Positions 1-61,227 of a stretch of DNA of 61,227 bases are shown here, piece after piece. The notes below the pieces were generated by a model. The model did no database searches, was not told the DNA's origin, and was given only the letters and a program-made list of their open reading frames with translations. How positions within the stretch are numbered: position 1 is the stretch's first letter; each line of letters begins with the position of its first letter. Made by a program: the position numbers and the translations under genes. Origin of the DNA: an uncultured Thermoplasmatales archaeon (GTDB lineage: Archaea; Thermoplasmatota; E2; UBA202; DSCA01); contig CAZSHJ010000004.1 in assembly GCA_964606745.1 (NCBI GenBank), positions 1 through 61,227 on the forward strand. Direction: 5' to 3'.

Positions 1-4
1 TACT

Positions 5-214
5 TCAGAAAGTGAATCGCTGCTCAAAATCGTTATTACGCAAGAGGTCTATTATGTCCAGTTTTTTCGCCACTTCCTTAAATGCTTCCCTACATTTTTT
101 CATAACTATCACATCTATGAATACATCGCGCCTGTACTTTGGCGTGAATTGCAAATGGTAGTTGCTCAGGCCAACCGAGTGCCTACTGTGAACTAATTCA
201 TTCATTTTTTTCAC
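5..214 (-). pseudogene. tnpA: IS200/IS605 Y1 transposase TnpA, 5' fragment
   Basis: HSRHSVGLSNYHLQFTPKYRRDVF matches the TnpA N-terminus; the ORF diverges after KLDII and stops before the HUH motif and catalytic Tyr. Confidence 0.75.
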
Positions 215-305
215 CTAATATTTTTATATAGCCCAAGCTAATTACAGCCATGTTCTGGTTGGGCTTGGGACAATATATCAGCCAGAATGCAATAAAAAGT
301 GTTGT

Positions 306-357
306 GGAGTAATTCATCTCTGGGCTAAAGCCCAGAGGGTTCTTACTCCGTCTTGAC
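306..357. mobile_element. IS200/IS605-type terminal hairpin
   Basis: CTCTGGGCT-AA-AGCCCAGAG (318-337) within outer GGAGTAA/TTACTCC arms (306-312/343-349), ending in TTGAC; lies next to the tnpA fragment. Confidence 0.7.
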
Positions 358-564
358 TAAATTCCAAAGGAAATGCAGGATGAAAAATAATTTAAGTATA
401 TCTATGCGGGATTATCAGCATTTCGGGCATTTGACGCTAAACAGGAGAAAAAATGAAAGCCAAATACTTAACTTTGCCATTTTACCTTTTTCACACTAAC
501 GAAACTGCCATGGCATAGTTCGCCATTTGCGGTTTTATGTCATTTTACCACCTCAAATTAAGGC

Positions 565-723
565 TTTAAAATAAATCCAGATGCGAAAATCTGGGGTTAC
601 ACCGCATGGAATGATACGTTATGGGCTGAGAAACTGAAGGATACCGGTGTAAAAAAGATTGTGAAACGCCTTGTGCCCTTCAAAGAATTCGCAGAAATGG
701 TGAAGGATTTTCTGGAAGGATAA
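565..723 (+). pseudogene. Orphan 3' fragment resembling the C-terminal half of a receiver (CheY-like) domain
   Basis: My translation: FKINPDAKIWGYTAWNDTLWAEKLKDTGVKKIVKRLVPFKEFAEMVKDFLEG*; an in-frame stop lies upstream and there is no start codon. Confidence 0.3.
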
Positions 724-846
724 CCTCTCTTACTGTCATATGCTTCAAACGTCATGATGCAGATTGTTTTACAAATGAAAAAACCGGTATGACAAGGCGG
801 TTCACTCCGAATAACTATTTAACTTTATTTTGAATTATCCATTGGA

Positions 847-1710
847 ATGAACAGTAAAAATGTGGGCGTTCTGGCCATACTGTGTGCCAGCATGATGTGG
901 GCGGTAGAACCTGTACTCGCAAAGATGGCATATCGGAGTTCCGACTTTCTTCACACCTCGGCGATAAGGGCTTTTGTTGTCACTGGTGTGGCACTTGCAT
1001 ATATAGTTATAAAAAGGGTGAATCCCCGAATAAAAAAACAGCAGCTCTCGGTGGTGGTTTATATAGGAGTGGTCGGAACGCTCTTTGCAGACCTCATATA
1101 TTTTTTTGCCATGACAAAAATTCCGGTGGTAAATGCAGTGTTGATAGGTCACATGCAACCCATATTCATCATACTCATAGGGTTTCTTCTGCTTAGAGGG
1201 GACAAACTGACAAGATTTGACTATGCCGGCATCATGCTTATGATGCTGTCCGGGTTGGTGGTAACAACCGGAACACTGGATAACTTTATGTCCCTCAAAT
1301 TCGGAAGTACCGAGGATTTGATGGTGCTGTCGGCAACGGTAGCATGGGCAACGGCAGCCATAGCGGTGAGGAAATATCTTGGGGGCACAAACTCCGGCGT
1401 TATCACGTTCTACAGGTTTTTGCTCGCTTCCGTGGTTTTTGCAATCTATCTGGGCCTGACCTCCGAAATCGCCATTGCAAATATATACCAGGTTCTGGTA
1501 GGGGTTGTCGTGAGTGTGGGGACAATTCTTTACTACGAGGGGCTTAAACTTATCAAGGCAGCACAGGTCTCGGCCCTTGAACTTTCGGCACCTTTCTTTG
1601 CAGCCATCCTTGCGTTCTTCATCCTGGAGGAGCTGCTTACACCGATGCAGATTGCAGGCATGCTCCTGCTTTTTTCAGGTGTGTACTATCTCTCCATGAA
1701 GGAGGAATGA
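847..1710 (+). CDS. DMT/EamA family transporter
   Basis: 287 aa, about 10 TM helices in two EamA-like halves (LIGHMQPIF, ELSAPFFAAILAFFILEE). Confidence 0.9.
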   Translation: MNSKNVGVLAILCASMMWAVEPVLAKMAYRSSDFLHTSAIRAFVVTGVALAYIVIKRVNPRIKKQQLSVVVYIGVVGTLFADLIYFFAMTKIPVVNAVLIGHMQPIFIILIGFLLLRGDKLTRFDYAGIMLMMLSGLVVTTGTLDNFMSLKFGSTEDLMVLSATVAWATAAIAVRKYLGGTNSGVITFYRFLLASVVFAIYLGLTSEIAIANIYQVLVGVVVSVGTILYYEGLKLIKAAQVSALELSAPFFAAILAFFILEELLTPMQIAGMLLLFSGVYYLSMKEE

Positions 1711-1733
1711 TAAATAAAAACATTTGCGGCATT

Positions 1734-3395
1734 CTACATTCCAGGGCATTCCCTTGCAATCTCTTCATCAATGTTTTTGTTGCCGTATGCCTTTTCAAAA
1801 TGTTTTCTGAAGTCATCTGCCACTTTCCCGGCACGCTCGTCATATTTTTCCTTGTCATCCCAGGTGTTCCTCGGCCATAGCAACTCGCTTGACACACCGG
1901 GGCATTCCTTTGGCACCATCACCTTGAAGAATTTATGCATTTCATATGCAACGCCTTCCAGTTTTCCACTCAACGCAGCATCCACCATCGCTCTTGTATA
2001 ATCAATGTCTATGCGTTTCCCCGTGCCGTAAGGTCCTCCTGTCCAGCCCGTGTTGATGAGGTAAACGTTTGTACCGTACTTTTCCATCCTTTCTCCCAGC
2101 ATGCCGGCATACACGTCAGGATTGCAGGGCATGAACGGTTCGCCGAAGAAACGTGAGAATACGGACACCGGCTCGTCTATTCCCGTTTCTGTGCCTGCGA
2201 GCTTGCTGGTGTAACCCATCAAAAACCAGAGCATTGCCTGTTTCCGGTTAAGTTTTGCCACAGGAGGAATAACTCCGTTTGCATCGGCGGTGAGAAATAG
2301 AATTGTTCTCGGATGTCCCGCCTTCGAAGATGATTTGATGTTGGTAAGATATATCAGGGGGTAGGATGCCCTTGAATTCTGCGTGAGTCTGCCGTCGAAG
2401 AAGTCCAACTCCCCGTTCGGATACATCATCGCATTTTCAATTATCGCCCCGTGCTCCCCCCAGTCGTCCTCATGCATGACCGCATTGTATATCTCCGGCT
2501 CCTTCTCTTTCCTTATGTCTATCATCTTGGCGTAGCATCCGTTCTCGAAGTTGGCAATGCCGTCATCTCCCCATCCGTGTTCATCATCTCCCAGCAAGGC
2601 CCGCCGCGGGTCGGCCGACAGCGTCGTCTTTCCGGTCCCTGACAGCCCGAGCAGGAGGGCAGAGCCACCTCCCCCGTCGTTTGCGGAGCAGTGAAGGGGG
2701 AGTATGCCCTTTTCGGGCAGCAGGCAGTTCATAACCGTGAACATAAGTTTTTTTACAGACCCCCCGTAAGCGGAACCGTAAACAAGCCCTATCTTATTAT
2801 CGAAATCCATCGCCACCAGCATGTTGGACGTTCTGCCATCCCGGAGTTTCCGCAGCCTTCCTTCATATCTTTTTCTATCCAGTTTGTCGTAAGGGAGGGT
2901 TATGAGAATGAATTCATCATGGAATACACTATTTTTTATATCACCCGGAGCAGGGCGGAACATGTTGTCGGTGAAAAGTGCGGTCAATGATTGGTCGGTA
3001 ACTGTCCTGACGAGCAGTGCCCATGCAGGGTTGGCCCCTATGCTTCTGTCCGTGACATATATGTATTTCTTGTTTTCCAGAGTCACGAGGGCATCGTGAA
3101 GAGCCATTTCGAATGTCTCGGGGTCGAGAGGTATGTTGTTCGGTGAGTCCCAGTCTATATTACCCTCGCTTTCGGGACGACGGACAATCATTGTATCCTT
3201 GGGGCTTCTCCCCGTGGACTCAGTAGGTGTCCAAGTTGCAAGCGCCCCGTTTCTGGATATGAAACATTCCTTGTTTGCAACGGCAGCCTCTATCATGTCT
3301 CTTCTTGAAATATTGTCCATGACGTTGCAGTGTTTATTAAAAATGCTATCCAGTTTTTTCCTGAATTCATCAATGCTGACTTTTCCTTCTGTCAT
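1734..3395 (-). CDS. pckA: Phosphoenolpyruvate carboxykinase (ATP)
   Basis: YGGSVKK, PLHCSAN, GLSGTGKTTLSADP, LLGDDEHGW, ENGCYAK, TQNSRASYP motifs; likely start MTEGKV (ATG at 3395) rather than 3551. Confidence 0.95.
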   Translation of the reverse strand: MTEGKVSIDEFRKKLDSIFNKHCNVMDNISRRDMIEAAVANKECFISRNGALATWTPTESTGRSPKDTMIVRRPESEGNIDWDSPNNIPLDPETFEMALHDALVTLENKKYIYVTDRSIGANPAWALLVRTVTDQSLTALFTDNMFRPAPGDIKNSVFHDEFILITLPYDKLDRKRYEGRLRKLRDGRTSNMLVAMDFDNKIGLVYGSAYGGSVKKLMFTVMNCLLPEKGILPLHCSANDGGGGSALLLGLSGTGKTTLSADPRRALLGDDEHGWGDDGIANFENGCYAKMIDIRKEKEPEIYNAVMHEDDWGEHGAIIENAMMYPNGELDFFDGRLTQNSRASYPLIYLTNIKSSSKAGHPRTILFLTADANGVIPPVAKLNRKQAMLWFLMGYTSKLAGTETGIDEPVSVFSRFFGEPFMPCNPDVYAGMLGERMEKYGTNVYLINTGWTGGPYGTGKRIDIDYTRAMVDAALSGKLEGVAYEMHKFFKVMVPKECPGVSSELLWPRNTWDDKEKYDERAGKVADDFRKHFEKAYGNKNIDEEIARECPGM

Positions 3396-3647
3396 GTGAA
3401 ACACAGTTGGCTGAAAGAGAAAGATGCGTATAAATGTTTGGGAAAAATAATAGTTAATATCCCCAGCTAAAGATTTGTGAGAAAGATTGATTGTTTTCAA
3501 TGTTGCAACATTAAAGCTCAAAAAAATCCTTTTTTGCCTCATATGCCTCAATGGCGATATTGTAAAATTTGATTAATGATTCATAACTTCTAAATTTGCA
3601 TCTATTTTTCATTTCCAGAAAAGGATGTTTTTCCCCGCATGTCCGCA

Positions 3648-3904
3648 TTATAATCTCCGATAGATATTCTTTCTGTGACCAATAAATATAATTTCTATCT
3701 TTTTGCCATCTTCATCTATGCTATACAAAATTCTATAATCACCGACTCTAAGCACCCACAAACTGATTCCCGTCAGTTGTTTTCCAAAATGCTTTGGTCT
3801 TTCCCTTAATTTCAAAATACTTTTCAGTATTGACTCTGAAAATGTTTTATCCAGTTTTCCCAAGTATTTACTGCTTTCTCGTCAAAAAGTACTCTATAAC
3901 TCAT
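3648..3904 (-). pseudogene. relE: RelE/ParE-family toxin split by a 1-bp frameshift
   Basis: C-terminal part has WVLRVGDYRILY and IGHRKNIY; the N-terminus MSYRVLFDEKAV starts at ATG 3904 (overlapping the antitoxin stop) one base out of frame, with the break at a T3 run at 3867-3869. Confidence 0.8.
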
Positions 3905-4088
3905 CTTTACCCAGGATATCTTTTGTAGCTTCCTCCAGTTCTATTCCTTTTCCATTGGATAGCCTCTCTCTCGCTTCTTTAATTTTTTCCAATAACTCCA
4001 GAGTTGAGAGTATTGCAATATTCTCCTTCAGATGCTCAACCTTCTCTCTCAATTCATGAAATTCCTTTCTTGTAATCGCTTCAGGCAT
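3894..4088 (-). CDS. Putative antitoxin of the RelE pair
   Basis: 64 aa acidic coiled protein directly upstream of the toxin, overlapping it by 11 nt; C-terminus resembles Phd/RelB antitoxins. Confidence 0.7.
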   Translation of the reverse strand: MPEAITRKEFHELREKVEHLKENIAILSTLELLEKIKEARERLSNGKGIELEEATKDILGKDEL

Positions 4089-4209
4089 GAATTTATATTT
4101 GGAAGTGAATAATAAAACTTTGCCTTTTTCTTTTTAACATTGAAACATTAATCAGGGATGTGATGAAGATTTACGGAAAGGATTGATTGAAGTTTGAATC
4201 TCGGTGAAA

Positions 4210-4980
4210 CTACCCAATTATCTTGTATTCTCCCTTACCGAGAAATTTCAGAATGCCTTTATCCCTAAGAATTTGCAACTGCTGTCTTATCTTCGGTTTA
4301 ACGTGTTTATTCTTCGGGTGCGTCTTTCTTAACTCATCTTCAAAGCTGTATATCTCATCTAATGTGAACTCTGCCTTTTCCAAATTTCTCACACATGAAA
4401 GCACATCGGTCAGCCAGCCCTTTGAAGAAACGGATATTTCTCTAAGGAAGGAGAAACGCTTCCATGATTTCCTAACAATTTCTTCAGGTACTATAAAGCC
4501 GTTGTTAACTATGCCTATTCTTGCATCGATAGGCAGTCTTCCCAAGAGAATATTGGAACCAATCCATCCTGCCCTTCTTGCATTGGGGCTCAAAGCCTTT
4601 CTTTTTTCGATTATCTCTGGTGAAACGAAATGTTTTGGAATGACAATGATATCCTCGACAGCCATACTGTTTCGGTCATAATGCATGAAAACAAAATTTG
4701 GGGCAGTCCCGTTCTTAATGGCATCAATCTTTGGCTTATAAGCAGAATCCATGACCCTGAAACCAAATGAATGACTCATGCTTTTCATCTGGTAGCGTTC
4801 GCCACAATCAGGGCAAACAAAATCAACAACCTTTTCATTTGGTGGGGTGCATTCCAGAAAGTTAGATGGACAGGCGGGGCAATACATATTATCCTCAAAC
4901 CATTTTTCAGTTATCACTCTGGCTTTTTGTGAAGGGCTTTTGTAATTCTCTGCAATTTCTGGTTTTAGCAGGAGTTCCAT
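4210..4980 (-). CDS. DpnI-like (Dam-replacing family) methylation-dependent restriction endonuclease
   Basis: SQKARVITE, YCPAC...DFVCPDCGERYQMKS zinc/PD-(D/E)XK region, RRAGWIGSNI, C-terminal wHTH HPKNKHVKPKIRQQLQILRDKG. Confidence 0.9.
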   Translation of the reverse strand: MELLLKPEIAENYKSPSQKARVITEKWFEDNMYCPACPSNFLECTPPNEKVVDFVCPDCGERYQMKSMSHSFGFRVMDSAYKPKIDAIKNGTAPNFVFMHYDRNSMAVEDIIVIPKHFVSPEIIEKRKALSPNARRAGWIGSNILLGRLPIDARIGIVNNGFIVPEEIVRKSWKRFSFLREISVSSKGWLTDVLSCVRNLEKAEFTLDEIYSFEDELRKTHPKNKHVKPKIRQQLQILRDKGILKFLGKGEYKIIG

Positions 4981-5143
4981 TATATGTGGAATGAAATGAA
5001 ATGATCTAAACTTTTCGTTTAAAAATATACTTACAACTTACTTACACACTGTTGTAACTATCTTTATTTCTTAAATCCATATATGATGGAAAGTGCCTCC
5101 ACTTTTATCAACTCCCCCCTCACAGCATACAAAATATCATAAA

Positions 5144-6067
5144 ATGTGTGAGGTCACTGAACAAGATTTCAAACGTTTTATTAGATTACATAACAAAATT
5201 ATATTTTCTAGTGGAGTTAAATCAAAACCTGTCATAATTAAAATCGGTCAGAAAAAGAAAATCAAAAAATTTCAGCCGGAAAATTTTGAACTGGAAGGAA
5301 CGAATGTATGGTCATATCCCAAAAGAGGAGATTGGGCAACTCATAAAGGGGATTACCGGGGGAACTGGCCTCCCCAGATGGTGAGAAATATATTGTTGCG
5401 ATATTCGAAGAAGGAAGATGTTGTGCTGGATCAGATGGTTGGTTCTGGAACAACTCTCGTAGAGTGCAAACTACTCGGAAGGAGCGGGATTGGCATTGAT
5501 ATAAACAAAAACTGCGTAATACTCACCCGTGACAGATTGAACTTTCGTTACACGGCACTTGATTATGATTCCGAGGAGACATCTCAGAAAACTTATGTCG
5601 GAGATGCGAGAAAATTGAATTTGATAAAAAAGAATTCGATTGATTTGATTGCAACCCACCCTCCTTATGCCAATATTATCCCTTACTCAAAAAAAAAACT
5701 TGAGGGCGATTTATCCAACGAATACAGCATTGATGGATTTATTGAGGATATGAAAAAAGTTGCCAAGGAATCATTCAGGGTTTTAAATCCAGATCATTAC
5801 TGTGCTATTCTGATTGGGGATACAAGGAGAAAGAAGCATCATGTACCTATTGCATTCAGGGTTATGCAGACATTTCTGGATGCCGGATTCATTCTGAAGG
5901 AGGATGTCATCAAGCATCAGTGGAGATGCAAATCCACCCCATTCTGGCTGAAGAGATCCATCGAGTATAATTTTCTTCTGCTAATGCATGAGCATCTTTT
6001 TGTGTTCAGAAAACCGAAAAATAAGGAGAAGGTAATGGATTTTGAAGATTCCGTCAAATGGTGGTAA
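5144..6067 (+). CDS. Amino (N4/N6) DNA methyltransferase, TRM11-like
   Basis: HKGDYRGNW, motif I LDQMVGSGTT, motif IV THPPY; start may be ATG 5144 or the ORF-track start 5093. Confidence 0.85.
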   Translation: MCEVTEQDFKRFIRLHNKIIFSSGVKSKPVIIKIGQKKKIKKFQPENFELEGTNVWSYPKRGDWATHKGDYRGNWPPQMVRNILLRYSKKEDVVLDQMVGSGTTLVECKLLGRSGIGIDINKNCVILTRDRLNFRYTALDYDSEETSQKTYVGDARKLNLIKKNSIDLIATHPPYANIIPYSKKKLEGDLSNEYSIDGFIEDMKKVAKESFRVLNPDHYCAILIGDTRRKKHHVPIAFRVMQTFLDAGFILKEDVIKHQWRCKSTPFWLKRSIEYNFLLLMHEHLFVFRKPKNKEKVMDFEDSVKWW

Positions 6068-6153
6068 ATTTTATCATAATAAATAGCATAATGAATATTG
6101 GCATATGTATTTCATCTTAGTTAACTTCAAATATCATTTACACATCTCATCTC

Positions 6154-6870
6154 ATGCCTGCCGTTGAGGTGCGCAATCTGGTAAGGGACTATGGAAAGGT
6201 AAGGGCGGTAAACGGCATTTCTTTCAGTGCCGATGAAGGAGAGATATTCGGGCTGATAGGACCCAACGGTGCAGGGAAAACAACCGTACTGCGAATAATC
6301 TCCACGCTTCTCCGGGTTACCGGTGGCGAGGTAAAAGTTTTCGGGCATGATGTGACTGAAGAAGCCGGCGAGGTCAGAAAGTTAATAAGTTACCTGCCGG
6401 AAGATGCAGGGGCATACAGGAATCTGACCGGGAGGGAATACCTTAGATTCATCGCAAGGTTTTTCGAGGTCGGAAAGAAGATGGATGAAATCATAGGCAG
6501 GGGAATAGAGATTGCCGACCTTGGAAAGAGGATAGATGACAAGGTTGAAGATTACAGCAAGGGCATGACACGCCGCCTCCTTGTGGCGAGAGCTCTCATG
6601 ATAGAGCCCGGACTTGCCATACTGGATGAGCCCACCTCCGGCCTGGATGTCATAAATGCCCAGGAGATAAGAAAAATAATCCAGAATACGGTCAGGCAGG
6701 GGACTACTGTTTTGCTGTCCTCTCACAACATGCTTGAAGTCGAGTTTCTCTGCGGCAGAATCGCACTGATGAATAACGGGGAAATAGTCGAGGAGGGAAG
6801 CCCCCCGGAACTAAGGGCGAGGTACGACGCGGCGAATATAGAGGAAGTTTTCACCGAGGTGGTAAGATGA
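6154..6870 (+). CDS. ABC transporter ATP-binding protein
   Basis: GPNGAGKTT, YSKGM signature, ILDEPT, SSH. Confidence 0.95.
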   Translation: MPAVEVRNLVRDYGKVRAVNGISFSADEGEIFGLIGPNGAGKTTVLRIISTLLRVTGGEVKVFGHDVTEEAGEVRKLISYLPEDAGAYRNLTGREYLRFIARFFEVGKKMDEIIGRGIEIADLGKRIDDKVEDYSKGMTRRLLVARALMIEPGLAILDEPTSGLDVINAQEIRKIIQNTVRQGTTVLLSSHNMLEVEFLCGRIALMNNGEIVEEGSPPELRARYDAANIEEVFTEVVR

Positions 6871-8126
6871 ATCACCTTCTGAATATAGTAAAGAAGGAGG
6901 TCAGGGAACTGCTTACGCCGGCAACGATTATCCCGATAGTCGTTATGACTCTTGTTTTCGGCGGCATGGGAAGCATGATCGGGGGGGCGGCAGCGGTGGC
7001 AAAAGAAAAGCCCGTCATCGGCATCATAAACGGGGATGAAGGAATCTTCTCGGATATCGTAGACGAAACAATCAGGAACCTGTCGGCGGTTGTCTATAAC
7101 GGCACATCCGGGGATGTGGACGAGGGAGTAGAAACCGTAAAGGAAAAAGGAGGAGTGGCCCTCATCATCGTGTCTTCCAATTTCAGCGATAGCATATTCC
7201 AAAACAAGTCGGGAGAGATAGAAATCTACTGGATAATGAGGGGAGCGGGAATCATGGATTCAATCTCATCGGGCGTTGTCGATGGAATTCTGCGGGAGGC
7301 GAACGGAAAAATCTCAATGAAGTTGATAGAGAAAGGTGATGTGAATGCAACCTTTGCATTGTCTCCCACCAGAAGGAACGAGACAACGATTTTCAAGGGA
7401 AAGGAAATGCAGGGCATATCCCCGGGCACGATAAGTGCCATGCTCTCCTCCCAGTCCACGATGGTTCCAATAATAATGATGATAATTATCATGATGGCGG
7501 GAGGTATGGTCATCTCCTCGATGGGGCTGGAAAAGGAAAACAAAACGCTTGAAACATTGCTCACCCTGCCCGTGAAGCGGAGTTCAATCGTTGCGGGCAA
7601 GATAGCAGGCAGTGCCATCGTTGGCCTGCTCATGGCAGTCATATACATGGTGGGTTTCAAATATTATCTTACGTCCTTCGAGGTTTCTGGAAACGTGAAT
7701 CTGGCTGACTACGGACTCACGCTGGACGCATGGGATTACCTGCTCATCGGAATATCCCTGTTTCTTGCTCTCACCGCTGCGCTGTCGCTCTGCATGGTTC
7801 TGGGCACATTCGCAAAGAACTACAAGAGTGCACAGACGCTGACCGTTCCTGTTTCCATTCTTGCAATCATCCCGATGTTCATGATTATGTTCAAGGATTT
7901 TTCCACCCTGCCCCTCGCCCTCAGAATCGTCCTGTTTGCAATCCCATTCTCCCATCCGATGATGGCAATGCGTTCCCTTATGTTCGGTGACTACCCGCTC
8001 GTCATTTCCGGAATTGCATATGTGACGATTTTTGCCCTTGTAATGATTGCAATAGCCGTACGGATTTTCAAGACCGACCGGCTGCTCACGGGCACCATAT
8101 CAAATCCCCTGAAGAAAAGGCGGTAA
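6867..8126 (+). CDS. ABC-2 type permease (NatB-like)
   Basis: IVKKEVRELL, GLEKENKTLETLLTLPV, multiple TMs; overlaps the ATPase by 4 nt. Confidence 0.9.
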   Translation: MNHLLNIVKKEVRELLTPATIIPIVVMTLVFGGMGSMIGGAAAVAKEKPVIGIINGDEGIFSDIVDETIRNLSAVVYNGTSGDVDEGVETVKEKGGVALIIVSSNFSDSIFQNKSGEIEIYWIMRGAGIMDSISSGVVDGILREANGKISMKLIEKGDVNATFALSPTRRNETTIFKGKEMQGISPGTISAMLSSQSTMVPIIMMIIIMMAGGMVISSMGLEKENKTLETLLTLPVKRSSIVAGKIAGSAIVGLLMAVIYMVGFKYYLTSFEVSGNVNLADYGLTLDAWDYLLIGISLFLALTAALSLCMVLGTFAKNYKSAQTLTVPVSILAIIPMFMIMFKDFSTLPLALRIVLFAIPFSHPMMAMRSLMFGDYPLVISGIAYVTIFALVMIAIAVRIFKTDRLLTGTISNPLKKRR

Positions 8127-8149
8127 CCTTTTATTTTCCCTCAATTTCA

Positions 8150-8812
8150 TTGACCGTGCAGAATGAATGGGATATTATTGCCAGGGGCTTCGATAAGACA
8201 CGTCAGAGGCCATGGAAAGAGTGCCTTGATTTTGTTGAAGATAGGAACGGAAATGCCATCGATATCGCATGCGGAAACGGCCGCCATCTTATTCCGCTGG
8301 ACAGGAATGTTAAGGCGATCGGCATTGATATGTCACCCGAAATGGTGAAAATTGCCCGTGAAAATGTGAGAGGAGTCAACAGAAAAAACATTTCATTTGC
8401 CGTTGGAAATGCAGTTTATCTCCCGTTTAAACCCGGCACATTTGACTTTGCTCTCTTCATGGCAGGGCTGCACAATATAAGAAGCAGGAGTAACAGAATA
8501 AGGGCATTGAAGGAAGTGGGACGTGTGCTTAAGAATGACGGGGAGGCATTGATTTCGGTATGGTCGAAATGGCAGGACAGATGGAGAAAACATTTTTTGA
8601 AGGATTTGCTGATGCCGTGGAAAAAATCAGGGGATATCCATGTTCCGTGGGAAAGGGACGGGAAAAAGGTGATGCGATTCTACCACCTCTACGGCATGAT
8701 GGAATTGAAGGCGGATGTAAGGAAGGCGGGACTGAAAATCGTTAACGCATGGAGCGTGAAGAAAGCATCAAGGAAGCATGCCGATAATCACTTCATTATC
8801 GTCAGAAAGTAA
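8150..8812 (+). CDS. Class I SAM-dependent methyltransferase (Trm9/ALKBH8-like)
   Basis: FDKTRQRPW, DIACGNGRH, GIDMS, FYHLY motifs. Confidence 0.8.
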   Translation: MTVQNEWDIIARGFDKTRQRPWKECLDFVEDRNGNAIDIACGNGRHLIPLDRNVKAIGIDMSPEMVKIARENVRGVNRKNISFAVGNAVYLPFKPGTFDFALFMAGLHNIRSRSNRIRALKEVGRVLKNDGEALISVWSKWQDRWRKHFLKDLLMPWKKSGDIHVPWERDGKKVMRFYHLYGMMELKADVRKAGLKIVNAWSVKKASRKHADNHFIIVRK

Positions 8813-9191
8813 GGTTGAAAAAGAAAATGAATACAATCACCATTCCCACGGCCATCAGAATTAAAGCCAGCTTTTTGTCGGATGAAATAACCATAGGGAT
8901 GGGCCCTATCAAAATCAAACCTCCCATATGTTTTTCCTTTATCATTTCCTCTTTCGATGGCGGTTGCCATTCGTTTCTATATGTTTCTTCTTCTGTCATG
9001 TGAAACTGCGAAATCATGAATATAGGAAAGGAAAGAAATATTAGGATCATGCCGATGAACATGAGTGCACCCTCTCCGTAAATGAACGGAAAAATTATGA
9101 AAATGCCCATCTTTCCTTCCCCCATGGCAACGCCCGCAATGATGCATGCAATGCCGAAAATAAATGTAATGGCAGGTACTCTACTTTCCAT
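8802..9191 (-). CDS. DUF131/TIGR00304-family membrane protein
   Basis: GGLILIGPIP motif and GIFIIFPFIYG repeat. Confidence 0.75.
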   Translation of the reverse strand: MESRVPAITFIFGIACIIAGVAMGEGKMGIFIIFPFIYGEGALMFIGMILIFLSFPIFMISQFHMTEEETYRNEWQPPSKEEMIKEKHMGGLILIGPIPMVISSDKKLALILMAVGMVIVFIFFFNLTF

Positions 9192-10053
9192 ACCTCCTCT
9201 GCCTCTGCTGGTATGATTTGATGACTTCCAGAAAATCCGTCTTTTTCAAAGCGGGCCAGTAAATATCCGAGAAATAAAGCTCGGAATATGCAATCTGCCA
9301 CAGCAGAAAATTTGATATTCTTTCTTCCCCGGAAGTTCGCAGTATCAGGTCGGGGTCGTGGGTATCCGATGTATAAAGATATGATGAAATTACCTCTTTT
9401 TTTATGTCCTCCAGCATCATCTCGCCATTTTTCACCGCCCTTGCTATCTTCTTCACCGCCTCGACGATTTCCTCCCTCCCGCCGTATCCTATGGCTATAT
9501 TGAAGTAATGCTTGGTATAACGCTCGGTTGCATCCGTCACCTCCCGGGCTGCCTTTGCAACCCTCTCCGGAAGTTTTTCTATATCTCCTATTACCCTTAC
9601 CCTGACTTCATTTTCGTGGGTTCGCCTGTCGCCCGCCATTTTCTTCAAATCTTTTTCAAACATATCCATCAGGTGGTTCACTTCCTCATCGGGTCTGTTG
9701 AAATTGTCTGTTGAAAAGGCAAATACGGTAAGCCCCTCCACTCCCACTTCATGGCACCATCTTACCACGTCCTCCAGCTTGTCGCCGCCCATCCTATGGC
9801 CCTCATCCGGGTCCAGGCCTTGATAAAGTGCATATCTCCTGTTGCCATCCATTATGATTGCAAGATGGCGCGGGACAGGATGACGTTTGATTTCCTCCAT
9901 CATTTTCTTTGCCTTTATCCGTTCCATCTCCGAGTTCACGAGCCGGAATAGTTTGTTCTGCCTAATCTGGCGTATTATATTCCGGGCGAATTGAGTCTCT
10001 ATTGCCCTGTCGCCGAGTTCGGTGACTTTTTCCTTCACGTAACTCCTTTTCAT
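9181..10053 (-). CDS. uppS: cis-prenyltransferase (polyprenyl diphosphate synthase)
   Basis: HLAIIMDGNRR, FAFSTDNFNR, RTSGEERISNFLLWQ. Confidence 0.95.
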   Translation of the reverse strand: MKRSYVKEKVTELGDRAIETQFARNIIRQIRQNKLFRLVNSEMERIKAKKMMEEIKRHPVPRHLAIIMDGNRRYALYQGLDPDEGHRMGGDKLEDVVRWCHEVGVEGLTVFAFSTDNFNRPDEEVNHLMDMFEKDLKKMAGDRRTHENEVRVRVIGDIEKLPERVAKAAREVTDATERYTKHYFNIAIGYGGREEIVEAVKKIARAVKNGEMMLEDIKKEVISSYLYTSDTHDPDLILRTSGEERISNFLLWQIAYSELYFSDIYWPALKKTDFLEVIKSYQQRQRRYGK

Positions 10054-10122
10054 TGCACACTCCGATAAAAGATTGCGTTTAAATAGTTGCTGTTAATTTA
10101 AATACAGGACATCTTTACCATT

Positions 10123-11058
10123 ATGAAAGTTGTCGTCGCCCTCGGCGGAAATGCATTGATAAAATCCGACCAGAAAGGCACAAGCGAGGAGCAATTCAAA
10201 ACAACCATGAAGTCTGTCAAGGACATCGTAAAAATGATAGAGAATGGTTGGGAGGTTGTCATAACACATGGAAACGGGCCGCAGGTGGGCTCGATTTTAC
10301 TTCAGCAGGATGTGGCAAAGAGCGCTGTCCCCCCGATGCCCCTTGATATCTGCGTCGCACAGTCTCAGGGACAGATAGGTTACATGATACAGCAGTGCAT
10401 GCTCAACTCCCTTGCTTCCAGCGGCATACAGAAGGGCGTGGCAGCGGTTATCACCCGGGTGCTTGTTGATGAAAATGACCCTGCGTTCGAGAATCCGACC
10501 AAGCCCGTCGGCCCGGTTTACAGATATGATGAGGCACTGCTGAGGCTGAAGGAAGGTTACATAATAAGTCAGCAGAAGGGGGGCTGGCGGATTGTCGTTC
10601 CGTCACCAAATCCCATATCCATAATAGAACGAGAGGCGATAAAAAAATTGATTGACAGCGGTATTATCGTAATTGCAGTGGGAGGCGGCGGCATCCCGGT
10701 CGTAAAGAAAGGCGACGGGGTTACGAAAATAGAGGGAAAGGAGGCCGTCATAGACAAGGATCTGGCATCCGAGCGTCTTGCAATGGAAATAAACGCAGAC
10801 ACCCTTCTCATTCTCACCGATGTTGATGCCGTCTACCTGAATTACGGCTCGGAAGACCAGAAAAAGTTAAAGGAAATCTCACTTCAGGAGATGGAGGAAT
10901 ATTATTATCAGGGCCAGTTTCCCCCGGGCTCAATGGGGCCGAAGATTCTGGCTGCAATAAGATTCCTTGAAAACGGAGGAAAAAAAGCGATAATATCCTC
11001 AATCGAACATGCATGGGATGCCCTGGAAGGGAAGGCGGGAACACAGATTGTGAAATAA
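10123..11058 (+). CDS. arcC: Carbamate kinase
   Basis: ALGGNAL, THGNGPQVG, NPTKPVG, EAVIDKD, GSMGPK. Confidence 0.95.
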   Translation: MKVVVALGGNALIKSDQKGTSEEQFKTTMKSVKDIVKMIENGWEVVITHGNGPQVGSILLQQDVAKSAVPPMPLDICVAQSQGQIGYMIQQCMLNSLASSGIQKGVAAVITRVLVDENDPAFENPTKPVGPVYRYDEALLRLKEGYIISQQKGGWRIVVPSPNPISIIEREAIKKLIDSGIIVIAVGGGGIPVVKKGDGVTKIEGKEAVIDKDLASERLAMEINADTLLILTDVDAVYLNYGSEDQKKLKEISLQEMEEYYYQGQFPPGSMGPKILAAIRFLENGGKKAIISSIEHAWDALEGKAGTQIVK

Positions 11059-11160
11059 GGGTTGAAAAAGCTCAAAAACAACTGATATATATTCATGTTG
11101 CAATGAAAGATTTGGAAAAGATTAAAAGTCCTTTAGACTTAATTAAAGGAGGTGATAAAT

Positions 11161-11595
11161 ATGTCAGCAGAAGAAAACAAAGCTATTGTTAGTCGCATAT
11201 TTGAGGAGATTCTCAATGAGAGAAATCTGGATGCAACAGACGAGCTTTTTGCCACCAACTATGTCTTTCATGGACCTGGAGGTCACAAATTGCATGGCCC
11301 AGAGGTTTTCAAACAACTCATTTCTCAGCCCCACGCTGCCTACCCGGACTTTCATGTCACGGCTGAAGACATGATCGCTGAAGGGGACAGAGTAGTGTGC
11401 CGTTTCACAAGCCATGGTACACACAAAGGTATGCTGGGAGGTATCGCTCCCACTAACAAGCAGATTGAAGTGACGGGAATTGCCATCTATCGTATTGTTG
11501 ATGGCAAAGTCGTAGAACACTAGGAGAATCTGGACATGCTGGGTACAATGCAGCAGCTCGGTGTGATACCACCGCCGGGAAAACCGAATAAGTGA
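11161..11595 (+). pseudogene. SnoaL-like ester cyclase gene with an in-frame amber codon
   Basis: GGAGGTGA RBS then ATG 11161; EENKAIV...YPDFHVT...GDRV...GTHKG; TAG at 11521-11523 replaces the conserved W of VEHW and the frame continues ENLDMLGTMQQLG to TGA 11593-11595. Confidence 0.8.
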
Positions 11596-11632
11596 TGCAT
11601 TTGGTTGAGCCTTACAAAAGAGATATACTATC

Positions 11633-11711
11633 TTCCAACACGGTGTATGCAGTTCGCCTTACGGGTTCACCAAACCACTACGCACCTTCCCACATCCGAA
11701 AAACGTTATCC
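11633..11711 (+). other. attC-like recombination site (putative)
   Basis: TTCCAAC ... GTTATCC outer boxes with imperfect inner arms CGGTGTATGCAG / CTTCCCACATCCG, just downstream of and co-oriented with the SnoaL gene. Confidence 0.35.
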
Positions 11712-11784
11712 GCAATCGTTAGCGAAAGCGAATTTGTTTTCACTACGTTGAACCAAAATTTACCTTCAACGCTTCCATGTATGT

Positions 11785-13077
11785 TCACAAAAATTTATGC
11801 AACTTTTCGACCTTGACCTCCTTCTGTTCCCCTGTTTCCATGTTCTTGATAGTTACCATCCCCCTTACCCATTCGTCAGGGCCCATGATAATCACTGATT
11901 TTGCCCCTATTCTGTTTGCATACTGGAGTGATTTCTGCGGGCTCCTCCCCATCAAATCCATATCGAGCAGTACTCCTCTGCCCCTCAGTTTTCTCGCAAG
12001 GGAGACGGCCTCTTTCCTCATTTTATCACCTATGGGATGAAGATAGACCGGTTTCTTTGATGGTGGAAAGTTGTAACCCTCCTTCTCAAGTGCGAGAACA
12101 ATCCGGTCAAACCCGAGGGCAAACCCGGCGGTGGGCGTATTGTCACCGCCGAGAAGGGGTAAAAGACTGTATTCCCCGCCTCCGCAAATTTGTTTCTCTG
12201 CCCCGAGGGAAGGTGCATCTATCTCAAATACAATGCCTTTATAATAATCGAGTCCTCGGGCGATTTCCATCGCGGTTTCAATAGTATTAACGCCAAATTC
12301 TTTCAATAAACTTATGACTTCTTCATAACGTTTTAGTTCTTGGTCCAACCCCGATTCTTCACTATATTTTTTTACATCTTGTATGTTACTACTTTGTAAA
12401 AAGTCCATAAATTCGGTTGTTTTTTCTTTTGTGACACCCGAAGCAATGAACTCGTTTTTAACGCCATCATAATCTTTTTTATCTATCAGTCTAAATATCT
12501 CATCTTTTTTATCTTTATTTTCCGATTTCGCAGAACCTGCTGGGGGGAACAGAGATAGAATCCCGTCTACCTGTCGGTTAAGCAGATCAAGATGACCAAT
12601 CCTGAGATTGATATCTTTTAGCCCCGTTTCTTTTAGGACATGATATGCCAAGGCGATGAGCTCTGCTATGGCCTCAGGTCTGTCGGTCCCTATCAATTCG
12701 CATCCCATCTGCCAGAATTCCCTGTAGCGGCCCTTCTGAGGACGGTCATATCTGAAACAATTCCCGAAGTAGTATATCTTCAGGGGCTTCGGACTCATCC
12801 GCAGTTTTTCCATGTAGAATCTCATGGCGGGTGCGGTCAATTCCGGACGCAGGGCAAGCTTTCTTTTCGATTTATCTTCAAATGCATAGGTCTCCTCGAT
12901 GATTTCCTTTCCCGATTTCATGGTAAAAAGATTCATATTCTCTATCGTGGGTGTTGCAATCTCCCTGTATCCATATCTCTCAAATACGGCACGCATCTCC
13001 CTATCGGTGGCCATCCTCTTCCTCATTTCATCAGGAGTGAAATCTCTTGTGCCTCTGGGTTTGCCTATTGCGACCAT
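11785..13077 (-). CDS. hisS: Histidine--tRNA ligase
   Basis: PRGTRDF, LRPELTAP, FRYDRPQKGRYREFWQ, ARGLDYY, GFALGFDR. Confidence 0.97.
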   Translation of the reverse strand: MVAIGKPRGTRDFTPDEMRKRMATDREMRAVFERYGYREIATPTIENMNLFTMKSGKEIIEETYAFEDKSKRKLALRPELTAPAMRFYMEKLRMSPKPLKIYYFGNCFRYDRPQKGRYREFWQMGCELIGTDRPEAIAELIALAYHVLKETGLKDINLRIGHLDLLNRQVDGILSLFPPAGSAKSENKDKKDEIFRLIDKKDYDGVKNEFIASGVTKEKTTEFMDFLQSSNIQDVKKYSEESGLDQELKRYEEVISLLKEFGVNTIETAMEIARGLDYYKGIVFEIDAPSLGAEKQICGGGEYSLLPLLGGDNTPTAGFALGFDRIVLALEKEGYNFPPSKKPVYLHPIGDKMRKEAVSLARKLRGRGVLLDMDLMGRSPQKSLQYANRIGAKSVIIMGPDEWVRGMVTIKNMETGEQKEVKVEKLHKFL

Positions 13078-13150
13078 GTCCCTTTAGCGGAAATACATTT
13101 ATTATTGTTACTATCCCAACTTTTTTATTTAAGTTCCAAATACACCCTCT

Positions 13151-13312
13151 ATGAACTTGAAGCAGTGGGCATATATTTTCATCGGGCTGATTCTCCCTTG
13201 GGTATTGATTATTGCTGGTGCGGTCGCCCACATATATAATGTATGGCTCTATGTCGGCTCGGTAACGTGGTTCCTGACAGCCGTTTCCATTATGCTGGCA
13301 CTTTGGGACTAG
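13151..13312 (+). CDS. Small 53-aa two-TM membrane protein (not in ORF track)
   Basis: MNLKQWAYIFIGLILPWVLIIAGAVAHIYNVWLYVGSVTWFLTAVSIMLALWD*; fills the hisS-sepF gap. Confidence 0.6.
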   Translation: MNLKQWAYIFIGLILPWVLIIAGAVAHIYNVWLYVGSVTWFLTAVSIMLALWD

Positions 13313-13380
13313 CCGGCAATTTGTTAATATCTCTCTAGAAAAGTTTTATAAAGAAAATCTGCTTAATATAGCCAGATAAA

Positions 13381-13740
13381 ATGGCAGTTATAGGAGGAAT
13401 ATTCGGTAAAAGTCACAGGAGGGATAGCGAGTACATAGATCTTGCTGAGGAAGTCGGCGGCAAGGAGGAAACAGAGCCGATGATGTATGTAAAAGTCGCA
13501 GAATTGCAGAACTACGAGGATTTGAAAGACTTCACAGATTATGTTTACAATGGAGATATCCTGATACTTGATACGGCTCAGATATCATCGGATGATCTGG
13601 AACTCGAGAGGATTACAAACGAACTCAAGAGAGTTATAAATGATATCGGGGGAGATATTGCCGGACTTGGCAGGAATTTGCTGATAGTCACACCCGCCGG
13701 TATAAAGGTGAACAGGAGAAAAATCAGGGGTTCCTTCTAA
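13381..13740 (+). CDS. sepF: Cell division protein SepF
   Basis: YVYNGDILILD, ITNELKRVINDIGGDIAG, LIVTP motifs. Confidence 0.85.
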   Translation: MAVIGGIFGKSHRRDSEYIDLAEEVGGKEETEPMMYVKVAELQNYEDLKDFTDYVYNGDILILDTAQISSDDLELERITNELKRVINDIGGDIAGLGRNLLIVTPAGIKVNRRKIRGSF

Positions 13741-14732
13741 CCCTTTATAAATCGTTCAATCTCCAAAGAATCCAGCCATTCTTCCCTGCATCCGCATCTC
13801 AGCCCCTTAAAGGCATCTTTCTTACGGTATATTGTAAATTGTTCTATTGCATTCATGAATGAGTTATCGCATTTTCCACAATTGTGTGCCCCCCTCCGCC
13901 TCCCGCCGGCGACCACATCGCATTTTATCTGTCCGTCAAACATATCTGAGGTTCTTTCGAGAATCTCGGCAACGCTCCACAGCCACGGCGGGCGGTAAAC
14001 ACCCCTTTTCCACAGGTATTCGACAAGCGTATTTGCGTGTATCGCCACGGGATTGAATGAAACGGTGTCTGATATGCCTGCAATTTTTTTGACCGAAAGC
14101 AGAGCGTCTTTTATCGATTCTTCCTCTGCCAGAAATGCGGGCTTTATAAGTATGTATGTTTTTAACTGCATATTCCGGTCGACCACAGCCTTCGCCGCAT
14201 CCATCCATTCCGAAAAGGTAAATCCTTTATTTATGGAATACTTCCGCACCCTGTCATTTGCCGATTCAAGTCCTATTGCCACCTCCAGTGTTTTATTTCC
14301 GGGAATGCCTCCGAGTAAATCCAGATTTTTTATGAATTCAGGCCTCGATTCTATCAGTATTCTATCTGCTTTCTCGAAGAATTTCTTCAGTATTTTTATT
14401 TGCAGGTTGAGGGGCACTTCCTTACCATCAAGGAAACTACCTGAGGTGAATATCTTTATTATCCTTTCCCCGTTATACTTTTGAACGGCAATTTCAAGCT
14501 GTTCCTCCATCTCTTTCTCTGTTATATCCTGAATGCTGTCATTGAAGTATCCGCACATTGTGCATCCGGAATGCCGTGCCCAGAAGCATCCCCTTGTTTT
14601 CAGTATGAACACAAATGCCCTCACTACTTCATTGCCAAGAGTATCATTCTCCGACCATATCCGCGGCTCGATATCCCTTTTGGAACGCTTCTTTTTTTTC
14701 AGTTCCCTGCAGAATTTCTGCAGTTCGTCCAT
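13737..14732 (-). CDS. Archaeosine biosynthesis radical SAM protein RaSEA (TIGR01210-like)
   Basis: LKTRGCFWARHSGCTMCGY, FTSGSFLD, IESRPEF, GAHNCGKC. Confidence 0.85.
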   Translation of the reverse strand: MDELQKFCRELKKKKRSKRDIEPRIWSENDTLGNEVVRAFVFILKTRGCFWARHSGCTMCGYFNDSIQDITEKEMEEQLEIAVQKYNGERIIKIFTSGSFLDGKEVPLNLQIKILKKFFEKADRILIESRPEFIKNLDLLGGIPGNKTLEVAIGLESANDRVRKYSINKGFTFSEWMDAAKAVVDRNMQLKTYILIKPAFLAEEESIKDALLSVKKIAGISDTVSFNPVAIHANTLVEYLWKRGVYRPPWLWSVAEILERTSDMFDGQIKCDVVAGGRRRGAHNCGKCDNSFMNAIEQFTIYRKKDAFKGLRCGCREEWLDSLEIERFIKG

Positions 14733-14766
14733 GAGATGTTATAGCCCATGCTTTATTATCTTTTTG

Positions 14767-15972
14767 TTAGAGGATGGATTTAACAACTGAAAGGGTCATG
14801 CAATGCCACCCACAAAGTATTTGTTCGATCCATTGAATTATTTTTTCTAATAAAAATCCTGGACCGTATTGATATATTTTTGGCATGCTTACTTCTAGTG
14901 TTCCCCAATCACTTTCAGCATTATGAACATCTTTGGCTTTGGCTTTGATCGTATATGTTCCTTTTTCAGCCCATGCATGCTTTACATCTATGCCCTCGCC
15001 AGAATTAAACGGTCCAAGCCAATTACTGCTGGTGCCGTCTCCCCAGTCGATGAAGTAATATACATCATTACCGTCAGGATCTGATGTCACAAATGTGTAC
15101 TCATATTCCGTGCCCACTTTTCCGGATGGTGGGCCTGTTATGGTGGGTGAACCCGGGGAATTATCGATGTTCAATAGGTATTTTATTGTCTCCCGAATTG
15201 TGATATTCGTCGCTTCAATCGCATCTTTGAGCGGAATATTTGATTTTACATGTATAAATCCTGCTGCCCGGCACGGATACGGATTATCTGTAACATTATA
15301 GAGAGTTTGATACCACATTCCGAGATACGCCATATATTCGCACAGATACCTTCCTGGATTACCATCCCAGTCAACCCATGCCCTTATAGACGTTTCATCG
15401 TTTACGGCATCCTCAATCTCTTGAGCAGGAAGCGTGGAATGACGCACATAATTCACCGGCACGCTATCATCCGGCGGGCATGGCGTTGGTTGGTACGGCG
15501 GTTTTTCATCATCAATCCAGTTATCGAGGTTGCGTGCATTGTATTCAATTTCCCACGGTCCCCTTCCTGCACCGAAACTTATGATCGCAACTGGATGAAT
15601 TTGGGCGGTAATATTCCAGAAATCCTCCCACGTGTCCTGGTAATCAACCTCGAATGTGCCGTTATATGTTCCAAGTGTCGGGAAGAAAGAATAGATGTTG
15701 TACCCCATCCCTCCCCAGTTCTCGCCTTTCCAGCCATCCGGATTCAGGTAGGTGCTATTGCTGAACTGCGCAATCATCTGGCCGGTTGGGTTCCAGTAGC
15801 CGGTCAACATTATATTGCGAAGACTGCTGGATGATGATTGTACATTAAAATTACTGGAATCTGGTCCGGCACCGCTTACAATTGGCATAACACCTGTTCC
15901 GATAAATAAAATTATCAGCCCTGCAGCTAAACCTTTTCCCCATATAACCTTTCCCATATTTTTCACCTTCAT
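14767..15972 (-). CDS. Secreted pyroglutamyl-peptidase-I-like (C15) protein with C-terminal PKD domain
   Basis: Signal peptide; IMLTGYW, IEYNARN, GRYLCEY, GFIHV; SDPDGNDVYYFIDWGDG PKD repeat. Confidence 0.75.
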   Translation of the reverse strand: MKVKNMGKVIWGKGLAAGLIILFIGTGVMPIVSGAGPDSSNFNVQSSSSSLRNIMLTGYWNPTGQMIAQFSNSTYLNPDGWKGENWGGMGYNIYSFFPTLGTYNGTFEVDYQDTWEDFWNITAQIHPVAIISFGAGRGPWEIEYNARNLDNWIDDEKPPYQPTPCPPDDSVPVNYVRHSTLPAQEIEDAVNDETSIRAWVDWDGNPGRYLCEYMAYLGMWYQTLYNVTDNPYPCRAAGFIHVKSNIPLKDAIEATNITIRETIKYLLNIDNSPGSPTITGPPSGKVGTEYEYTFVTSDPDGNDVYYFIDWGDGTSSNWLGPFNSGEGIDVKHAWAEKGTYTIKAKAKDVHNAESDWGTLEVSMPKIYQYGPGFLLEKIIQWIEQILCGWHCMTLSVVKSIL

Positions 15973-16283
15973 TATTATATTGGCTGGCAGGTTATAAAAC
16001 TACTTATGGCACGATATTCCTACAAAATTGTAACGTGGTAGTTTTTACTGCTGAATCGTAAGTTTTTCTGATAGATAAAAATTCATGGTTACCTTACCAG
16101 AAAAAATGAGGCGTTACAAAATTTCAGGAATACCCTCTTATCCCAAGATGGATTCACCAATCTGCAAGGAAAGTTTTCTCACAAATAGAGTGAAAATATT
16201 TATCTCTTAATTGTATCTCTTATTTATTCAACACAGCATCTTAACCGCAAATATTTATATAGATACAATAAATAACTTTGTTC

Positions 16284-16787
16284 ATGGGAAAAGAAAAAGC
16301 AAGAGGGGCTGCTGTTATCACCTTCATCTCTCTGATATACTTCATGTGGCTGATGGTGGTTGTTTTGAAGGAAAAGGGTTATATTCTCTCTGGCACGAAT
16401 CTTTTTCTCTCGCTGGTAGAATGGGCAATAGTGGGCACCATTATTTATGCCGTTTTTCTTATAATAGAAATTTTTTATTATTTATCAATCCCCAGGGAGA
16501 AGAAAATGGCCGAAGGGATAAAACTTTTTTCTGCCGTGACAAAAAGGGTTGTATGCAGCAGCTGCAATATCGTTTTCACCATAACAGATACCGGCGTGAG
16601 GCCGCTCCGCTATACATGCCCCAACTGCGGCGGGGAGGGTGTCCTCAGGGGTAAGACCGCCGAGGGCGAAAGGAAGGAGATAAAGTGCGAAAAATGTGAG
16701 AATTCATTTGAAATATATGACACGGGAGAGCGACCTTTGAAATATGAATGCCCCAGTTGCCATTTTGAAGGAACCGTCCCTTCATAG
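16284..16787 (+). CDS. Membrane protein with duplicated zinc-ribbon module
   Basis: Two N-terminal TMs, then two copies of CxxC-x(16)-CPxC sharing DTGxRP. Confidence 0.7.
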   Translation: MGKEKARGAAVITFISLIYFMWLMVVVLKEKGYILSGTNLFLSLVEWAIVGTIIYAVFLIIEIFYYLSIPREKKMAEGIKLFSAVTKRVVCSSCNIVFTITDTGVRPLRYTCPNCGGEGVLRGKTAEGERKEIKCEKCENSFEIYDTGERPLKYECPSCHFEGTVPS

Positions 16788-16793
16788 ATAACC

Positions 16794-17051
16794 ATGTTCA
16801 AAGCGAGAGTGGAAATACGTCTTAAAAAAGGAATTTCCGATCCAGAGGGGAGAAATATTTTGAAGGCACTCCATCTTCTAGGTTTCGAGGGCGTAAGGAA
16901 TGTGAAAATGGTAAAGACGGTAGAATTGTTTATCGAAGCCAGTAGTAAGGAAAATGCAAGGGAGAGTACGAGAATGATGTGCCAGCGCCTCCTGGCAAAC
17001 CCGGTAATCCATGATTACGAAATAACAGTTGAAGGGGTAACAGATGATTGA
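16794..17051 (+). CDS. purS: Phosphoribosylformylglycinamidine synthase subunit PurS
   Basis: LKKGISDPEG, LLANPVI. Confidence 0.95.
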   Translation: MFKARVEIRLKKGISDPEGRNILKALHLLGFEGVRNVKMVKTVELFIEASSKENARESTRMMCQRLLANPVIHDYEITVEGVTDD

Positions 17052-19368
17052 GAGGTTCCTCATAGAGGGCGGGGAGGTACATATTGTAGACTTATTCAGT
17101 GCCGGTGATGGCGAACTAATAGAGATAAGCAGGGAAATGGGGCTTGCACTCAGTCTCGACGAAATGAAACTCGTAAAGGAGTATTTTAAAAAAAGGCAGC
17201 GAAATCCTACGGATCTTGAACTGCAGGCACTCGGTCAGGCATGGAGCGAGCATTGCTGTTACAAATCCTCCAAAGTTGTATTGAAGGAAAACGTGTACGG
17301 CATAGAGGAAAGCAAGATTGTGACGAGGGAGGACGCAGGCGTTATCGAATTTGACGACGAACATTACTATGTTGCGGCACTTGAATCTCATAATCATCCG
17401 TCTGCCATAGAACCGTATGGTGGGGCGGCCACGGGCATAGGCGGCATAGTAAGAGATGTGCTGTGCATGGGAGCTCAGCCAATAGCATTGATTGACCCCA
17501 TCTTTTTCGGCACGTTAGATTATGATTACGGGAAACTGCCAAAGGGCGTGAAACATCCCCGTTACCTGTTCAAACGGGTCGTAGAAGGAATAAGGGATTA
17601 CGGAAACAGAATAGGCATCCCTACGGTTGCCGGCCAGGTATACTTTCATGACGGATATGTGGGTAATTGTCTGGTAAATGTCGGCTGCATCGGCATAGTA
17701 AAGAAGAAAAACCTCATTCACAGCAGGGTAAAAAACCCGGGTGACATATACATCTATGCAGGCGGGAGGACAGGGAGGGACGGTATCCACGGTGTAACAT
17801 TCGCCTCAGAGGAACTCAGGGAGGAATCAGAGAAGGAGTCGATTTCCGCCGTTCAGCTCGGCGACCCGATTACAAAGGAGCCCCTAATCCATGCGTGCCT
17901 TGAATGCACCGAAGAGGGCATAGTCGAGGGAATGAAAGATATGGGCGGCGGCGGGCTGTCCTGCGTCTGCGGCGAGCTTGCATATGATGCGGGATATGGT
18001 GCGGAGATATATCTCGACAGAATTCCTTTGAAAGAGGGGGATATGACTCCCTGGGAGATATGGGTGTCGGAATCACAGGAAAGAATGATGCTTGCCGTCA
18101 AGGAGGAGAATGCCGACAGGGCACTGCAAATATTCGGGAATTGGGACGTGGAAGCCGTTGTCGTGGGCAGGGTGATAAAGGAGCCGTTTGTACGCATAAT
18201 TTACAATGAGAGGGTGGTAGGGGAACTGGATTTGAGATTTCAGGTTGCAGGACCGTTATATGAAAGGCCGTGGAAGAAACCGGTGAGCAGGGAAGGAAGT
18301 GACCCCGATTTTGATATGCCGGACATAGAAGACATGGTGCTCAAAATTCTTTCGTCCGTCAATGCCTCGTCCAGGGAATGGGTGGTCAGACAGTATGACT
18401 TCGAGGTGAGGGGCAGCACATCAATGAAGCCCCTTCAGGGAGAAATAGGGAGGGAGACTCATGGCGATGCTGCTGTTATAAAGCCGCTGCCCGATTCTTA
18501 CAAGGGACTCGCAATAACTTCGGATATAAATCCGTATTTCACGTCGATAGATCCGTATCTGGGTGCACGATCTGCCGTTGATGAGATGTGCAGGAATCTG
18601 GCAGCAGTTGGTGCTCGCCCTGATTCAATAGGGGACTGCCTGAATTTCGGCAATCCAGAAAAACCGGAAAGAATGGGGAATTTACACATTGCCACAAGGG
18701 GACTTGCAGAGATGGCTCGAGCACTTCACCTTCCGTTCATCTCGGGCAACGTAAGCCTTTACAACGAGGGTTCTGAAGGGACGATTCCTCCGACGCCTAC
18801 CGTCATGGGCATAGGAATTGTTGATGACATACGGAAATGTGTTACCTCGAATTTTAAAAAGGAAGGAAACGGCATATATCTCATAGGAGGAACAAAGAAG
18901 GAGATGGGAGGAAGCGAATATTACCAAGCGATGGGATTATCCGGGGGAAAGGTGCCAGGAAGCGATGTGGAGATGTTGAAAAAGAGCGTGGCCTCGGTAA
19001 TAAAAGCCATCAATTCCAGGCTTGTCTCGGCATGCCATGATATATCCACAGGTGGATTGGCATCGTGCCTGGCGGAGATGGCTATGGGCGGCAAAGGGGC
19101 GGAAATATGCCTATATTCAATGGAAGATATAAGACCGGACTTCAAACTCTTTTCAGAATCAAATACCCGATGGGTAATGGAAGTTAATAAGGGCGACGAT
19201 GAAGAATTCAAGGCGCTTTTCGAAGGAGTAAAAGTGACAAGAATCGGGGAAGTCAAAGGCAACAGATTGACCGTATATGACGGGGAAGAGATGGAGAAAC
19301 ATATTGACCTGCCGATAGCCACATTATATGATAAATGGAGCAGCAAACTGCAGAATACAATGGGATGA
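17044..19368 (+). CDS. purL: Phosphoribosylformylglycinamidine synthase subunit PurL
   Basis: WSEHCCYKSS, ESHNHPS, DMGGGG, SESQERM, ISGNVSLYN. Confidence 0.97.
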   Translation: MIERFLIEGGEVHIVDLFSAGDGELIEISREMGLALSLDEMKLVKEYFKKRQRNPTDLELQALGQAWSEHCCYKSSKVVLKENVYGIEESKIVTREDAGVIEFDDEHYYVAALESHNHPSAIEPYGGAATGIGGIVRDVLCMGAQPIALIDPIFFGTLDYDYGKLPKGVKHPRYLFKRVVEGIRDYGNRIGIPTVAGQVYFHDGYVGNCLVNVGCIGIVKKKNLIHSRVKNPGDIYIYAGGRTGRDGIHGVTFASEELREESEKESISAVQLGDPITKEPLIHACLECTEEGIVEGMKDMGGGGLSCVCGELAYDAGYGAEIYLDRIPLKEGDMTPWEIWVSESQERMMLAVKEENADRALQIFGNWDVEAVVVGRVIKEPFVRIIYNERVVGELDLRFQVAGPLYERPWKKPVSREGSDPDFDMPDIEDMVLKILSSVNASSREWVVRQYDFEVRGSTSMKPLQGEIGRETHGDAAVIKPLPDSYKGLAITSDINPYFTSIDPYLGARSAVDEMCRNLAAVGARPDSIGDCLNFGNPEKPERMGNLHIATRGLAEMARALHLPFISGNVSLYNEGSEGTIPPTPTVMGIGIVDDIRKCVTSNFKKEGNGIYLIGGTKKEMGGSEYYQAMGLSGGKVPGSDVEMLKKSVASVIKAINSRLVSACHDISTGGLASCLAEMAMGGKGAEICLYSMEDIRPDFKLFSESNTRWVMEVNKGDDEEFKALFEGVKVTRIGEVKGNRLTVYDGEEMEKHIDLPIATLYDKWSSKLQNTMG

Positions 19369-19520
19369 TATATCAGCCTATTTTGCATCATCTCATTTTA
19401 GACTTGGAACGAAGAAAGGAAATACTGTAGTTCATCTACTGTTTTTACAATACTCAATCTAAGTATACTAAATCCCTTCCTTCCGTCGGGCAAAAAATCC
19501 TTTAGCTAAAAGATACTTTC

Positions 19521-19712
19521 TCACTCTATTACTTCAACATTCACCGCTTTCGGACCTTTTTGTTCTTCCTTTATCTCGAATTTTACTTTCTGCCCTTCCT
19601 TCAGAGGTGTGTCCGACTTCACATCTGACTGATGGACAAAAATATCCTTTTCCATTCCTTCCGCTCCGATAAAGCCATAAGATAGCATCCATCTTTTAAC
19701 TATTCCTTCCAT
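19521..19712 (-). CDS. Cold-shock domain protein
   Basis: GIVKRW, YGFI, DIFVHQS, GPKAVNV. Confidence 0.9.
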   Translation of the reverse strand: MEGIVKRWMLSYGFIGAEGMEKDIFVHQSDVKSDTPLKEGQKVKFEIKEEQKGPKAVNVEVIE

Positions 19713-19812
19713 TTATACTCACCTGTTTCTCCTAAGATAACGTTACCCTAATATATTTAGTTTGTGTTTTTTCACCTGAAATATACTTATATAACAAATT
19801 CTTTACACACCC

Positions 19813-20604
19813 ATGCCTAAAATCAATCCTGATGAGATAACTAACGTCGTGGTAACGGGCAAGAGTGGTGCAGGCAAGCAGCCCAGAATAGATGTATTGG
19901 TAGAGAGATTTAATCTTGAGCAGCTTTCCACCGGCAACATATTTCGCTCCTATCTGGGGAAATTCAATGCACATGGTTATGATGGGAAACTGGACGGTTT
20001 CTGGAATGAAAAGGAACAGCAATTCATACCAGACGATGAGATTGCAGAGGAACTGGGAACAGATGATGATGACATAATGCTGGGCATGAAAGCCAAGTAT
20101 TTCGTTGATAAGGGGCTATTTGTTCCTGATTACATAACCAATGCGCTTTTTGATTCATATTTTGCAAAAAAGGGTTATCGCAAGCAGGTGCTGGACGGTT
20201 ATCCAAGGACAATGCAGCAATCAAAATTTCTTCTTGGGCTGATGGATAAGAAGAATTCCATAATAGATTTCGTCCTGCTGGTTGAAAACTCGGATGATAA
20301 AATAGTAGAGAGAACCATTAACAGGCGAATATGCCCGGAATGCGGTGCGGTGTACCACCTGAAATACAAGCCACCGGATAATGGCCACTGTAAAAAATGC
20401 GGTGCAAAGGTCATCCAGCGTTCGGACGATACGGAGGAAAAAATCCGTTCCCGGCTCGAGGAATTCAAAAAGAAGGCACTACCCGCCCTCGAATATCTGG
20501 AAATACATGGCATTCCGGTTGTTAGAGTTCCGGGACATCTCGAGGAATTTACACCGGAGAACGTCCGTAAAAGTGTCATGAATGAAGTAGAGAAGCTGTT
20601 TTAG
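19813..20604 (+). CDS. adk: Adenylate kinase (bacterial type, Zn-LID) with insertion
   Basis: GKSGAGK P-loop, LSTGNIFR, FVPD, LDGYPRT, RRICPECG...CKKCG, QRSDD. Confidence 0.85.
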   Translation: MPKINPDEITNVVVTGKSGAGKQPRIDVLVERFNLEQLSTGNIFRSYLGKFNAHGYDGKLDGFWNEKEQQFIPDDEIAEELGTDDDDIMLGMKAKYFVDKGLFVPDYITNALFDSYFAKKGYRKQVLDGYPRTMQQSKFLLGLMDKKNSIIDFVLLVENSDDKIVERTINRRICPECGAVYHLKYKPPDNGHCKKCGAKVIQRSDDTEEKIRSRLEEFKKKALPALEYLEIHGIPVVRVPGHLEEFTPENVRKSVMNEVEKLF

Positions 20605-20651
20605 GGATCTGCAAATCAAAAATATTTATATTGTCCCCCGATAAAGAAAGG

Positions 20652-21218
20652 ATGAAAAAAATTGTTCTTGCCATTACGGGTGCATCCGGGATTATATATG
20701 GAATAAGGACTTTTGAAGAGTTGAAAAAAGGGGGCTGCAGGGTTTATCTTATAGTATCCGAAAATGCAAAGAAAATAATGGAGCATGAAACTTCGTGCGA
20801 TGTGGAAGAATTGATTACCGGGGCGGACAAGTGTTTTGAGGAGAATGATGTTGAATCGGGGCTTGCCAGCGGTTCTTTCGGGTATGACGGTGCAGCGATT
20901 GTCCCATGCAGTTTGAAAACGATGGGGGCAATTGCCAGCGGATATGCAAATAACTTAATCACGAGAATGGCACTGTGCTCGATGAAGGAAGGAAGGAAAC
21001 TCATTCTCGTTCCGAGGGAAACGCCGCTTGACCTGATAAGCCTTGAGAATATGGTAAAGCTGAAAAAAAGCGGTGCGGTGATACTGCCCGCAATGCCTGC
21101 CTTCTACCACAATCCGCAGCAAATAGATGGCGTTGTAAACTACGTCGTTGGAAAAATACTCGATCAGCTCGGCGTTGAACATAATTTATTTAAAAGATGG
21201 GGTCAATCAATCGAATAG
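20652..21218 (+). CDS. ubiX: Flavin prenyltransferase UbiX
   Basis: ITGASG, ASGS, PCSLKT, PRETP, PAMPAFYH. Confidence 0.92.
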   Translation: MKKIVLAITGASGIIYGIRTFEELKKGGCRVYLIVSENAKKIMEHETSCDVEELITGADKCFEENDVESGLASGSFGYDGAAIVPCSLKTMGAIASGYANNLITRMALCSMKEGRKLILVPRETPLDLISLENMVKLKKSGAVILPAMPAFYHNPQQIDGVVNYVVGKILDQLGVEHNLFKRWGQSIE

Positions 21219-22235
21219 CCTTTCACTCATCCATTCCGGGGTGAATGTAATCTGGTCATCATATCCCTGTCCGTTTCCTATGAAGAGAAGTGGTTTTCCT
21301 ATTGTATATGCAATTGAGAGAGCTGCCCCGCCTTTGGCATCGGCGTCCACCTTGTTGAGTATAATCCCTTCTATTCCGACGACCTCGTCAAATCTCTTTG
21401 CCTGCTCGACGGCATCATTACCGGTCAATGCATCGCCCACGAAGATAATCATATCCGGCTTTGCAACCTTCTTTATTTTCTTCATCTCGTCCATAAGGTT
21501 TATGTTGGTCTGCATTCTCCCTGCAGTATCAAGCAAGACGATATCCCTGTATTTAGCTTTTGCATGCTCGATAGCGTCGTAGGCGACGGCGGCGGGGTCT
21601 GTCCCTGCGGCATGTTTTACCAGTTTCACCCCTATCCTATCTGCATGCAATCCAAGTTGCTCTATCGCACCGGGCCTGAACGTGTCACATGCACCCAAGA
21701 CGCAGCTAAAACCCTTCTTTTTCAGATTGTGGGCAAGTTTTGCAATTGTGGTTGTTTTTCCGGTGCCATTGACGCCAACAAACATCAGAACGACGGGCTT
21801 CTTGCTTTCCTTTATGAACATATCAAAATCCTTATTGCTGGATGATAAAATCTTCTCTATTGCCTTTTTCAGGGTTTCCTTTACCGCCTCGCCTGCATTC
21901 TTCCTCCCGATATACGGAAGCTGGCTTTTCACACTGTTTTTTATATCATCCACAACCGAGAGGGCGACATCCGCCTCGAGAAGACCTATTTCCAGGTTCC
22001 ACATCAATTCTTCAAGCTTCTTCTCGCTCATGGGCAACGATGCCTTCTTTGTCTCGCCAAGTTTTTTCTCCAGAGTCAGCGTTTTTCGCAGTTCATCCTC
22101 CACTTTTTTCCCTGTAACCTTATCTTTTTCCTTCTTTACAGGTTTTACAGACGATTCCTCTGCCCTTTCTCTTTTGATTTCTTCTTCTATTGCATCCTCA
22201 AAATTTTTAAACTTATTCTTCAGGAACTTGAACAT
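21207..22235 (-). CDS. ftsY: SRP receptor FtsY
   Basis: GVNGTGKTTTIAKL, DTFRPGA, DTAGR, KVDADAKGG. Confidence 0.97.
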   Translation of the reverse strand: MFKFLKNKFKNFEDAIEEEIKRERAEESSVKPVKKEKDKVTGKKVEDELRKTLTLEKKLGETKKASLPMSEKKLEELMWNLEIGLLEADVALSVVDDIKNSVKSQLPYIGRKNAGEAVKETLKKAIEKILSSSNKDFDMFIKESKKPVVLMFVGVNGTGKTTTIAKLAHNLKKKGFSCVLGACDTFRPGAIEQLGLHADRIGVKLVKHAAGTDPAAVAYDAIEHAKAKYRDIVLLDTAGRMQTNINLMDEMKKIKKVAKPDMIIFVGDALTGNDAVEQAKRFDEVVGIEGIILNKVDADAKGGAALSIAYTIGKPLLFIGNGQGYDDQITFTPEWMSERLFD

Positions 22236-22247
22236 CTTGACACTTCC

Positions 22248-22643
22248 TTATTGCATTTTCCCGGACAGTTCCTCTACCTTTGCTTTTATTTTCTGGGAGG
22301 TCTCTATAAGTTTATTTTCCTCCTTGAGGAGATCATCTATCTTCTTGTCCACAAATGCCATTGCCTTGCTAATCGATTTTTCCGTGACCACCCCGCCTCC
22401 GACCCCCACCAGAACATTTGACGTATCTCCGAGAGACGCATGGATAAAAACATTTCCTCCAAGGGGCACAAGTAACTCCTTTCCCTTACCTGTCTTGGAT
22501 ATCTCTTCAAGTGACGATTTTACCGTTCTGTATTCTCCCAGCAGTTCCTCCATAAACCTGACCTGCTGGTATATGAGGTCCATTCTTTCCTGGTATTCTT
22601 GCAGGAGAGAAACATTTTTCGTGTTGTCTTCTTTGGTTGCCAT
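22248..22643 (-). CDS. pfdA: Prefoldin alpha subunit
   Basis: LLVPLGGNVF, VLVGVGGG flanked by coiled coils. Confidence 0.92.
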   Translation of the reverse strand: MATKEDNTKNVSLLQEYQERMDLIYQQVRFMEELLGEYRTVKSSLEEISKTGKGKELLVPLGGNVFIHASLGDTSNVLVGVGGGVVTEKSISKAMAFVDKKIDDLLKEENKLIETSQKIKAKVEELSGKMQ

Positions 22644-22644
22644 G

Positions 22645-22884
22645 TTAATGCTCGATGAGATATTTCACCACGGGATTTTCCACTTCTTCAGATGTGATTT
22701 CATCCAATTCTTCTATCTTTACCATTCTTCTCTTTACCCTGTGGTTGCTGCCGATTATCGAAAAAACCTTCTCTTTTGCCTTAATTTTGCTGGTGCTTAT
22801 CACCTCTTTCTTGAATGGATGCCAGATATCCTTCATATAAAATTTTCCTACTATCCTGTATGCCTTTTTTCCCATTTCATTCAC
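22645..22884 (-). CDS. rpl18a: 50S ribosomal protein L18Ae/LX
   Basis: FKKEV, IGSNHRVKRRMVKI; conserved synteny. Confidence 0.92.
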   Translation of the reverse strand: MNEMGKKAYRIVGKFYMKDIWHPFKKEVISTSKIKAKEKVFSIIGSNHRVKRRMVKIEELDEITSEEVENPVVKYLIEH

Positions 22885-23548
22885 CTACCAGATTAAGCGC
22901 ATCTTCTATTCTTCCCATTTCAATACCTGTTGTTTTGCTACCTGCAATGGCACCTTTTGTATTTGCAATCATTCCTGCACCCACATATGGAACACCATGA
23001 TTTATCGTTCCTATGCTGGCATCCACCCCAAATAGTTCCTCGAGTTTATTCTTTTCCTCATCTTCCAGTTTCGGGTGGCACAGCACTCCTTTGTTTGTGG
23101 CTGCTGCGGCCATGCCAACAGTTTTTATGCCGGCTATAGTGCCCCGTTTCGTCTCCACATCCAGCACGTCCTTTATATCCTTTATTGTTTTATCCTCCAG
23201 CATTGGATGGACAAGTGCCCCATAATCATTCACCAGGATGTTATTGCCCACGGCATTAAATTTATCTCCCACCACAAGGAGGTTATCATCAAAATTTCTG
23301 GCGATAACATCAATTTCTTCCTCGCCGATAAAATCTGCTACAACGGCCCCATGGGAGTTGAGAGCCAATAAGGAGCCTATTATTGTACTTCCTCCAATGG
23401 TTATACTCAAAACTCTTACTTTAAGAATCTCCTTTATTTTATCCTTCTCTTTTTCCTGGAGGGAAGGGTCTACAAACGCGATATCATCATTTGCCCTGCA
23501 AAAGACACCCAGATATGAATTGCTGTTAAAATCCAGTCTTCCAAGCAT
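22877..23548 (-). CDS. eif6: Translation initiation factor 6
   Basis: GNNILVNDYGALVHP, GTIAG, GTINHG, GSKTTGIE. Confidence 0.95.
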   Translation of the reverse strand: MLGRLDFNSNSYLGVFCRANDDIAFVDPSLQEKEKDKIKEILKVRVLSITIGGSTIIGSLLALNSHGAVVADFIGEEEIDVIARNFDDNLLVVGDKFNAVGNNILVNDYGALVHPMLEDKTIKDIKDVLDVETKRGTIAGIKTVGMAAAATNKGVLCHPKLEDEEKNKLEELFGVDASIGTINHGVPYVGAGMIANTKGAIAGSKTTGIEMGRIEDALNLVGE

Positions 23549-23560
23549 GGTAACGGTATT

Positions 23561-24187
23561 CTATTTCTTCTCCTTGCCCTCTATTTCTTTTTTTGATTCT
23601 CGGGGTTGTTTTTTTCCGGCTTTTCCTTCCGGCTGTTCAGGTTGCAATTCCTCAACCGTTTCCTCTTTGATTTCCTCGGGAGATTGTTCCTCTGTCTCTT
23701 CCTCTGATTCAGGTTCTTCCGGTTGCTCTGTCTCTTCCTCTGATTCAGGTTCTTCCGGTTGCTCTGTCTCTTCCTCTGGTGATTCTTCCATCTGCTGGAG
23801 TTCCTCCTCTTCAGTCTCCGTTATTTCTTTTTCCGGTTCCACTACTGCTTTCTCTATGATTTCCTCTTTCTCACCAGGTTGCACCGCTTCTTCTTCGGCC
23901 TCCTCCTCTTCTTTCTTCTTTCTCTCCACGACTTCAGCTTCAGGTGTATACGCCCAGACAATACCGTCATCACCTTTCACTCCCTTGATCCTTACTCTTG
24001 TGGGGATGTTGCTCCTGCCCCTCGACCACATTTTTTCATTTAAGCTGGCATCTATCATTACCTCTTCGGATTTCATGTGTTTGGAAAGAAAATTTCTTAT
24101 TTCCTTAATCGCTCTTTTTGTTCTCTTTGGTCTCGGCAAGGACTTTATCTTGATCAGTGGGACAGTATAAATTCTCTCTTCTGGCAT
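23561..24187 (-). CDS. rpl31e: 50S ribosomal protein L31e with long acidic C-terminal extension
   Basis: ERIYTVPL, RTKRAIKEIRNF, LNEKMWSRG, then about 120 aa of Glu-rich tail. Confidence 0.92.
   Translation of the reverse strand: MPEERIYTVPLIKIKSLPRPKRTKRAIKEIRNFLSKHMKSEEVMIDASLNEKMWSRGRSNIPTRVRIKGVKGDDGIVWAYTPEAEVVERKKKEEEEAEEEAVQPGEKEEIIEKAVVEPEKEITETEEEELQQMEESPEEETEQPEEPESEEETEQPEEPESEEETEEQSPEEIKEETVEELQPEQPEGKAGKKQPRESKKEIEGKEKK
23690..23778. repeat. 36-bp tandem repeat (about 2.5 copies) in the rpl31e tail
   Basis: CTCTGTCTCTTCCTCTGATTCAGGTTCTTCCGGTTG twice plus a 17-bp partial copy; encodes EEETEQPEEPES. Confidence 0.9.
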
Positions 24188-24192
24188 TCAAA

Positions 24193-24348
24193 TCACCTCT
24201 TCAATTTACTCCTTCTCCAGTTCCTTCTTTTGGGATGCTGAAGAAATCTCCTGCTTGTTCTCATTGTTATCCAGGCAGGCACACGCCTATTGCTTTTAGT
24301 TTCTTTGTTCAACCTTTTCTTTTTGCCCAACGGTTTATTTCGTGACAT
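24193..24348 (-). CDS. rpl39e: 50S ribosomal protein L39e (not in ORF track)
   Basis: [51 protein letters not shown]. Confidence 0.95.
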
Positions 24349-24657
24349 CTAAATCCTCCTTATTTTTATTTCCCTTTTCTTTGGCGTCAAATTTTTTACT
24401 AATACCTGGAATTTCTTATCATCAAGTTGCCCTCTTATTCTCCCCATCTGGTACAGACCTATGATTTGATTTTCTATCATCTCTGCATTACGAGGGTTTG
24501 CCATCCTTATTCTTGCCAGCCTTTCTCTGGCATCTGCATCCAGTACCTGGCGGAGTAAAGCCCTTTTCTGGGCATGGATATATGCTTCTTCATTCTGCTC
24601 CTGTCCTTCCTGTTGTATTTGCTGAAGCATTTTCTTCTTGATATCATCTGCATCCAT
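24349..24657 (-). CDS. PDCD5-family dsDNA-binding protein
   Basis: LLRQVLDADARERLARI, ENQII, conserved synteny. Confidence 0.9.
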   Translation of the reverse strand: MDADDIKKKMLQQIQQEGQEQNEEAYIHAQKRALLRQVLDADARERLARIRMANPRNAEMIENQIIGLYQMGRIRGQLDDKKFQVLVKNLTPKKREIKIRRI

Positions 24658-24696
24658 ATTCAATATCACACTTTCTATTCTATTTAAATTTTTTTA

Positions 24697-25113
24697 TTAC
24701 TTTACCAATTCATGGGCCATATTATCAACGAAAGACCGACCTTTAGGGGTGACAACCCGTCCTTCCCCTTTGACTGTTGTTACCAGTCCTGCCTCTTCCA
24801 ACTGCTGAAAAGCTTTTCTAACTATGGAGCCGCTGCCTTTTCTACATTTATACGGCTTTACCCCTCTGTCTCTCTTGCCGCCGAATAAACTTCGCAATCG
24901 TTCGGTTCCAATGGGGCCACGCATGTAGACTTTTCTCAATACCGCTGCCGCCCTCATATACCACCAGTCGGGATTATCGGGCTGCCTTTCCTTATGTACT
25001 CCAGTCTTTACCCACTTTGCCCACTCCGGGGGCGTGATTTTGTACTCGCTTTTGAGTTTTCCCGATAACTTTTTTATTATCGCTTCTGCTGGAACATCAT
25101 ATGCTGTGGTCAT
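24697..25113 (-). CDS. rps19e: 30S ribosomal protein S19e
   Basis: [33 protein letters not shown]. Confidence 0.97.
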
Positions 25114-25139
25114 ATTCTCAACGCCCAATACGAAAGTAA

Positions 25140-25148
25140 TATAAAAAA
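25140..25148 (-). promoter_or_regulatory. Probable TATA box of the rps19e operon
   Basis: TTTTTTATA on the minus strand 27-35 bp upstream of the rps19e ATG, just outside the transposon target site. Confidence 0.5.
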
Positions 25149-25371
25149 GTAATGGGATGAACAGTAGTTCCGAAAGTGCCTAATTCCGCCAATCATTTTT
25201 GTCTGTAAACAACAATATAATGTGATTTTAGTTGATTTTTTCATTAAAACCACCTTATTAAATAATCATTTCACTTCAAAAATTGTGTGATTAGTTTAAA
25301 ATTACTAAAAACCCACCTTCTCCAGATTGGAGAACTGGATTAAAAATCAATTTTTATCATTGAGTAACATG

Positions 25372-27015
25372 CTATCCCTCCCCTGTCTTGTAGAATATTG
25401 TAGCAAATAACTTTGATGTTATGACATGTTCGCTATATTTCTCTCCGTATAGCATAAGGCAAATCATAATATCAATTAAAATCCAGAGATTATACATAAG
25501 AACTGAAAACATGAAGTAAAAGAATCTAACGAAATAGTTCTTTGATGTGGTCTTTGAGCGGAATGAATACTTCTTAACCCTGTAGCTTGTCTCTATACCC
25601 CATCGCTTTCCGTATTGCCTGAAAACTTTATCTGCCAAGTCGACATCATTTTCATTCCAATCCTCGTTGCTTGCAAACGAATATTTTCTCCCATCATTTT
25701 CAACAATGATAACATTAATCGGTACATTTGCTATCATGAAATCTTTTATTACACACGGTGCAGATGTTATTTTTAGCAAGTGTATAATGGTTGAATATGC
25801 TGTGCAAGGCATTAAAAAATTCAGTTGGTTCTTGTTGAAGACCCTGATGCATTTTCCGCTGAAGAACCCTCTGTCGGCATATACCTTTCGTATCTTTATT
25901 CTCTGCTTTGCATATGCCAACAGTTTTGATAAAATATCCTCTTTTTTATCGAATGGTCCAACTGGCAATGCCAGCAAAGTAAATCTTCTACCAGCCTCAA
26001 CGATGTTTATGGTGGCAAATCTATAACCTCTATTTGTCCCTCTTTCTGGCTTTCTCCCCACCACCATAGGTGTATTTTTATCGCCATAAAACAGCCAATC
26101 AGTAAAATCAATGGCAACATCGAATTTTCTGTATTTATTGAATAGGTTTTCTTTCCTCGCCATATCCCAAAGTTTCTCAAATATTACGTTGAACATTCTC
26201 TGCAATTCTGCGATATCCCCATATTTTTCCAAATGATAAAGCAGCGTATCTGCATTTGGAACATATTTTCTCAACTCTTTCATGGTCGTTGATCCGTTCT
26301 CTGCAAAATCCTGGGTTAACGCCATATAGATTAGCAAGTCGATAAAATTATTTTTTGTGTAAATGCAATTCCCATTTTGTTTTATGTCGAGAAATGGTGA
26401 AATTTTCTTTTTAATAAGTTTGGCCAGCTCCTTTGTCTTCTTATCCCTTTTACGATAAATAGTACCTTTAGAAATCTCCTTTGTTGGTTTTTCTATGTTG
26501 ATTTCAATATCCAAATCAATACTGAACTTATCAGCCACTTCAACTATTTTCTTTGCTGTAAAATCAATAATCGCCCTTGTTTTGTCGTCAAGGATGTTAT
26601 TTATGAAATGACTAAATGTTCTTCTGTCAGGAATCTTGGTAAGTCCCAACTTTCTTGCTTCTATTTTATAATCCTCTAGATATGATACCAACTGGGTAAA
26701 AAATTTGAGTTGCTTTATTTTCATGAGAAGGATGGCTTGCAAAAGAGCATCATAAGAATATTTAATTTTTCGGTAATCTTGTTTGAAAATGTTCAGATTG
26801 AGACATTGCAGGATATCCAAAACCTTTATCTCATTTCCATCAACTAATCTGAAAACATCATATACTTCAGATTTGATTTTATTCTCTAGTCTTTTGTCTA
26901 AAATTGGCAGGGCGTTACGCTTATTAAGGCTTTTTTGTTCATCTCGCTTGGAGATGTGTATGTGCTTGGCGGCCATATTTATCTCCCAAAGAGATGCTGG
27001 CTGTATGGTCAGCAT
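25372..27015 (-). CDS. ISH3-family (IS4 superfamily) DDE transposase with extra N-terminal domain
   Basis: VAIDFTD, VYADRGF, YGKRWGIETSYR, PNADTLLYHL; N-terminal KYSYDALLQAIL...IPDRRTFSHF resembles DUF772/InsH-N; start may be ATG 26976. Confidence 0.85.
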   Translation of the reverse strand: MLTIQPASLWEINMAAKHIHISKRDEQKSLNKRNALPILDKRLENKIKSEVYDVFRLVDGNEIKVLDILQCLNLNIFKQDYRKIKYSYDALLQAILLMKIKQLKFFTQLVSYLEDYKIEARKLGLTKIPDRRTFSHFINNILDDKTRAIIDFTAKKIVEVADKFSIDLDIEINIEKPTKEISKGTIYRKRDKKTKELAKLIKKKISPFLDIKQNGNCIYTKNNFIDLLIYMALTQDFAENGSTTMKELRKYVPNADTLLYHLEKYGDIAELQRMFNVIFEKLWDMARKENLFNKYRKFDVAIDFTDWLFYGDKNTPMVVGRKPERGTNRGYRFATINIVEAGRRFTLLALPVGPFDKKEDILSKLLAYAKQRIKIRKVYADRGFFSGKCIRVFNKNQLNFLMPCTAYSTIIHLLKITSAPCVIKDFMIANVPINVIIVENDGRKYSFASNEDWNENDVDLADKVFRQYGKRWGIETSYRVKKYSFRSKTTSKNYFVRFFYFMFSVLMYNLWILIDIMICLMLYGEKYSEHVITSKLFATIFYKTGEG

Positions 27016-27016
27016 C

Positions 27017-27100
27017 TTTTGGTATCAATATTTTTTGATATCAAAATATAATACCGTAATTGTTTATATATTTTTTGGTATCAATATTACTTAGTATCAA
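27017..27100. promoter_or_regulatory. Phased operator/centromere-like repeat array between divergent genes
   Basis: RRTATCAA-type motif at 27021, 27037, 27077, 27093 (spacing 16/40/16); 16-bp direct repeat TTTTGGTATCAATATT at 27017 and 27073; palindrome TTTTGATATCAAAA at 27033-27046. Confidence 0.65.
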
Positions 27101-27144
27101 ATAGTAGAAAGTATTAAATAATCCAGTTGGTATTATAAAATCAC

Positions 27145-27471
27145 ATGGATGGCTTAGCCGAGAAAGTCCTGTCTCTTTCAATCCGCAGGAAGGTACTAGA
27201 GGAACTAATAAAAAAAGGCAAGGCGACTGCTTATAAGATAGCTAAAGAATTGGACATTCCTGATGCAGCAGTCGGCAAACATCTCGGGATTTTACATGAA
27301 GTAGGACTTGTACAATCACCTGAAATTGATGTTTCAAGCGGGAGACTCAAAAAGATATATATGCCATCCAATAGAGCTGCAAAAATTTTAAAGGAATTTT
27401 GGAAGAAAGAAATTATGGCAGCACCAAAAATTATCCAGAATATGTGTAAAGAGGTGAAAGAAAATGGTTGA
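27145..27471 (+). CDS. ArsR/PadR-like winged-helix DNA-binding protein
   Basis: RRKVLEEL, AYKIAKEL, VGKHLGILHEVGLV, GRLKKIY. Confidence 0.8.
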   Translation: MDGLAEKVLSLSIRRKVLEELIKKGKATAYKIAKELDIPDAAVGKHLGILHEVGLVQSPEIDVSSGRLKKIYMPSNRAAKILKEFWKKEIMAAPKIIQNMCKEVKENG

Positions 27472-28372
27472 AAAAATATTAGAGATAGATATAGATGAGT
27501 TGGGTGTAGATGAATGCAACATTAGGGGAAGTAAATGGGAATACGATGAGGAGCTTATAAAATCAATTGAAGAAAACGGTATCATCGAACCCCTATTGGT
27601 TCGACCAGCTGACCCTTCTACTGGTTTGAAGTATGGAATTATATGTGGGAGTAGACGTTATAACGCAGCAATTGAAGTGGGTTTAACAAAAGTACCATGT
27701 ATTGTAAAAAAGGTTGATGATGCAACGGCTATCGGTCTCTCTATTATGGAAAACAAACACAGGAAAGATATTCCTGGTTGGGTATACGCAGAAAAAATAA
27801 GACAGATGAACAAGTTAATAAATCATGGAACGCCAACTACAAAAAAAGTAAAAATGATTATATCAAAAACTGGCTTTGCCAAAAGAACGGTATACGATTA
27901 TCTTGCATTGACAGAGGCACCTGAAGAAATAATAGAACTGATGAAAGAACCAGAAGAACGTTCAGAGGAAGTGAATGAGTATATAAAAGCTACTGCACCC
28001 GGTGCAGCAACATTTATAAAGGAGAAACCACTTTCCAAAGATAAGGCAGTTAAAATAGCAACAAATCTTAAGGATTTTTCTGATGAAAAAAAATTTGAAG
28101 TTGCTCGATTTATCGCACCGCTTAAAGAGGAAATAGCGATGGATTTAATCGAAAAAGTAAGATTGCACCCTGAAAAACCTTTAGAAGAAATCAAGAAAAT
28201 GGTTGAGGGTATACCAAAAAGTGCTACTTGGGTGGTACAATTTGAGTGGGAGCCTAAATTGGTTAAAGCATTGGATAATGCGTGCATGGAGAAGAATATC
28301 GATAGAAAGAATCTCGTTACTAAATACGTAAAAGACGGATTGAAACGGGATAGATTTTTAGAGGAGGATTAG
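27464..28372 (+). CDS. ParB/Spo0J-family protein 1 (CTPase-HTH plus putative C-terminal RHH)
   Basis: EELIKSIEENGIIEPLLVRP, ICGSRRYNAA, MENKHRKDI; C-terminal VVQFEW...LVKALDNAC...LVTKYV has a ribbon-helix-helix pattern. Confidence 0.85.
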   Translation: MVEKILEIDIDELGVDECNIRGSKWEYDEELIKSIEENGIIEPLLVRPADPSTGLKYGIICGSRRYNAAIEVGLTKVPCIVKKVDDATAIGLSIMENKHRKDIPGWVYAEKIRQMNKLINHGTPTTKKVKMIISKTGFAKRTVYDYLALTEAPEEIIELMKEPEERSEEVNEYIKATAPGAATFIKEKPLSKDKAVKIATNLKDFSDEKKFEVARFIAPLKEEIAMDLIEKVRLHPEKPLEEIKKMVEGIPKSATWVVQFEWEPKLVKALDNACMEKNIDRKNLVTKYVKDGLKRDRFLEED

Positions 28373-29119
28373 ATGAATGAAGAATTAGCTAAAATAATAA
28401 AAGAGGACAGAGTTGCATCATTGACTACAACCAGTTTGAATGAAATTCTCAAATTATTTCCAATGCAAGGTACACCCTTTAGCTGTTGCATAACGAGCAT
28501 AAAAGCTCATGCATCATCCTCCGAAAAATCAAGGCCACTAATCGATGACCAAGAATATGGGATTGCAGGATATATCGACAAAAGCTCGGATTCCTTTAAT
28601 TTGGATTACAATATACTATTTAATGAGGAAAATGGTGTGCCAGAAAACCCATTAGATGCAGGAGGAATTAATAGAGTACTGACATCGATGAGAAAGCTCG
28701 GTTTTGAAGATGCTGCTGTGGATAATTTTACAGTAATAGTTAGGGATAAAGAGATTGGAAGATTGGCAGGTATTGATGAAGAATTATTTCACTTAACTAT
28801 GGTCTCTGAGCCTGTAGATGGCGATATGGATAGAGCGAAAGTAAAGGAACATGAAGTAAACGAGAGATTATTTAAGTATCATGGATTCAAACATCGTATT
28901 ATGCATTGTAAGAAGTTAATTGACCGTAGGCAGGAACTTACAAAAAAGCAGAGCGAGCAAAAACCATTAATTCATTGGAGGGGTTCAACTATAACTTCTT
29001 TGAGATCACCAATAAAAATTGCTCAAAAAGTAAAAGAACATTTCGGGGAATATGGACTCATAAAGAAATATGGACAAGGAAGTGAGGATACTTTGGTGCT
29101 ATTAGATGTGTCTAGATAA
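28373..29119 (+). CDS. Hypothetical protein between the two ParBs
   Basis: 248 aa, abuts ParB1 stop; no Walker A motif recognised. Confidence 0.75.
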   Translation: MNEELAKIIKEDRVASLTTTSLNEILKLFPMQGTPFSCCITSIKAHASSSEKSRPLIDDQEYGIAGYIDKSSDSFNLDYNILFNEENGVPENPLDAGGINRVLTSMRKLGFEDAAVDNFTVIVRDKEIGRLAGIDEELFHLTMVSEPVDGDMDRAKVKEHEVNERLFKYHGFKHRIMHCKKLIDRRQELTKKQSEQKPLIHWRGSTITSLRSPIKIAQKVKEHFGEYGLIKKYGQGSEDTLVLLDVSR

Positions 29120-29130
29120 ACCCATAAAAA

Positions 29131-30303
29131 ATGACTAGAGAGATAGTATCTATCAACATAGACAAATTGGATGTTGATAAATGCAATATAAGACAGGGCA
29201 TATGGGATGCTGATACAGAGTTAATAAACTCAATAAAGCAACAGGGAATAATCGAGCCATTGATTGTTAGACCTCTTTTAGGGGACAGCGGTGAGATAGC
29301 TTATGGTATAGTTTGTGGAAGTCGTAGGTATAATGCTGCAATAGAAGCAGATCTAAAGGAGGTTCCTTGTATAATTAAAGAATCAGACGACAGACAAGCC
29401 AGAGACTTATCAATGACTGAAAATCGACAGAGAAAAGATACCCCCGTATGGATGGATATTGAGTGGATCGGACTCAACTACAAAGATTATCTAAGTGAAG
29501 GTTTTATCCCTAATGAAGCAATTGATAAGTTAGAAAGTACGGGTTTTTCTCCTCAGACTAGGGAAAGATATGTAAGAATTTTTCAACTACCCATCGAAAT
29601 AAAGGGGTTGTTGAGGGAACTGTCGGACAGAACTATATATCAGAAAGAGTATATTATGCGAGTTACATCAAAAAATATTAACAATACACTTAGTTTAGGA
29701 AATGCCGATCATCTTGTCAGAATTATGGACAAATATGATGTTGAGAAGTTAATGGAAATAGCTATTTTTTTTATTAATATAAAAGAAGAAATTGCTGATA
29801 AAATAACAAATGAGTTAGCCTTGCACCCGGAAAAATCTGTAAATGAAATTTATAGAAAAATATCAAAAAAAGAGTATAGTGTAAATGAGAAAATTATTAA
29901 ATTTGATTGGGAAGTTTGGAAAGCAATAGAAGACATATGTATGGACAAGCAAATGCATGTTGACAAATTTCTAACAAATACTATAAGAAGGAGATTGGTC
30001 AGAGAGGGCTATCTAAAATCTGAAAAAGTTATCGTAGACGATATTACCGAACGCTCAGATAAGGAAAATAAAATTGATGTTAGAGCTACCAAAAGTAGAC
30101 TCCAAAAATTTGGATATAAATTTGTTAAACAAGAGGGAGATATCACTACTTTGAGATGCCCAACAAAAGATGGGTATGGATGTTTTTTCAGAGCGTATAA
30201 TAGTGGGAGAATATCTATAATCACAATAGAAAATCCTTCATCATATGAAAATCCGAGGAAAAGACTAATGGAAGAAAAGAACAGATTAAAAACAAAAAAA
30301 TGA
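29131..30303 (+). CDS. ParB/Spo0J-family protein 2 (paralog with extra C-terminal domain)
   Basis: ELINSIKQQGIIEPLIVRP, VCGSRRYNAA, TENRQRKDT; shares LHPEK and the RHH-like segment with ParB1, then about 90 extra aa. Confidence 0.85.
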   Translation: MTREIVSINIDKLDVDKCNIRQGIWDADTELINSIKQQGIIEPLIVRPLLGDSGEIAYGIVCGSRRYNAAIEADLKEVPCIIKESDDRQARDLSMTENRQRKDTPVWMDIEWIGLNYKDYLSEGFIPNEAIDKLESTGFSPQTRERYVRIFQLPIEIKGLLRELSDRTIYQKEYIMRVTSKNINNTLSLGNADHLVRIMDKYDVEKLMEIAIFFINIKEEIADKITNELALHPEKSVNEIYRKISKKEYSVNEKIIKFDWEVWKAIEDICMDKQMHVDKFLTNTIRRRLVREGYLKSEKVIVDDITERSDKENKIDVRATKSRLQKFGYKFVKQEGDITTLRCPTKDGYGCFFRAYNSGRISIITIENPSSYENPRKRLMEEKNRLKTKK

Positions 30304-30367
30304 GTTTAGATATATATTTACAAAAACATTAAAAAGGCAATAAAATTACAGTACAAAGAGTAAAAAT

Positions 30368-30601
30368 ATGATGGATGATAAAATGATAGAAATCAAAGAT
30401 GGTAAATTTTACATATTGGATAGCGAGAATGGTAAATGGATTTTTGTAACAGAAGACGAAGCAATAAAAAAATTGAAGGATACTGCAAAAAAGAGTGACC
30501 CAGAAAAGACGAGGGTTATTGAAGTTGATATCAGTGACGATGAATGGTCAATAAAACAAGTTCCATGGTCGAAAATAGCGATGAAACTAATCGGGGAGTG
30601 A
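30368..30601 (+). CDS. Small hypothetical protein
   Basis: 77 aa, KFYILD...WSIKQVPWSKIA; co-oriented with the module. Confidence 0.7.
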   Translation: MMDDKMIEIKDGKFYILDSENGKWIFVTEDEAIKKLKDTAKKSDPEKTRVIEVDISDDEWSIKQVPWSKIAMKLIGE

Positions 30602-30606
30602 TAAAA

Positions 30607-30840
30607 ATGGAAAGAGAACAAATAAACAAATTGAGTGATTATCTAAAACAAATGGATGAGATACTTGAAAAAATTTTGCACGCACAATTTAGGATACAAA
30701 ATAAAAAATGGCTTCAAGCAATAACAAAAATTGAAGATGGATTTCAACAAACAGTAGGTTATATCGCAGATGTTAAAGGTATTGAAATAAAATCTAAAAT
30801 TATGACAAATGAAGATATTAACAAAATATTGGAGGGATAA
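30607..30840 (+). CDS. Small helical hypothetical protein
   Basis: ATG 30607 after GGGGAGTGA; 77 aa amphipathic helices. Confidence 0.6.
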   Translation: MEREQINKLSDYLKQMDEILEKILHAQFRIQNKKWLQAITKIEDGFQQTVGYIADVKGIEIKSKIMTNEDINKILEG

Positions 30841-31139
30841 AAACGGTAGATACAGATTAGGCTTCATCATATAAAAGCCTAATTATTTTTGGTAATTGTT
30901 TACCTTTCTGAAGCAAAGATTCGAAAAATAGAGAAATACGCTCCCCCCCCCCATATTCAAACTAATAGAATGGATTTTAGGACTTTCTTGAGGAAATCAG
31001 CAATAAAAAGCCTCCATTCAAAAATTCTGTGTCCAGAATTATTATATTTGGAAGTTATGCATAGGCCATAGCATATATTTTTAGGAATATCACGTATGGG
31101 TTAAGTTTATATACAACCGTTCTGCATATTTTTTATTTA

Positions 31140-31721
31140 ATGACAGATTTTCTTATAACAGAAGTCATTCAAAATATTAGAAAAGAAGTGAAGGAAGGCA
31201 AAACTAAATTGCAAATATCAAAGGAGTTAGGAATAAATTATGGTATGGTGAGAAAATACGCTAAGGATACCAAACGAAGGAGGGTCTACACTGCACAGGA
31301 TATTCAGCATATAAGGGACTTGGTTAAAAAGACCGATAACAAAGCCGAAGTGGCCAGACAAATGAATATATCCCATGATACTGTGCTAAAGTATACATTG
31401 GATATCAAGGTCCGAAACAAGACCTTCGGAGAGAAAACTTGGGATATATTGAGAGAGATTATGGAAAAAGGGTATGTCTACCTCAACAACGGAAAGACAA
31501 CCAAGGTTTACATGCTGAGGAAACATTTTCCATCTATACAGATGGCACGGGTAAAAGGGAGGTCTATTGCATTTCTTCCAGACAGGAAGGAGGAGGCTAT
31601 GAGAGCGATGCTGCAGAAATTCGATAAGAAGGTTTGGAGCTATCAGGAGCTAAAAAGTGTGACGAAGTTGTTTGATAGCGATTTAAATAGGAAAGAGAAA
31701 AAGAAATTCATTGAGAAATAA
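31140..31721 (+). CDS. Tandem helix-turn-helix protein
   Basis: Two HTH-like repeats (TKLQISKELGINYGMVRKY; NKAEVARQMNISHDTVLKY) followed by a wHTH-like region. Confidence 0.7.
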   Translation: MTDFLITEVIQNIRKEVKEGKTKLQISKELGINYGMVRKYAKDTKRRRVYTAQDIQHIRDLVKKTDNKAEVARQMNISHDTVLKYTLDIKVRNKTFGEKTWDILREIMEKGYVYLNNGKTTKVYMLRKHFPSIQMARVKGRSIAFLPDRKEEAMRAMLQKFDKKVWSYQELKSVTKLFDSDLNRKEKKKFIEK

Positions 31722-31814
31722 AATGAATTACATAAGATGACTTGAAGCATATAAAGAGGATGCAATGAAGGAGAGATTGAAATCCCTCGGCTTAATTCAG
31801 CTAAAAGCTTAATA

Positions 31815-32015
31815 TTAGTTTAGGAGGATTAGACCCACTAGTTGTAACAAGATTCCAGCCGATATTAATATGCCGGCAATCCAATAAAAAACCCCCCTGA
31901 ATGTGTTTAATCTTCTTATTGTAGGAAACTTATCCTTAACGCAACTCCACAACAGAATTACTGCAGACCCAATAGAAAAAACTGTTACACCTACAGGAAA
32001 TATGAGGTCATTCAT
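31815..32015 (-). CDS. Small two-TM membrane protein
   Basis: 66 aa with two hydrophobic segments; overlaps the upstream gene by 8 nt. Confidence 0.55.
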   Translation of the reverse strand: MNDLIFPVGVTVFSIGSAVILLWSCVKDKFPTIRRLNTFRGVFYWIAGILISAGILLQLVGLILLN

Positions 32016-32868
32016 TATCTTCTCTCCCTAAAACATCACGATACATAATCGTATCTATAATAGTATTTTTAATGGTGTTATAAAATTTTTCTTTTTCTAT
32101 ATTATCAATCCATATCTCTCTTAGCTGATATTCATTAAGTAGAATTTGTGCTTTTTCATTTATCCCAACTTCCAAGAGCTGGGATAACCTAAGCTGATAA
32201 GTTTTTAGTAAGGCCTTTGCATTATTGATACTCTCATACCCCGCCAGTGTATGAGGGTTTAGCCAGAAAGTTCCTTGGGCCACCCAATCTATAAGGGCGC
32301 CCATTATAGCATCATCTTCCTTCTTATCGCTATTTGAATACTCTTGCATAGGCCATATCTCCCGCATAATAGAAATGTTTTGGCAATCAGGAAATTTGGA
32401 CCCCATGAGAGTTTCTAATTTATTTAGCAATCCAAAGTTCCACAATGGCTTGTACATCATTGTATAGAAAAGATTCTTTTCCTTGTTAGTGAGATTTGGG
32501 GGTACATCCACGCTCCACTTCAACACACCTGAAGCTTTAAGCTCGATTTTGCCGTACCTAATAATATCATACAACTGGGCAACCCTGTTGGTATATGGTG
32601 TGGTTACCCCTCCATAATCACTAGTTGTATCCCATATAAAAGAAACCCGCCCTTTTGAGTAATGTTTTTTCTCTTTTGTACTCAAAACTTTATAAACTGC
32701 ATTTTCGTTTTTCCCGTTTTCTACAAAGCTATTCCATATATCGGTTAATTCCTGCGGGGACAACGGATGTGGTAGTACATATATATGTGATAAGTTTTCT
32801 TTTTTCATAAATTTCTCTGTATTAAACACTGATTTTAGGAGTGTATTTTTCCATCCATATGGGGGCAT
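32008..32868 (-). CDS. Hypothetical protein
   Basis: 286-aa ORF coupled to its neighbours; no motif recognised. Confidence 0.65.
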   Translation of the reverse strand: MPPYGWKNTLLKSVFNTEKFMKKENLSHIYVLPHPLSPQELTDIWNSFVENGKNENAVYKVLSTKEKKHYSKGRVSFIWDTTSDYGGVTTPYTNRVAQLYDIIRYGKIELKASGVLKWSVDVPPNLTNKEKNLFYTMMYKPLWNFGLLNKLETLMGSKFPDCQNISIMREIWPMQEYSNSDKKEDDAIMGALIDWVAQGTFWLNPHTLAGYESINNAKALLKTYQLRLSQLLEVGINEKAQILLNEYQLREIWIDNIEKEKFYNTIKNTIIDTIMYRDVLGREDNE

Positions 32869-33289
32869 ATTTATTTAATAAGTCTCGAGATGTGATTTGT
32901 AAATCAGATAAATCTCTAGCGACCTTTTTAATTGCATCCATTTTTGGTGAATCTAACTGCCGTTTAGTTATCTCGGCCAAGAGCATACCTTTATCGGTTA
33001 ATTCAATCCAATAGTGGGCTGTACGCATACCCTCCTCTTTCACCCTATACCGTTTTATTAATCCTACAAATTGTAGGGAAAGCATATCCTTTAATAATTT
33101 TCTATCGTTCACTCCCTCATAGCATAATTCACTAAACTCATATCCAACAATTTTTTCTGATGCTTGATTGTCTAGAGAATGCTCTGAGAGGGCGTATATG
33201 CCCAGCTTAAGCCGTTTCCACTGGTAGACTCTATTATCCCTAGCCTCAGACAAGATAACACAAATCATACCCCAATCCATTTCAGCCAT
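32822..33289 (-). CDS. Winged-helix protein, Panacea/SocA (DUF4065)- or YwgA-like
   Basis: YQWKRLKLGIY...YEF..LCYEG...LLKDMLSLQFVGLI...ELTDKG pattern. Confidence 0.5.
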   Translation of the reverse strand: MAEMDWGMICVILSEARDNRVYQWKRLKLGIYALSEHSLDNQASEKIVGYEFSELCYEGVNDRKLLKDMLSLQFVGLIKRYRVKEEGMRTAHYWIELTDKGMLLAEITKRQLDSPKMDAIKKVARDLSDLQITSRDLLNKYAPIWMEKYTPKISV

Positions 33290-33766
33290 TTTATCTACCC
33301 AATTCTAATCCAATCATTTCACGGCATATATCCTTCTATTCTTTTTAAAAGTTTCGTTATTACTGGTGAACTATAGTTAAATAAACATTGACTGATATAT
33401 CTATTATACTTTCTCATATGTCTACTTAGAAGCATCAAAACACGTAGATGACTGAAGTAAAGTTCTTTATGATACATATGTGTCGTTATATTGAATGGAA
33501 TGGGACTACAAAAACCTATCGGCACGGACTTCTTTAGCTATGAAATGTGCTGTGCCGCATAAATGGAATTTTCTTGGTTATTATTAAATTAAATGCTACT
33601 AACTAATATAGATATATATCATATATTCTTTCAATATTCGTTGGAAAAGGAGTTATTCAACACAGCAATGAAATGTAAATGATAAAAACGCCGGTCACCA
33701 CGTGAATATATTTGTGTGTACCTACAAAAAACAACAACATTTTTAATCACAAGCAAGTTTAGTATT

Positions 33767-34384
33767 ATGGCAAATGGTCATTCGCTCTTGCATAATCAAA
33801 TTATAAAGCAGTTATTTAGTAAGGAAATACGAGAGACAGTGGATTGCTGTCATATATTGTATAGACAAGGGTACGTATACGGTGGGCAGGGAAATGTTAG
33901 CCACAGGATTGAAGACGATAAATTTTTAATCACGCCATCAGGATATTCCCTGAGAGATATCACCCCTGACAATCTATGTTTAGTAAACTTTGATGGAAAT
34001 AATATTAGCGGGAATGCATTAACACCTTCCTCAGAATATTTAATGCATCTTGGGATTTACAAACAAAGAGGAGATGTCAATGCAATTATACACACTCACC
34101 CTTTAGAAGTAGTTTTATATTTTAACCATGAAGATAAACATTTATCTCTGCCTAATGGGGAGTATATAAAAAAAGATACTAAAAAAATATCCTATATTCC
34201 TCCCGGCTCAGATGAACTAGCAAAAGAAGTGGCTAACCAAAGTACAAAAACGGATTCCATAATACTCTGCAAACACGGTCTAGTTACGATGGGGGAAAAT
34301 ATAAGAAAAGCGGCTGACCTGACCGGAATCATTGTTTATTACAGTAAATATGAAGTAATGAATGAATTATGGAATAAGTTGTAG
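33767..34384 (+). CDS. Class II aldolase/adducin-family protein
   Basis: GNVSHR, ITPSG, PSSEYLMH, IIHTHP, CKHGLV. Confidence 0.88.
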   Translation: MANGHSLLHNQIIKQLFSKEIRETVDCCHILYRQGYVYGGQGNVSHRIEDDKFLITPSGYSLRDITPDNLCLVNFDGNNISGNALTPSSEYLMHLGIYKQRGDVNAIIHTHPLEVVLYFNHEDKHLSLPNGEYIKKDTKKISYIPPGSDELAKEVANQSTKTDSIILCKHGLVTMGENIRKAADLTGIIVYYSKYEVMNELWNKL

Positions 34385-34394
34385 GTTATTTTTT

Positions 34395-34424
34395 CATTCC
34401 TTGGCATTTTTTGACATTCGGAAC
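34395..34424. mobile_element. Internal degenerate copy of the transposon right end
   Basis: CATTCCTTGGCATTTTTTGACATTCGGAAC versus CATTCCTTGGCGTTTTTTAGCATTCGGAAC at 38186-38215; terminal TACTG is missing. Confidence 0.8.
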
Positions 34425-34469
34425 ATTAGGAATAACTGGTGATGCACTTAACTTTATAGATATATTAGC

Positions 34470-35753
34470 CTATGATTCTTTACTGCCTAGGGCAATGACG
34501 CCATCCCAGTATGAACCGAACAGGATGCGGTTGTCCTCGGGATTGTCGTTTTTGGTGAGGATGGTGAATTGGCCTCCCGCATAGTTCCAACCGTTCATGG
34601 GAAACTGCCACAGAATGGAGTTGTTCGCGGTGAGGTCGAGTGCGGTGATATATTGTCGGGGGAAGAGGCTTGCGGCGGAGATGAGCATAACGGGGTGGGA
34701 GAAATCGCAGATTGTCATGCAGGAGAGGGGTTTGTAGCCCAGTAAGACTCCGCTGGGGACAAGTTTATCAATCCTGATTTCCTCGATTTGCCGGATGGTG
34801 TGGTCTTCCTTGACGAAATGGATGAGTCGACTACCCCGGTAGTCCTCGTACCAAAACCCGAGGCGTGGGTCCTTGGAGAAGGAGAACATGGTGATGTATG
34901 GATATGGCAGAGAAATGGTGGTATAGTGTTCGCCCAAGTCGGTTACGGCATAGATGTGTGGTTTTTTTGAAAACCCCGACAGGTAGCCGTCAAAGTAAAC
35001 GGTGTTGTCGATTAACAGGGGACTGGCCTGACTATGACCGGTAAAAGGAAAATACCATGCCTCGGCTAACGTCTCGTCAGCCTGCCGATTCACGTCGACC
35101 GCGTAGAGTCGCCCCTCGAGGTTTTTCCTTAATTTCCCTTTAGCAGGCCTGAACTCGGTGGAGATATAGATCCGGTGGCCATGCGCACATGCCGAATTAA
35201 TGGTGGAAAAATACCCTGCCTCATGTTCCCCGAGTTCACGGCTGCCTAAAAATGTGCCATCTTGTGCATCAAAAGCATAAACGGGGCCAGTGGTGGGAAG
35301 GACAATGGTCTTATTTTCGACAAGGGTGGGGCTAAATGGAATGATGATGGCCCCTTGTTTGTTGGGTATATCGGTTTGCCATACAATCTCAGTTTGATTG
35401 TTGTTAACATCAACCTCGACCATGAGGATGGTTTTGTTGTCACAGGCGATGACCCTATTGTCGATGCTCACCATGGGTGTCGAGGAGACAGCAATCTGGT
35501 TCAGAAGGGACTTTGAGTTCCACAGGCGATGACCATCATAATCATAAATAACCAGAGTATCCTTCCTGCCATGAAAGGTACATGCCGCAATGGTACCATT
35601 GCCAGCAATCCCATTGCCCTTCGCCCCCTTCTTTTCACCTTGTAAATCGTTTCTGTGCCATTTTATCTCAACGTCGCGTCTGGGCACCGGAAGATCGATG
35701 CTGTCGCTCATATGAGGATCACTGTGAACCATCGCACCTCCCCACTTCGGCAA
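34470..35753 (-). CDS. PQQ/BamB-like beta-propeller protein
   Basis: Repeated SSTP/SPTL/ASP blades, LYAVD, W-terminated blades; likely start ATG 35732; visibly GC-richer than neighbours. Confidence 0.7.
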   Translation of the reverse strand: MPKWGGAMVHSDPHMSDSIDLPVPRRDVEIKWHRNDLQGEKKGAKGNGIAGNGTIAACTFHGRKDTLVIYDYDGHRLWNSKSLLNQIAVSSTPMVSIDNRVIACDNKTILMVEVDVNNNQTEIVWQTDIPNKQGAIIIPFSPTLVENKTIVLPTTGPVYAFDAQDGTFLGSRELGEHEAGYFSTINSACAHGHRIYISTEFRPAKGKLRKNLEGRLYAVDVNRQADETLAEAWYFPFTGHSQASPLLIDNTVYFDGYLSGFSKKPHIYAVTDLGEHYTTISLPYPYITMFSFSKDPRLGFWYEDYRGSRLIHFVKEDHTIRQIEEIRIDKLVPSGVLLGYKPLSCMTICDFSHPVMLISAASLFPRQYITALDLTANNSILWQFPMNGWNYAGGQFTILTKNDNPEDNRILFGSYWDGVIALGSKES

Positions 35754-35803
35754 AACAAAAGATATTTTTTCACCCCCTATTTGACATTATTTGCATTTTG
35801 TCC

Positions 35804-36829
35804 TCACCTTTTTGGGGTGTTTTTATTCTCCCTCAACATCTTCAGAATGTTAAGTTCCCGCCGCCATATTACCCGTACCGCAAGGGCACACAGTGCAACA
35901 GTCAACACAATAGTGGCAATCAGACTTGCTATGCCTCCGATGGAATTTGATAAGCCAAGCTTTACCCTTGTCCCCCATGGTAGCTCCACGGAGCGTAGCG
36001 TCGTGGTATCGACTTTAACTTTTTGATCATTTATAAATGCAAAAAGTATTGCTTGGATGTAAAATGATGCTTTATTGTTTGCTTTTGGTATCTCACAGTC
36101 TATGGTGAAATTTTTCTCTTTGCCTGGTTTCAGTACTTCGTTATTTTTGGTTTTGCCGATTTCTTCACTTAGTGTCCCCATGCCTTCTATGCCAGGTATA
36201 CCAAGCGAGGACGGCTTTACCATATCTATTCTAATGCATATAGTCACTGAAATATCACCATAATTTTTAACTGTGACCTCTGTCTTGATGGTTTTTTCTT
36301 TGATGGCAGAAATTTTAAAATCAGTTATGCGGATTTTCATATCCTCAATAATTTCTTCTAAGGAAAAATCTGATATTTCTATCCCCTGAGGGGTTGATTT
36401 ATCAGAGACAAATAATCTGGGACCAATTTTAATGAACACGGTAGCAACGATACCATAACTCTTATACCATTCAACATCTGATTCACCTACTGTACATGAG
36501 ATAGTTAATTCCGTTTCTCCTTTTCTAATTCTTTCATACATACTACTGCTTCCAATTTCTTTTCTTACTAAGCCCGTTAGACTATCAACTAAATCAATTC
36601 GGACATATACATTTTTTAAAAACCAGCCATCATTTTTCAAGGTAACTGTCACATTGAAACTTTCATCTAAATTTATAGAAACCTCGGGATTCTCTGGTTT
36701 TACATCAAGGATTTTGACTTTTCCTTTGATAAAATCAAAGTTTGCACCGTCTGCAATCCCCATACTAGAAAACAGTACACACCCAACTACAAGCACGATT
36801 AATACCTCACGAACCATGAAAGTAATCAT
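35804..36829 (-). CDS. Membrane-anchored exported protein with two Ig-like repeats
   Basis: Signal peptide; two beta-rich repeats (VTVTLKN / TEVTVKN); C-terminal TM with basic tail. Confidence 0.7.
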   Translation of the reverse strand: MITFMVREVLIVLVVGCVLFSSMGIADGANFDFIKGKVKILDVKPENPEVSINLDESFNVTVTLKNDGWFLKNVYVRIDLVDSLTGLVRKEIGSSSMYERIRKGETELTISCTVGESDVEWYKSYGIVATVFIKIGPRLFVSDKSTPQGIEISDFSLEEIIEDMKIRITDFKISAIKEKTIKTEVTVKNYGDISVTICIRIDMVKPSSLGIPGIEGMGTLSEEIGKTKNNEVLKPGKEKNFTIDCEIPKANNKASFYIQAILFAFINDQKVKVDTTTLRSVELPWGTRVKLGLSNSIGGIASLIATIVLTVALCALAVRVIWRRELNILKMLRENKNTPKR

Positions 36830-36845
36830 TTTTAATTATTTATTG

Positions 36846-38003
36846 TTATCTGCCTTGGGGGGGGAATGTGTAGTGCCGAATGCGAAACGACGAACGACAT
36901 CGACAGGGCTGCCCCCGGGTCCAAGTAACAGTAAGATTTTGCGTATTGATAATCCAGGCAAAAGCAGAAATATTCGGATGTCTGCAGATGTCACCTTCGT
37001 CAGGAATCCGCTTCCAGTAGCCGCCCTTGTGATCTCGTATAAGGGATTGACAGGTTTCCTCAGACAAATCCCCATCATTACTATGGCAGGTTAACAACTC
37101 CTCCGCTCTATCGTATCTGCGAAATGAGGATGGGTATTCCTCTCTGTTTGCCACCGACCCAGTTTTTTCGGGGTCCAGCCAAACGTGATGATTCGTATGC
37201 CACAGTATCCCTCTTTGACCGCCATCCCTCACAGCAATATAACTATGTGTTTGCTCAATCATAAGAATGCCCCCCTCTATGTCGCACCAAGCAGATGTCT
37301 CAAAATCCCAATGGTAGGGCCACGTTTTTTTCGTAGAAGATGACCTTGTTATTTCCCTCCATAGCGTGCTCACCTCCTCAACGGTTGCACAGTGTATTAT
37401 GGTATAAAGATCCAGCAAATAGGTGGGTATCCCCTCATCAGACGAATCAATATGTTCCGGGTTCTTGGCAAGTACGGTGGCAGCACCAGCAAACCCCAGC
37501 CCTTTTTCATTGAGCAGAGGAACCTCAAAAATCACCGGGATACCAAGATACATATAATCATATGGGGGATTATGGTCTTGGCGGAACTCATGCAGCCGTG
37601 GTTTTCGCGTGAAGAAAAACCGGAAAATTGGCTTCAGCAAATCAAACATGTTCAGATCAAAATTTTGCGTCATATACGTGTGATTGTCCCCAGTTGCAGG
37701 TGCCGTCATTGCCGTTACCGTACAGGCTTTATCCATATACCTACCAAGCACTATCTGCATGGCCATCAGTTTCTGAAGCCCAATATGAGCGCCAATAGAA
37801 ACATTGAAAAGCTCTTGGAAAAAACTAGGGAGATTTTTTTTAAGCAACGCAATCTGTTTATCCACCTCTTCCATCACTTTCTTTTTCCCATATTTACGAA
37901 TGAAAATCCAAAGAATGAGATACAAAAAATGGTAGAACATCATATTTCTTCGGCCTAATAGCTTTGCATAACCTTCGCCAAAAAAATATCTATTTTTCAT
38001 CAT
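36846..38003 (-). CDS. C45 family (Ntn-hydrolase) peptidase/acyltransferase
   Basis: Catalytic ACT, QNFD, LNEKGL, HTNH. Confidence 0.8.
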   Translation of the reverse strand: MMKNRYFFGEGYAKLLGRRNMMFYHFLYLILWIFIRKYGKKKVMEEVDKQIALLKKNLPSFFQELFNVSIGAHIGLQKLMAMQIVLGRYMDKACTVTAMTAPATGDNHTYMTQNFDLNMFDLLKPIFRFFFTRKPRLHEFRQDHNPPYDYMYLGIPVIFEVPLLNEKGLGFAGAATVLAKNPEHIDSSDEGIPTYLLDLYTIIHCATVEEVSTLWREITRSSSTKKTWPYHWDFETSAWCDIEGGILMIEQTHSYIAVRDGGQRGILWHTNHHVWLDPEKTGSVANREEYPSSFRRYDRAEELLTCHSNDGDLSEETCQSLIRDHKGGYWKRIPDEGDICRHPNISAFAWIINTQNLTVTWTRGQPCRCRSSFRIRHYTFPPQGR

Positions 38004-38229
38004 TTATCAAAATATATTTATCATATAAAAAACCAATGAAAATAAATTTGGTACCTCCAATTTCATGAATGTTTTTGCCCATTTATAGCGATAAAAAGGT
38101 AGAGCAGGTATTCCTTGGCATTTTTGTTTGCTAAAACACTCTCTGTTCAAAAATTCTAAACTCAATTCATATCTGTTGGGATGGCCATTCCTTGGCGTTT
38201 TTTAGCATTCGGAACTACTGATGAATGAA

Positions 38230-38280
38230 CAGTAGTTCCGAAAGTAGCTAATTTCGCCAATCATTTTTGCCTGTAAAATA
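38230..38280. mobile_element. Terminal sequence of a second sister element
   Basis: CAGTAGTTCCGAAAGTAGCTAATTTCGCCAATCATTTTTGCCTGTAAA closely matches 25162-25210 and is preceded by ATGAA. Confidence 0.8.
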
Positions 38281-38397
38281 CTAAACCAATTTTTGTTTAT
38301 AAAACTCATACAGCAGATAATCATTGACAAAAACACATTGTATATGGTGGGTTTAAAAGAAAAAAGAAAGAGGATTAGATGTTGAACTTGGTCTCTC

Positions 38398-39738
38398 TTA
38401 AAATAGGACTAACACATCAACTTTTTCGCTTTCACTGGGATTACCGGCACCATCATAGGCCGTTACTCTTATTTCATGAAATCCAAATCTCTTCTCCAAG
38501 GTCCAAACATAAGGCGTTTCATTATCTATAAATTTTGAAATGTCATCAAGATAAAACTCAACCCTATCAATCCCAGAAACTTCCTCATCCTCTACTTCAA
38601 CATCCCAAGCATCTGCAGTTACATCAAGAGAACCAATAATCTTTGTTCTACCAAGATAAACCTCTCTAACTGGGTTATCAAATAAATATAGCCACCCATC
38701 AAGAGGCTTAGTTAGCTCCACCACTGGTTTTCCAGTATCATTACCCCTAATAACATCACTTTCTACACCATGAACGGCAGTTCCGATAAAATAATGGCCA
38801 TACCTTATTCTGCACCATCCTCTTTCTCCAGTAACCCCGTACGTATCCTCACCCCAACGGTTACCCCAACTGTTTTTAACAATCCAACATTGTTCACTAT
38901 CGTTATAGCCAACGATAACAGGCTGATGGTTTATATCCTCCACCGATTCACCTGGTTGATGTGGGTGTACCAAGATATCACCACGGTATCCAAACCAGTC
39001 ATCATACACAGCCACATCTGCCACGAGGGGGCCATTCTCTATCAATGCCTGTTTTATTGCATCAACACTCTGATTGACTGCTGTCCAATAATCACCAACG
39101 GGCAAGAGATAACTCTCCCAGTCCGGGCATTTATCATCGCAGGAACCATTCTCAGCTATATATGGAAAACATGATTCTGGAATTGCACCGCCAGTTTCAT
39201 GCATCCACTCGAATGATCTTTCGGCCCATCCTCCGCTACATCCATAGCCAGGACCACATGATACCAAATACTGTTCTGATAGGTCCATGTCCACATCAGA
39301 ATCATTAAATTCAATATTTATTGCTGCCTCAAGGGCGCCAATAGCACCAAATGCCCAACAGGAGCCACACTGCCCTTGATTCCGTATGGGGGTGGTCCAG
39401 TCCCCACCATTATAGTTTCTCCAATCAAAACTAGGGGGCAAATTCCCAGCAGGTTCTTTTAACTCTACCGTATTAGCATTAGAATAACCAAGGTAGATAT
39501 ATCCGAGGCCATAAGGACATTCTCCAGAATCATCACTCTGTGTCTCTCCCCTTAGCACAGAGGTTATGGTAAGACAAAAAAAGAGGAACGATAGCCCTAT
39601 AGCCAAACTTTTTTTCCATTTTTTGTTTTGCATTTTCTTCGCCTCCGAAATACAAAATGACTTACTGCTTATATAACCTTCGAAAACGTCCACAAGTGAT
39701 AACAACAATTTATAGAGATTCCCTGGCATTTCCATCAA
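38398..39738 (-). CDS. Secreted C1A (papain-family) cysteine peptidase with C-terminal Ig-like domain
   Basis: FDWRN, RNQGQCGSCWAF, LSEQYLVSC, NHQPVIVGY, KNSWG. Confidence 0.92.
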   Translation of the reverse strand: MMEMPGNLYKLLLSLVDVFEGYISSKSFCISEAKKMQNKKWKKSLAIGLSFLFFCLTITSVLRGETQSDDSGECPYGLGYIYLGYSNANTVELKEPAGNLPPSFDWRNYNGGDWTTPIRNQGQCGSCWAFGAIGALEAAINIEFNDSDVDMDLSEQYLVSCGPGYGCSGGWAERSFEWMHETGGAIPESCFPYIAENGSCDDKCPDWESYLLPVGDYWTAVNQSVDAIKQALIENGPLVADVAVYDDWFGYRGDILVHPHQPGESVEDINHQPVIVGYNDSEQCWIVKNSWGNRWGEDTYGVTGERGWCRIRYGHYFIGTAVHGVESDVIRGNDTGKPVVELTKPLDGWLYLFDNPVREVYLGRTKIIGSLDVTADAWDVEVEDEEVSGIDRVEFYLDDISKFIDNETPYVWTLEKRFGFHEIRVTAYDGAGNPSESEKVDVLVLF

Positions 39739-39882
39739 TCAAATTTGTGTTCTGTTAAAAAATTCAACAATAAACAAGACGGCTGCCGCAAGATTGTTTG
39801 ATGCAAATTTTAGCAGGGAGGAAAAACATAAGTTAGTTAAAGAAAAATAGAGAAGAAAAGGATAGTGGGAAAAAGAGAAAAA

Positions 39883-40089
39883 TTAACCGTTTTGATCGTC
39901 CTCGAAAATGAACAGTTCATCTATTGTTGTTTTTAATGCTTTTGCAACATCGTAAGCCAGTTTTAGAGAGGGATTGTATTTTCCTTTTTCGAGAAATAGA
40001 ATAGTTTCTCTGCGTACACCTACTCTTTTTGCAAGATCCTCTTGAGTTAGATCGTAACGGGCTCTGAGTTCCTTAATTCTTGTTTTCAT
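39883..40089 (-). CDS. XRE-family HTH transcriptional regulator
   Basis: [34 protein letters not shown]. Confidence 0.9.
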
Positions 40090-40091
40090 GC

Positions 40092-40496
40092 TTATTTCCC
40101 TTTCCAGGCTAAGTAAAGATAGGATACCATAAATGTTAATCCTCCACACAAGACAACAACGGCTGTGACATAGTGTCCTGGCATTTCATAGTCAAATAAA
40201 ATTCCTGATAGTAATGGAGCCCCAACTGCACTCCAAATTGAAGCAATAAATCCATAGGAACATGCTTTATAATTTGTTAGTTTCAACCTTTCATCTTGTG
40301 CAGGAAGTCCCTTTTTAACATTTTTTATTCTATCCCATAGTATATACATTGCTGAACCTATTAATATCAAGACTATTCCAATTGGGAATATTTCATCTAG
40401 TTCAATGTTTCCTGCATTTAGTACATAAAAGGATAGTGTCACTATTACAGCTGCTACTATTCCAAGGCCTAATAAAATTCCTTTTATATCTTTCAT
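40092..40496 (-). CDS. DUF2178-like membrane protein
   Basis: Four TMs, DERLK motif, typical partner of XRE regulators. Confidence 0.7.
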
Positions 40497-40500
40497 TTTT

Positions 40501-40761
40501 TCATACCTCCTTATATTTATTTAATTTTGTTTTTCTAACTATATCTATAACAGAAAGAAAGACACCTGCACCTATAAAACTATAGCCTATCAGAAGGTCA
40601 TTACCGCCGAAAATGATGGCAAGAATAACTAATGCCATCCCAAGCATAGCTAGTCTAGAATGTGGTTTTTCTTTCTTTTTCCTTACCAAGATTACAATAA
40701 GTGCAACAGCTATCAACACAACGATGGATATTGCAATGTAAACTTCTGGTGTACTACTCAT
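40501..40761 (-). CDS. Small three-TM membrane protein
   Basis: 86 aa hydrophobic, same operon. Confidence 0.7.
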   Translation of the reverse strand: MSSTPEVYIAISIVVLIAVALIVILVRKKKEKPHSRLAMLGMALVILAIIFGGNDLLIGYSFIGAGVFLSVIDIVRKTKLNKYKEV

Positions 40762-41216
40762 TTTTTACCTCCTTTTCTATATTAGTTAGTGATAGCTTTT
40801 CGTTAGTTTTCCCTAACTCAATATTTGTTATTTCAAACTTTTTATTTATTTTTTCTAACATAATGTTAGGTATATATAATACAAGTATTTATAGTTTTCT
40901 GCTCTTCATGTATTTAAGGAGAAAAATATAGTCGTATCGAAAGATATTACGGAGTTTCTGCCATTATATTTAACAAGACAGCAAGCACCGGATTTATTAA
41001 GAAAGAGAGAATATGAAACAATGCAGTTTTGTTCCTCAAGGGAGAAAGGAGAGGACTAGAGAATACGTTTTCTTTTTCTAAGCATTATTTTTTATAGATT
41101 TTCCTTGGCAAAACCAACATACAGGAATGAAGGAGATTGCTATGTAAAACGGATTTATGACATGAAGAACTCACTCCTTTTTTATTTAATTATTTAAAGT
41201 TGAACATTTCCCTTAT

Positions 41217-42197
41217 TTACAATGTCCTTATGACGAAGAATAGAATAGAGAGAATGGCTAACCCCATTATGCCGCTTGCCTGCCACTTTGGATAATTTAG
41301 CCTGCTTTTTATTCCATTCATTGTTTGCCTGATATCAGCGTTTGTTGAGGAAATCTTTATCAGATCCCGTAGGCCTCTAAAGGGAATAGAATACGTAAGG
41401 ATGAGAATGAGTACGGTAAAAGCCAAAAGTATCTCAATATTAAAGGAGTGATCCAGTATAGCCAATGGTGTTAAACTCGAAAAAAGCAAATAAAATCCAA
41501 TAATACTTATACACAGTCCGCCGGTTACCAACGCAAGGGCTATTTTTAGTGTCTTTGTTAATCCCCATCTTACGGCAGGCGTCTTTAAACCGGTTTCTTT
41601 GTCCTCCAAGTAATCTTGGGATTGATTTACCAAAGCTATGCCGTAATGTACTATTGTAAGAGCCAGAGTAATAAAAATTAGTGGTAGAGAAGGCATTCCT
41701 CCTATTACAACATAAAGTAGAAAAATAAAGGGGGCAAACATGGCTGAAAAAGCTAATGTGGCATGCAATATACCCCTGACTTTGAAGTGAAAAGGTTCAA
41801 CAGAATATCCTAAACCAAAAAAAGTGGCAAAAATAATCCAGATTAATATCCAATAGTTGTTGAGAAGATAACATATGTGAGCCGTGATTAAGATACCTGC
41901 CATGACTTGAAGAAAAATTAGCGTCTTCAGCATTTTCTTCCCAAGAACACCAACGGCTTGTGATACAAATGTTTTATATTTGCTGTCTACTTCAACATCT
42001 GCTAATGCGTTTATTAAAAATCCGCTCCAGAACAGAAGCATAAAAACTAAAAACGATTCTATAACATGTATGGCTAAAACATTAGAAAGCGATGCGGCTC
42101 CGAGAAGGAGGGGTATAGCCATACCTGGGGCTTCTCCGGGGATGTATTCCATCCTGCATGCATTTGCGTATGCTCTCAAGTATTTCCTGAGTTTCAT
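41217..42197 (-). CDS. UbiA-family prenyltransferase
   Basis: LINALADVEVD, NQSQDYLEDKETG Asp-rich motifs, multiple TMs. Confidence 0.8.
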   Translation of the reverse strand: MKLRKYLRAYANACRMEYIPGEAPGMAIPLLLGAASLSNVLAIHVIESFLVFMLLFWSGFLINALADVEVDSKYKTFVSQAVGVLGKKMLKTLIFLQVMAGILITAHICYLLNNYWILIWIIFATFFGLGYSVEPFHFKVRGILHATLAFSAMFAPFIFLLYVVIGGMPSLPLIFITLALTIVHYGIALVNQSQDYLEDKETGLKTPAVRWGLTKTLKIALALVTGGLCISIIGFYLLFSSLTPLAILDHSFNIEILLAFTVLILILTYSIPFRGLRDLIKISSTNADIRQTMNGIKSRLNYPKWQASGIMGLAILSILFFVIRTL

Positions 42198-42488
42198 CTT
42201 TTCCCCTTTTTATGTGGTAAATATCGGGCTTTTATAAGTTCTCTTTAAATCAGTATTTAATAAAGGTCATAAAAAATTTAATTAGCAATGACTTGATAAC
42301 AGATGTTCTTCGGCACTTTTAATGTGTCAAAACTGCCTTCGTTTAAAAATTTTAATTCTATTTTTTTTCTATCTGTAATACAGTATATCCCTCGGCGAAA
42401 AATGGCAATCGAATAACTGAATGAGGGTAAATTTTACTGGTTCACAGTGTATCGTCACTGTGTTATATGCTGCCAGACATACGAGATA

Positions 42489-43037
42489 TCACTCCCCATT
42501 TGTGGGCCCTTTCTCCTGTTTATTTTCTCCTCCATCCAGCCCAAATTTCTTTTCCTTTTTCCAGATGAAAATTGCTGCTGCTATAAGGACCACGCTTGTG
42601 ACAGCAAAAATAACAATAAAATAAAGCATCATCATGTCCCTGCTACCCGCACTTGAGTTTTCACCTGCCATAACTTTTAGCTGTTCAGGAGCTTTATCTT
42701 TCAGATAAAGATATGCGGAGACGATTGCCCCTATGATAAAAACAACAGCAGACGATAGAAGAAGGGTTATCCTTGCTTTTTCGGGATGCAAAATGCTTTT
42801 TCCCTTACGTGTCAAACTGTAATATATCCATTTGTGGTCAGATTCCTCCTTTCTTATCAGCCCTGCCTCGACCAGTCTGGACAGGTGTTTGTGAATAGCG
42901 GATTTGTTGTAGTCAAGGTTTTTAGCTATCTCCGATAGAGTTTTACGCCTTTCATCCAGTTCTTTCAACATTTCTATTCTCGTATCTGATGCCAGTGCAG
43001 CGAATACATCCCTGTCGATGATTATCTTGCTCGACAC
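42489..43037 (-). CDS. Membrane-anchored ArsR-type wHTH regulator
   Basis: FAALASDTRIEML, HKHLSRLVEAGLI, YYSLT, then two TMs. Confidence 0.85.
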   Translation of the reverse strand: MSSKIIIDRDVFAALASDTRIEMLKELDERRKTLSEIAKNLDYNKSAIHKHLSRLVEAGLIRKEESDHKWIYYSLTRKGKSILHPEKARITLLLSSAVVFIIGAIVSAYLYLKDKAPEQLKVMAGENSSAGSRDMMMLYFIVIFAVTSVVLIAAAIFIWKKEKKFGLDGGENKQEKGPTNGE

Positions 43038-43201
43038 AAATGTTTAAGAATCTGCATTTAAAAAACGTTTGGTTTTCGTTCACCATATGGAGACTGTTCC
43101 CAGATAAACCCCCTTCCCGGCAGTTGTACTGTGTACTTTGTGAAGCTATGAAAAGACGACAAGACTAAATAGCAAAATACATTTATTATCCAGGAGATAT
43201 T

Positions 43202-44929
43202 ATGTTTTTGAAGAGGCTGGTAAGATATGTGGTAGTGGGTATAACCATTCTATGCCTTAGTTTAAATGCAGGCTTGTCGAATGCCTCCGATGCTGATAAT
43301 GACGGCATTGACGACGGGGAAGAGCAGGCGCTTGCAGAAAAGTATGCCCCCATACTGTACTTCGAGGGAAAGGAGGAGGTTTATCCTGTTTCGATAGCCT
43401 ATGCTCTTTCAAGTTCCAATCTCAACCAGAGTAACGAAGGAGTGCCGACTCTGATATATGAAAATCCTACAGTAGGGCAACTCTCACACTACACGGATAC
43501 GGGCGGAAATTACTACCTCGACAACAGAAAGGGCACGATAGATGATGACCGCATAATAAAGGATTACAGGGAAAATATGGAAAACCTTGGTTACACTGTC
43601 TATTCACATGTTTTCAAACAGGGCAATGAAACAATAATCCAGTACTGGATGTTTTACGTATTCAACAAAGGCACGCTCAACACGCATGAAGGTGACTGGG
43701 AAATGGTTCAAATCATTCTAAACGGGGAAAATCAGCCGGCAGAAGCGATGTACAGCCAGCATGTCAGCGGGCAGAAGGCAAAGTGGAACCAGGTGGAAAA
43801 AAGCGGCGACCATCCAAAAGTATATGTGGCAAGGGGAAGCCATGCCAATTATTTCCGCTATTACCAAGGCAAGCTCGGGCTGGCAAGCGATTATGTTGGA
43901 AAAAACGGCAGGGTGCTGAAAATAGATGATTACAACATGGTCATTCTGGGGGAGAAGGGAGGAAATCATATTTCAGAGCAGGGATGGATTGATTTCGCAG
44001 GCAGATGGGGAGATTTCGGGAGTAACGAAAGCGAGATAAGGGGGGAGCGCGGACCCTGCGGCCCGGCTTATCGGGAAGATGGGAATATGTGGGCAGGAAT
44101 GATATGGGGCAATTCTCTTCCATCGCTGAATAAGAATGTGCTTGCCGCTGACTGGATATTTTATCACTTCAATATGCTGTATCTTGCTGTTCTGGCGGCA
44201 TCTCTTGCGTTTATATTGTTCGGCATTTATCGCAGGCGTAAAGGGCTGGAAAAACCTTTCTTCTATATACTAAAAATAGATGGCGTGAATGCAAAAAGCA
44301 TCGGCAACATTCTTGCCGTAGTCGGTATTGTGCTGGTAGTAACATCTCTTTTCTATCCATGGTATGGCGTATCAGTTGATGCGCAGACCGGCTCCTATAA
44401 AACACCAGGACTTACAGAAATAATCTCGATAGACGGCCTGAAGGGTATGCAGATAAACTTGCTTGATGAAAACAGCGGAGTGATACAGGCGGGCGCCGTG
44501 CCAATTGCCTTCTCTCTCCTCATCGGTGCGTCAATCTTGTTATTTATATTGGGGACAATAGGGCTTGACAGTAAAAAGGCGGGAAGGAAATACATGGTGC
44601 GGGGCATTAAATTCATCATCCCTGTAATACTCATCATCGTAACTGTCATGTCTTTTTCGTTGCTTGCATTTCAGCTGAATGAATCCGGTGCATCAGAGGG
44701 AGCAGAAGAGGATGCCGGGAAAATAATCAATACCATTTCCTCGCATCCGCTCGGCGGTGATAACACACTCTTGCTTCCAGAGTACGGAACTGTTTATGTC
44801 ACATGGGGAATGAAAAGCGGTGCGTTTCTGCTAATCGCTTCCGGAATCGCTCTCATTGTCTCGGGAGCGATACAAATGATGGCAGGCGACAAACGAATGA
44901 AGGAGATGCGGGCTGCCGAGGAAATATAA
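43202..44929 (+). CDS. Vps62-related exported domain fused to a multi-TM C-terminus
   Basis: Signal peptide; YAPILYF, IQYWMFY, HEGDWE, YVARGSHA. Confidence 0.65.
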   Translation: MFLKRLVRYVVVGITILCLSLNAGLSNASDADNDGIDDGEEQALAEKYAPILYFEGKEEVYPVSIAYALSSSNLNQSNEGVPTLIYENPTVGQLSHYTDTGGNYYLDNRKGTIDDDRIIKDYRENMENLGYTVYSHVFKQGNETIIQYWMFYVFNKGTLNTHEGDWEMVQIILNGENQPAEAMYSQHVSGQKAKWNQVEKSGDHPKVYVARGSHANYFRYYQGKLGLASDYVGKNGRVLKIDDYNMVILGEKGGNHISEQGWIDFAGRWGDFGSNESEIRGERGPCGPAYREDGNMWAGMIWGNSLPSLNKNVLAADWIFYHFNMLYLAVLAASLAFILFGIYRRRKGLEKPFFYILKIDGVNAKSIGNILAVVGIVLVVTSLFYPWYGVSVDAQTGSYKTPGLTEIISIDGLKGMQINLLDENSGVIQAGAVPIAFSLLIGASILLFILGTIGLDSKKAGRKYMVRGIKFIIPVILIIVTVMSFSLLAFQLNESGASEGAEEDAGKIINTISSHPLGGDNTLLLPEYGTVYVTWGMKSGAFLLIASGIALIVSGAIQMMAGDKRMKEMRAAEEI

Positions 44930-44961
44930 AAAATTAAATACATATCTTTTCCTTTACCGGC

Positions 44962-45375
44962 ATGGCAAGGATTATTGAGCCGGAGAAAATACTGGAGATG
45001 ACAAAAAATGCCGAGGTTATAGCAGTTGTGGGTATATCTCCTAAAAAAGAGAGAGCAAGCTACTACATATCGGAAAGGGTCAGGGAGAAGGGCTACAGGA
45101 TGTATTACATAAATCCCGTATATAGGGGACAGAAAATACTCTATGAAAAAGTGCTTTCGTCCTTGAAAGATGTACCGGAAAAAATCGATATTGTGAATGT
45201 ATTCAGAAATCCGAAATATGTGCCGCCTATAATCGAGGAATCCGTTGGTGTCGACGCCGGGGTCGTATGGCTTCAGCCGGGGGCGGAAAGCGAGGAAGTG
45301 ATATCCCGTTATGAAGATAAAATAGATATCATATACAATGCCTGCCTTGGCGTAACAGTCGGCTATCTTAAGTGA
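44962..45375 (+). CDS. CoA-binding domain protein
   Basis: IAVVGIS, YINP, IDIVNVFR, VWLQPG. Confidence 0.85.
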   Translation: MARIIEPEKILEMTKNAEVIAVVGISPKKERASYYISERVREKGYRMYYINPVYRGQKILYEKVLSSLKDVPEKIDIVNVFRNPKYVPPIIEESVGVDAGVVWLQPGAESEEVISRYEDKIDIIYNACLGVTVGYLK

Positions 45376-46430
45376 TTGCAGACAAAAATTTTATCTATCC
45401 GTATCAGATTAGTTACAGCGTGATTTTAAAAGATAAAAGAAAACTAGAAGTATCATACGTTCCCGAGGAAACCCCGTGCAGGGAGGAGGAGAGGAGTCGT
45501 CTTTCCCTTTTGCTCGAGAACAGGAGGGTCCTGATAAGCGGCGAGGTAGGAACGGGAAAGACACTCATGGCAAAACATACCGGCGGGGATGTGTATGTGA
45601 ACTGTTACACAAACCGTTCGGAGCATAAGGTGCTAGAGGAAGTACTACACCAGATTCGCCCCAATTTCAGCACTGCCGGGCTGACGGGCCAGCGCCTGTG
45701 GAAGGAAATAATCGGGGAACATCTTCTCATCCTTGATGAAGTCGATGGGATGGATATCAAAGATATAGCCCATTTTGTATACACGCTTTCAAGACAGGCA
45801 GAGCTCGGGGAGGGTATAAAATATGTGGCTGTCACTCGCTCGGCTCTCATGTTGGAGCAGCTTATTCGTGATTCTGCAGCATGGTCAACTTTTGCCGAGA
45901 AAGCAGTCGTGCAGCTTCGTCCTTACACTAAGAGCCAGATGATGGAGATACTTGCATATAGAGCAAGAGAGGCAATCATGCACGGAGGCTATGACGAGGA
46001 TATACTTTCGCTCGTTGCGGATATCGCCCTCATTTCTGCAGGTCACATGCGCTCGGGGGTAGACCTGCTCCGTAACTCGGCAATGATAGCTGATCGTAGG
46101 GGGCATGAGAAAATAATGCCTGAGGACGTGAGGACGGCAAACCAGGAGAACTGGTTTGAGGGCATTGGTGAAATTGATAAGGGGCAAATATCAGTCCTAC
46201 TTGCCGTTGCTGCTTCATGTGTTACCAGGGCATATACCAGCAAAGACGAAATCTTCGAGGAGTATAAATCAAAATGTGAGGAGTACGGCATGGAAGCAAA
46301 GGAAATGGAGAAAAACCTGAAGTTTCTTATAAATCAGGGGTTTGTCCATAAAAGTGAGAAGGGATACACAATACTTGATTGCCCTGCAGAGTTGTTGATA
46401 AAAGAAATAGAAAACCTTTTAAATAGATAG
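45372..46430 (+). CDS. Compact Orc1/Cdc6-like AAA+ ATPase
   Basis: Walker A GEVGTGKT, YVNC, Walker B LILDEVD, PYTKSQMMEIL, GHMRSGVDLL. Confidence 0.75.
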   Translation: MIADKNFIYPYQISYSVILKDKRKLEVSYVPEETPCREEERSRLSLLLENRRVLISGEVGTGKTLMAKHTGGDVYVNCYTNRSEHKVLEEVLHQIRPNFSTAGLTGQRLWKEIIGEHLLILDEVDGMDIKDIAHFVYTLSRQAELGEGIKYVAVTRSALMLEQLIRDSAAWSTFAEKAVVQLRPYTKSQMMEILAYRAREAIMHGGYDEDILSLVADIALISAGHMRSGVDLLRNSAMIADRRGHEKIMPEDVRTANQENWFEGIGEIDKGQISVLLAVAASCVTRAYTSKDEIFEEYKSKCEEYGMEAKEMEKNLKFLINQGFVHKSEKGYTILDCPAELLIKEIENLLNR

Positions 46431-46484
46431 AACAAACCCCCTCCCTTTGTTTATATACTTCCCGGATGTTTATTGTATGAGGAT

Positions 46485-46530
46485 AAAACCCCGCATAAAT
46501 AAAGCGCCCTGATGCGGGCATACGGGTTTT
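46485..46530. terminator. Stem-loop with T-tract between convergent genes
   Basis: CCCGCAT...ATGCGGG inverted repeat followed by a T-run. Confidence 0.4.
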
Positions 46531-46805
46531 TTTATTTTTTTATCACTCCGGGATTAGGTATAATGGTCATTGAAGAGCGGAAAAAGAACAGATAGTCATA
46601 ATGGAAAAACATTTTTTCCAACGGCCAAATGATGTATGGCATACACTACTACCTAAAAAAGATTTATAAACAAGAAATGCATTTAGAAATATGGGAATAG
46701 GGGAGCAAATTTTCTCTTCAATTTTTTCATTCCTACCTCCTTTCCCCTTTCCCATTTTATCAACAATATGTTAGCGGTTGCATCGCAATTCAGGTCATGC
46801 TTTAC

Positions 46806-47558
46806 TTAACTCTTTCTGAATGCCCAGCCTCCGAGCGTGATGAGGGCTGCAGAGAATACGGCAAGTACCGAAAAGTCGAGCCATATCGGAAATTCATGAA
46901 GGTTGATAGAAAAATATCTCATGGCGTCAACTCCATACGTCAACGGGTTCACCTTCACACCCCACTGCAGCCAGCCTGGAAGCGAGGAAACCGGGTAGAA
47001 TGCACCGCTAAGAAAAACCATTGGCTGAATCATGAAGTTCATGACCATCTGGAATCCTTCCATGCTGCTCATTTTGCTCGCCACTGCAAGCCCGAAGGAA
47101 ACGAACGCCATCGAAACGAGGAGCATTGTCAGGAGCATCCCTGCGACTGCCATGACCGGGGATGAACTGACTAGTTTCATTCCCATGATAAACCCCAGAA
47201 TGAGAATGATGATTCCCTGAAAAATCGATTGGGTCACCCCTCCGAGCATCTTTCCGATAAGAACACTTTCCCTTCTGACGGGGGCGACAAGCATCTCCTT
47301 AAGAAAACCGAACTCACGGTCGAAAACCGTTGTTATCCCGGAAATCGTGCCCGTAAAAACCATCGTCATTACCATTATCCCGGGCGTCAGAAAAGAAATG
47401 AAATCTACCGGCATGACAATTTTGAATGCACTGTTAAATGCATTTCCTATGATACCCAGCCACAGCAAGGGCATGACCATCGTTGTTACAAGGCGTACAC
47501 GGGAGCGTTTGATGCGTATCATCTCCCTCAGATAGATTGCATATATGTCCTGAATCAT
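46806..47558 (-). CDS. ABC-2 permease
   Basis: FDREFGFLKEMLVAPV, FLSGAFYP, NPLTYGVDAMR. Confidence 0.92.
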   Translation of the reverse strand: MIQDIYAIYLREMIRIKRSRVRLVTTMVMPLLWLGIIGNAFNSAFKIVMPVDFISFLTPGIMVMTMVFTGTISGITTVFDREFGFLKEMLVAPVRRESVLIGKMLGGVTQSIFQGIIILILGFIMGMKLVSSSPVMAVAGMLLTMLLVSMAFVSFGLAVASKMSSMEGFQMVMNFMIQPMVFLSGAFYPVSSLPGWLQWGVKVNPLTYGVDAMRYFSINLHEFPIWLDFSVLAVFSAALITLGGWAFRKS

Positions 47559-48550
47559 TTTCTTCCCCTTATCACCCTGACGCGCATCTTCATTCTTTCC
47601 TTTTCGTTTCCCTCCTCCTCCCTGTACGCCCTGCCCGTGTAATGCAGGAATACATCTTCCAGGGAAGGTTCCTTGTAGGTTATGCTCTTTACTTCTATAC
47701 TCTCCTTGTTAGAGATTGTAAATATCTTCGGGATGGTCTCCTCTGCCCTCTGGACATTTATTATCAATTCTCCGTCCGTGACCACCGGCTCGGCCGTTAC
47801 CCTGCATTTGCAATCCGTTATTGCCTTCTTCAGTCCTTCGGGATTATCGCATAAAATTTTTATCACATCGCCGCCGATGGAATCTTTTAGGGCGGATGGC
47901 TTTCCTTCAGCCACTATTTTTCCCCTGTCCATTATCATAACCCTGTCTGCCAGTGCATCCGCTTCCTCCATGTAATGAGTTGTGAGCAGGACAGTTACGC
48001 CTTCTCCGTTCAACTTTTTAATATACTCCCATATATGTCGTCTTGTCTGCGGGTCAAGTCCAAGCGTCGGCTCATCGAGGAATAGCACTTCTGGAGAATG
48101 CATGAGACCACGTGCGATTTCAAGCCTTCGTCTCATCCCTCCGGAGAAGGTTTTCACGATGCTATCTGCCCTTTCCGACAGGTCCACCATCTCAAGGGCT
48201 TCATCTATCTTTTTTCGCCTCTCCTCCCTATGCATGTGGTAGAGCCTTCCGTGTATGTCGAGGTTTTCCCTTGCCGTAAGCTGGTCGTCGAGGCTGGGGT
48301 CCTGGAATACAATACCGATGCTTTGTCTCACCTTGTCCGCTTCCTTCACGGCGTCATACCCGTTCACAAGTGTTTTTCCGTCGGTGGGCTTCAGCAGCGT
48401 TGCAAGCATACTTATCGTTGTTGTCTTGCCCGCCCCGTTGGGCCCCAGCAGAGCAAAAAGTTCCCCTTTGTTTATTTTAAGGTTTATGCCGTCCACCGCC
48501 GTAAAGCCATCAAACTTTTTCGTAAGCTCTGTTGTCTCAATCGCTACCAT
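47555..48550 (-). CDS. ABC transporter ATPase (DrrA-like)
   Basis: GPNGAGKTT, FSGGM, LDEPT, TTHYMEEA. Confidence 0.95.
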   Translation of the reverse strand: MVAIETTELTKKFDGFTAVDGINLKINKGELFALLGPNGAGKTTTISMLATLLKPTDGKTLVNGYDAVKEADKVRQSIGIVFQDPSLDDQLTARENLDIHGRLYHMHREERRKKIDEALEMVDLSERADSIVKTFSGGMRRRLEIARGLMHSPEVLFLDEPTLGLDPQTRRHIWEYIKKLNGEGVTVLLTTHYMEEADALADRVMIMDRGKIVAEGKPSALKDSIGGDVIKILCDNPEGLKKAITDCKCRVTAEPVVTDGELIINVQRAEETIPKIFTISNKESIEVKSITYKEPSLEDVFLHYTGRAYREEEGNEKERMKMRVRVIRGRK

Positions 48551-51086
48551 ACTTTCTCCTTGCCCACAGTACCAGGAATGACGGAAGGATGAATACGGAT
48601 GATATGAAAGCGAACAGTATCGTCAGTGCTGTTATCATCCCGAACTGCTGCAGCGGCGGCATGAGCGAAAAGGAAAGCAGGGCGAAGCCGGCAATGGTTG
48701 TGGCGGCAGCCCCGAACAGCGAGATGCCCGTTGAATTCACCGTTTTATGTGCAGCCTCGTCTATACTGCCGTTCTCAAGTTCCTCCACGAATCTGTGCGA
48801 GATATGGATGCCGTAGGTGATACCCAGACCAACCGTGAGGGACGTGATGGATATTGTCATAATGTTGAGTGACATCCCCATGAGATACATCGAACCCAGA
48901 ATCCATGCCACACAGAAAATGATTGGAATTGCAGTTATGATGCCCAGCGTGACGGACTTATCTCTGAAATAAAATATTGTGGTGAGGATGATGAATGAGG
49001 TCAGTATGGTCAGCATCAACGACATGGTCTGTCCTTCGTTAAGCGTTTTCTCTGTCATCACACCTACTATTTCATCTCCTGTCACGCTCACCTTGAACTG
49101 GTTAAAAGACAAAGCATCTTCCTTCAAATCGTCATAAAGTTTCATTACACTCTTCCTGCCTCCTCCGGTATTTGTCGACACCTGGATAAGCGAGGTATCA
49201 TAACTGCCGTCTTTGTGCAAAACCGAGGTGATAAGTTTTTCATTTGTATTATAAAGGTAATCGTAAAGTGTGGTTATGTTTTCCCTTGTTGTGCCTTCCT
49301 TTGGCATGCCCGAGTCATTGAAATATGTGAAGTAAAGGGAGGAAAAGGTTGTGTCGCCAGACATGAGCGCGTAACCGTGCATCATGGTCGCTATTGACTG
49401 AATTTCTGCCTTGCCGTAAATCTTCACCACGCTTTCATCATCGTATATATTTTTTATGGTTCCGTCCAATGCCCGGTAAAATGATGGACTGCATATGTCT
49501 CCCTTTACGAGCAGGTATGCATGCTGTGCCTCGCCACCCATGAATTCAAAGTTTTCCATCAGATAGTGCAAATCTTGGGTGACATCGAGTTCTTCGGGCA
49601 GGAATTCATCGGTATTGAAAGTCGTATTCAAACCAAGGGAAGCCGCCCCAGAAAGAGCGGTTATGGCAACGGCAATAAAGATAACAACAAGCGGATGGCG
49701 GCTGCCGGCGGTCGCGCCCGCCCCGATGATTTTATTCACTACTCTCTTTCCGTGATTTGTTACGGCACTTTCCTTCCTATTCTTTGGTATGCCTTTGCGG
49801 AGTTGCTGTGCCGCGGGAACGAATAAGAGCATGATGATAAAAGCGGCAAATATGCCGAAAGCACACAGAATGCCGAACTGTTGGAGAAGCTTTATCGGGG
49901 AAACAAGATTTGATAGAAACGCAGCCATGCTTGTAAGCGTTGCAACGAGAAGGGCAGCCCCAACCGTTTTTAGCGTCTTGTAAACCTTTTCTCCGTTCCC
50001 TGCAGTTCCTTCGCCTTCCTCACGGTATCGCATTGTCAGATGGATGCCGTAATCTATGCCAAGCCCCACGAGCAGTACCGGTATTGCCGTCGTCATCGGG
50101 TTGAACTCGAAATGGAACGCAGCCCCGAACCCGTACATCCATATTATGGAAAAAGCAAGGGCGATGATGCTTATGAGGGAATCAACGGCGCTTCTGAAGA
50201 CAATCAGGAGAACTATTATTATCATTATGACGGCAGCAGGCATGAGTATTTCCATGGACTTGTCGGATGCATCGATTATTTTATTCATTATCAGTTTTTC
50301 CCCTAGGGTATCTATTTTCACATGCTGTGCATCTACACTTTTGACTACTTTATCAATCGTCTCCTCGACCTCCAGCGGATTCTTTATTTCAGGGTTAAGA
50401 GAAACAATGATGACGCACCCGTCTGCCGTAAGATTCTGAGAGGAAATGTTGAAGTCTTTGGTTAATGTTCGCGATACCTCTTCTAGGGCTATCCGGGCCT
50501 CTGGGAACATGGAAAAACCCTGCAACTTCTTGATGGACTGTTCCACTGTCATGTTGCTGGGAAAATGAATAAAGGTAAGATTGAGAGTATAGTTTTCTAG
50601 ATGAATGTTGATATTTTCACCTAACAATGCCCTCTTCATCTGGGTTATATTGTATGGATAATTTTTTAACAGGGTGCCATCTCTACCTTGTAGCATTGCT
50701 TCTCCAACTATGCGTGTTGTGGCAAGAATGGTAGGCAAACTGATAATGTTTCCTTCTGAATATGACGGATCTTCAAGATTTGAGCGTATAGTTTCATTGG
50801 CAAGCAGCGCCTCTTCCACCCCAAAAACTTCTGCAAGGCTGTCCCTGTTCAGTATATTTCCACTATTCGACCTTACAAGAATTTGCACGGTATACTGCTC
50901 CGTATAGTTTGAAGTCACATCCCGGTATGCATTCACCACTTCCATATCGGGCATAAAAGATTGCTCGTTCATCTGCGTTGATATGCCGTTGCTGTACATT
51001 GAAAATATCATCACGGCGGTGATTGCCAACACTATTCCAATACTTATCTTCGGATGTTTTGAAATCCATTCATTCATTTCCTTCAT
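48537..51086 (-). CDS. MMPL/RND-family transporter
   Basis: Two TM bundles, GLGIDYGIH and GLGITYGIH. Confidence 0.9.
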   Translation of the reverse strand: MKEMNEWISKHPKISIGIVLAITAVMIFSMYSNGISTQMNEQSFMPDMEVVNAYRDVTSNYTEQYTVQILVRSNSGNILNRDSLAEVFGVEEALLANETIRSNLEDPSYSEGNIISLPTILATTRIVGEAMLQGRDGTLLKNYPYNITQMKRALLGENINIHLENYTLNLTFIHFPSNMTVEQSIKKLQGFSMFPEARIALEEVSRTLTKDFNISSQNLTADGCVIIVSLNPEIKNPLEVEETIDKVVKSVDAQHVKIDTLGEKLIMNKIIDASDKSMEILMPAAVIMIIIVLLIVFRSAVDSLISIIALAFSIIWMYGFGAAFHFEFNPMTTAIPVLLVGLGIDYGIHLTMRYREEGEGTAGNGEKVYKTLKTVGAALLVATLTSMAAFLSNLVSPIKLLQQFGILCAFGIFAAFIIMLLFVPAAQQLRKGIPKNRKESAVTNHGKRVVNKIIGAGATAGSRHPLVVIFIAVAITALSGAASLGLNTTFNTDEFLPEELDVTQDLHYLMENFEFMGGEAQHAYLLVKGDICSPSFYRALDGTIKNIYDDESVVKIYGKAEIQSIATMMHGYALMSGDTTFSSLYFTYFNDSGMPKEGTTRENITTLYDYLYNTNEKLITSVLHKDGSYDTSLIQVSTNTGGGRKSVMKLYDDLKEDALSFNQFKVSVTGDEIVGVMTEKTLNEGQTMSLMLTILTSFIILTTIFYFRDKSVTLGIITAIPIIFCVAWILGSMYLMGMSLNIMTISITSLTVGLGITYGIHISHRFVEELENGSIDEAAHKTVNSTGISLFGAAATTIAGFALLSFSLMPPLQQFGMITALTILFAFISSVFILPSFLVLWARRKYGSD

Positions 51087-51090
51087 TTTT

Positions 51091-51573
51091 TTACCTCTTT
51101 AATTCAACAAGTTTGCGATACGTCTGGTTAAGCACATCTCTTATTTTTCTGCTGTCCACACCCGTCCTGTCCAGTTCTATGGCTTTTGCCCTTATTTTAA
51201 ATATCATGGGAAATTTGCCGTGGTCTTTGAAATGTCCTTCTTTTTTCAATAAATTTTTCAGCTCGCTGTCGCCAAATGTTTCTGCAACACTTGAGGCATA
51301 GTAATTCAACTTTTGATATATATCCTTCCTCAGCTTCTCTCCCCCCTCAAGCACTTTTTTTCCTTTCTCTGTTATGCTGTAAGTTATCCCCCTGCCGTTC
51401 TTTTTCCCCTTGATTATTCCCTCCTTCTCCATCCTCTTCAGCAGTGGATAGATGGAACCGGTACTCGGTTTATAACCCAGTACCTCCTCGCATCTCTTCA
51501 TGATTTTGTAGCCCGTTGCTTTTTCCTCGGAAACAGCCCTCAGCATGAAATATTTAAGAAAAGGTGTTCTCAT
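51091..51573 (-). CDS. PadR-family regulator
   Basis: TGYKIM, PSTGSIYPLL, YSITEKG. Confidence 0.88.
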   Translation of the reverse strand: MRTPFLKYFMLRAVSEEKATGYKIMKRCEEVLGYKPSTGSIYPLLKRMEKEGIIKGKKNGRGITYSITEKGKKVLEGGEKLRKDIYQKLNYYASSVAETFGDSELKNLLKKEGHFKDHGKFPMIFKIRAKAIELDRTGVDSRKIRDVLNQTYRKLVELKR

Positions 51574-51626
51574 ATTACGAAATCGATATAGCGAAATCGA
51601 TATATAAAATTTTTGGTGATGATGAT

Positions 51627-52325
51627 CTACTTTGCTATCAGGGCGCGCATCCAGTCTGCCACATTTTCGGCATGGTCTGCAATATCATCTGTCCAGTCCG
51701 CTATCTTCAGAAGGTGGTATATATCCATAGGGGGTAATTCCTTCTCCATCTTGTAAATTTCCTTGGCAAGCTCGTATCTCCTCTGGTCAGCCTCCCACTC
51801 CTTCCTGTGCACATTGCGAATGTAACTCTTTACCTCTTCCCTGTCCTTCCTTACGAAACTGCTTTCCACCAAATCCTTTACCTTGCTAATCACCTTATCC
51901 ATCTCATTTACCGTATCAGCCACCAGATGTACATGCTCGATAAACAGTTCTTTGAGCTTTATGGGGATGTTTGTGTGTCGCATATCCATGAGTTGGGCAA
52001 GGTTCTCTGCATGGTCGAGTATGGCATCCTGCTCTCTCAACAGCCATACGAAGTACTTCTTGTCCACCGGCATTAGGATGGAACTCGGCAGGTGAGAACG
52101 TATATTTCCTTTTATTAGATCTGCCTCATGCTCCAGCTCCGATATCTTTTTTGCGGATTTATCAAAATCTTTGATATCTCCTCTGTAATATTTCACCAGC
52201 GCATCCTCCAGTATTGATGTGCACTCCTTGACCTTATCCATATGCTCGAGCAACCCGGTAAACGGGGACTTCTTGCGGTATATTCCTGAAACAGGAGACC
52301 TTGTATGTGCTGTCTTCCCTTTCAT
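51627..52325 (-). CDS. DUF47/TIGR00153 phosphate transport regulator
   Basis: LEHEADLIK, EWEAD, IADHAENVAD; coupled to pit. Confidence 0.88.
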   Translation of the reverse strand: MKGKTAHTRSPVSGIYRKKSPFTGLLEHMDKVKECTSILEDALVKYYRGDIKDFDKSAKKISELEHEADLIKGNIRSHLPSSILMPVDKKYFVWLLREQDAILDHAENLAQLMDMRHTNIPIKLKELFIEHVHLVADTVNEMDKVISKVKDLVESSFVRKDREEVKSYIRNVHRKEWEADQRRYELAKEIYKMEKELPPMDIYHLLKIADWTDDIADHAENVADWMRALIAK

Positions 52326-52326
52326 G

Positions 52327-53568
52327 TTAAAATACAATTGATAAACCTCTATAAATTAATATCGATAGGATAATGGCTGCGGGAAGCGTGAACGCCCACG
52401 AGTAGACTATTTTTTTAATTACACTCAAATCGACCGCCTCCAGCCCCTTTGCCAGCCCCACGCCTATGATTGCCCCTACGACCGTGTGCGAGGTTGAAAT
52501 CGGCAGCCCGAGCCTTGAGGCCACAAGTACAGTTGTTGCAGTCCCAAAATCAACTGAAAAACCCCTTGTGTTCGTGAGTGCCGTTATCTTTGAACCCAGC
52601 GTACGCATTACCTTGTATCCCCACGTCATTATACCGGCGGCTATTCCTATTCCTCCAAGTGCGAGAAGGTAGTATGAAAAATCACTGCCGGCAAGCGAGG
52701 TATTTTCCAAGGCGGTGGTTACAACTACGGAAAGAGGGGCGATTGCATTGGCGACATCATTTGCTCCGTGGGAAAGTGCAACATAACATGAAGTGATTAT
52801 TTGCAACTTTCTGAATAAAAACTCGACAGCGTCATAGCCCTCCCCGATAGCCATTCTTCCAACGATGAAAATGCCTGCCACAGCCGACACAACAAAAACA
52901 GCAATGGAACAAAATATAATCTGTTTTTCCCCCGTGAAAAGCATATCGCCAAGATGTGTCTTCGTAAAGAGGGAAATGAAGATGATAAAAAAAGTCAGTC
53001 CGATAAACAGAGGACCGAATTTCTTTGCAGATTCCTCGGGCTTGCCGGATGCAAATACAAAATGCACGATGGAGCGAAAGACCAGAAAGGCTATTACAGC
53101 CCCTGCGACAGGGGACAAAATCCATGATGATGCCACCTCACCGAGTTTTCCCCATATGATTGCATCCGTTCCTCCTGTTATGAAACCGAAGCCGGTTATG
53201 CCCCCTATGATGGCGTGTGTTGTCGATACCGGAAGTTCCTTCCATGTAGCAATGGTTACAAAAATGGCGGCTGCAAGTATGGATGCCAAAAAGCCAAGCA
53301 TGACTGTATGCGGATCACCTATCATATCTGTGTTCACAATACCTTTTTCCAGGGTATGCTTTACGTCGCTTCCAAGAAAAATGGCACCCAGAAAATTCAA
53401 TATGGCAGCGATGAGTACGGCCTGTCGGAGTGTTATGGCCTTCGCACCGACGGCAGTGGACATGGAGTTTGCAACGTCATTGGCACCTATATTCCATGCC
53501 ATGTACAGACCGGATATTATCGCTACTATGACTAGTAGGAAAGTCATCGGTTCCATGCCGAATATCAT
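52327..53568 (-). CDS. pit: PiT-family inorganic phosphate transporter
   Basis: GANDVANS, PVSTTH, HGANDVANA, PISTSH. Confidence 0.95.
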   Translation of the reverse strand: MIFGMEPMTFLLVIVAIISGLYMAWNIGANDVANSMSTAVGAKAITLRQAVLIAAILNFLGAIFLGSDVKHTLEKGIVNTDMIGDPHTVMLGFLASILAAAIFVTIATWKELPVSTTHAIIGGITGFGFITGGTDAIIWGKLGEVASSWILSPVAGAVIAFLVFRSIVHFVFASGKPEESAKKFGPLFIGLTFFIIFISLFTKTHLGDMLFTGEKQIIFCSIAVFVVSAVAGIFIVGRMAIGEGYDAVEFLFRKLQIITSCYVALSHGANDVANAIAPLSVVVTTALENTSLAGSDFSYYLLALGGIGIAAGIMTWGYKVMRTLGSKITALTNTRGFSVDFGTATTVLVASRLGLPISTSHTVVGAIIGVGLAKGLEAVDLSVIKKIVYSWAFTLPAAIILSILIYRGLSIVF

Positions 53569-53590
53569 TGAAAGTTAATGTCCTATGGAT

Positions 53591-54280
53591 TTAAAAATTA
53601 TCACCTTTGGCAGGTAATTCGATGGTCACTTTCCCGCCCTTTACATCCCCTGAGTTTTTCATCGGGGAAAGCATGCCCCTTATGGTGTTTTCTACCACTT
53701 CTCCGACGAATTTGTTAAGCGGCAGGTTTTCGCCGTCCACCGATATTCTCACCCCTCCTGCCCGAAGCACCCTGCAGTCATCAATTGTAGCATCACCTTC
53801 CATTATCGCCTCTGCCATCTCGCCGCATGTGGCATGGCCGCATTCACCGCAGTCGATACGGGGCAGTTTTTCGAGTATCCTTTCTTTCTCAATCTCACTA
53901 AAAATGTATTTGTATGCTTCCTCAACCGTAGGATTTTTCATGATTACATTTTCTCCTTCTCCCCCTCCGAGCCATATTTTTGGATAGCCTGACTTCTTGA
54001 AGCCCTCCAGCAGAACAACATCTACGTCGATCAGGGCAGCAATTTCTTCTGCATCCATCCTTTTATTGAAAAAAACGGCTGTTTCTTTCTCTGCGGTTAT
54101 TGCGGAGGCATAAGCCCCCGCCTCCGAGTGCCTTGATGTATCCTTTTCCCTCACATCTATTCCATCCATATGGGTATCTTTTATGGTCAGCACATCGTAC
54201 TTATCTTCAAGCAGGGACAGAAGCCCTTCAATAAATGTCGTCTTTCCGGCCCCTTGGTAGCCACTGATTGCAATAATCAT
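53591..54280 (-). CDS. mobB: Molybdopterin-guanine dinucleotide biosynthesis protein B with Fe-S domain
   Basis: GYQGAGKTT, KDTSRH, LLEGFK, DCGECGHATC. Confidence 0.88.
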   Translation of the reverse strand: MIIAISGYQGAGKTTFIEGLLSLLEDKYDVLTIKDTHMDGIDVREKDTSRHSEAGAYASAITAEKETAVFFNKRMDAEEIAALIDVDVVLLEGFKKSGYPKIWLGGGEGENVIMKNPTVEEAYKYIFSEIEKERILEKLPRIDCGECGHATCGEMAEAIMEGDATIDDCRVLRAGGVRISVDGENLPLNKFVGEVVENTIRGMLSPMKNSGDVKGGKVTIELPAKGDNF

Positions 54281-54398
54281 GATTTCGAATGTGAACGGAA
54301 TTATTAAATTGTTGGGGATTAATATTTTTTACTTTTTATTTTTACCCAAAATATCCCCAATTTCACCCACCAAATCAACGATAATATCGCTGATATAA

Positions 54399-54497
54399 TT
54401 TGGAGTAGATTTACAACACTACACATATCTTGATGAGAATGAGTTGAAGGAGATTTACAATAAAGTAATTCCCGATTATATGATAACCAAAGCATAA
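54399..54497 (+). pseudogene. Tyrosine-integrase 3' stub 1 (repeat Z1)
   Basis: My translation FGVDLQHYTYLDENELKEIYNKVIPDYMITKA* aligns with VDLRHYAYLDAGDLKKIYDKV at 60859-61014. Confidence 0.65.
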
Positions 54498-54519
54498 ATT
54501 TACATTATATCATATTCTT

Positions 54520-56046
54520 TTATGTAAATACTTGGACAGCATATTCTGTTATTGTTTGAGTTTTTTCTGTATCTGTTGTAAGAAGATTAAATCTCAGTAC
54601 TAAATCGTTATCGTCACCGTCGCATTCGATAATAGTGTTCAAATCTTGTGATGTTGCATCCCAAGTTAATCCTCCATCTGATGATACATCTACGGTTACT
54701 ATAGTATCGGTGGGTACATTAACTTCTGCAACTATAAAAATGGAGTTTATATCAGAATTGAATGCAAAACTGTTAGTCTGAATGATGCTATTTGAAAACT
54801 CGGCTTTATATGTTTCAATATTTGACGATTGTATAACAGGACTATAAGTGGTTACAAAAGCTATTGAACTTGAATAGATTGGCTTAAATTCTACTCCATT
54901 TGGTTCCATGCCTCGATCAATTGCGAAATAGCAAATATAAACCCAATGTTCTTGGATTGCGTCATAAACCCATAAGTATAAACGAGCATGTTGGGCCACA
55001 TCTCTGCACCCAATGTCTGCCGTAACTTTGCCAATCCAAGCTTCATCAAAATGATGCCTTCTAATTACTCGTACATCTGCACCCCATCCAACTCTTTCTT
55101 CCATTCCAGGTTCCGTTGAATGCGGTAGTACTGAATTAGAATTTTGACATATATATCTATCATAATCGTATGAGTGAATGTCAGCACTCCATTCAGCATT
55201 TGTTGCTCCACCTCCTTCGTTTGGCATACTATCTTTTACAGTAAATATTCCTTTGTAATTTGCATTCGTATTTCCAACATCTATTGTATTGAGTGCTCCG
55301 CTCTCCTGAGTCATGATGTCTACAGTTGCAGTGTCGTAATGATTGTGTATTTCTGTCAAGCCTATGCTCATAGTTTCTGATAGGTAGTAGCTGTTCCACA
55401 AAGTTTGGATTATGTTCTGTAAATGTGCCGTTAAATAATCCTCATCTACAGGTCCTGCTGGTCCCATCGGTCCAGTATCTCCTGTACTGCCTTTATCTCC
55501 CTGCAGACCTTGCTCTCCTTGAGGTCCAGTTTCTCCCTGCAGACCTTGCCCTCCTTGCGGTCCTTGAGGTCCAGTATAACCCCTTGGTCCTCGCAGTCCT
55601 GTTTCGCCTTGAGGTCCAGGTGGTCCTCGAGGTCCTTCGGGACCAATTAATCCTGTTGGGTTTCCCATCCAGTTTCCATTGCTATCGATTATGATATTTC
55701 CATTTATTGCAAGATTACCAAATATATCCAGTTTGGCATTTGGATTGTTTGTCCCAATGCCTACATTGCCTTCTGGTATTAAGAACAAATTTGGTGGATT
55801 GCTCCAGTAATCCCAGTCTTTGTTGAGTATTCTATAATTTGGCAATGATGTAGAATCTTCAGACTCACCCATTTTATTTACTTCTTCCTGCAAGTTTTGA
55901 AAGACATTGTTTTCTGTTTCACTTTCCGATATAATACTATCTCTTTCTACATCGTTTTTATCTCCGTTCATTGTTCCTGCTATTGGTAAAACAACAGAGA
56001 CAATGAGTACCATACAAACTACTATACCCAATTTTTTTGCCATCAT
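54520..56046 (-). CDS. Exported collagen-repeat protein with phage tail-fibre-like motifs
   Basis: Signal peptide; [16 protein letters not shown]; 23 G-X-Y triplets (55447-55653); C-terminal VSSDGGLTW beta domain. Confidence 0.8.
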
Positions 56047-56251
56047 GTTTTCTCCCCAATAAGCAATATAAAACCAAAGATAAATCTTTTGTATAGCACA
56101 ATTGACAACTCAACTATAGTTAACAAATAGTTTTCAAGATATTCCGAAATAGTTACGCCAAACAGATGCAACTTAACTATCTGTTCCTAAAGAATTTTTT
56201 TAAGGCTCATCGATTTTTGTTTTTCTTAACTTTTTAGCCATGTATTAAATT

Positions 56252-56382
56252 GGCAGAATGTATCAAATAATTTCAGTCTACAAGATATACTGCCCCGTGG
56301 AGTCTGGTTTCCCTCTTGAAGCAATGCCCTTGTGACAGGATGCTCATCCAGTTAATGATGTAACTTTTTATCTAACTTTATT
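56252..56382. repeat. Intergenic repeat X, copy 1
   Basis: Shares TATCAAATAATT, ACAAGATATA, GCCCCGTG, TTTCCCTCTTGAAGC and ATGTAACTTTTTATCTAACTTTATT with 58086-58217. Confidence 0.85.
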
Positions 56383-56389
56383 CTTGATT

Positions 56390-56496
56390 GTTACGAATCT
56401 AAGCAGGGGTTGGTATGATTACACCTTCTTGCCCATTTTTGGTGTTTTTCTTATCTGTTGGAATGGGTTATTTTGTAACATTATTGACATGGTTTT
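56390..56496. repeat. Intergenic repeat Y, copy 1
   Basis: 59-bp core 56406-56464 is 58/59 identical to 59900-59958. Confidence 0.9.
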
Positions 56497-56644
56497 CTGT
56501 CCTATAAGCAACTACATGGAATTTATGCATCAGTGCAGGAGAATTCGAGGTAAAGAAGAGAGCTTTAAAGGTGATATTTGATATAGTAGTGACAAAAATA
56601 AATAATTTAGGTCTTATGTTGTGCTGTATCTTATTGCCGAGTAT

Positions 56645-57013
56645 TTATTCAGCAACCTGTCTTACTTTATCACCTATTCTAACTGATGATTTTTCTTCTT
56701 CTTCTTTTTTTTCTTCTTCAGACACAATTAATCTATCCCTTATATTAGCCATACTTGTTAGAATGGGAAAGGTGGAATACGAAGGAGTTGTTGCTCTGCT
56801 CATTTTTTCTTGCACTTCTCTCACGACCACTCTTGCCTTTACTATCTCAATATTACCTAATACGTTCCCAGTATCAGGATCTTTAATAGAGCTGCCCTCA
56901 TCGTATATTATAAAAGTCATTCCTTCCTTAACTCCGTGCTCAAGTCCACGATTAATATAAACAGTATACTCGTCTAAAATTCTAGCAATCTTGCCCCTAA
57001 TTAATTCAGCCAT
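56645..57013 (-). CDS. FlgT-C-like beta-barrel protein
   Basis: VYINRGLEHGVKEGMTF, IKDPDTGNVLG, VVREVQEKMS. Confidence 0.65.
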   Translation of the reverse strand: MAELIRGKIARILDEYTVYINRGLEHGVKEGMTFIIYDEGSSIKDPDTGNVLGNIEIVKARVVVREVQEKMSRATTPSYSTFPILTSMANIRDRLIVSEEEKKEEEEKSSVRIGDKVRQVAE

Positions 57014-57052
57014 TTTATCATCCTTCGTAAACCAAGAAATAGGTCACATTTT

Positions 57053-58036
57053 TTAAATATTTCCCATCATCGATTTTGTAACAAATACGGTTTTTTCCAA
57101 ATCACGGATGTCTGTTCCTTTGAAGATAGTTGGTATATGAACATACAACCTATTGCTGAATGCAGCTAAAACGTTGTTATTAAGCAAAATGTTGTTTACC
57201 TTTTCTCCCCATATGTCCTTGGAATCATCATCACACATGTAATATGCTTGGGCAAGGTCATCACTTTTCTGGAGATGAAAAACTTTCAAAGTCCCGCAAT
57301 ATTGCTCAATGCCACTCTCAATATTGAATAATTTTAATATCATGCCATTCTTTAAATATTTGCAATTTTTAATTATGGCAATCGGATGCCCTTTATTAAT
57401 TATTCTAAATTCAATAACTTTCGCATCTTCTCCATCAATTTCTTTTTGATACTTTTTAGACCAAATAATAGCTTCATATACGCTTATCATTTCCATGATT
57501 AAATCAAGTTGATTTGGTAAGATTTTTTTCTTTATATACCCAATTCCTTCAATCCCAGTTAAACGAGATATTAAATTAATTGTAAGACCCCCCCAGTCAC
57601 AGTAGGGTATATCAATGTATCTTATAAATCCTAAATCTGAGGGAATATACCTCTTTCCATCAATTTTTTGTGATAAAACTAAAACAGGTTTTTGGAACCC
57701 ATAAGCCATACCCAATTCTAACATTACATTTTCTTTTATTACTGATGACCCACCATTTTTTATCGGAGTTATGTCAGCAATACATATCTGACAAGATTGG
57801 ATCTTCTTACATATATCGCAAAATAAGCCCTTTTCTGGTGATATTTGTCTATCCGCAGTAATTAATTCGAAATTATTCTTGCCATACCTTGTTTCGAGTC
57901 CTATCTCAACTGCCAACTCTCGTAGTTCTCTTTCTCCATCGAAGGGCTCAATTAGGAAATAATGATTGGGATTTATTTTGATAGGACTGTAAGGACATTG
58001 CCCAACAACTGGACAGACTTTTATTTCTTCGTACAT
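57053..58036 (-). CDS. Nucleoside-2-deoxyribosyltransferase-like (TIR-like fold) domain plus C-terminal beta-barrel
   Basis: FLIEPF, ICIADIT, NVMLELGMAYG, KPVLVL, IPSDL..IRYI. Confidence 0.7.
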   Translation of the reverse strand: MYEEIKVCPVVGQCPYSPIKINPNHYFLIEPFDGERELRELAVEIGLETRYGKNNFELITADRQISPEKGLFCDICKKIQSCQICIADITPIKNGGSSVIKENVMLELGMAYGFQKPVLVLSQKIDGKRYIPSDLGFIRYIDIPYCDWGGLTINLISRLTGIEGIGYIKKKILPNQLDLIMEMISVYEAIIWSKKYQKEIDGEDAKVIEFRIINKGHPIAIIKNCKYLKNGMILKLFNIESGIEQYCGTLKVFHLQKSDDLAQAYYMCDDDSKDIWGEKVNNILLNNNVLAAFSNRLYVHIPTIFKGTDIRDLEKTVFVTKSMMGNI

Positions 58037-58085
58037 TTTATGTTCAGTAAGTGAATGGATAACTATAACTTAATATTTTTTGATG

Positions 58086-58217
58086 GGCAGGTTATATCAA
58101 ATAATTCTAATTGACAAGATATAACGCCCCGTGTAGTTACTTTCCCTCTTGAAGCGAATGCTCTTTATGATGTGATGTCCGTTCAATGAATAATGTAACT
58201 TTTTATCTAACTTTATT
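58086..58217. repeat. Intergenic repeat X, copy 2
   Basis: Homologous to 56252-56382. Confidence 0.85.
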
Positions 58218-58273
58218 ACTTTACAAAATAGAGTTTTTAAAGATTTTCAAAGAGCATTATTTTATCAGATATT

Positions 58274-59701
58274 TTATCGGGTGTAGTGCATCAGCACTTC
58301 TGGTATTTCATGTATTACATCACTGGCTGTCATTCCATAACCTTTTTTTTCAAAGGCAAGATTCCCTGCAGTCCCATTCATAAATGCCCCCATTCTCGCC
58401 GCATTGTATGTGGGAACATCTTTTGATAGTAAAGAGCCGATGATACCCGATAATACATCACCCGTGCCGCCAACCGTCATGCCCTCATTGTGAATATGAT
58501 TTATTTTTAAGTTTTCCCCGTTACTTATTATATCCACTGCACCCTTCAGAAGTATCGTGCATCCTCTTCTTTTCGCCTCTTTTTTCACAATCTCTTTTCT
58601 CTCCTCGAGTTCGTCCGGCAAAGTTATACCGGTCAATTCCTTAAACTCGCCGGCGTGGGGAGTTATAACGATGTTGCCATTGCATTTCCTTTCACCAAAC
58701 GCCCGTATGGCATCTGCGTCTACAACCATTTTCTTATTCAGGGATATGCCCTCGTCAATTACATCTGCAGCAAATTCCTTTGTTTCCTCTCTGTTGCCAA
58801 GCCCCGGGCCAATCACAACTGCATCCACTCTTCCGAGAAATTCCCTTATCATCGGGCTATGCTCCGCCTGCAGAAAATCTCCGTCGAGAGGCATGACTAT
58901 CATGTCGGGCGAAAATGATGCAACCATCTTCCATACTCTCCGGGGAGTGAATACAAATGACAGATCAGCTCCGGTCTTCAATGCAGCCATAGCCGCCAGG
59001 GCAGGAGCACCCGTATACGATCCCCCGCCTATCGTAAGCACCGCACCGTTCTCCCCCTTGTGGGAATTCTCCTTTGGCACGGGATAATATATCATGTCTC
59101 CGGGGCCCACCGCCACCACCGCCGCCTCCGGTATACCTATGTTTGCCACAATTATTTTGCCGCTGTTTTCCTCGGTCATTCCGTCCTTTCTATCGTGGAA
59201 GGTTACGGTCGCATCGGGCTTTACGCTTATTTTACTCCCGAAGCCGGTCGGTATGTCCACGGAAACGACTCTGGAATGGCTTCCGTTTACAATTTTTACG
59301 ATTTCTCTGTACGGCTGCCGCAGTTCCCCGGATATGCCTATGCCGAGCATCGCATCCACAATCAGTTCGCTTTCATGCAATATTTTTTCAATCCCGCTCC
59401 CGTAGCGTTGGACAAAAATGCCCAGTTTTTTTACTTTCCTGAAATTCTTTCTGGCAAGCAACGACTTTGATTCCTTCAACATTACAACATTAACATTGCA
59501 CTTTCTCGAAAGGTAACGGGCGGCAACAAGCCCATCTCCTCCGTTGTTACCTGACCCGCATAAAACAGTACAGCATCTGCAATCGAATTTTTTGTTTATA
59601 AAATCAGCTACCGCCCTTCCTGCGTTTTCCATCAGCATCCCGGCAGGAACTCCATAAAAAGCCGAATTGGCATCAAGCACCTTGACTTCCGTCGGACGCA
59701 T
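58274..59701 (-). CDS. nnr: Bifunctional NAD(P)H-hydrate epimerase/dehydratase
   Basis: LMENAG, GSGNNGGDG, SHKGENG, TPHAGEF, GGTGDVLSG. Confidence 0.95.
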   Translation of the reverse strand: MRPTEVKVLDANSAFYGVPAGMLMENAGRAVADFINKKFDCRCCTVLCGSGNNGGDGLVAARYLSRKCNVNVVMLKESKSLLARKNFRKVKKLGIFVQRYGSGIEKILHESELIVDAMLGIGISGELRQPYREIVKIVNGSHSRVVSVDIPTGFGSKISVKPDATVTFHDRKDGMTEENSGKIIVANIGIPEAAVVAVGPGDMIYYPVPKENSHKGENGAVLTIGGGSYTGAPALAAMAALKTGADLSFVFTPRRVWKMVASFSPDMIVMPLDGDFLQAEHSPMIREFLGRVDAVVIGPGLGNREETKEFAADVIDEGISLNKKMVVDADAIRAFGERKCNGNIVITPHAGEFKELTGITLPDELEERKEIVKKEAKRRGCTILLKGAVDIISNGENLKINHIHNEGMTVGGTGDVLSGIIGSLLSKDVPTYNAARMGAFMNGTAGNLAFEKKGYGMTASDVIHEIPEVLMHYTR

Positions 59702-59823
59702 ACCAAAAAGTTAAACAGTGAGAATATATAACATTTGCATATTTATTTGATTTCTCCTAAAAATTAAGAGAACTGCAAGAGCGTGTTTTGGTAAAAAAAG
59801 AAAAATGCAAAAAGCAAGTGAGT

Positions 59824-59882
59824 TAATTTGGGGTAGATTTACAATAAAGTAATTCCTGATTATATGATAACCAAGGCATAAA
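59824..59882 (+). pseudogene. Tyrosine-integrase 3' stub 2 (repeat Z2) with a 44-bp internal deletion
   Basis: Matches 54396-54498 but lacks the segment between the two AGATTTACAA repeats (54407 and 54451). Confidence 0.7.
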
Positions 59883-59884
59883 GC

Positions 59885-59990
59885 GTTACGAAACTCAAGG
59901 GGGTTGGTATGATTACACCTTTTTGCCCATTTTTGGTGTTTTTCTTATCTGTTGGAATCGGCTAAATTGTAACACTAGTGACATGATTTT
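59885..59990. repeat. Intergenic repeat Y, copy 2
   Basis: Directly follows the Z2 stop codon; homologous to 56390-56496. Confidence 0.9.
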
Positions 59991-60091
59991 TAATGGTTTA
60001 ACAACTCAGGCTATTGCAGTATTATTATATAATGCAACCCTACAGATAAGACCATCTTGAATATCGTAATTTTAGAGAGTTTTACAAAAGT

Positions 60092-60328
60092 TCATTCATC
60101 GAGATATTCTTGTGTTAACCAGCCTTCTTTTTTCAAATCGTCAATAAATCCTTTCATATATTGTTTTGTATGTCCCCAGTAATGTGTCATGGTATCATAC
60201 AGTATTTCTTCCATTTCTGATACAAGTATTCTTTTACCCTCTCTCTTATAATCTATTTTTGTTTTATTAATAACCCTGATTAACGTATTACGTTTCATCA
60301 TTCTTGGCACTCTAGGCATGTTTATCAA
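60092..60328 (-). CDS. Small basic hypothetical protein
   Basis: 78-aa ORF, possibly wHTH-like (FIDDLKKEGWL). Confidence 0.5.
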   Translation of the reverse strand: MINMPRVPRMMKRNTLIRVINKTKIDYKREGKRILVSEMEEILYDTMTHYWGHTKQYMKGFIDDLKKEGWLTQEYLDE

Positions 60329-60408
60329 CCATAAATGCTTAGCGAAGTTAAATATTTTATTGATTAGAACCTGAATAAGTCCATTTCAATCAATCCAGCA
60401 ATTTTCCC

Positions 60409-60528
60409 CTAAAAAATATTGGGCGGAATATCCTTATTGAACAAAATCGAGAGCTTGCAGTCATCGCAGATGCCGTCAGGATTTGTTGTCTCGTTCACGC
60501 CGCAGATTATGCAGATGACTTTTGGCAT
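60409..60528 (-). CDS. 39-aa zinc-finger micro-protein (not in ORF track)
   Basis: MPKVICIICGVNETTNPDGICDDCKLSILFNKDIPPNIF*; CxxC-x11-CxxC. Confidence 0.6.
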   Translation of the reverse strand: MPKVICIICGVNETTNPDGICDDCKLSILFNKDIPPNIF

Positions 60529-60658
60529 GGTGTGACTTAAGCTGAATAGAGTTAAAAAAGGTTTTGGGAAGTAAGAAAAGGATATACAAAAAATTATTTT
60601 CGGTTTTTATCGAGCGAACCAGTAACACTTAAATATTGGAAACAAGATTAAATGAAGC

Positions 60659-60862
60659 ATGTCTGTTATAAAGAGTATAGAGCTCATAGGCAGCTCCCCG
60701 GACGGCTGGGAGGATGCTGTAAGGAATGCTATAGACGAGGCGAGAAAAACCATAAGAAACATAAGGAGGGTTACGGTAAGTGACCTCGAAGTGCTCGTGG
60801 AGGATGACCGGATAGTGTCGTACCAGTCAAAGGTAAAACTCTATTTCACCATAGAGGGATGA
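60659..60862 (+). CDS. Dodecin-family protein
   Basis: IELIGSSPDGWEDAVRNAI, KTIRNI, YQSKVKL. Confidence 0.92.
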   Translation: MSVIKSIELIGSSPDGWEDAVRNAIDEARKTIRNIRRVTVSDLEVLVEDDRIVSYQSKVKLYFTIEG

Positions 60863-61014
60863 AAGATATAGAAGGGGGAGATGCAGCCAAGGAGATTTTG
60901 ATGGGGCATTCATTGAAGGGCAGCGTTGATCTACGGCATTATGCTTATTTAGATGCGGGGGATTTGAAAAAGATTTACGATAAAGTTGGAGTAAAAATAG
61001 GCTTAGGGCGTTAA
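60859..61014 (+). pseudogene. Tyrosine-integrase 3' stub 3 (box II region)
   Basis: MKDIEGGDAAKEILMGHSLKGSVDLRHYAYLDAGDLKKIYDKVGVKIGLGR*; LMGH followed by a candidate catalytic Tyr (HYAY). Confidence 0.7.
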
Positions 61015-61038
61015 AGAAAACTGAACATATAAATTCAA

Positions 61039-61227
61039 ACTAATAGAGAGGGTATATACTTACAGATATAAATTAACTAACTAATAGAGAGGGTATATAC
61101 TTACAGATATAAATTAACTAACTAATAGAGAGGGTATATACTTACAGATTAGAATTAATAAGTAATAGATAAGGTATATACTTACAGATTAGAATTAATA
61201 AGTAATAGATAAGGTATATACTTACAG
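61039..61227. repeat. 40/41-bp minisatellite truncated by the window end
   Basis: Core GGTATATACTTACAG at 61051, 61092, 61133, 61173, 61213 (periods 41, 41, 40, 40); two unit variants. Confidence 0.95.

What the first reader, a model, noticed from the sequence alone, without database searches (positions are those of the whole stretch)
25157..38225. 13-kb ISH3-like unit transposon with intact TIRs, 5-bp TSD and about 11 kb of cargo
Seen: perfect 13-bp IRs (CAGTAGTTCCGAA at 25162; its reverse complement ends at 38220), ATGAA duplicated on both flanks, one DDE transposase reading toward the left end, and no IS end upstream of the transposase until 34.4/38.2 kb. Known: ISH3-family elements are normally about 1.2-1.5 kb, encode only a transposase and make 4-5 bp duplications. 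Inference: this is a single-transposase cargo transposon about ten times the usual size, carrying a partition-like operon and enzymes. I know of no described equivalent. The intact TSD suggests it last moved as one unit.
Basis: partly seen in the sequence, partly recalled or inferred. Interest (0 to 1): 0.92.

Follow-up and report, generated by a model that had tools for sequence, protein, structure and literature searches.

The report
Promoter-targeting archaeal cargo transposon
The 13-kb stretch is a real mobile element of a widespread, apparently undescribed group of archaeal (Thermoplasmatota) transposons that carry variable cargo genes and insert, always in the same orientation, about 14 bases upstream of the TATA box of strong host promoters.

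Summary
A perfect 13-bp inverted repeat lies at 25162 and 38208-38220, ATGAA abuts both ends, and one transposase reads toward the left end.

There is also a tip-damaged inner right end at 34395-34438.

The transposase is a distant ISH3-family DDE enzyme. It has the Y-2-R-3-E-3-R motif, CAGT tips, 5-bp duplications and a Tn5-like fold, plus about 220 extra N-terminal residues.

Thirteen relatives in other Thermoplasmatota MAGs have the same ends with 13 different matching 5-bp duplications. They span 2.9-10.4 kb and carry unrelated cargo. A multi-HTH gene is a second conserved gene, usually next to the right end.

The left end sits a fixed 14 nt from a host BRE/TATA promoter at 32 of 41 independent sites (P about 1e-40). 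These are often ribosomal-protein, eIF-5A or thermosome promoters.

Re-use of the same 5-bp target stacks elements head to tail. That explains the solo end at 38230. It also means the matching ATGAA does not prove the 13 kb moved as one unit: it may be a 9.3-kb element fused in place to the 3.8-kb remnant of an earlier occupant.

No prior description was found. Verdict: partly supported; interest high.

The parts
25140..25156 (-). Host promoter of the S19e ribosomal-protein operon. TATA box at 25140-25147 (TTTTTATA on the minus strand), which is positions 15-22 outward from the transposon tip. The BRE-like A-rich positions lie between the TATA box and the TSD. The S19e ATG at 25113 is 49 nt from the tip.
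   Evidence: The same flank, without any element, is present in relative L097.
25157..25161 (.). Left copy of the 5-bp target duplication (ATGAA)
25162..25209 (+). Left end (IRL): 13-bp terminal IR CAGTAGTTCCGAA plus a left-type subterminal sequence (..AGTGCCTAATTCCGCCAATCA..)
   Evidence: IRL-type ends lie about 190 nt after the transposase stop in nearly all of about 70 related loci.
25372..27015 (-). DDE transposase, 547 aa, distant ISH3 family. D303/D381/E475 and Y468-R471-E475-R479 are conserved. It has about 220 extra N-terminal residues with a weak DUF772 match and a Tn5-like fold.
27014..27101 (.). Divergent control region between the transposase and the wHTH gene. It holds two 32-nt direct repeats, each containing a TTGGTATCAA..TTGATATCAAA palindrome; probable operator sites (inferred).
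   Evidence: (D11)
27145..27471 (+). ArsR/TrmB-type winged-helix regulator (108 aa)
   Evidence: wHTH genes sit in the same position in L006-L010.
27464..30303 (+). Cargo: ParB-N-domain protein (302 aa), unknown protein (248 aa), second ParB-N-domain protein (390 aa). No ParA partner.
31140..31721 (+). Second conserved gene of the family ('F1'): a 193-aa multi-HTH DNA-binding protein with two tri-helical HTH domains plus a winged helix. Usually encoded right next to the right end; here it is 2.7 kb from the inner right end.
32008..34384 (.). Cargo: two unknown proteins (286 aa and 155 aa, minus strand) and a class II aldolase (222 aa, plus strand)
34395..34438 (-). Inner right-type end (IRR*). 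The subterminal TCCGAATGTCAAAAAATGCCAAGGAATG is intact. The tip is damaged (CAGTTATTCCTAATG plus a 9-nt duplication). Its outside flank is GTGAT, which does not match ATGAA.
34439..38185 (-). 3.8-kb extension of host-like GC: PQQ-like beta-propeller (34470-35753), Ig-like membrane protein (35804-36829) and AAT/Ntn-hydrolase-like protein (36846-38003)
   Evidence: Homologues of the 385-aa protein lie in ordinary chromosomal contexts without transposon ends.
38186..38220 (-). Outer right end (IRR): perfect 13-bp IR plus right-type subterminal ..GAATGCTAAAAAACGCCAAGGAATG. A second GCCAAGGAAT copy lies at 38111-38120.
   Evidence: It matches the IRR consensus of 13 relatives.
38221..38225 (.). Right copy of ATGAA
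38230..38277 (+). Solo left-type end (IRL'), 92% identical to 25162-25209, with no transposase behind it. Read as the remnant of an earlier occupant of the same promoter site.
   Evidence: The same arrangement occurs in L008, L024, L055 and L026.

Best explanation
Window 25162-38220 is a copy of a cargo-carrying DDE transposon from a large, distinct subgroup of the archaeal ISH3 family found in Thermoplasmatota.

Anatomy (shown):
- 13-bp terminal inverted repeats with asymmetric subterminal sequences.
- A Tn5-like transposase gene about 190 nt inside the left end, reading outward.
- In 12 of 14 bounded elements, a multi-HTH DNA-binding gene inside the right-end side, directly adjacent to the right end in most of them.
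- Variable cargo in between, and a 5-bp target duplication.

Target choice (shown comparatively): the element inserts in one orientation with its left tip 14 nt upstream of the TATA box, just upstream of the BRE, of a host promoter. The transposase and the host gene point the same way and the promoter stays intact. Strong housekeeping promoters are favoured.

Consequence (shown): new copies re-use the same 5-bp target and push older copies outward. This gives head-to-tail stacks that decay to solo ends or fuse.

This copy (part shown, part inferred): it is a 9.3-kb element (25162-34438, GC 0.34) joined to a 3.8-kb host-like segment that ends in an intact right end. It sits at the S19e operon promoter beside the solo end of a previous occupant.

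Inferred steps:
- Chemistry is Tn5-like cut-and-paste.
- Target recognition reads either the BRE/TATA sequence or the TBP-TFB complex bound to it, through the transposase N-terminal extension or the HTH protein.
- It is undecided whether the 13 kb last moved as one piece or was assembled in place.
For: Ends and TSD in the window.

Family membership:
- NCBIfam ISH3 is the best hit (E 2e-45) over the whole profile.
- The Y-2-R-3-E-3-R motif and the DDE residues are invariant in 23 homologues.
- The CRGT tip and 5-bp DR match the family definition in PMC2266710.
- The AF2 model's best PDB match is Tn5 transposase.

Same ends, other cargo, other TSDs: 13 relatives of 2,936-10,386 bp each have a perfectly matching but different 5-bp duplication. 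Their cargo includes an SF1 helicase-nuclease, a DEAD helicase, radical SAM enzymes, a Dcm methylase, KaiC and a PAS kinase.

Second core gene: present in 12 of 14 bounded elements, 70-230 nt from the right tip in 12 loci.

Promoter targeting:
- TTTWTATA lies at positions 15-22, with AA at 11-12 and a PPE-like ATT at 33-35.
- 39 of 51 flanks, and 32 of 41 independent sites, carry it, against a 1.6% background (P 2.5e-48 and 2e-40).
- There is no signal on the right-end side.
- A forward ORF starts 20-115 nt from the tip in 32 of 51 flanks.
- Downstream genes include ribosomal proteins S19e, L44e, S8e, S3Ae, L10e, S15 and L7Ae, eIF-5A, thermosome and Hsp20.

Stacking: an IRR-5 bp-IRL junction occurs in L008, L024, L055 and L026. 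In L024 and L055 the outer copy shares at least 300 nt, including the transposase 3' end.

Two-part structure of the window copy.

Site occupancy: the S19e site is empty in L097 and occupied in L004, L005, L013 and L095.
Against: - Everything rests on sequence comparison of MAGs and metagenome contigs. No transposition, excision product or second identical copy of this element was observed.
- The transposase scores below NCBIfam's ISH3 cut-off (155 against 225 bits).
- Selection against gene-disrupting insertions would enrich promoter-proximal survivors, although it cannot give a 1-nt-precise spacing and a fixed orientation.
- About 9 of 41 sites lack a recognisable TATA box at the expected place.
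- The transposase and the host S19e protein diverge about equally between the window and L004 (83% against 84% aa). The element may therefore be old and vertically inherited at this site rather than recently mobile.
- The right junction was not read directly in an independent assembly.
Confidence: 0.78

Rival explanations
1. In-situ stack rather than a unit. Two (or three) separate elements inserted successively at the S19e promoter, each re-using the ATGAA target. A later deletion removed the left end and transposase of the middle element. The 13 kb therefore never transposed as one piece, and its true mobile unit was 25162-34438.
For: - Target re-use and tandem stacks are documented in L008, L024, L055 and L026.
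- The inner right-type end at 34395-34438 has a fully conserved subterminal part.
- GC shifts from 0.34 to 0.40-0.46 exactly there.
- The solo IRL' shows that this site was hit before.
- This scenario needs one step fewer than fusion followed by transposition.
Against: - The flank outside the inner end is GTGAT, not ATGAA, so the deletion would have had to start exactly at the tip.
- The inner tip is damaged, while the outer IR pair is a perfect 13/13 match with a perfect TSD. That is what is expected if the outer pair was the last one used.
- The 3.8-kb segment carries host-type genes and no recognisable remnant of a transposase or F1 gene.
Confidence: 0.45
2. Integrated plasmid or provirus. 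The 13 kb is an episome (suggested by the ParB-like genes) that uses the DDE enzyme as its integrase. The IRs are its attachment ends, and it replicates extrachromosomally between integrations.
For: - Two ParB-N-domain genes and several small DNA-binding proteins are present.
- GC is lower than in the host.
- The abutted IRR-spacer-IRL junction resembles a circle junction.
Against: - No replication initiator, ParA, capsid, terminase or conjugation gene was detected.
- Cargo is unrelated from element to element and only the transposase and the HTH protein are shared. There is therefore no conserved episomal backbone.
- No relative was found on viral contigs.
- The junction is explained by stacking, because in L024 and L055 the outer partner is a fuller second copy.
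Confidence: 0.07
3. An ordinary small ISH3-type IS that lost its right end, plus an unrelated stray right end 11 kb away. On this reading the IR/TSD match is coincidental and the 'cargo' is host DNA.
For: - ISH3 elements are normally 1.2-1.5 kb (PMC2266710).
- Part of the interior (34.4-38.2 kb) looks host-like.
Against: - No relative has a right end directly upstream of the transposase.
- 13 relatives repeat the long architecture with matching TSDs, each about a 1/1024 chance.
- The 26-34 kb interior has foreign GC.
- The F1 gene is shared among the elements.
Confidence: 0.03

Closest known systems
ISH3 family insertion sequences (ISH3/ISH27/ISH51, ISC1359, ISC1439, ISFac10; defined in De Palmenaer et al. 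2008, PMC2266710)
   Same: - Archaeal host.
- DDE transposase with the Y-(2)-R-(3)-E-(3)-R signature.
- Tips beginning CRGT (here CAGT).
- 5-bp target duplication.
- The NCBIfam ISH3 model is by far the best hit.
   Different: - The score is below the family cut-off.
- The transposase is 520-547 aa, with an extra N-terminal region of about 220 aa.
- Elements are 2.9 to over 13 kb with cargo, against 1.2-1.5 kb with one ORF.
- There is a second conserved gene (multi-HTH).
- The two ends are asymmetric.
- Insertion is position- and orientation-specific next to promoters.
Bacterial unit (non-composite) transposons and 'transporter IS' with passenger genes (Tn3, Tn402/Tn5053, Tn7 families; IS231-type elements up to 5.4 kb)
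   Same: One set of transposition genes, terminal IRs, a short TSD, and variable passenger genes between the end modules.
   Different: - A different transposase family.
- No resolvase, TnsC/TniB-type ATPase or res site.
- The host is archaeal. Passenger-carrying DNA transposons were stated not to have been detected in archaea as of 2019 (PMC6563490).
Tn7 (attTn7/TnsD) and IS1202-group elements that sit 5 bp from the XerC site of dif/pdif (PMC10132070)
   Same: Insertion is orientation-specific and at a fixed distance from a conserved host DNA-protein site. This 'safe-haven' placement leaves the neighbouring gene functional, and repeated use of the same site occurs.
   Different: - The target here is a class of sites (BRE/TATA promoters, many per genome), not one locus.
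- No TnsABCD homologues are present.
- The selector is unknown.
Yeast Ty3 (integrase tethered to TFIIIB = TBP-Brf1 at Pol III start sites), and Ty1, Tf1 and Dictyostelium TRE elements
   Same: Integration occurs at a fixed short distance from the site where TBP and a TFIIB-family factor sit. This keeps insertions out of genes and biases them toward highly transcribed genes.
   Different: - Those are eukaryotic retroelements with retroviral-type integrases; this is a DNA transposon.
- Tethering here is only a hypothesis.
- Insertion is upstream of the BRE, not at the transcription start.
Cbp1 (CRISPR repeat-binding protein of Sulfolobales, PDB 2lvs) and the N-terminal HTH modules of IstA, Pax and CENP-B-type transposases
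   Same: The conserved 193-aa protein has tandem tri-helical HTH domains. Cbp1 is its best match by sequence (NCBIfam E 2e-5) and by fold (Foldseek prob 0.99, E 0.03).
   Different: - The similarity is weak.
- The protein has an additional winged-helix domain.
- It is not next to CRISPR arrays.
- Its function is untested.

Membership tests
ISH3 family (IS4-related 'emerging family') | DDE transposase with the Y-(2)-R-(3)-E-(3)-(R) motif | tested here: met
   Y468, R471, E475 and R479 are invariant in 23 homologues, as are D303 and D381. The motif definition is from PMC2266710.
ISH3 family (IS4-related 'emerging family') | Scores above the curated NCBIfam NF033541 cut-off | tested here: not met
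   155.1 bits against a cut-off of 225. It is still the best hit, at E 2.2e-45, and covers profile positions 3-297 of 298.
ISH3 family (IS4-related 'emerging family') | Terminal bases CRGT; direct repeats of 4-5 bp | tested here: met
   The tips read CAGT and the TSD is 5 bp, in the window and in 13 relatives.
ISH3 family (IS4-related 'emerging family') | Size 1225-1500 bp, with the transposase as the only gene | tested here: not met
   13,059 bp here and 2,936-10,386 bp in relatives. No short form was found among 79 loci.
Unit (non-composite) cargo transposon | A single transposase, IRs at both extremities, passenger genes inside and a flanking TSD | tested here: met
   Whether this particular 13 kb moved as one unit is unresolved.
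Composite (compound) transposon | Two complete IS copies bracketing the cargo | tested here: not met
   There is only one transposase gene, and the right end has no IS behind it.
Tn7-like site-specific transposon | TnsA/TnsB heteromeric transposase, TnsC AAA+ regulator, and a TnsD/TniQ selector | tested here: not met
   Pfam and NCBIfam show none. There is only a chance-level HTH match to TnsD (E 0.0036) for the 193-aa protein.
Integrated plasmid / provirus | Replication initiator, partition ATPase, capsid or packaging genes; a tyrosine or serine integrase | tested here: not met
   None was found by Pfam, NCBIfam, PHROGs or PADLOC. There are no relatives in IMG/VR.
Promoter-complex-tethered integration (Ty3-like mode) | Physical interaction of the recombinase, or an accessory protein, with TBP or a TFIIB-family factor | not testable with these tools
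   Only the footprint-like geometry is shown: the tip lies 14 nt upstream of the TATA box, on the BRE side, in a fixed orientation.

The most novel reading that the evidence does not exclude
These elements are the first prokaryotic DNA transposons that find their targets by docking onto the archaeal pre-initiation complex (TBP-TFB on BRE/TATA). Docking would occur through the transposase's N-terminal extension or the conserved multi-HTH protein. This would be a functional analogue of Ty3/TFIIIB targeting. Repeated docking at the same promoter stacks elements, and deletions within stacks are the route by which they capture new cargo, including host genes. This would make them a major vehicle of gene flow in Thermoplasmatota.
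Probability: 0.3. Interest if true: 0.92.

Novelty: new variant of a known kind. Interest (0 to 1): 0.84.

Why it matters
- **A missing class in archaea.** Cargo-carrying DDE transposons were listed as missing from the archaeal mobilome (PMC6563490). Here is a family of them, apparently common in an abundant sediment and marine phylum. They carry defence-like, signalling and metabolic genes.
- **A new kind of target specificity.** The precise, oriented placement upstream of BRE/TATA is, as far as I could find, unreported for any prokaryotic transposon. It parallels eukaryotic retroelements that read the transcription machinery.
- **Testable mechanism.** It offers a simple system for asking how a transpososome senses a promoter or a TBP-TFB complex.
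- **Possible tool.** It could become a promoter-proximal, gene-sparing insertion tool for archaea.
- **Practical use in annotation.** The ends mark real promoters in uncultured archaea. Stacks of these elements can explain assembly breaks and genomic islands next to ribosomal-protein operons.

Tried and rejected
- **Right end near 27050.** None at up to 3 mismatches or by PWM.
- **Other ends in the window.** The 2-mismatch hit at 1300-1312 lies inside an ORF and has no subterminal similarity, so it is chance.
- **Exact-protein look-ups to read the right junction in the Logan contig.** The 385-aa and 337-aa queries are 'not on record'. The look-up with the 326-aa UbiA protein returned only short contigs. 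The junction is supported only by the contig-length argument.
- **Predicted empty site GGGATGAA|TGAA.** Not found. The scan with the conserved S19e promoter flank returned 3 contigs: one occupied (L095), L005 again, and one empty site in a more distant relative (L097). Nucleotide identities do not settle vertical inheritance against repeated hits.
- **Transposase against PDB by sequence, alone and as a profile.** No hits. Only the fold search found Tn5.
- **Viral contigs.** No relatives.
- **Rfam and tRNA scans of the window.** Nothing, so there is no tRNA-type att site and no known ncRNA in the ends.
- **PADLOC and PHROGs on the window cargo.** Only generic ParB-N and HTH hits.
- **Homologues of the 385-aa cargo protein as a route to an intact 'second element'.** They sit in ordinary contexts without ends.
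- **Literature.** Eight full-text searches found no description of cargo-bearing or promoter-targeting ISH3-like elements. ISfinder itself could not be queried.

Full report
**1. Observation**

The 13-mer CAGTAGTTCCGAA occurs exactly at 25162 (+) and 38208-38220 (-), and ATGAA directly abuts both tips. A 547-aa ORF (25372-27015, minus strand) with a DDE_Tnp_1 domain reads toward the left end. Nothing resembling an end lies between the transposase start and 34.4 kb.

Two things were not in the finding:
- A third exact copy of the 13-mer lies at 38230 (+), 9 bp beyond the right end. It begins a 48-nt stretch that is 92% identical to the left end and is also preceded by ATGAA. A papain-like peptidase gene, not a transposase, lies behind it.
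A position weight matrix (PWM) built from 13 foreign right ends finds only two hits in the whole window, at 38186-38220 and at 34395-34429. The inner hit scores even better than the outer one in its subterminal part. Its tip, however, is damaged: CAGTTATTCCTAATG followed by a 9-nt duplicate TTCCGAATG.

**2. Setting**

The left flank is the archaeal ribosomal-protein operon S19e, PDCD5-like, L39e, L31e, eIF-6. The element sits immediately upstream of that operon's promoter.

GC content is about 0.45 in the flanks, 0.33-0.35 over 26-34 kb, 0.40-0.46 over 34-38 kb, and 0.34-0.39 over 38-42 kb.

Independent assemblies support the sequence. JGI contig L092 reproduces the left junction base for base. 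A 31,158-nt Logan contig is 100% identical to 25301-37015. From its length it should end at about 56458, inside repeat D4, so it is inferred to run through the right junction.

**3. The transposase**

- NCBIfam's ISH3 model is the only strong hit (E 2e-45). It covers residues 223-514 and the whole profile, but scores below the curated cut-off (155 against 225 bits).
- The protein search returned 686 hits at E ≤ 1e-5. The 120 best listed are about 510-550 aa, and those that carry a name are from Thermoplasmatota, Methanobacteriota or Euryarchaeota archaea.
- In an alignment of 23 homologues, D303, D381 and E475 are invariant, as is the ISH3 signature Y468-x2-R471-x3-E475-x3-R479 (signature from PMC2266710).
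- The AlphaFold model (pLDDT 71) has Tn5 transposase as its top PDB match (E 1e-5, prob 1.0).
- The CAGT tips and the 5-bp duplication also fit the ISH3 definition of CRGT tips and 4-5 bp repeats.
- What does not fit is the extra N-terminal region of about 220 residues and the size of the elements.

**4. Relatives show the architecture is real and general**

I fetched contigs for close homologues and 79 loci from GTDB species representatives.

- In nearly all loci a left-type end (CAGTAGTTCCGAAAGT...) lies 185-210 nt after the transposase stop.
- In 13 loci a right-type end (CAGTAsyTCCGAATGyAAAAA..rCCAArGAA) lies upstream with a perfectly matching 5-bp duplication, different in each case. These elements measure 2,936, 3,954, 4,059, 6,349, 6,443, 6,622, 6,796, 7,030, 7,766, 8,585, 9,409, 9,515 and 10,386 bp.
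- Of 26 loci with a full 10 kb of upstream sequence, 11 have the right end and TSD within range and 14 have none. Many elements are therefore probably longer than 10 kb.
- No element has a right end directly upstream of an intact transposase gene, so a plain IS form was not seen.
- Cargo is unrelated between elements. It includes an SF1 helicase with a DUF559 nuclease, a DEAD-box helicase, radical-SAM enzymes, a CDC48-N protein with a metallo-beta-lactamase, a Dcm methylase, HerA/NurA-like proteins, KaiC, a PAS histidine kinase and PQQ/PKD proteins.

**5. A second conserved gene**

The 193-aa protein encoded at 31140-31721 has homologues in 24 loci. In 12 of them the gene lies 70-230 nt inside the right end. 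It is present in 12 of 14 bounded elements.

Its model (pLDDT 81) shows two tri-helical HTH domains and a winged helix. The best matches are the CRISPR-repeat-binding protein Cbp1 and the N-terminal HTH modules of the IstA transposase; all are weak.

The family thus has a left module (transposase) and a right module (HTH protein) with cargo between them. The role of the HTH protein is not known. End binding, regulation and target selection are all possible.

**6. Target specificity (new)**

I aligned the DNA outside the left tip from 51 dereplicated loci. It shows an archaeal promoter in register:
- the 5-bp duplication at positions 1-5;
- A-rich positions 11-12, which look like a BRE;
- TTTWTATA at positions 15-22;
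- a PPE-like ATT at positions 33-35.

A match to TTTATATA with at most 2 mismatches starts at position 15 or 16 in 39 of 51 flanks, against a background of 1.6% per position (P 2.5e-48). After stricter clustering it does so at 32 of 41 independent sites (P 2e-40). The right-end flanks show no such signal.

A forward ORF starts 20-115 nt from the tip in 32 of 51 flanks. The downstream genes are rich in highly expressed functions:
- ribosomal proteins S19e (window, L004, L005, L013, L095), L44e, S8e, S3Ae, L10e, S15 and L7Ae;
- eIF-5A, thermosome and Hsp20;
- secreted peptidases, PurH and AglB.

In the window the TATA box is at 25140-25147 and the S19e ATG is 49 nt from the tip.

The promoter belongs to the host. 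Relative L097 has the same promoter and operon with no element. The transposase and the host gene always point the same way.

Purifying selection could favour intergenic survivors. It cannot produce 1-nt register and strict polarity. The elements must therefore read either the BRE/TATA sequence or the TBP-TFB complex on it. Which of the two applies is not shown.

**7. Stacking explains the third end**

In L008, L024 and L055 a left-type end abuts the right end of the element, separated by exactly the 5-bp duplication. In L026 the left end is followed, after 5 bp, by the right end of another element.

In L024 and L055 the outer partner shares at least 300 nt with the inner element, including the 3' end of a transposase gene, so it is a second copy. 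In L008 and in the window only 36-48 nt remain.

The simple reading is this. The target is defined by the promoter, so a newcomer uses the same 5 bp again and pushes the resident copy outward. Residents then decay. The solo end at 38230 is the vestige of an earlier occupant of the S19e promoter. The extra TGAA may reflect a 4-nt offset of the older insertion or slippage in ATGA-ATGA-A; this is inferred.

The S19e promoter is occupied in the window and in four other contigs representing three further lineages: L095, L004/L005 (100% identical over the operon) and L013. Their 5-bp flanks differ (TTCAT, TCATT, GCGTT, GCATT, TGTCT). The site is empty in L097, which is the closest relative of L004/L005. 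This fits repeated targeting or loss. Vertical persistence cannot be excluded, because the transposase and S19e diverge about equally between the window and L004 (83% and 84% aa).

**8. What this particular 13 kb is**

It is two-part:
- 25162-34438 (9,277 bp, GC about 0.34) holds the transposase, a wHTH regulator, two ParB-N proteins, the HTH core gene, unknown proteins and an aldolase. It ends in the damaged inner right end.
- 34439-38220 (3,782 bp, host-like GC) holds a PQQ-like propeller, an Ig-like membrane protein and an Ntn-hydrolase-like protein. Homologues of the last one elsewhere sit in ordinary chromosomal contexts without transposon ends. This part ends in the intact right end.

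Two histories fit the data:
- (A) A fusion formed, for example by deletion within a stack. The inner end became inactive, and the whole unit transposed using the outer end. That event made the ATGAA duplication.
- (B) The outer segment is what remains of an element that inserted here first. The 9.3-kb element later inserted at the same ATGAA, and a deletion removed the junction. The 13 kb never moved as a unit.

History B needs one step fewer, and target re-use is documented. History A is favoured by the perfect outer IR pair against the damaged inner tip, by the non-matching flank (GTGAT) outside the inner end, and by the absence of any element remnant in the 3.8 kb. I put them at roughly even odds.

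Either way, stacking followed by deletion is a plausible route by which these transposons acquire cargo, including host genes. This is inferred.

**9. Mechanism: best estimate**

*Shown:* a Tn5-like ISH3-type DDE enzyme; asymmetric ends with subterminal GCCAA(G)GAA-type repeats (two copies about 77 nt apart at the right end); a 5-bp staggered target cut; and oriented insertion 14 nt upstream of the TATA box.

*Inferred:*
- Cut-and-paste chemistry through hairpins, as for Tn5 and IS10. The YREK-related motif supports this.
- Regulation by the wHTH protein at the repeated palindromes between it and the transposase gene (27014-27101).
- Target capture through the N-terminal extension of the transposase or the multi-HTH protein.
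- Benefit to the element: a safe haven next to genes that cannot be lost. Cost to the host: minimal, because the core promoter is preserved.

**10. Comparison and novelty**

By catalytic motif, tips and TSD this is an ISH3-family derivative. By HMM cut-off, size, gene content and behaviour it is a distinct subgroup (see the membership table).

It works like a bacterial unit transposon. In target choice it resembles Tn7 or the dif-targeting IS1202 group, and conceptually Ty3.

I found no description of it:
- A 2026 survey of archaeal IS treats ISH3 only as an IS (PMC13343696).
- The IS4/ISH3 classification lists 1.2-1.5 kb elements (PMC2266710).
- Krupovic et al. 2019 state that passenger-carrying DNA transposons had not been detected in archaea (PMC6563490).
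- Eight searches gave nothing on promoter-targeted archaeal transposons.

ISfinder and paywalled literature could not be checked. I therefore rate it a new variant of a known kind, not a categorically new one.

**11. Verdict**

The class is right. 'Moved as one unit' is unproven. 'Partition-like operon' is weak.
- The finding opens onto a family-level result that a specialist would find surprising and that is directly testable.

Noticed in passing
window 27014-27101: Two 32-nt direct repeats lie between the divergent transposase and ArsR-type genes. Each contains a TTGGTATCAA...TTGATATCAAA palindrome. They look like operator sites for the adjacent wHTH regulator.
   Followed up: no
window 25262-25345: Three independent assemblies break inside the spacer between the left end and the transposase stop. 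L001 starts at 25301, L002 and L003 end at 25346, and L092 ends at 25261. This stretch is not repeated in the window. A 7-bp-stem hairpin (TTCTCCA ATC TGGAGAA) lies nearby. The cause is unknown; strain variation or low coverage are possibilities.
   Followed up: partly
window 61028-61227: Five head-to-tail copies of a 40-41-nt unit (..AACTAATAGAGAGGGTATATACTTACAG..) run off the end of the window. There are no spacers, so this is not CRISPR-like.
   Followed up: no
window 54391-54498, 56249-56496, 58083-58217, 59819-59990: Several intergenic segments of 50-90 nt are duplicated at 78-91% identity. They lie upstream or downstream of unrelated genes: a collagen-repeat protein, a nucleoside-deoxyribosyltransferase-like protein and an NAD(P)HX repair enzyme. 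They may be shared regulatory or terminator modules, or small mobile repeats.
   Followed up: no
window 23686-23793: Three tandem 36-nt repeats lie inside the 208-aa L31e-like ORF. They give the ribosomal protein a repetitive acidic extension.
   Followed up: no
window 38278-42200: Low-GC (0.34-0.39) DNA lies behind the solo end. It holds a papain-like peptidase with a Big_7 domain, an HTH_3 regulator, small membrane proteins and a UbiA prenyltransferase. It may be the decayed cargo of the earlier occupant, but no further right-type end was found.
   Followed up: partly
L040 and L060, flank after the left end (about 45-75 nt from the tip): Here the targeted promoter is followed not by an ORF but by a shared GC-rich sequence (GCTGGGCGTAGGTGGACGGTTGACGG), probably a structured RNA gene. 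RNA-gene promoters therefore seem to be targeted too.
   Followed up: no
L039, L061, L086: flanks after the left end: These target sites are atypical and lack a TATA box at positions 15-22. Instead they have repeated GTGTAAWA / GTAGTGG motifs. This could be a different target class or a non-canonical promoter.
   Followed up: no
L079 (CP070798.1) 9252-11312; L086: These are deletion derivatives. L079 is a 2,061-bp element with an intact right end and the F1 gene, but a transposase truncated to residues 177-547 and a non-matching TSD (CAAGG/CAACT). L086 has a transposase truncated to residues 282-547, yet a perfect TSD.
   Followed up: partly
L058, L070, L072, L073, L074, L077 (record titles): A few loci come from bins labelled Ignavibacteriaceae, Pacearchaeota, Methanosarcinales, Aenigmatarchaeota, Nanohalarchaeota or 'bacterium'. 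This means either mis-binned Thermoplasmatota contigs or real spread of the family to DPANN and other lineages.
   Followed up: no

Follow-up and report, generated by a model that had tools for sequence, protein, structure and literature searches.

The partition cassette of the Sulfolobus conjugative plasmid pNOB8 consists of aspA, parB and parA, with overlapping junctions and a palindromic site upstream of the first gene (PMC5120986). On the bacterial plasmid RK2, KorB acts together with the small HTH protein KorA at promoter-adjacent operators. To our knowledge, archaea generally lack chromosomal ParABS, and the stable inheritance of archaeal plasmids, viruses and integrated elements remains largely mysterious. 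Kaljevic et al. (2025) reported that ParB homologues also occur away from parAB operons, in many cases on mobile elements; in their survey archaeal ParBs were almost never beside ParA and their role was left unexplained, and those that combine an HTH with a dimerisation domain, also rarely beside ParA, were judged unlikely to be chromosome segregators (bioRxiv 10.1101/2025.10.10.680097). Here, we describe an archaeal operon that supplies this orphan-ParB class with a testable set of partners, namely a regulator, an operator, two paralogous putative clamps and two orphan proteins.

The operon lies at positions 27145–30840 of a 61,227-nt stretch of DNA from an uncultured Thermoplasmatales archaeon (hereafter, the window) and comprises six tightly coupled ORFs, all of which are present as the original prediction had described them and all with intact reading frames (Table 1). 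The wHTH and ParB1 genes overlap by 8 nt, and the ParB1 stop codon is directly abutted by the start of X. The divergent transposase gene was identified by its matches to NCBIfam transpos_ISH3 (2.2e-45) and Pfam DDE_Tnp_1 (2.5e-7). The operon is carried by a small foreign island within the archaeal chromosome, and in this island we identified no replication or mobility gene of its own.

Table 1. Features of the operon and its upstream region (window coordinates).
Feature	Position	Strand	Description	Matches or basis
ISH3-family DDE transposase	25372..27015	-	547 aa, divergent from operon	
Operator or centromere-like array (putative)	27014..27101	.	two 32-nt units, four TTGRTATCAA sites	
Putative archaeal promoter	27110..27138	+		read directly from sequence
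wHTH protein	27145..27471	+	108 aa, ArsR/Phr-type	HTH_5/ArsR 2.9e-8
ParB1	27464..28372	+	302 aa	ParB_N 3e-18; TIGR00180 2.2e-25
X	28373..29119	+	248 aa, fold-orphan partner protein	
ParB2	29131..30303	+	390 aa	ParB_N 1.4e-18; TIGR00180 1e-21
Y	30368..30601	+	77 aa, third conserved partner	phmmer and hmmsearch matches in relatives
Second small protein	30607..30840	+	77 aa from ATG 30607; 98 aa if start is 30544	

An identity of 37% over ~300 aa (E = 8e-58) marks ParB1 and ParB2 as paralogues, and the ParB1 orthologues form a clade of their own. ParB1 is composed of a ParB NTP-binding N-domain, an HTH, a helical middle part and a C-terminal ribbon-helix-helix (RHH) segment; ParB2 shares this architecture and adds a linker helix and a further alpha/beta domain (approximately residues 314–387), which gave a weak HicA_toxin signal and no significant match. 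Box I (xPLxVR), Box II (GxRR) and Box III (ENxxR) of the ParB fold are present in the family, and the motifs noted in the original prediction held up: R47, G63, R65, R66, E97 and N98 (GSRR, EN..R) are invariant in an alignment of 75 family sequences, and the LHPEK stretch is common to both proteins. TIGR00180 matched ParB1 over residues 3–175 with 89.5 bits (cut-off 58.45), which indicates a central HTH. PF17762 is absent from the precomputed Pfam annotation of family members. In Foldseek searches, the AF2 model of ParB2 (pLDDT 91.2) was best matched by CTP-bound ParB, Noc, Spo0J and KorB, with alignments to the N-domain plus HTH structures of ParB, Noc and KorB that span 200–250 columns. Taken together, these profile and structure matches indicate that both ParBs carry a bacterial-type ParB NTP-binding fold and an HTH.

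The position of the catalytic Glu of the GERR motif, located by alignment to E102 of C. crescentus ParB and E93 of M. xanthus ParB, is occupied by Ser in 73 of the 75 sequences, by Gly in two and by Glu in none. In C. crescentus, ParB E102A binds CTP, entraps DNA and is clamp-locked, with no hydrolysis (PMC8367383). The Gln of the C-motif varies across the 75 family ParBs, and the nucleotide specificity of the ParB-CTPase fold is not predictable from sequence or AlphaFold3 (bioRxiv 10.1101/2025.10.10.680097). None of the 75 has the ParA-binding motif LG[KR]GL within its first 60 residues. The ParG-related RHH was assigned to the 45 C-terminal residues of both ParBs (WVVQFEWEPKLVKALDNACMEKNIDRKNLVTKYVKDGL in ParB1). 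What had been noticed there as a strand-helix-helix segment is supported, by profile and model, as an RHH fold: the full-length family profile matched ParG 1p94 in an hmmsearch of the PDB (E = 1.6e-4), while the profile of the isolated segment reached only E = 0.15; the isolated C-terminal segments gave weak but repeated Pfam matches (RHH_4 in 6/27, ParG in 5/27); and residues 250–291 of the ParB2 AF2 model form an extended strand followed by helices 260–273 and 277–291.

X had no match in Pfam, NCBIfam, PADLOC or PHROGs, none to PDB or BFVD (viral predicted) structures and none to a P-loop fold; its predicted model is only moderate (pLDDT 62). A Walker A motif is absent from X and from every other ORF of the operon, as had been predicted, and X therefore did not turn out to be the divergent ParA that the prediction had named as its own possible undoing. 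The X family comprises 32 clusters at 90% identity and 79 representatives at 50% identity, all of them stand-alone proteins of ~250 aa, and the X gene adjoins a ParB gene in 23/23 contexts examined. Across the broad family only T19 and D113 are invariant, and the conservation of an acidic/His cluster does not extend beyond the close family. Y also matched no family in the same four collections; phmmer and hmmsearch detected its homologues in L001, L003, L006, L007, L014, L020, L022 and L023–L034, where its gene mostly lies between X and ParB2, and its C-terminal end is a conserved hydrophobic/amphipathic helix. The dN/dS values of the operon genes compared range from 0.05 to 0.13, with X (0.048 versus L007) and Y (0.051) the most constrained; X is under strong purifying selection, as is ParB2. 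The second small protein is predicted to be helical. Its homologues were limited to L001 (E = 6.7e-7; the alignment begins at residue 24 of the 98-aa form) and the near-identical L017, which places it as an accessory outside the conserved core.

We compared ~19 contexts of the close family and four distant ones. The gene set recurs in the ~19 independent close-family contexts, and the conserved unit runs from a divergent tyrosine integrase through the operator array to wHTH, ParB1, X, Y and ParB2. In relatives, the operon and its divergent tyrosine integrase reside on ~8-kb integrated elements, on which no replication gene was identified; the integrase occupies the divergent slot in L006, L020/L021, L023 and L024, whereas in the window this slot is filled by the ISH3-family transposase. 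The tyrosine integrase is the ancestral neighbour of the operon, and the transposases near the module belong to unrelated, ordinary IS families. An association with mobility genes was thus borne out, but the suggestion that the module guides transposition targets gained no specific support. Similarly, the predicted set of a wHTH, two ParB-RHH fusions and X proved to be conserved, but the second ParB does not belong to its deepest core, which is ParB-X, usually with Y: a single-ParB version of ParB-X(-Y) occurs on distant virus- or plasmid-like contigs, and contigs with the core ParB-X pair carry either a D5-type primase-helicase or numerous small virus-like genes. Restriction-modification genes lie near the module in L001 and L034, and methylases in L009 and L014. 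No ParA-type ATPase was found in the ~23 loci (~19 close family, four distant), no CbiA, AAA_31 or ParA Pfam match within ±10 kb in any context, and no deviant Walker A motif (KGGxGK[ST]) in any locus or in the 61-kb window, although most of the relatives' contigs are short and distant genes could have been missed. Lack of ParA, as predicted for this operon, is thus a conserved property of the module in the contexts compared.

The array upstream of the operon consists of units at 27014–27045 and 27070–27101 and contains a perfect 14-bp palindrome, TTTTGATATCAAAA, at 27033–27046; no other exact copy of the array motif occurs anywhere in the 61-kb window. The putative promoter, a TATA-like AGTATTAAATAA followed by the degenerate half-site CCAGTTGGTATTATAA, lies 7–35 nt 5' of the wHTH ATG, so that the operon transcript probably has little or no leader. 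The sequences AGTATTAAATA / GGTATAAATAC are kept at the same promoter position in L001, L006, L020 and L022. The GATAYCA array flanks the operon promoter, and the same motif brackets the TATA box ahead of the wHTH gene in L006, L020, L021 and L022; in L003, where an AbrB-like gene replaces the wHTH gene, the operator motif differs. Orthologues of the wHTH protein (55–63% identical) are encoded by the first gene of the operon in seven other loci. Its profile matched the ArsR-family structure 2p4w in the PDB (3.6e-6), and AspA, to which it has no detectable homology, was not among the PDB matches; of the module's supposed AspA-like nature, the gene order therefore stands and the homology does not. 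The wHTH protein likely recognises the GATAYCA sites, as an autoregulator or as a loading adaptor.

We infer that the operon serves a small integrative mobile element of archaea as its maintenance and control module, in which a ParA-independent, nucleotide-gated clamp would serve element maintenance or control, and we give this reading a probability of roughly 0.4; the operon probably represents a novel means by which archaeal mobile elements retain or control their own DNA. A wHTH dimer would bind the GATAYCA repeats around the TATA box, which would autoregulate the operon and mark a loading site. ParB1 and ParB2, held as homo- or heterodimers by their RHH domains, would bind nucleotide (probably CTP) and shut their N-terminal gates around DNA, and the closed clamps would slide or accumulate on the element; since the hydrolysis Glu is missing, we propose that they are long-lived. 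X and Y would replace ParA as ParB-bound effectors. Their most probable role would be to attach the coated element to a structure of the host, be it chromosome, membrane or division apparatus, and an excised or episomal form could then be inherited by tethering or hitch-hiking rather than by a motor. The element in the window may have lost its integrase to the IS insertion or may never have had one.

Many of the observations count for maintenance: the ParB fold with its HTH, the absence of ParA together with synteny and integrase adjacency, the missing ParA-binding motif and the Ser at the GERR Glu, the operator array that co-varies with the first gene, the strong purifying selection on X, Y and ParB2, and the ParB-X core on contigs with D5-type primase-helicase or virus-like genes. 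In addition, X stands at the parA position of the pNOB8 cassette with the same overlapping junctions, and the RHH is related to ParG, a centromere-binding partition protein. The variable C-motif Gln and the unpredictable nucleotide specificity count against it, as do the intact genes of an element that has no integrase and may be immobile, and an architecture that would suit transcription silencing too. The tether role is a guess, because X has no recognisable fold or motif, and the autonomous episomal stage is itself unproven, because the ~8-kb elements have no identified replication gene. A broader and rather unlikely view is that ParB-X-Y constitutes an unrecognised class of DNA-inheritance machinery of archaeal viruses, plasmids and integrative elements, in which two fold-orphan proteins would stand in for the ParA motor: hydrolysis-deficient, RHH-dimerised ParB clamps would coat the element, X and Y would tether it to a host structure, the terminal helix of Y could bind the membrane, and a heterodimeric clamp would arise in the twin-ParB version.

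The silencing-compatible architecture leads to a possible, if doubtful, alternative, gene regulation of the KorB/KorA, BisD or VirB kind, in which the module would set the integrated versus excised state and would segregate no DNA. ParB clamps would load near the operators, slide and be latched by the wHTH protein at promoters, so that element genes, including the divergent integrase, are silenced or switched with X and Y as co-regulators. The operators do surround the TATA box, in a region that the operon and the divergent integrase gene have in common; transcription-regulating CTP clamps of the ParB family that work with a small HTH protein or with a partner other than ParA are established on plasmids and ICEs (KorB-KorA, BisD, VirB), and KorB is among the structural matches; long-lived, hydrolysis-deficient clamps would suit a roadblock role, and the module persists in an island without integrase. 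However, regulation leaves unexplained why ParB-X is kept without the wHTH on virus- or plasmid-like contigs and why constraint is strongest on two additional orphan proteins, and the C-terminal domain is related to a partition protein, although RHH proteins are also common repressors. The constraint on X could instead mean that X acts as an enzyme in DNA modification, as a nuclease or in anti-defence and is recruited or activated on DNA by ParB, on the model of DpdB-DpdA or the ParB-dependent phage thymidine dioxygenases. Pairings of this kind, of ParB-fold NTPases and DNA-modifying enzymes, are known from phages and defence islands (PMC13229309, PMC10164549), and the restriction-modification and methylase genes near four of the modules fit them; yet X matches no enzyme family or fold, PADLOC returned nothing, only two residues are invariant in the broad family, where the acidic/His cluster is lost, and a wHTH, an operator array and RHH-ParBs are the architecture of a site-specific DNA-binding complex, all of which makes an enzymatic role improbable.

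Conventional Walker-type partition with an ATPase in trans, either a host ParA/MinD/SegA-like protein or one encoded elsewhere on an intact element, seems highly improbable. ParA-type ATPases classically pair with ParG-like RHH domains as well as with ParB domains, and the short contigs may have hidden such an ATPase, but the N-terminal ParA-activating motif is absent from all 75 ParBs, neither the deviant Walker A search nor the ±10-kb Pfam search found a candidate in any context, and in a large survey archaeal canonical-type ParBs were rarely ParA-linked. That the operon is the decaying remnant of a partition operon, no longer functional after loss of parA, might be suspected from the IS in the integrase slot and from an island without identifiable replication or mobility genes, but intact reading frames, recurrence in ~19 independent contexts, dN/dS of 0.05–0.13 and NTP-binding residues invariant in 75 sequences largely refute it.

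If, as the maintenance and control reading holds, X and Y are effectors, the operon would define a motor-less, ParB-based mechanism of maintenance or silencing and would give two so far unannotated protein families a function. It also offers a naturally occurring Glu-to-Ser replacement at the residue for CTP hydrolysis; in bacteria, a change there produces a locked clamp.

By analogy only, the operon resembles the pNOB8 cassette in that a small winged-helix gene comes first, a ParB-superfamily gene overlaps it, the third gene begins where parB ends, and a palindrome lies upstream. Unlike in pNOB8, the third gene encodes the fold-orphan X instead of a Walker ParA, the wHTH is of the ArsR/Phr type with AspA not detected as a homologue, the ParBs end in an RHH rather than the CenpA-like histone fold of pNOB8 ParB, a second ParB and Y are added, and Foldseek values are 1e-8 to bacterial CTP-clamp ParBs versus 1e-3 to pNOB8 ParB-N. 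With the bacterial chromosomal ParB/Spo0J and Noc, which are CTP-gated DNA clamps, the module shares the N-terminal NTP-binding fold with Box I–III followed by a central HTH (best matches: C. crescentus ParB in sequence, 6.8e-28; M. xanthus ParB-CTPgammaS in structure, 1.4e-8); it differs from them in having GSRR instead of GERR, no N-terminal ParA-binding peptide and no parA, a ParG-like RHH in place of their C-terminal dimerisation domain, and an archaeal mobile element as context. Both ParBs contain an RHH like those of ParG (TP228) and omega (pSM19035) of type Ib, which are stand-alone proteins of 70–80 aa working with the Walker ATPases ParF and delta, whereas here the RHH follows a complete ParB N-domain and HTH in one fusion protein and the module has no ATPase gene. 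KorB (RK2), BisD (ICEclc) and VirB (Shigella) are, like the putative clamps described here, nucleotide-gated ParB-family proteins on mobile elements whose role considered here does not use ParA, and the components and operator position of the operon would be compatible with the KorB-KorA type; however, KorB retains a ParA(IncC)-binding motif and shares an operon with incC, and all three are bacterial, with no RHH C-terminus, no paired paralogous ParBs and no X or Y. The terms 'ribbon-helix-helix', 'RHH' and 'paralog' are absent from the main text of the survey (bioRxiv 10.1101/2025.10.10.680097), and our searches of published full texts turned up neither the wHTH-ParB1-X-Y-ParB2 operon nor the RHH fusion, nor any account of the X and Y families. 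The predicted novelty of a ParA-less module therefore does not extend to the class, since ParA-less ParBs on archaeal elements are already recognised (bioRxiv 10.1101/2025.10.10.680097) and the module is a variant within this orphan-ParB class, but, as far as these full-text searches reach, it does appear to hold for the wHTH-ParB1-X-Y-ParB2 operon itself.

The six open reading frames (orfs) of the original prediction, which encode a wHTH protein, ParB1, the orphan protein X, ParB2, and two 77-aa proteins (the first designated Y), are all present as described. They lie in an archaeal chromosome with a GC content of ~45%, apart from a stretch of ~35% GC at ~25.2–33.6 kb. The operon sits inside this low-GC island, which is bordered on the left by a conserved eIF-6/L31e/dsDNA-binding protein/S19e cluster and on the right by a class II aldolase gene. 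The window contains no tRNA gene and hence no tRNA integration site, and no direct or att repeats were found around the island or in L020, one of the related loci on other contigs (L numbers). The neighboring transposase carries an N-terminal extension of ~220 aa ahead of its ISH3 domain, and part of this transposase is matched by an 84-aa gene (17172–17426; 2.3e-25) on the plasmid-like contig L019. Downstream of the operon, a 193-aa protein with several HTH units shows a weak likeness to the CRISPR repeat-binding protein Cbp1 (NCBIfam, 1.8e-5) and to phrog_268 (5.8e-11), and is conserved only in L007. The three island genes on the opposite strand have no family match and no homologue in any related locus.

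Features of the operon and its surroundings in the window
Feature	Coordinates	Strand	Remarks
Low-GC island	25200-33600		8.4 kb
Transposase gene	25372-27015	-	547 aa
First 32-nt unit	27014-27045		
Second 32-nt unit	27070-27101		
wHTH gene	27145-27471		overlaps ParB1 gene by 8 nt
ParB1 gene	27464-28372		
X gene	28373-29119		starts at the base directly after the ParB1 stop
ParB2 gene	29131-30303		11 nt after X
ParB2 residues 314-390	30070-30303		motif-bearing extra domain
Y gene	30368-30601		77 aa
Second 77-aa orf	30607-30840		
HTH protein gene	31140-31721	+	193 aa
Three island genes	31815-33289	-	66, 286, 155 aa
Second low-GC stretch	38000-42000		includes papain-family protease and UbiA prenyltransferase
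wHTH-like orf	42489-43037	-	182 aa; weakly similar to operon wHTH (phmmer 1.1e-4)
Third low-GC stretch	56000-58000		

The wHTH protein is of the ArsR/HTH_5 type (2.9e-8). Among solved structures its best relative is 2p4w, of the ArsR family; AspA was not detected there, and the proposed AspA-like character was not upheld. ParB1 and ParB2 both scored above the cut-offs of Pfam ParB_N and NCBIfam TIGR00180. They are paralogs, as had been proposed (37% identity across the shared 300 residues, E = 8e-58), and the LHPEK stretch read in both was found in both. X and the small proteins matched nothing in Pfam, NCBIfam, PADLOC, or PHROGs. A Walker A motif is absent from every orf of the operon, in line with the claim that it encodes no such ATPase.

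A profile search recovered a tight ParB family of about 100 clusters, with ordinary PF17762 ParBs coming only after a gap. A neighbor-joining tree resolved three clades: ParB1 (~290–300 aa), ParB2 (300–412 aa), and single ParBs from contigs of another kind. Across 75 aligned sequences, the invariant residues are R47 (Box I), G63, R65, and R66 (Box II), and E97 and N98 (Box III), which bears out the reading that the GxRR and ENxxR motifs are kept. At the residue level, the GSRR of the family aligns on the GERR of C. crescentus and M. xanthus ParB, the Glu position being Ser in 73 of the 75 sequences and Glu in none. In C. crescentus ParB, the E102A variant binds CTP, closes, and entraps DNA with no hydrolysis, and is "clamp-locked" (PMC8367383). 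In the alignment, the base-facing Gln of Box I varies, so the nucleotide is not certain (10.1101/2025.10.10.680097). Two ParB2-clade proteins, P0042 and P0045, have an additional Ribosomal_L25p domain (PF01386) annotated, which may reflect either a true fusion or an artifact of gene calling.

The AF2 model of ParB2 was confident (pLDDT 91.2) and comprises an N-domain (1–100), a helical region including the HTH up to residue 249, an extended segment (250–259) followed by two helices (260–273 and 277–291), and a low-confidence linker helix leading to an extra alpha/beta domain (314–387). The top Foldseek matches were CTP-bound M. xanthus ParB, Noc, Spo0J, C. crescentus ParB, and KorB (1e-8 to 1e-4); pNOB8 ParB-N was matched at 1e-3 only. 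The full family profile matched ParG (1p94) across its RHH with E = 1.6e-4, and the profile of the isolated 55-residue segment covered the whole RHH with E = 0.15; among single C-terminal segments, 6 of 27 matched Pfam RHH_4 and 5 of 27 ParG, and MatP_C was matched as well. These matches and the strand-helix-helix topology seen in the model support a C-terminal RHH in the family ParBs, as the proposed ParB-RHH fusion had it. The family ParBs appear to unite a nucleotide-gated clamp body of bacterial type with an RHH like that of ParG, and they lack the hydrolysis Glu. The C-terminal extra domain of ParB2 has no significant relative in PDB or Pfam; a weak HicA_toxin signal was seen (3 of 15, best 0.056). 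In the ParB2 clade this domain bears a GY-x-F-x-K..GD..IYQKP motif, and the HicA catalytic His is absent.

We examined ~19 contexts of the close family plus 4 distant ones; in all of them, the X gene directly follows a ParB gene. The commonest order is wHTH–ParB1–X–Y–ParB2; Y falls between X and ParB2 in most relatives and after ParB2 in the window, L001, and L007. Neighboring integrase or transposase genes, whose co-occurrence the original prediction proposed to check, were found at multiple loci: a divergent tyrosine integrase gene lies just upstream of the operon in L006, L020/L021, L023, and L024, and its slot is filled by DDE transposases in the window, L001, L003, L022, L027, and L030. 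Two or more unrelated families are represented among these transposases (ISH3/DDE_Tnp_1 and IS240). The L020 element spans ~8 kb, after which host genes follow. In L003, same-orientation IS240/IS6-family transposase genes (7638–8822 and 13106–14254) flank ParB1–X–Y–ParB2, an arrangement like that of a composite transposon. In L001 and L034, the module is followed after a few kb by restriction-modification genes: HinfI-type genes and an N6/N4 methylase in L001 (15723–19293), and NgoPII and a Dcm methylase in L034, there along with an HhH-GPD glycosylase and an HD-domain protein (4450–7126).

The distant relatives have a single ParB with X and, in one case, Y. Their contigs are dense in small co-oriented genes and carry methylases, small integrase-like genes, TnpB, a MoxR-type ATPase, or a D5-type primase-helicase, and therefore look like viruses or plasmids. 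On the virus-like contig L012 we also noted a second, unrelated ParB-like gene (phrog_1033, 1.2e-8), a MoxR-type ATPase with a DUF2201 protein, and, right after ParB-X, a 191-aa protein whose Walker A motif reads GGVDSGKT; these features lie at 7090–7857, 3286–6011, and 11609–12184. Scans of IMG/VR gave a single distant ParB and no close relative carrying X. Species-representative genomes gave only two loci, one of them on a "Deltaproteobacteria" contig. The closest relative of the window X and ParB2 is L007 (JAFDIG010000251.1), a 3.5-kb contig binned as "Deltaproteobacteria bacterium"; as all other contexts are archaeal, it is probably mis-binned. CbiA, AAA_31, and ParA domains and the KGGxGK[ST] motif are absent from all loci and from the window, and the homologous operons, like that of the window, are without parA, as the original prediction held.

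The intergenic region between the transposase and wHTH genes holds two 32-nt units with TTGRTATCAA sites, four in all, together with the perfect palindrome TTTTGATATCAAAA; the exact motif is found at no other place in the window. In each of L006, L020, L021, and L022, the 160 nt preceding the wHTH gene contain four copies of the same GATAYCA motif, usually arranged with one pair on the upstream side of a conserved TATA-like box and an inverted pair between the box and the start codon. Their density is 20 sites in 1,120 nt versus 0.34 per kb elsewhere, the pattern having been picked once two of the loci had been seen, which inflates the nominal P. In L003, an AbrB-like 59-aa gene replaces wHTH, and GTATATAC palindromes are found in place of GATAYCA. 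This co-variation of motif and first gene points to the first-gene product as the reader of these sites, and the operon promoter carries a conserved, putative operator array. We rejected the 32-nt repeats as terminal repeats of an insertion sequence: there is no convincing inverted-repeat partner beyond the transposase gene, and the motif also occurs upstream of the operon in IS-less loci.

Taken together, these results reveal a conserved and selected ParA-less module on integrative archaeal elements, with ParB-X(-Y) as its deep core. We favor, at a probability of roughly 40%, a role in the stable inheritance of an episomal or excised form through tethering. The wHTH protein would autoregulate the operon and nucleate a complex, the ParBs would close on DNA with nucleotide and then remain there, and X and Y would act as ParB effectors instead of ParA. 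A KorB/KorA-like silencing of the element is possible and ranks second; KorB is, with Noc, VirB, and BisD, among the ParA-independent ParB clamps already recognized. A ParA supplied in trans is improbable, and the N-terminal LG-R/K-GL ParA-activating peptide occurs in none of the 75 ParB sequences. Least probable is decay of the operon: comparison with L007 yields dN/dS ratios of 0.048 (X), 0.051 (Y), and 0.13 (ParB2), values by which all three are judged to be functional genes. A defense system was also considered and rejected, PADLOC giving generic matches only (Csa3-type HTH, methyltransferase-fused ParB).

A ParB-assisted enzymatic role for X is unlikely, though less so than a ParA in trans. 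The X family comprises 32 clusters at 90% identity, and an exhaustive profile search gave 79 representatives at 50% identity, all stand-alone and of ~250 aa. Only T19 and D113 are invariant across the broad family, which argues against a conserved catalytic center; the broad alignment is too divergent for a pattern scan. The candidate His/acidic motifs of the close family are not conserved broadly, and a 2H phosphoesterase, a PD-(D/E)xK nuclease, and a dioxygenase were each rejected as identities of X. It was likewise rejected as a primase/Rep: only one of 50 diverse members had a weak Pfam "Replicase" match (0.016), and a reading of the sequences showed neither AEP nor HUH motifs. These 50 members had no consistent Pfam or PHROG match, and the X profile matched no PDB sequence. 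The AF2 model of X was moderate (pLDDT 61.7, pTM 0.63) and had no match in PDB or BFVD; with no Walker A motif either, X as a divergent ParA, which would have refuted the original prediction, is rejected. The Y alignment shows a conserved short hydrophobic/amphipathic stretch at the C-terminus (SWSKIAMKLIGE, SWLKVALLGFLQK, SWQTIAMELMK), possibly a helix that binds a membrane or a partner.

Orphan ParBs have been recognized on mobile elements, among them archaeal ones (10.1101/2025.10.10.680097), and also on Asgard elements; in our full-text literature searches, neither this operon nor X, Y, or a ParB-RHH fusion was found described. In gene order and overlaps, the operon parallels aspA-parB-parA of pNOB8 (PMC5120986), with X in the position of parA, but the two differ in the wHTH, in the C-terminus of ParB, and in the third gene. 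For the ParB body, the nearest known proteins are bacterial ParB and Noc; for the C-terminus, it is the type Ib partition protein ParG.

Follow-up and report, generated by a model that had tools for sequence, protein, structure and literature searches.

A probable stack of ISH3-like cargo transposons at a promoter-defined point upstream of rps19e in a Thermoplasmatota archaeon

In the IS4/ISH3 group of DDE insertion sequences the choice of the target is regarded as loose and AT-rich. The Ty3 retrotransposon targets Pol III start sites via TFIIIB, which contains TBP and the TFB-related Brf1, while IS30 targets its own inverted repeats and forms (IS30)2 dimers. Mobile insertion cassettes (MICs) have no transposase, and their passenger genes lie between ends like those of an autonomous element that the genome also carries; MIC231 of Bacillus cereus is reportedly such a cassette, mobilised by IS231. 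The members of the ISH3 family have CRGT as terminal bases and produce target duplications of 4-5 bp, and the classical members are 1.2-1.5 kb long with the transposase as sole gene (De Palmenaer et al. 2008, PMC2266710). Tandem accretion at one site has been described for ICEs and IMEs at tRNA or other att sites and for Tn7 at attTn7 (PMC5812530, PMC5704250). No report of fixed-offset promoter targeting by ISH3 was found in the literature searched.

The window analysed here comprises positions 1 to 61,227 of contig CAZSHJ010000004.1 (GCA_964606745.1) from an uncultured Thermoplasmatales archaeon. Its genome, G000, is a metagenome assembly of 103 contigs and 1.79 Mb, and all genomes compared with it are metagenome assemblies. 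Two related cargo-carrying transposons, E1 and E2, stand in head-to-tail order directly upstream of rps19e (Table 1); their ends are designated right-type (R) and left-type (L). In the window 17 kb separates rps19e from a winged-helix (wHTH) gene. Pfam Ribosomal_S19e is recorded for genes homologous to rps19e on metagenome contigs.

Table 1. Features of the rps19e-wHTH region, in window positions.
Feature	Position	Strand	Remarks
rps19e (ribosomal protein S19e)	24697-25128	-	probable ATG at 25113; homologs in 31/31 relatives
rps19e promoter block, sense strand cccattacTTTTTTATAT	25129-25156	-	putative target determinant; conserved across the order
E1 target duplication, left copy, ATGAA (5 bp)	25157-25161	.	
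E1, ISH3-like transposon with cargo	25162-38220	-	end pair identical in type to that of the C31 element
E1 transposase, 547 aa, distant ISH3-type DDE enzyme	25372-27015	-	
Internal solo L-end in E1, 9-nt duplication	34394-34438	-	profile E=3e-4
E1 L-end region: terminus, two GCCAAGGAAT boxes, inward-reading TATA-like box	38041-38220	-	
9-bp spacer ATGAATGAA	38221-38229	.	E1 duplication, right copy (38221-38225), plus native TGAA
E2 R-end	38230-38281	+	45/48 bases as in the C31 R-end; profile E=3.6e-10
C1 (papain-family) peptidase, C-terminal Ig-like domain	38398-39738	-	Pfam Peptidase_C1 E=3e-49
Family-specific promoter unit and spacer upstream of peptidase	39698-39865	-	profile E=3e-7 (E2 left out of training)
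XRE-type HTH regulator	39883-40149	-	probably 39883-40089; Pfam HTH_3 E=6e-16
Two small multi-pass membrane proteins	40092-40761	-	40092-40496 and 40501-40761; no significant family
UbiA-family prenyltransferase	41217-42197	-	Pfam UbiA E=6e-15
E2 diverged L-end region	42251-42419	-	reverse complement CAGTTATTCGATTGCCATTTTTCGCCGAGGGAT ... AATTTTTAAACGAAGG ... AAGTGCCGAAGAACATCTGTTAT
E2 right flank AATGAG	42420-42425	.	5/6 match to left flank AATGAA, 38224-38229
ArsR-type winged-helix (wHTH) protein with membrane anchor	42489-43037	-	Pfam HTH_5; adjoins rps19e in G003

E1 is 13,059 bp long and has more than 12 genes; its 13-bp terminal repeats are perfect, its transposase is intact, and both joints show the ATGAA duplication without a mismatch. 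In gene-family searches its cargo proved to include an ArsR gene, two ParB-like genes, an aldolase and secreted proteins. The transposase matched Pfam DDE_Tnp_1 above the Pfam cut-off (E=2.5e-7) and the NCBIfam ISH3 model NF033541 with E=2e-45; the latter match, 155 bits, lies below the curated cut-off of 225 bits and covers residues 223-514 only, the protein having about 220 additional N-terminal residues relative to classical ISH3. The solo L-end inside E1 is a relic of an earlier element boundary. Two other classifications were considered and rejected. A Tn7-type element with TnsA/B/C and a TnsD/TniQ selector does not fit, since this DDE_Tnp_1 protein was the single transposition gene found in E1 by the Pfam and NCBIfam searches, and an IS30-like tandem dimer does not fit, since the right-hand neighbour is unrelated to E1 beyond 48 nt.

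The L-end of E1 is followed after 9 bp by a second R-end, and the joint (38208-38242) reads TTCGGAACTACTG, ATGAATGAA and CAGTAGTTCCGAA in succession. The initial annotation had placed a second end here, preceded by ATGAA and similar to the first over about 50 bp, and this was confirmed: 38225-38277 is 92.5% identical to 25157-25209, the flanking ATGAA counted in, and over 38230-38277 the identity to the R-end of a third element, which lies on contig C31, is 93.8%. The R-region profile detected only these three R-ends (E1, C31, E2) in the 1.79-Mb assembly. E1 terminates in CAGT on both sides, and the C31 element and E2 have CAGT at their ends as well. It is extremely improbable that the joint is an assembly artefact, in which E1 would be a free circular or plasmid-like molecule with its circle junction mis-joined to a chromosomal solo end. 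The ParB-like genes of E1 and the 103-contig metagenome assembly are in line with such an error; however, the two R-ends are exactly identical over just 21 nt, ATGAA counted in, a stretch too short to cause common assemblers to err, the duplication is present at both E1 joints, and the transposase-rps19e joint recurs in independent samples and assemblies.

A partner end of E2 had been suggested at 42392-42419. These 28 nt are not significant alone (rank 216 genome-wide by a 38-nt terminal profile), but the longer region that contains them is. A 181-nt profile of the left-type end and promoter unit, trained on the E1 and C31 copies only with E2 left out, matched 42271-42411 on the minus strand (envelope 42251-42419) with a genome-wide E of 0.0022. 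This is the sixth-best match in the genome, with known family members ranking above it, and the envelope ends at 42419, the same base as the end suggested earlier. The terminus has kept 9 of its 13 bases, with a deletion, and the region has a positional counterpart adjoining the wHTH gene in the congener G004, at the end of contig G004:C39.

Between these ends lie five ORFs, for the peptidase, the XRE regulator, two membrane proteins and UbiA, and a transposase is absent. All five run from the L-end to the R-end, as in E1 and the C31 element. The peptidase beside the second end, annotated as C1A, does belong to the papain family; its likely true start is the ATG at 39633. The promoter unit and spacer upstream of it are 75% identical over 155 nt to the spacer between the first and second genes of the C31 element. 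Since the L-end region is diverged but real and the promoter unit of the peptidase is of the family type, E2 (38230-42419) appears to be a decayed family element without transposase, probably immobile now because its L-end is decayed. The C31 element and E2 both fit the pattern of MICs. The flanks AATGAA and AATGAG, in which the 5-mers ATGAA and ATGAG match in 4 of 5 positions with a 1-nt offset, are possibly its decayed target duplication. The earlier proposal of a non-autonomous relative of about 4.2 kb thus holds for the family sequence at the ends and inside, the missing transposase, the XRE gene and UbiA; the DUF2178 that it named had no match in the small membrane proteins, even with E<=5 allowed, and the relative could be a mosaic.

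E2 is perhaps not one unit, because its ends are unequally decayed (the R-end 94% and the L-end about 60% like live copies, which counts against a single unit) and its G+C content varies from 0.29 to 0.43 along its length; it may be a mosaic or fusion of two decayed older elements. A more far-reaching alternative is that 38230-38281 is the solo R-end of a deleted copy, that 38282-42419 consists of remnants of at least two older elements and other accessory DNA, and that the decayed L-end comes from a much older insertion shared with G004. This alternative would also account for the unequal ends and mixed G+C, for the internal unit being 75% and the R-end 94% like C31, and for the peptidase, XRE and UbiA modules being unlinked in relatives. 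In G023:C2 and G038:C67, moreover, an L-end lies 5 bp from a short solo R-end, beyond which ordinary genes begin, and in G004 the L-end adjoins the wHTH gene with UbiA absent. It is nevertheless unlikely, given the common orientation of the five genes and the 5/6 match of the flanks. The ends of the family are unlike each other: the R-end measures about 48 nt and the L-end about 40-170 nt, and the two are dissimilar beyond 13-17 nt. Close relatives with 96-97% identical transposases conserve the R-end over roughly its first 45 nt only, so that a well-kept 48-nt R-end beside diverged DNA is normal for this family. We infer the exact order and number of events within E2; the alternative would alter the history of E2 only and not the stacking at one site.

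In the congener G003 an interval of 263 bp separates rps19e from the wHTH gene, and this interval is the empty site; the adjacency of the two genes in a relative, proposed as a check in the initial annotation, was thereby established. The wHTH gene belongs to the host and borders the insertion site on the side away from rps19e. In G006 other cargo lies between the two genes, likewise in two elements with ends 5 bp apart. The spacer ATGAATGAA is native, because G004 and G006 carry AATGAATGAA at this position with no element there. Since E1 has intact ends, transposase and duplication, the spacer is native, and the decayed L-end of E2 has its counterpart in G004, the sequences support the view that E2 is older and that E1 was inserted beside its end, as had been proposed. 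For the peptidase, the nearest match (64%) comes from a different family within the order. Searches of the genus and the family gave no full-length homolog of UbiA, the sole match there being a fragment in G006. Both genes are patchy accessory cargo and not core genes; a syntenic core would have spoken against the earlier proposal.

Of the 32 genomes of the order in which this point was examined, 10 have a family end there, 5 nt past the rps19e promoter block, as do 4 metagenome contigs. R-type ends occupy it in G000, G015, G016, G017, G020, G026 and G034, and at 6 nt in G030, while L-type ends occur in the opposite orientation in G021 and G029. In several occupied genomes the rps19e end is the sole end, or one of two, genome-wide. 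The rps19e-site transposases of G015, G016 and contig L159 are 96-97% identical and the adjacent rps19e proteins 77-83%, across genera; in the tree the transposases from this site form two separate clades, interleaved with copies from other sites. Judged from these comparisons the point is occupied recurrently and independently, which indicates a preference for the site. A second recurrent target is eIF-5A.

The target rule was derived from 79 independent flanks at other sites. In 23 of them a BRE/TATA-like motif begins at a distance of 13-17 nt from the end of the element, compared with 0.7 expected at random genome positions and 0-4 of 79 at shifted registers. The TATA-like 8-mer starts at +13 to +17 in 9, 1, 19, 12 and 13 flanks, respectively, and in about 3 per offset elsewhere; A-runs begin at +9 to +12, and ORFs begin 33-68 nt from the end in about one third of the G000 flanks. 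Duplications were ATGAA (E1), ATTTT and TGATG (small elements) and AATTTA, 6 bp (the 10.4-kb element of G013), and flank comparison gave none for the C31 element and four 134-bp small elements of G000. This pattern supports the view that the neighbouring promoter sets the target and that neither the pentamer ATGAA nor the ends of the element do so. The genome-wide listing of ends and flanks proposed earlier yielded the R and L end types. The motif presumably is a working promoter, and the rps19e block is likewise probably one. Motif carriers are only 29% of the flanks, and the E2 R-end lies 9 nt and not 5 nt from the block; both facts, like the missing duplications and the imperfect match of the E2 flanks, count against the explanation preferred here.

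Could the distribution have arisen with no targeting, from an ancient insertion upstream of rps19e that was inherited vertically, mostly lost, and elsewhere refreshed by homologous recombination with incoming relatives? R-type orientation predominates, and the R-region spacers differ even where transposases are 96-97% identical, which suggests recombination. However, both orientations occur in one genus (G015 and G034 versus G021 and G029), E1 has its own perfect duplication of a sequence that is empty in congeners, near-identical transposases stand beside far more diverged rps19e genes, and the BRE/TATA offset is constant at unrelated loci. We consider such a history very improbable. Slightly less so, though still improbable, is IS30-like targeting, in which the E2 R-end and not the rps19e promoter attracted E1. 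Four genomes (G000, G006, G023:C2 and G038:C67) do have L- and R-ends separated by 5-9 bp, but repeated insertion at one promoter-defined point already predicts the 5-bp spacing, and at most occupied rps19e sites a single end stands with no second end beside it. The constant distance is to the promoter block (5 nt) and not to the older end (9 nt in G000), and the 79 other flanks have the BRE/TATA offset and not end-like sequence. The target preference suggested earlier is thus retained for the site, while a preference for the element's own ends is not needed.

We consider it likely that the stretch from rps19e to the wHTH gene is a stack of one ISH3-like family that grew as elements inserted again and again at a single point defined by a promoter. 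Members of the family would insert some 10 bp upstream of a promoter of the BRE/TATA type pointing away from the element. The promoter would survive the insertion and stay a target, so that a newcomer would land between it and the older element; because the intact promoter is open to further insertions, elements would stack into a tandem array, and this reuse explains the array with no targeting of own ends. E2 would have arrived first, as a transposase-free passenger relative (the peptidase behind the family promoter unit, XRE with the two membrane proteins, and UbiA). E1 would have followed 4 bp closer to the promoter with duplication of ATGAA, which would place its L-end 9 bp from the E2 R-end.

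More tentatively, and with low confidence, we suggest that the family reads the archaeal core promoter itself and that stacking followed by inner-end loss is a route of cargo capture. The extra N-terminal domain of the transposase may touch DNA-bound TBP/TFB, and integration about 10 bp upstream of BRE/TATA would spare the host gene. Loss of the two inner ends would fuse stacked neighbours into larger transposons; the internal L-end of E1 would record one such fusion, and E1 with E2 would be the next candidate.

The family lands at a constant offset from promoter elements and returns to the same ribosomal-gene promoter across genera. This would give a natural safe-site strategy in archaea resting on a single transposase, and it would offer a compact candidate for a tool that inserts DNA close to archaeal promoters. 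Stacking with inner-end loss would explain the growth of small insertion sequences into 10-13-kb cargo transposons. The model accounts for the variable DNA upstream of rps19e across the Thermoplasmatota order, with its secreted peptidases and other accessory genes. If core-promoter reading is true, it would be an archaeal analogue of Ty3 targeting TFIIIB, with promoter stacking as cargo capture.

The elements resemble ISH3 in their DDE transposase, for which ISH3 is the best curated match, in CAGT termini that fit CRGT and in 5-bp duplications. They differ from it in size (13 kb for E1, 10.4 kb in G013) with about 11 kb of cargo, in having transposase-free relatives, in a transposase that is below the family cut-off and N-terminally extended, and in ends that soon become dissimilar. 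Like MICs, E2 and the C31 element are passengers between family ends; unlike in MICs, the ends are asymmetric, an internal promoter unit is repeated and the E2 L-end is decayed, and mobilisation in trans is only conceivable.

As in the accretion of ICEs, IMEs and Tn7, a conserved host sequence outlasts each insertion and is reused, which gives head-to-tail stacks. Those systems use tyrosine or serine recombinases, or TnsABC with TnsD, at defined att sites, whereas here a single DDE transposase makes 5-bp duplications and rps19e is one of many promoter-type targets. The closely spaced left and right ends recall IS30, but the neighbours are distinct elements, they are spaced by the length of the duplication or by 4 bp more, and most occupied sites have no second end. 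With Ty3 the family shares insertion at a constant short distance from a TBP-bound promoter element with the gene spared, although the enzyme class and the domain of life are different. By analogy with Ty3, contact of the transposase with archaeal TBP/TFB is a conjecture; direct reading of the AT-rich sequence or of its bend would produce the same insertion pattern.

The joint between E1, the ISH3-like cargo transposon, and its neighbour E2 was as the initial annotation described it: positions 38208-38242 read TTCGGAACTACTG / ATGAATGAA / CAGTAGTTCCGAA. A genome-wide list of the 13-mer and its variants showed that several families of insertion sequences and miniature elements in the source assembly (G000) terminate in CAGTA[CG]TTC[CG]GAA[AT]GT, and many of the copies lie at contig ends. 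The family of E1 and E2 has two dissimilar end types, R and L, and a search of the 1.79-Mb genome with a profile of the R region gave exactly three hits, among them 38230-38281 with E=3.6e-10. ATGAA could be ruled out as a specific target, since the duplications and the flanking 5-mers vary from copy to copy. E1 and two small elements have target duplications of 5 bp, and a 10.4-kb element of the relative G013 has one of 6 bp; none flanks the element on contig C31 of G000 or four 134-bp G000 elements. All the genomes are metagenome assemblies. These 134-bp miniature elements have the same end type, and related ones in G013 and G023 carry target duplications (ATTTT, TGATG).

Coordinates of the elements, their ends and the related loci (L numbers denote extracted loci)
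Feature	Position	Description
E1	25162-38220	R-end, transposase, ~11 kb cargo, then L-end; ATGAA on both sides
E2	38230-42419	no transposase
R-type end	25162(+), 38230(+), C31:8408(-)	CAGTAGTTCCGAAAGTGCCTAATTYCGCCAATCATTTTTG
L-type end	38220(-), C31:6510(+); internal relic 34394-34438(-)	CAGTWGTTCCGAATGYYAAAAAACGCCAAGGAATG
DDE transposase, 547 aa	25372..27015	in E1
Last E1 cargo gene, 385 aa	36846-38003 (-)	weak match to peptidase C45 / acyl-CoA:6-APA acyltransferase (E=7.5e-5)
C31 element, 1.9 kb	C31:6510-8408 (L031)	no transposase; both ends of E1 type (L and R), the two identities being 94% and 90%
134-bp miniature elements, G000	C41:13399-13532, C41:15055-15188, C55:2952-3082, C56:6911-7044	no target duplication
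L-end exactly 5 bp from short solo R-end (~40-60 nt)	L103 (G023:C2) 443-449; L095 (G038:C67) 1075-1081
Sites upstream of eIF-5A	L106 (G013:C10:17320), L075:5649 (G023:C44), L151, L161
Duplicated gene end beside rps19e promoter	L025 (G006:C59) 5940-6000 / 7880-7945	3' end of 488-aa gene and ~60 nt downstream

At the R-end of E2 the terminal 48 bases match the C31 R-end at 45 of 48 positions, and no similarity extends beyond them. The proposed partner end of 28 nt was not significant alone and ranked only 216th with a profile of the terminal 38 nt. The region behind it aligned colinearly with the L-end and promoter unit of E1 and C31, and the short profile was replaced by a 181-nt one covering this end and unit, built from E1 and C31 only. 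The longer profile matched 42271-42411 with a genome-wide E=0.0022, the sixth best hit after the known members, and its envelope (42251-42419) stops precisely at the terminus that had been proposed. The same profile recognised a unit upstream of the C1 peptidase (39698-39765, E=3e-7), which by BLAST gave 155 nt of 75% identity to the spacer between the two C31 genes. All five E2 genes share the L-to-R orientation seen in E1 and C31, and the putative target duplication around E2 is a 5/6 match. E2 may be a fusion of a peptidase module with an older XRE-UbiA module, since its two ends decayed unequally and its G+C content is mixed, from 0.29 to 0.43. However, in elements whose transposases are 96-97% identical, conservation of the R-end is limited to roughly its first 45 nt, thus a well-kept 48-nt end next to diverged DNA is normal for this family. 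The matches at the R-end, in the L-end region and upstream of the peptidase mean that sequence of this family is present at either end of E2 as well as within it, and, as it has no transposase, the earlier view of E2 as a non-autonomous relative was supported.

The 385-aa reading frame at the end of the E1 cargo was rejected as a transposase: its weak match is C45/AAT-like, and the transposase of E1 is the DDE protein. Allowing for a 9-nt tandem duplication (CAGTTATTCC/TAATGTTCC/GAATGTC...), the dead internal L-end of E1 is a full terminus, and it marks the boundary of an older 9.3-kb element within E1. The C31 element carries only two genes, both coding for secreted proteins, with a repeated promoter unit of ~85 nt ahead of each; a 581-aa C1 peptidase lies directly outside its L-end. 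The sequence GCCAAGGAAT was discarded as a genome-wide regulatory box, having 16 copies only, 6 of them in the E1/E2/C31 family.

The regions upstream of rps19e, one of the two host genes bordering the insertion site, were extracted from 31 genomes of the order. An R-type family end lies 5 nt past the conserved sequence upstream of this gene, here called the promoter block for its presumed role, in G000, G015, G016, G017, G020 and G026, and 6 nt past it in G030; in G021 and G029 an L-type end occupies the site in the opposite orientation, and G034 is the tenth genome with a family end there. This end is the sole one in the genome in G016, G017, G029 and G030, and one of two in G015 and G021. 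The same joint was found on metagenome contigs whose transposases share 87%, 83% (two samples) and 65% identity with that of E1, in the form CTG / NNNNN / cccattacTTTTTTATAT or agaattacATTTTTATAT, the five bases being different each time. Homologs of the E1 transposase number more than 680 proteins. The fixed distance from the promoter block in ten genomes and on these contigs confirms the preference for this site that had been suspected. Vertical inheritance does not account for the recurrence, because both orientations occur within one genus and transposase and rps19e identities do not agree: in G015, G016 and contig L159 the transposases next to rps19e share 96-97% identity, whereas the adjoining rps19e proteins are 77-83% identical. 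The transposases of the rps19e site form two clades interleaved with copies from other sites. The hosts of the three loci with near-identical transposases (L071 of G015, L072 of G016, and L159) belong to at least two genera, and their 200-nt spacer from transposase stop to R terminus has diverged strongly in all but roughly its last 45 nt, a pattern that suggests recombination or fast turnover of the spacer. Upstream of eIF-5A there is a second recurrent site, where the flank is N5 followed by a[ag]gcaaaATCTTATCTATTAgTTTTATATTT in two genomes of one genus and two further assemblies.

For the general target, 79 independent flanks of such ends were collected from G000, G007, G010, G011, G013, G023 and others (loci of G000 plus L073, L093-L148, L153 and L157), the rps19e sites being left out. 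The pooled per-position composition, attempted first, gave a weak signal, which became clear once the flanks, read away from the element, were scored by offset for TATA-like words (at least 6/8 matches to TTTAWATA). Such words start at +13 to +17 with counts of 9, 1, 19, 12 and 13, the other offsets having about 3 each, and AAA starts peak at +9 to +12. A BRE-like A-run combined with the TATA motif is present in 23 of the 79 flanks, compared with 0-4 when the register of these flanks is shifted and with 0.7 for positions drawn at random from the genome (maximum 4 in 200 trials), and was found at both end types (R flanks 15/45, L flanks 8/34). Insertion at a fixed offset from an outward-reading BRE/TATA-like motif is a property of the entire superfamily with CAGTA.TTCSGAAWGT ends. 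About one third of the G000 flanks contain an open reading frame that points outward and begins 33-68 nt from the element end, a distance that fits leaderless genes with a promoter of this kind. Judged from its sequence, the flanking motif is probably a working promoter.

Insertion about 10 bp upstream of the BRE/TATA motif would spare the promoter, and since the promoter is left intact, the same point would stay open to repeated insertion. A newcomer would then sit between the promoter and the older element, separated from the latter by its own 5-bp duplication, and the predicted order is the L end of the new element, 5 bp, and the R end of the old one. This order was seen in G006, G023:C2 and G038:C67. 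In G000 the spacing is 5 + 4 bp: the distance to the promoter block is 9 nt for E2 and the canonical 5 nt for E1. The dead internal L-end of E1 suggests an earlier stack that was fused into a single transposon after its inner ends were lost; such fusion of stacks is a possible route to cargo capture. In G023:C2 and G038:C67 about 50 nt is all that remains of the older element, and ordinary genes follow directly beyond the solo R-ends: a FlaJ/TadC-like membrane protein in G023 and phoU-pstS in G038.

In the congener G003 the site is empty, rps19e and the wHTH gene on its other side being 263 bp apart on one contig, in agreement with the adjacency looked for in relatives. In G006, which belongs to the same family but to another genus, the two are separated by 5.4 kb of unrelated genes for secreted proteins; this insert likewise consists of two elements, with R and L ends 5 bp apart, and the R terminus of the promoter-proximal element was not recognisable. 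In G004 there is a contig break between rps19e and the wHTH gene, and the wHTH contig terminates in an L-type end (reverse complement CAGCAGTTCCAAATGGCACTTTTCGCCAAGGA) that occupies the position of the E2 L-end and has similar flanks; the empirical p for its similarity to the 291-nt G000 spacer is ~0.009. Neither the genus nor the family yielded a full-length UbiA homolog, although G006 has a fragment, and the closest relative of the peptidase (64%) comes from another family of the order. No linkage between UbiA and the XRE cassette was seen in relatives, where the modules are unlinked; the peptidase and UbiA genes are not core genes kept at this site. The element-free region upstream of rps19e in G004 and G006 carries gggAATGAATGAA, therefore the spacer ATGAATGAA is native, and ATGAA was duplicated by E1 within it. 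Since E1 is intact while the L-end of E2 is decayed and shares its position with G004, E2 was already present when E1 arrived, as had been proposed. The rps19e upstream spacers of congeners (L026 G001:C14, L030 G003:C13, L029 G004:C75) contain palindromic repeats of ~45 nt (cttcttttcccgaggcttttctttttaagaaaaggctccaagaaa). In G001 the wHTH gene has been lost, together with most of a Vps62-like gene, of which a 3' remnant is left.

The elements resemble the ISH3 family in their CRGT termini and 5-bp duplications but fall outside its definition by size and by a single gene; the best match of the transposase is ISH3, with a score below the curated cut-off. In the literature searched on ISH3-type elements there was no report of stacking at a reusable site, nor of promoter targeting or a fixed offset to an archaeal core promoter. 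Stacking at a reusable site is known for recombinase-bearing integrative elements and for Tn7. By analogy, E2 and the C31 element would correspond to the passenger-only cassettes that are mobilised in trans.

Follow-up and report, generated by a model that had tools for sequence, protein, structure and literature searches.

The three co-oriented integrase 3′ tips on the + strand of the window (the whole 61,227-nt stretch of DNA analyzed), at 54391-54497, 59819-59882, and ~60877-61014, belong to one tyrosine-integrase family and are, with a probability of roughly three in four, non-functional relics: the last 20 to 50 codons of SSV1-type integrase genes carried in mosaic mobile elements, with no crossover at those positions having made them. 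They would be pseudogene remnants at a hotspot for mobile DNA on a Thermoplasmatota chromosome, left there through deletion and integration-module replacement. The initial annotation had placed the three stubs correctly, as their sequences and the similarity between the first and the third confirm, and had proposed from them a new att-within-int mode of integration that leaves only the tip; that mode is contradicted by differing breakpoints, by the absence of an N-terminal half from the 69-kb contig, by the 5′ location of att in relatives, and by the position of tips 2 and 3 inside another element. The tips are overall ordinary and the present analysis is mainly a correction of the earlier reading, illustrating how tip clusters beside apparent host genes can mimic new integration chemistry when relics ride in other mobile elements.

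Tip 1 (54391-54497, + strand) is a relic of an SSV1-type integrase gene, of whose 3′ end the final ~32 codons are left, among them the one for the catalytic Tyr (in QHY). Its translation (54399-54494) reads FGVDLQHYTYLDENELKEIYNKVIPDYMITKA*, with an in-frame stop ahead of it and no start codon, and its homology to a longer copy at locus L016 begins near 54393-54402. It sits at the left edge of a low-GC island, 118 nt from the mobB start, and contains a direct repeat, AGATTTACAA, at 54407-54416 and 54451-54460. Tip 2 (59819-59882, + strand) is a paralogous copy of tip 1 with the identical 5′ breakpoint, matching it at the DNA level with 88% identity over 26 nt and 91% over 55 nt and lacking precisely the stretch between the two AGATTTACAA copies, so that its earlier description as a deleted DNA copy stands; the deletion spans 44 bp and thus shifts the frame, and may have arisen by slippage or by microhomology-mediated loss between the 10-nt repeats. 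Tip 3 (60859-61014, + strand) is an intact 51-aa open reading frame that carries both LMGHS and the Tyr; it is a relic 3′ end as well, from another subfamily within this integrase family. Its ATG overlaps the dodecin stop codon as ATGA, and its similarity to integrases is secure from ~60877 onward and uncertain over the stretch reaching back to 60823. Contrary to the statement that none of the stubs appears in the ORF track, tip 3 is callable and has been annotated as a gene by JGI; it is identical in four other samples. Within the window, tips 1 and 3 share 67% identity over 21 aa (E = 4e-7) and no further sequence scored in the search; their similarity is not chance. Extending the homology of tip 3 to 60823 and that of tip 1 to 54354 was rejected as too weak, and the tip 3 stretch overlaps the conserved dodecin C-terminus.

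The family to which these fragments belong was identified with a profile of the tips, which covers integrase C-termini only and is blind to other gene fragments. It returned 107 matches (best E 8e-19), ~41 of them proteins of 120-370 aa matched at their extreme C-terminus, and PF00589 was passed by all 10 tested proteins whose C-termini match the tips. One of the matching proteins, P0026, further scores 29.4 bits against PF16795 (Phage_integr_3, "Archaeal phage integrase"; cutoff 27) over positions 4-159 of 161, with five other tip-matching proteins reaching 18-21 bits, below that cutoff. A KxxR-type motif (KDLR, KYLR, or KHMR) precedes LMGHS in P0002, P0004, and P0005 as well as in the full-length matches, KDLR being found in longer tips and full-length members alike, and R...KxxR...Y in place of HxxR is the signature of SSV1-type integrases (PMC8371274); the window's own tips begin downstream of this motif. 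When P0026 is aligned to XerA, the tip region covers box II and the nucleophile Tyr and pairs with ILGHA..TQIYTHL of XerA. The tips alone have no Pfam match, and of the catalytic residues R..K..HxxR..H/W..Y they retain no more than the Tyr and, in tip 3, the His of box II, whereas parent-type proteins pass PF00589, and they are hence to be regarded as fragments of tyrosine recombinases and not as members. Taken together, these comparisons identify the C-terminally matched proteins of 250-370 aa as tyrosine recombinases of the SSV1 type and support the assignment of the tips to the C-terminal ends of SSV1-like tyrosine recombinases, as had been proposed from LMGHS and the Tyr. A search of the PDB with the tip profile gave no match, and neither the tips nor the 351-aa integrase and the R2 repeat described below had a match in the viral contig collection. 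The suggestion that full-length integrases and a corresponding 5′ half might be found elsewhere was borne out in its first part for the family as a whole and failed in its second, within the 69-kb contig. Of the tip-1 type itself no full-length integrase was found: scans yielded one locus each in the genome and metagenome collections, word-index searches returned tips only, and the L016 copy ends at its contig end. The tip-1-type sequences keep their reading frame and show synonymous changes above expectation; L012 and L020, for instance, which represent the same locus, differ by five synonymous and three non-synonymous changes. This is odd for long-dead DNA, although the numbers are tiny.

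The genomic setting of tips 2 and 3 is that of a mobile element. Two 23-nt direct repeats, attL at 59720-59742 (GAGAATATATAACATTTGCATAT) and attR past the window end at window-equivalent positions 67698-67720 (L001 17040-17062), lie 7,978 bp apart and bound an insertion in the spacer between nnr (58274-59701, − strand; a host NAD(P)H-hydrate epimerase/dehydratase gene) and NAC. Fusing the two outer flanks, left of attL and right of attR, restores with no gap in the alignment the uninterrupted spacer of L017, L018, and L019, and in these three relatives, where the two genes adjoin, the empty site is kept with NAC and nnr 38 nt apart. The left 1.5 kb of the element (59743-61227, + strand) comprises tip 2, the repeat unit R2b, two ORFs of 78 and 39 aa, dodecin, and tip 3, after which a tandem-repeat array begins; the remainder (L001 10570-17039) holds a 123-aa ORF, the repeat R1c, a 180-aa integrase reduced to its catalytic domain, five ORFans, R2c, and an intact 351-aa integrase. 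The latter (PF00589 at 3e-35) is of the classical HxxR kind, unrelated to the tips, and ends 35 nt before attR. The hallmarks of site-specific integration are thus all present, namely a core directly repeated at both ends, an integrase gene beside one of them, and relatives whose site is empty, and the ORFs of the element have a GC content of 0.31-0.39 vs. 0.46-0.48 for host genes. The core is AT-rich and ends at the NAC start codon, and the target is the divergent nnr-NAC promoter. The 8-kb element entered this spacer by ordinary site-specific recombination, duplicating the 23-nt core, and tips 2 and 3 are internal parts of it, away from the host junctions. That each stub directly follows a host-type gene accordingly holds on the surface only: tips 1 and 2 are ~118 nt from the mobB and nnr starts, tip 2 lies 77 nt inside attL, and tips 2 and 3 together with dodecin (60659-60862, + strand) are within the mobile insertion. 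Despite its host-like GC content of 0.47, dodecin is by the same token cargo or a captured gene rather than a host gene resident at this site.

Type II (lambda/pNOB8-style) integration between genes is known, as for psiM100 (PMC8371274), and the 8-kb element resembles it in keeping its integrase intact by attR, in duplicating a short AT-rich core, and in targeting a promoter spacer and not a tRNA gene. It differs from that precedent in the target itself, a divergent promoter with the core ending at the NAC start codon, and in being an ORFan mosaic whose content includes another integrase, of 180 aa, and two defunct integrase tips; it provides a cleanly delimited case of divergent-promoter integration with the promoter core duplicated. 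The mosaic further points to integration-module replacement and to capture of a gene of host-like GC content. With the element in circular form, tip 2 would follow the intact integrase and attP ~135 nt further downstream and point the same way, and may be what remains of an older SSV-type integrase whose 5′ part was replaced by the new integration module. Tip 3 would be a second relic, from the other subfamily, that lost its 5′ part where the dodecin segment joined, and tip 1 a copy, in the neighboring decayed island, of the same truncated relic as tip 2; on this account tips 1 and 2 share a breakpoint because both descend from one already truncated sequence. Neither the 351-aa nor the 180-aa resident integrase can have supplied a tip as its att repeat, their C-termini being unrelated to the tips.

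Tip 2 is followed by R2b (59880-59978, + strand), a unit of ~90 nt with the inverted repeat GTTACGAAA...TTGTAAC as its closing arms (covariance model, 105 bits). R2 is the native 3′ flank of the tip-1-type integrase subfamily and begins 2 nt past the stop codon; most of its copies are 80-90% identical in sequence. A second copy, R2a (56385-56484, + strand), is 91% identical to R2b and is preceded by the repeat R1a instead of an integrase tip. At the near-identical loci L011 and L012, divergence begins exactly at GTTACGAAA after the tip, which hints at a recombination site.

These features raise the possibility, which we consider doubtful, that the integrase 3′ end with GTTACGAAA constitutes one arm of an att site and R2 the other, the attP of the tip-1 subfamily adjoining the stop codon, and that serial integration or cassette exchange builds arrays while the tip is retained as the arm to which the integrase binds, bordering a variable region on its left. 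The same succession of integrase stop, 2-3 nt, GTTACGAAA, and R2 is found at L016, L012, L020, and tip 2, R2 recurs after gene blocks of 0.7-2.8 kb in L012 and L016, and L011 and L012 have host flank and tip in common up to their split. The length of R2 is also kept (80-82 nt between arm starts), as is its 9-bp closing stem, even in R2c with its different interior; the L022 integrase 3′ end adjoins a tRNA att site; and the motif KTTACRAAA occurs 11 times in L001 against 1.5 expected, although this enrichment stems mostly from the R1 and R2 repeat families themselves. Against it, no intact integrase was seen beside R2, tips 1 and 3 lack R2, tip 2 and R2b are carried in an element with a different, proven core, the contig holds only three R2 copies, and a terminator, a small RNA, or a MITE-like repeat would explain R2 just as well. 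The broader proposal, that in one SSV-like subfamily the int 3′ end, GTTACGAAA, and the ~90-nt R2 form a recombination platform in which R2 bounds exchangeable gene blocks and tips persist as the fixed arm, stands at slightly longer odds; if true, mobile elements of Thermoplasmatota would possess a system of cassettes or of serial integration, and R2, an undescribed repeat, is the one open lead here. The arrangement in L012 and L016, where a tyrosine-recombinase gene is followed by small gene blocks set apart by structured, imperfect palindromes of conserved length, does recall integrons. An integron attC reading was nonetheless discarded: the R2 arms, GTTACGAAA...TTTCGTAAC, have GTT and AAC on the outside and do not fit the RYYYAAC...GTTRRRY core pattern, no IntI-type integrase and no Rfam match were found, R2 copies are mostly 80-90% identical to one another, and the arrays amount to two units only.

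The relic reading is further borne out by where the tips break. Tips 1 and 2 begin between SLKKS and VDLQ, tip 3 at about G..AKEIL, and L006, L009, L011, and L022 break at yet other codons; upstream of all these breakpoints there is no shared core, and no direct repeats or shared core were found at tip junctions in the window, L001, the flanks of the tip 1 island, or L006. The breakpoints thus differ with no common att core, the very outcome that the initial annotation had named as speaking against its integration mode. A tblastn search with 15 full-length relatives against the 69-kb contig recovered the three tips and weak matches to the two unrelated integrases only, with no N-terminal integrase half, and N- and C-terminal integrase parts sharing an att core, as expected of SSV1-type insertion, do not flank any element here. 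An SSV-like integrase with attP in its last ~30-50 codons, leaving a C-terminal tip at attL and a near-complete N-terminal part at attR of non-tRNA targets, would account for the single breakpoint of tips 1 and 2 beside different flanks, for the occurrence of AGATTTACAA at both this breakpoint and the endpoint of the deletion, and for the lack of any tRNA gene in the window or 7 kb beyond, but is very improbable given the missing N-terminal partner, the scattered breakpoints of tip 3 and the relatives, the internal position of tips 2 and 3, and the att sites of the relatives, which are in the 5′ part of the gene.

The latter were traced at several loci. Within a 370-aa ORF of L013, positions 866-907 resemble, in antisense, the T-arm and acceptor of a tRNA, with weak Rfam matches to tmRNA and mascRNA; the L023 ORF runs uninterrupted for 294 codons, beginning at a sequence that by eye resembles a tRNA 5′ half, with neither an ARAGORN nor an Rfam call; and the N-terminal peptides QVAGSNPAGG, GSNPAGG, and PGSNPG of relatives fit a tRNA-derived att. 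A tRNA-derived attP inside the integrase ORF is seen in relatives only, and with att in the 5′ part of the ORF the canonical crossover leaves a product of ~270-290 aa and not a tip of 20-50 aa. Such a product is represented by the 291-aa C-terminal fragment of L014, at the edge of a head-tail provirus. Among remnants elsewhere, the L006 tip begins 84 nt after tRNA-Leu, the 45-aa tip of L022 has a host gene on one side and the 3′ end of tRNA-Val on the other, and L009 has a longer, frameshifted piece. Pseudogenes left by SSV1-type integrases are documented (Badel et al. 2020, PMC7253208).

The window tips resemble the int(C)/int(N) pseudogenes of SSV1-type (type I, "suicidal") integrases in class (KxxR, PF16795, and a tRNA-like att in the ORF of relatives) and in that integrated copies decay and reshuffle between elements. 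They depart from them in being far shorter than the canonical C-terminal fragment, in lying away from tRNA genes, and in having no N-terminal partner. Such int(C)/int(N) pseudogenes of archaeal integrases were reportedly described by She and coworkers in 2001. The host here is a Thermoplasmatota archaeon known from metagenomes only, whereas the cited SSV1-type literature concerns hyperthermophiles and ties suicidal integrases to them; the SSV1-like family is widespread in metagenomic Thermoplasmatota, the head-tail provirus included. Least probable of all is that the tips are expressed micro-proteins, for instance integrase C-terminal-tail decoys against incoming related integrases with tip 3 translationally coupled to dodecin, since the intact tip 3 ORF with its ATGA overlap, its identity across the four other samples, and a slight synonymous excess in tip-1-type copies are set against a tip 1 that has no start codon, a frameshifted tip 2, arbitrary short-ORF starts in relatives (often the Met of LMGHS), and no family or structure match for a stand-alone peptide.

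Island 1 (54281-58273), which houses tip 1 between the host genes mobB and nnr, has a GC content of 0.28-0.39, and neither a bounding repeat nor an integrase was found in it. Tip 1 is followed there by a collagen-repeat secreted protein (− strand), R1a, R2a, a 122-aa and a 327-aa ORF (both − strand), and R1b, and relatives do not share the gene order downstream of nnr. R1 is a non-coding repeat of ~145-290 nt with copies at 56119-56382 (R1a, + strand), 58083-58228 (R1b), and, just upstream of the 180-aa integrase of the 8-kb element, L001 11518-11787 (R1c). An Rfam search of the islands gave no match, and PADLOC and PHROGs applied to the island ORFs returned collagen-repeat matches to tail-fibre families only.

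The three tips, short co-oriented 3' ends of tyrosine-integrase genes, are decayed pseudogene ends in a mosaic of integrated elements. All lie on the + strand at the positions first described: tip 1 (54399-54494; translation FGVDLQHYTYLDENELKEIYNKVIPDYMITKA up to its stop, with an in-frame stop preceding), tip 2 (59819-59882), a DNA copy of tip 1 in two blocks of 88% and 91% identity, and tip 3 (60859-61014), an intact 51-aa ORF (MKDIEGGDAAKEILMGHSLKGSVDLRHYAYLDAGDLKKIYDKVGVKIGLGR) whose ATG overlaps the dodecin stop. Tip 2 lacks 44 bp of tip 1, between two AGATTTACAA copies (54407-54416 and 54451-54460), and its frame is thereby shifted; tips 1 and 3 match at 67% identity across 21 aa (within-window E = 4e-7), and a search of the window for further resemblance to either returned nothing besides these tips. 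On their own they match neither a Pfam family nor a PDB chain, and a word-index search with tip 3 returns short ORFs only, including P0002 (75 aa) and P0004 (80 aa), which reach upstream through VKDLRKFFSQEWERLNGSY. Against 1.84 billion representative proteins, a tip profile built from four sequences gives 107 matches: about 17 low-complexity ones with several matched stretches each, about 49 short ORFs of 31-115 aa, and about 41 proteins of 120-370 aa aligned at their extreme C-terminus. All 10 longer matches tested pass PF00589; P0026, one of the related proteins, is also above the PF16795 ('Archaeal phage integrase') cutoff, with five others slightly under it. At the classical HxxR position the related integrases carry KxxR (KDLR), an SSV1-type signature (PMC8371274), and alignment of P0026 to archaeal XerA (5hxy; E = 4e-4) places the tip region on ILGHA..TQIYTHL, that is, box II plus the nucleophile Tyr; tip 3 retains LMGHS and the Tyr, tip 1 only the Tyr and tail. 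Together, these domain matches, the motif and the XerA alignment show that the initial annotation was right to identify the tips as tyrosine-integrase C-termini.

Two of the tips belong to a clearly bounded insertion. In this Thermoplasmatota archaeon (closest nnr homologue 72% identical), the divergent nnr-NAC promoter spacer, an empty site of 38 nt in three relatives (L017, L018 and L019), is interrupted by a 7,978-bp element flanked by a 23-nt direct repeat, GAGA(AT/TA)ATATAACATTTGCATAT: attL at 59720-59742 and attR at L001 17040-17062 (window-equivalent 67698-67720), L001 being an extension of the window (JGI contig Ga0315543_1000239) by 7 kb. Fusion of attL's left side with attR's right side gives a gapless alignment to the relatives' spacer, and the att core stops at the NAC start codon. 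At the right end lies an intact integrase of 351 aa (PF00589 3e-35, HKFR motif), terminating 35 nt upstream of attR; ORF GC is 0.31-0.39 in the element versus 0.46-0.48 in host genes, yet dodecin, inside the insertion, is host-like at 0.47. Contigs from four other samples carry this locus at 100% identity. These boundaries put tip 2 77 nt inside attL and make both tip 3 and dodecin interior to the element. In the circular form, the resident integrase and attP would be followed about 135 nt further downstream by tip 2, co-oriented with the integrase, and we infer that a new integration module displaced an older SSV-type integrase whose 3' tip stayed behind. Directly 3' of tip 3 run eight tandem 40-41-nt AT-rich units (61028-61227, on to L001 10662; GC 0.22) that could be iteron-like. 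The element also encodes a 180-aa protein (L001 11908-12450) consisting of a complete tyrosine-recombinase catalytic domain only (PF00589 4e-35, positions 2-170 of 172), lacking an N-terminal DNA-binding domain; it may represent a minimal recombinase, or else the C-terminal portion of a gene that has been split.

A second low-GC island, spanning 54281-58273 between mobB and nnr, begins with tip 1; neither an integrase nor a bounding repeat was detected for it. The 145-290-nt non-coding repeat R1 (56119-56382, 58083-58228 and L001 11518-11787; copies 78-85% identical, two of them ending in CTTTACAAAA) brackets a 122-aa and a 327-aa gene here, and its third copy lies about 120 nt upstream of the 180-aa integrase gene. 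The 327-aa protein (57053-58036, -) has weak Nuc_deoxyrib_tr and CAP12 TIR domain matches, both under cutoff, and the adjoining 122-aa protein (56645-57013, -) an FlgT_C-like one; the pair could be defence-type cargo, and PADLOC matched neither. Also in the island is a 508-aa secreted-looking protein (54520-56046, -) with a collagen Gly-X-Y repeat matching phage tail-fibre families.

A second non-coding family, R2, bears on the principal alternative, a less favoured reading that makes the integrase 3' end, together with GTTACGAAA, an att arm. In the related locus L016, a longer tip-1-type 3' end (MGHSLKKSVDLQHYTYLDENDLREIYDKVIPDYIITKA, then stop) is followed after 2 nt by GTTACGAAA and about 90 nt of R2, a flank retained after tip 2 (as R2b) and in L012 and L020. 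A covariance model recovers three copies in the contig (56385-56484, 59880-59978 and L001 15496-15596), two in L012 (2459-2557, 3174-3272), two in L016 (2796-2894, 1-40) and one in L020 (2195-2274). In R2 a 9-bp closing stem (GTTACGAAA/TTTYGTAAC, arm spacing a constant 80-82 nt) encloses two inner hairpins; R2c (L001 15499-15594) has a different interior and folds strongly (z = -3.8 on one strand and -5.0 on the other), and Rfam yields no match to R2. R2 units bracket gene blocks in L012 and L016. What keeps the att-arm reading alive is that L011 and L012 have host flank and tip in common and diverge exactly after GTTACGAAA; against it, the support is thin and no intact integrase is seen beside R2. 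Three related Thermoplasmatales genomes carry the tip-1-type relic at one shared host position, after metK-usp (L011 5031-5126, L012 2365-2460, L020 2068-2196); L012 and L020 differ there by 5 synonymous versus 3 non-synonymous changes, unexpected in long-dead DNA, in counts too small to weigh.

Relatives of the tips show the known type I, 'suicidal' arrangement, with a tRNA-like att inside the integrase gene (PMC7253208). In L013, codons ~78-92 of a full-length 370-aa gene are an antisense tRNA T-arm and acceptor (866-907; weak Rfam tmRNA and mascRNA matches in support), and several family members start with translated tRNA 3' ends (e.g., QVAGSNPAGG, PGSNPG). L023, closest to tip 3 among the longer relatives, is open for 294 codons from what by eye resembles a tRNA 5' half, which ARAGORN and Rfam do not call; L014 holds a 291-aa copy. 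The C-terminal fragment left by this arrangement measures about 270-290 aa, far longer than a tip. The L014 copy, SSV-like, sits at the left edge of a head-tail provirus (8001-16876, MAG GCA_014361245.1; terminase, portal, Mu F and capsid genes).

The breakpoints, mapped by alignment to the longer copies L016 and L009 (itself a longer, frameshifted integrase remnant), vary. Homology ends at the SLKKS|VDLQ codons in tips 1 and 2 (~54391-54402 and 59819), which coincide because both copy one already truncated relic, and near G..AKEIL in tip 3 (~60877); among relatives it ends at ETPLRVKDLRKFF in L006, 84 nt downstream of tRNA-Leu, and at PASIKKILMGH in L022, where a host gene hems the tip in on one side and an intact tRNA-Val, by its 3' end, on the other, while the degenerate copies in L011, L012 and L020 extend at least to MGHS and P0046 has an N-terminal piece fused in frame to the tip. 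The undescribed att-within-int integration mode proposed initially is thus unsupported: upstream of the breakpoints, tips and relatives have no sequence in common, a tblastn search of the whole contig with 15 full-length relatives as queries recovers no N-terminal integrase part, and tips 2 and 3 are interior to the element. ARAGORN, run on the window and the 7 kb beyond, detects no tRNA, in line with the initial mention of a missing tRNA target. For the tips as decayed pseudogene ends, both integrase pseudogenes and module reshuffling are already documented in archaeal integrated elements; what is new are particular instances: this integrase family, its host clade, the 8-kb element and the R2 unit.

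A 53-nt direct repeat (25157-25209 and 38225-38277, 92% identical, 13 kb apart), starting a short way upstream of the S19e gene, encloses a region, low in GC in part, that contains two ParB-like genes, a DDE transposase and no integrase, and may mark another integrated element.
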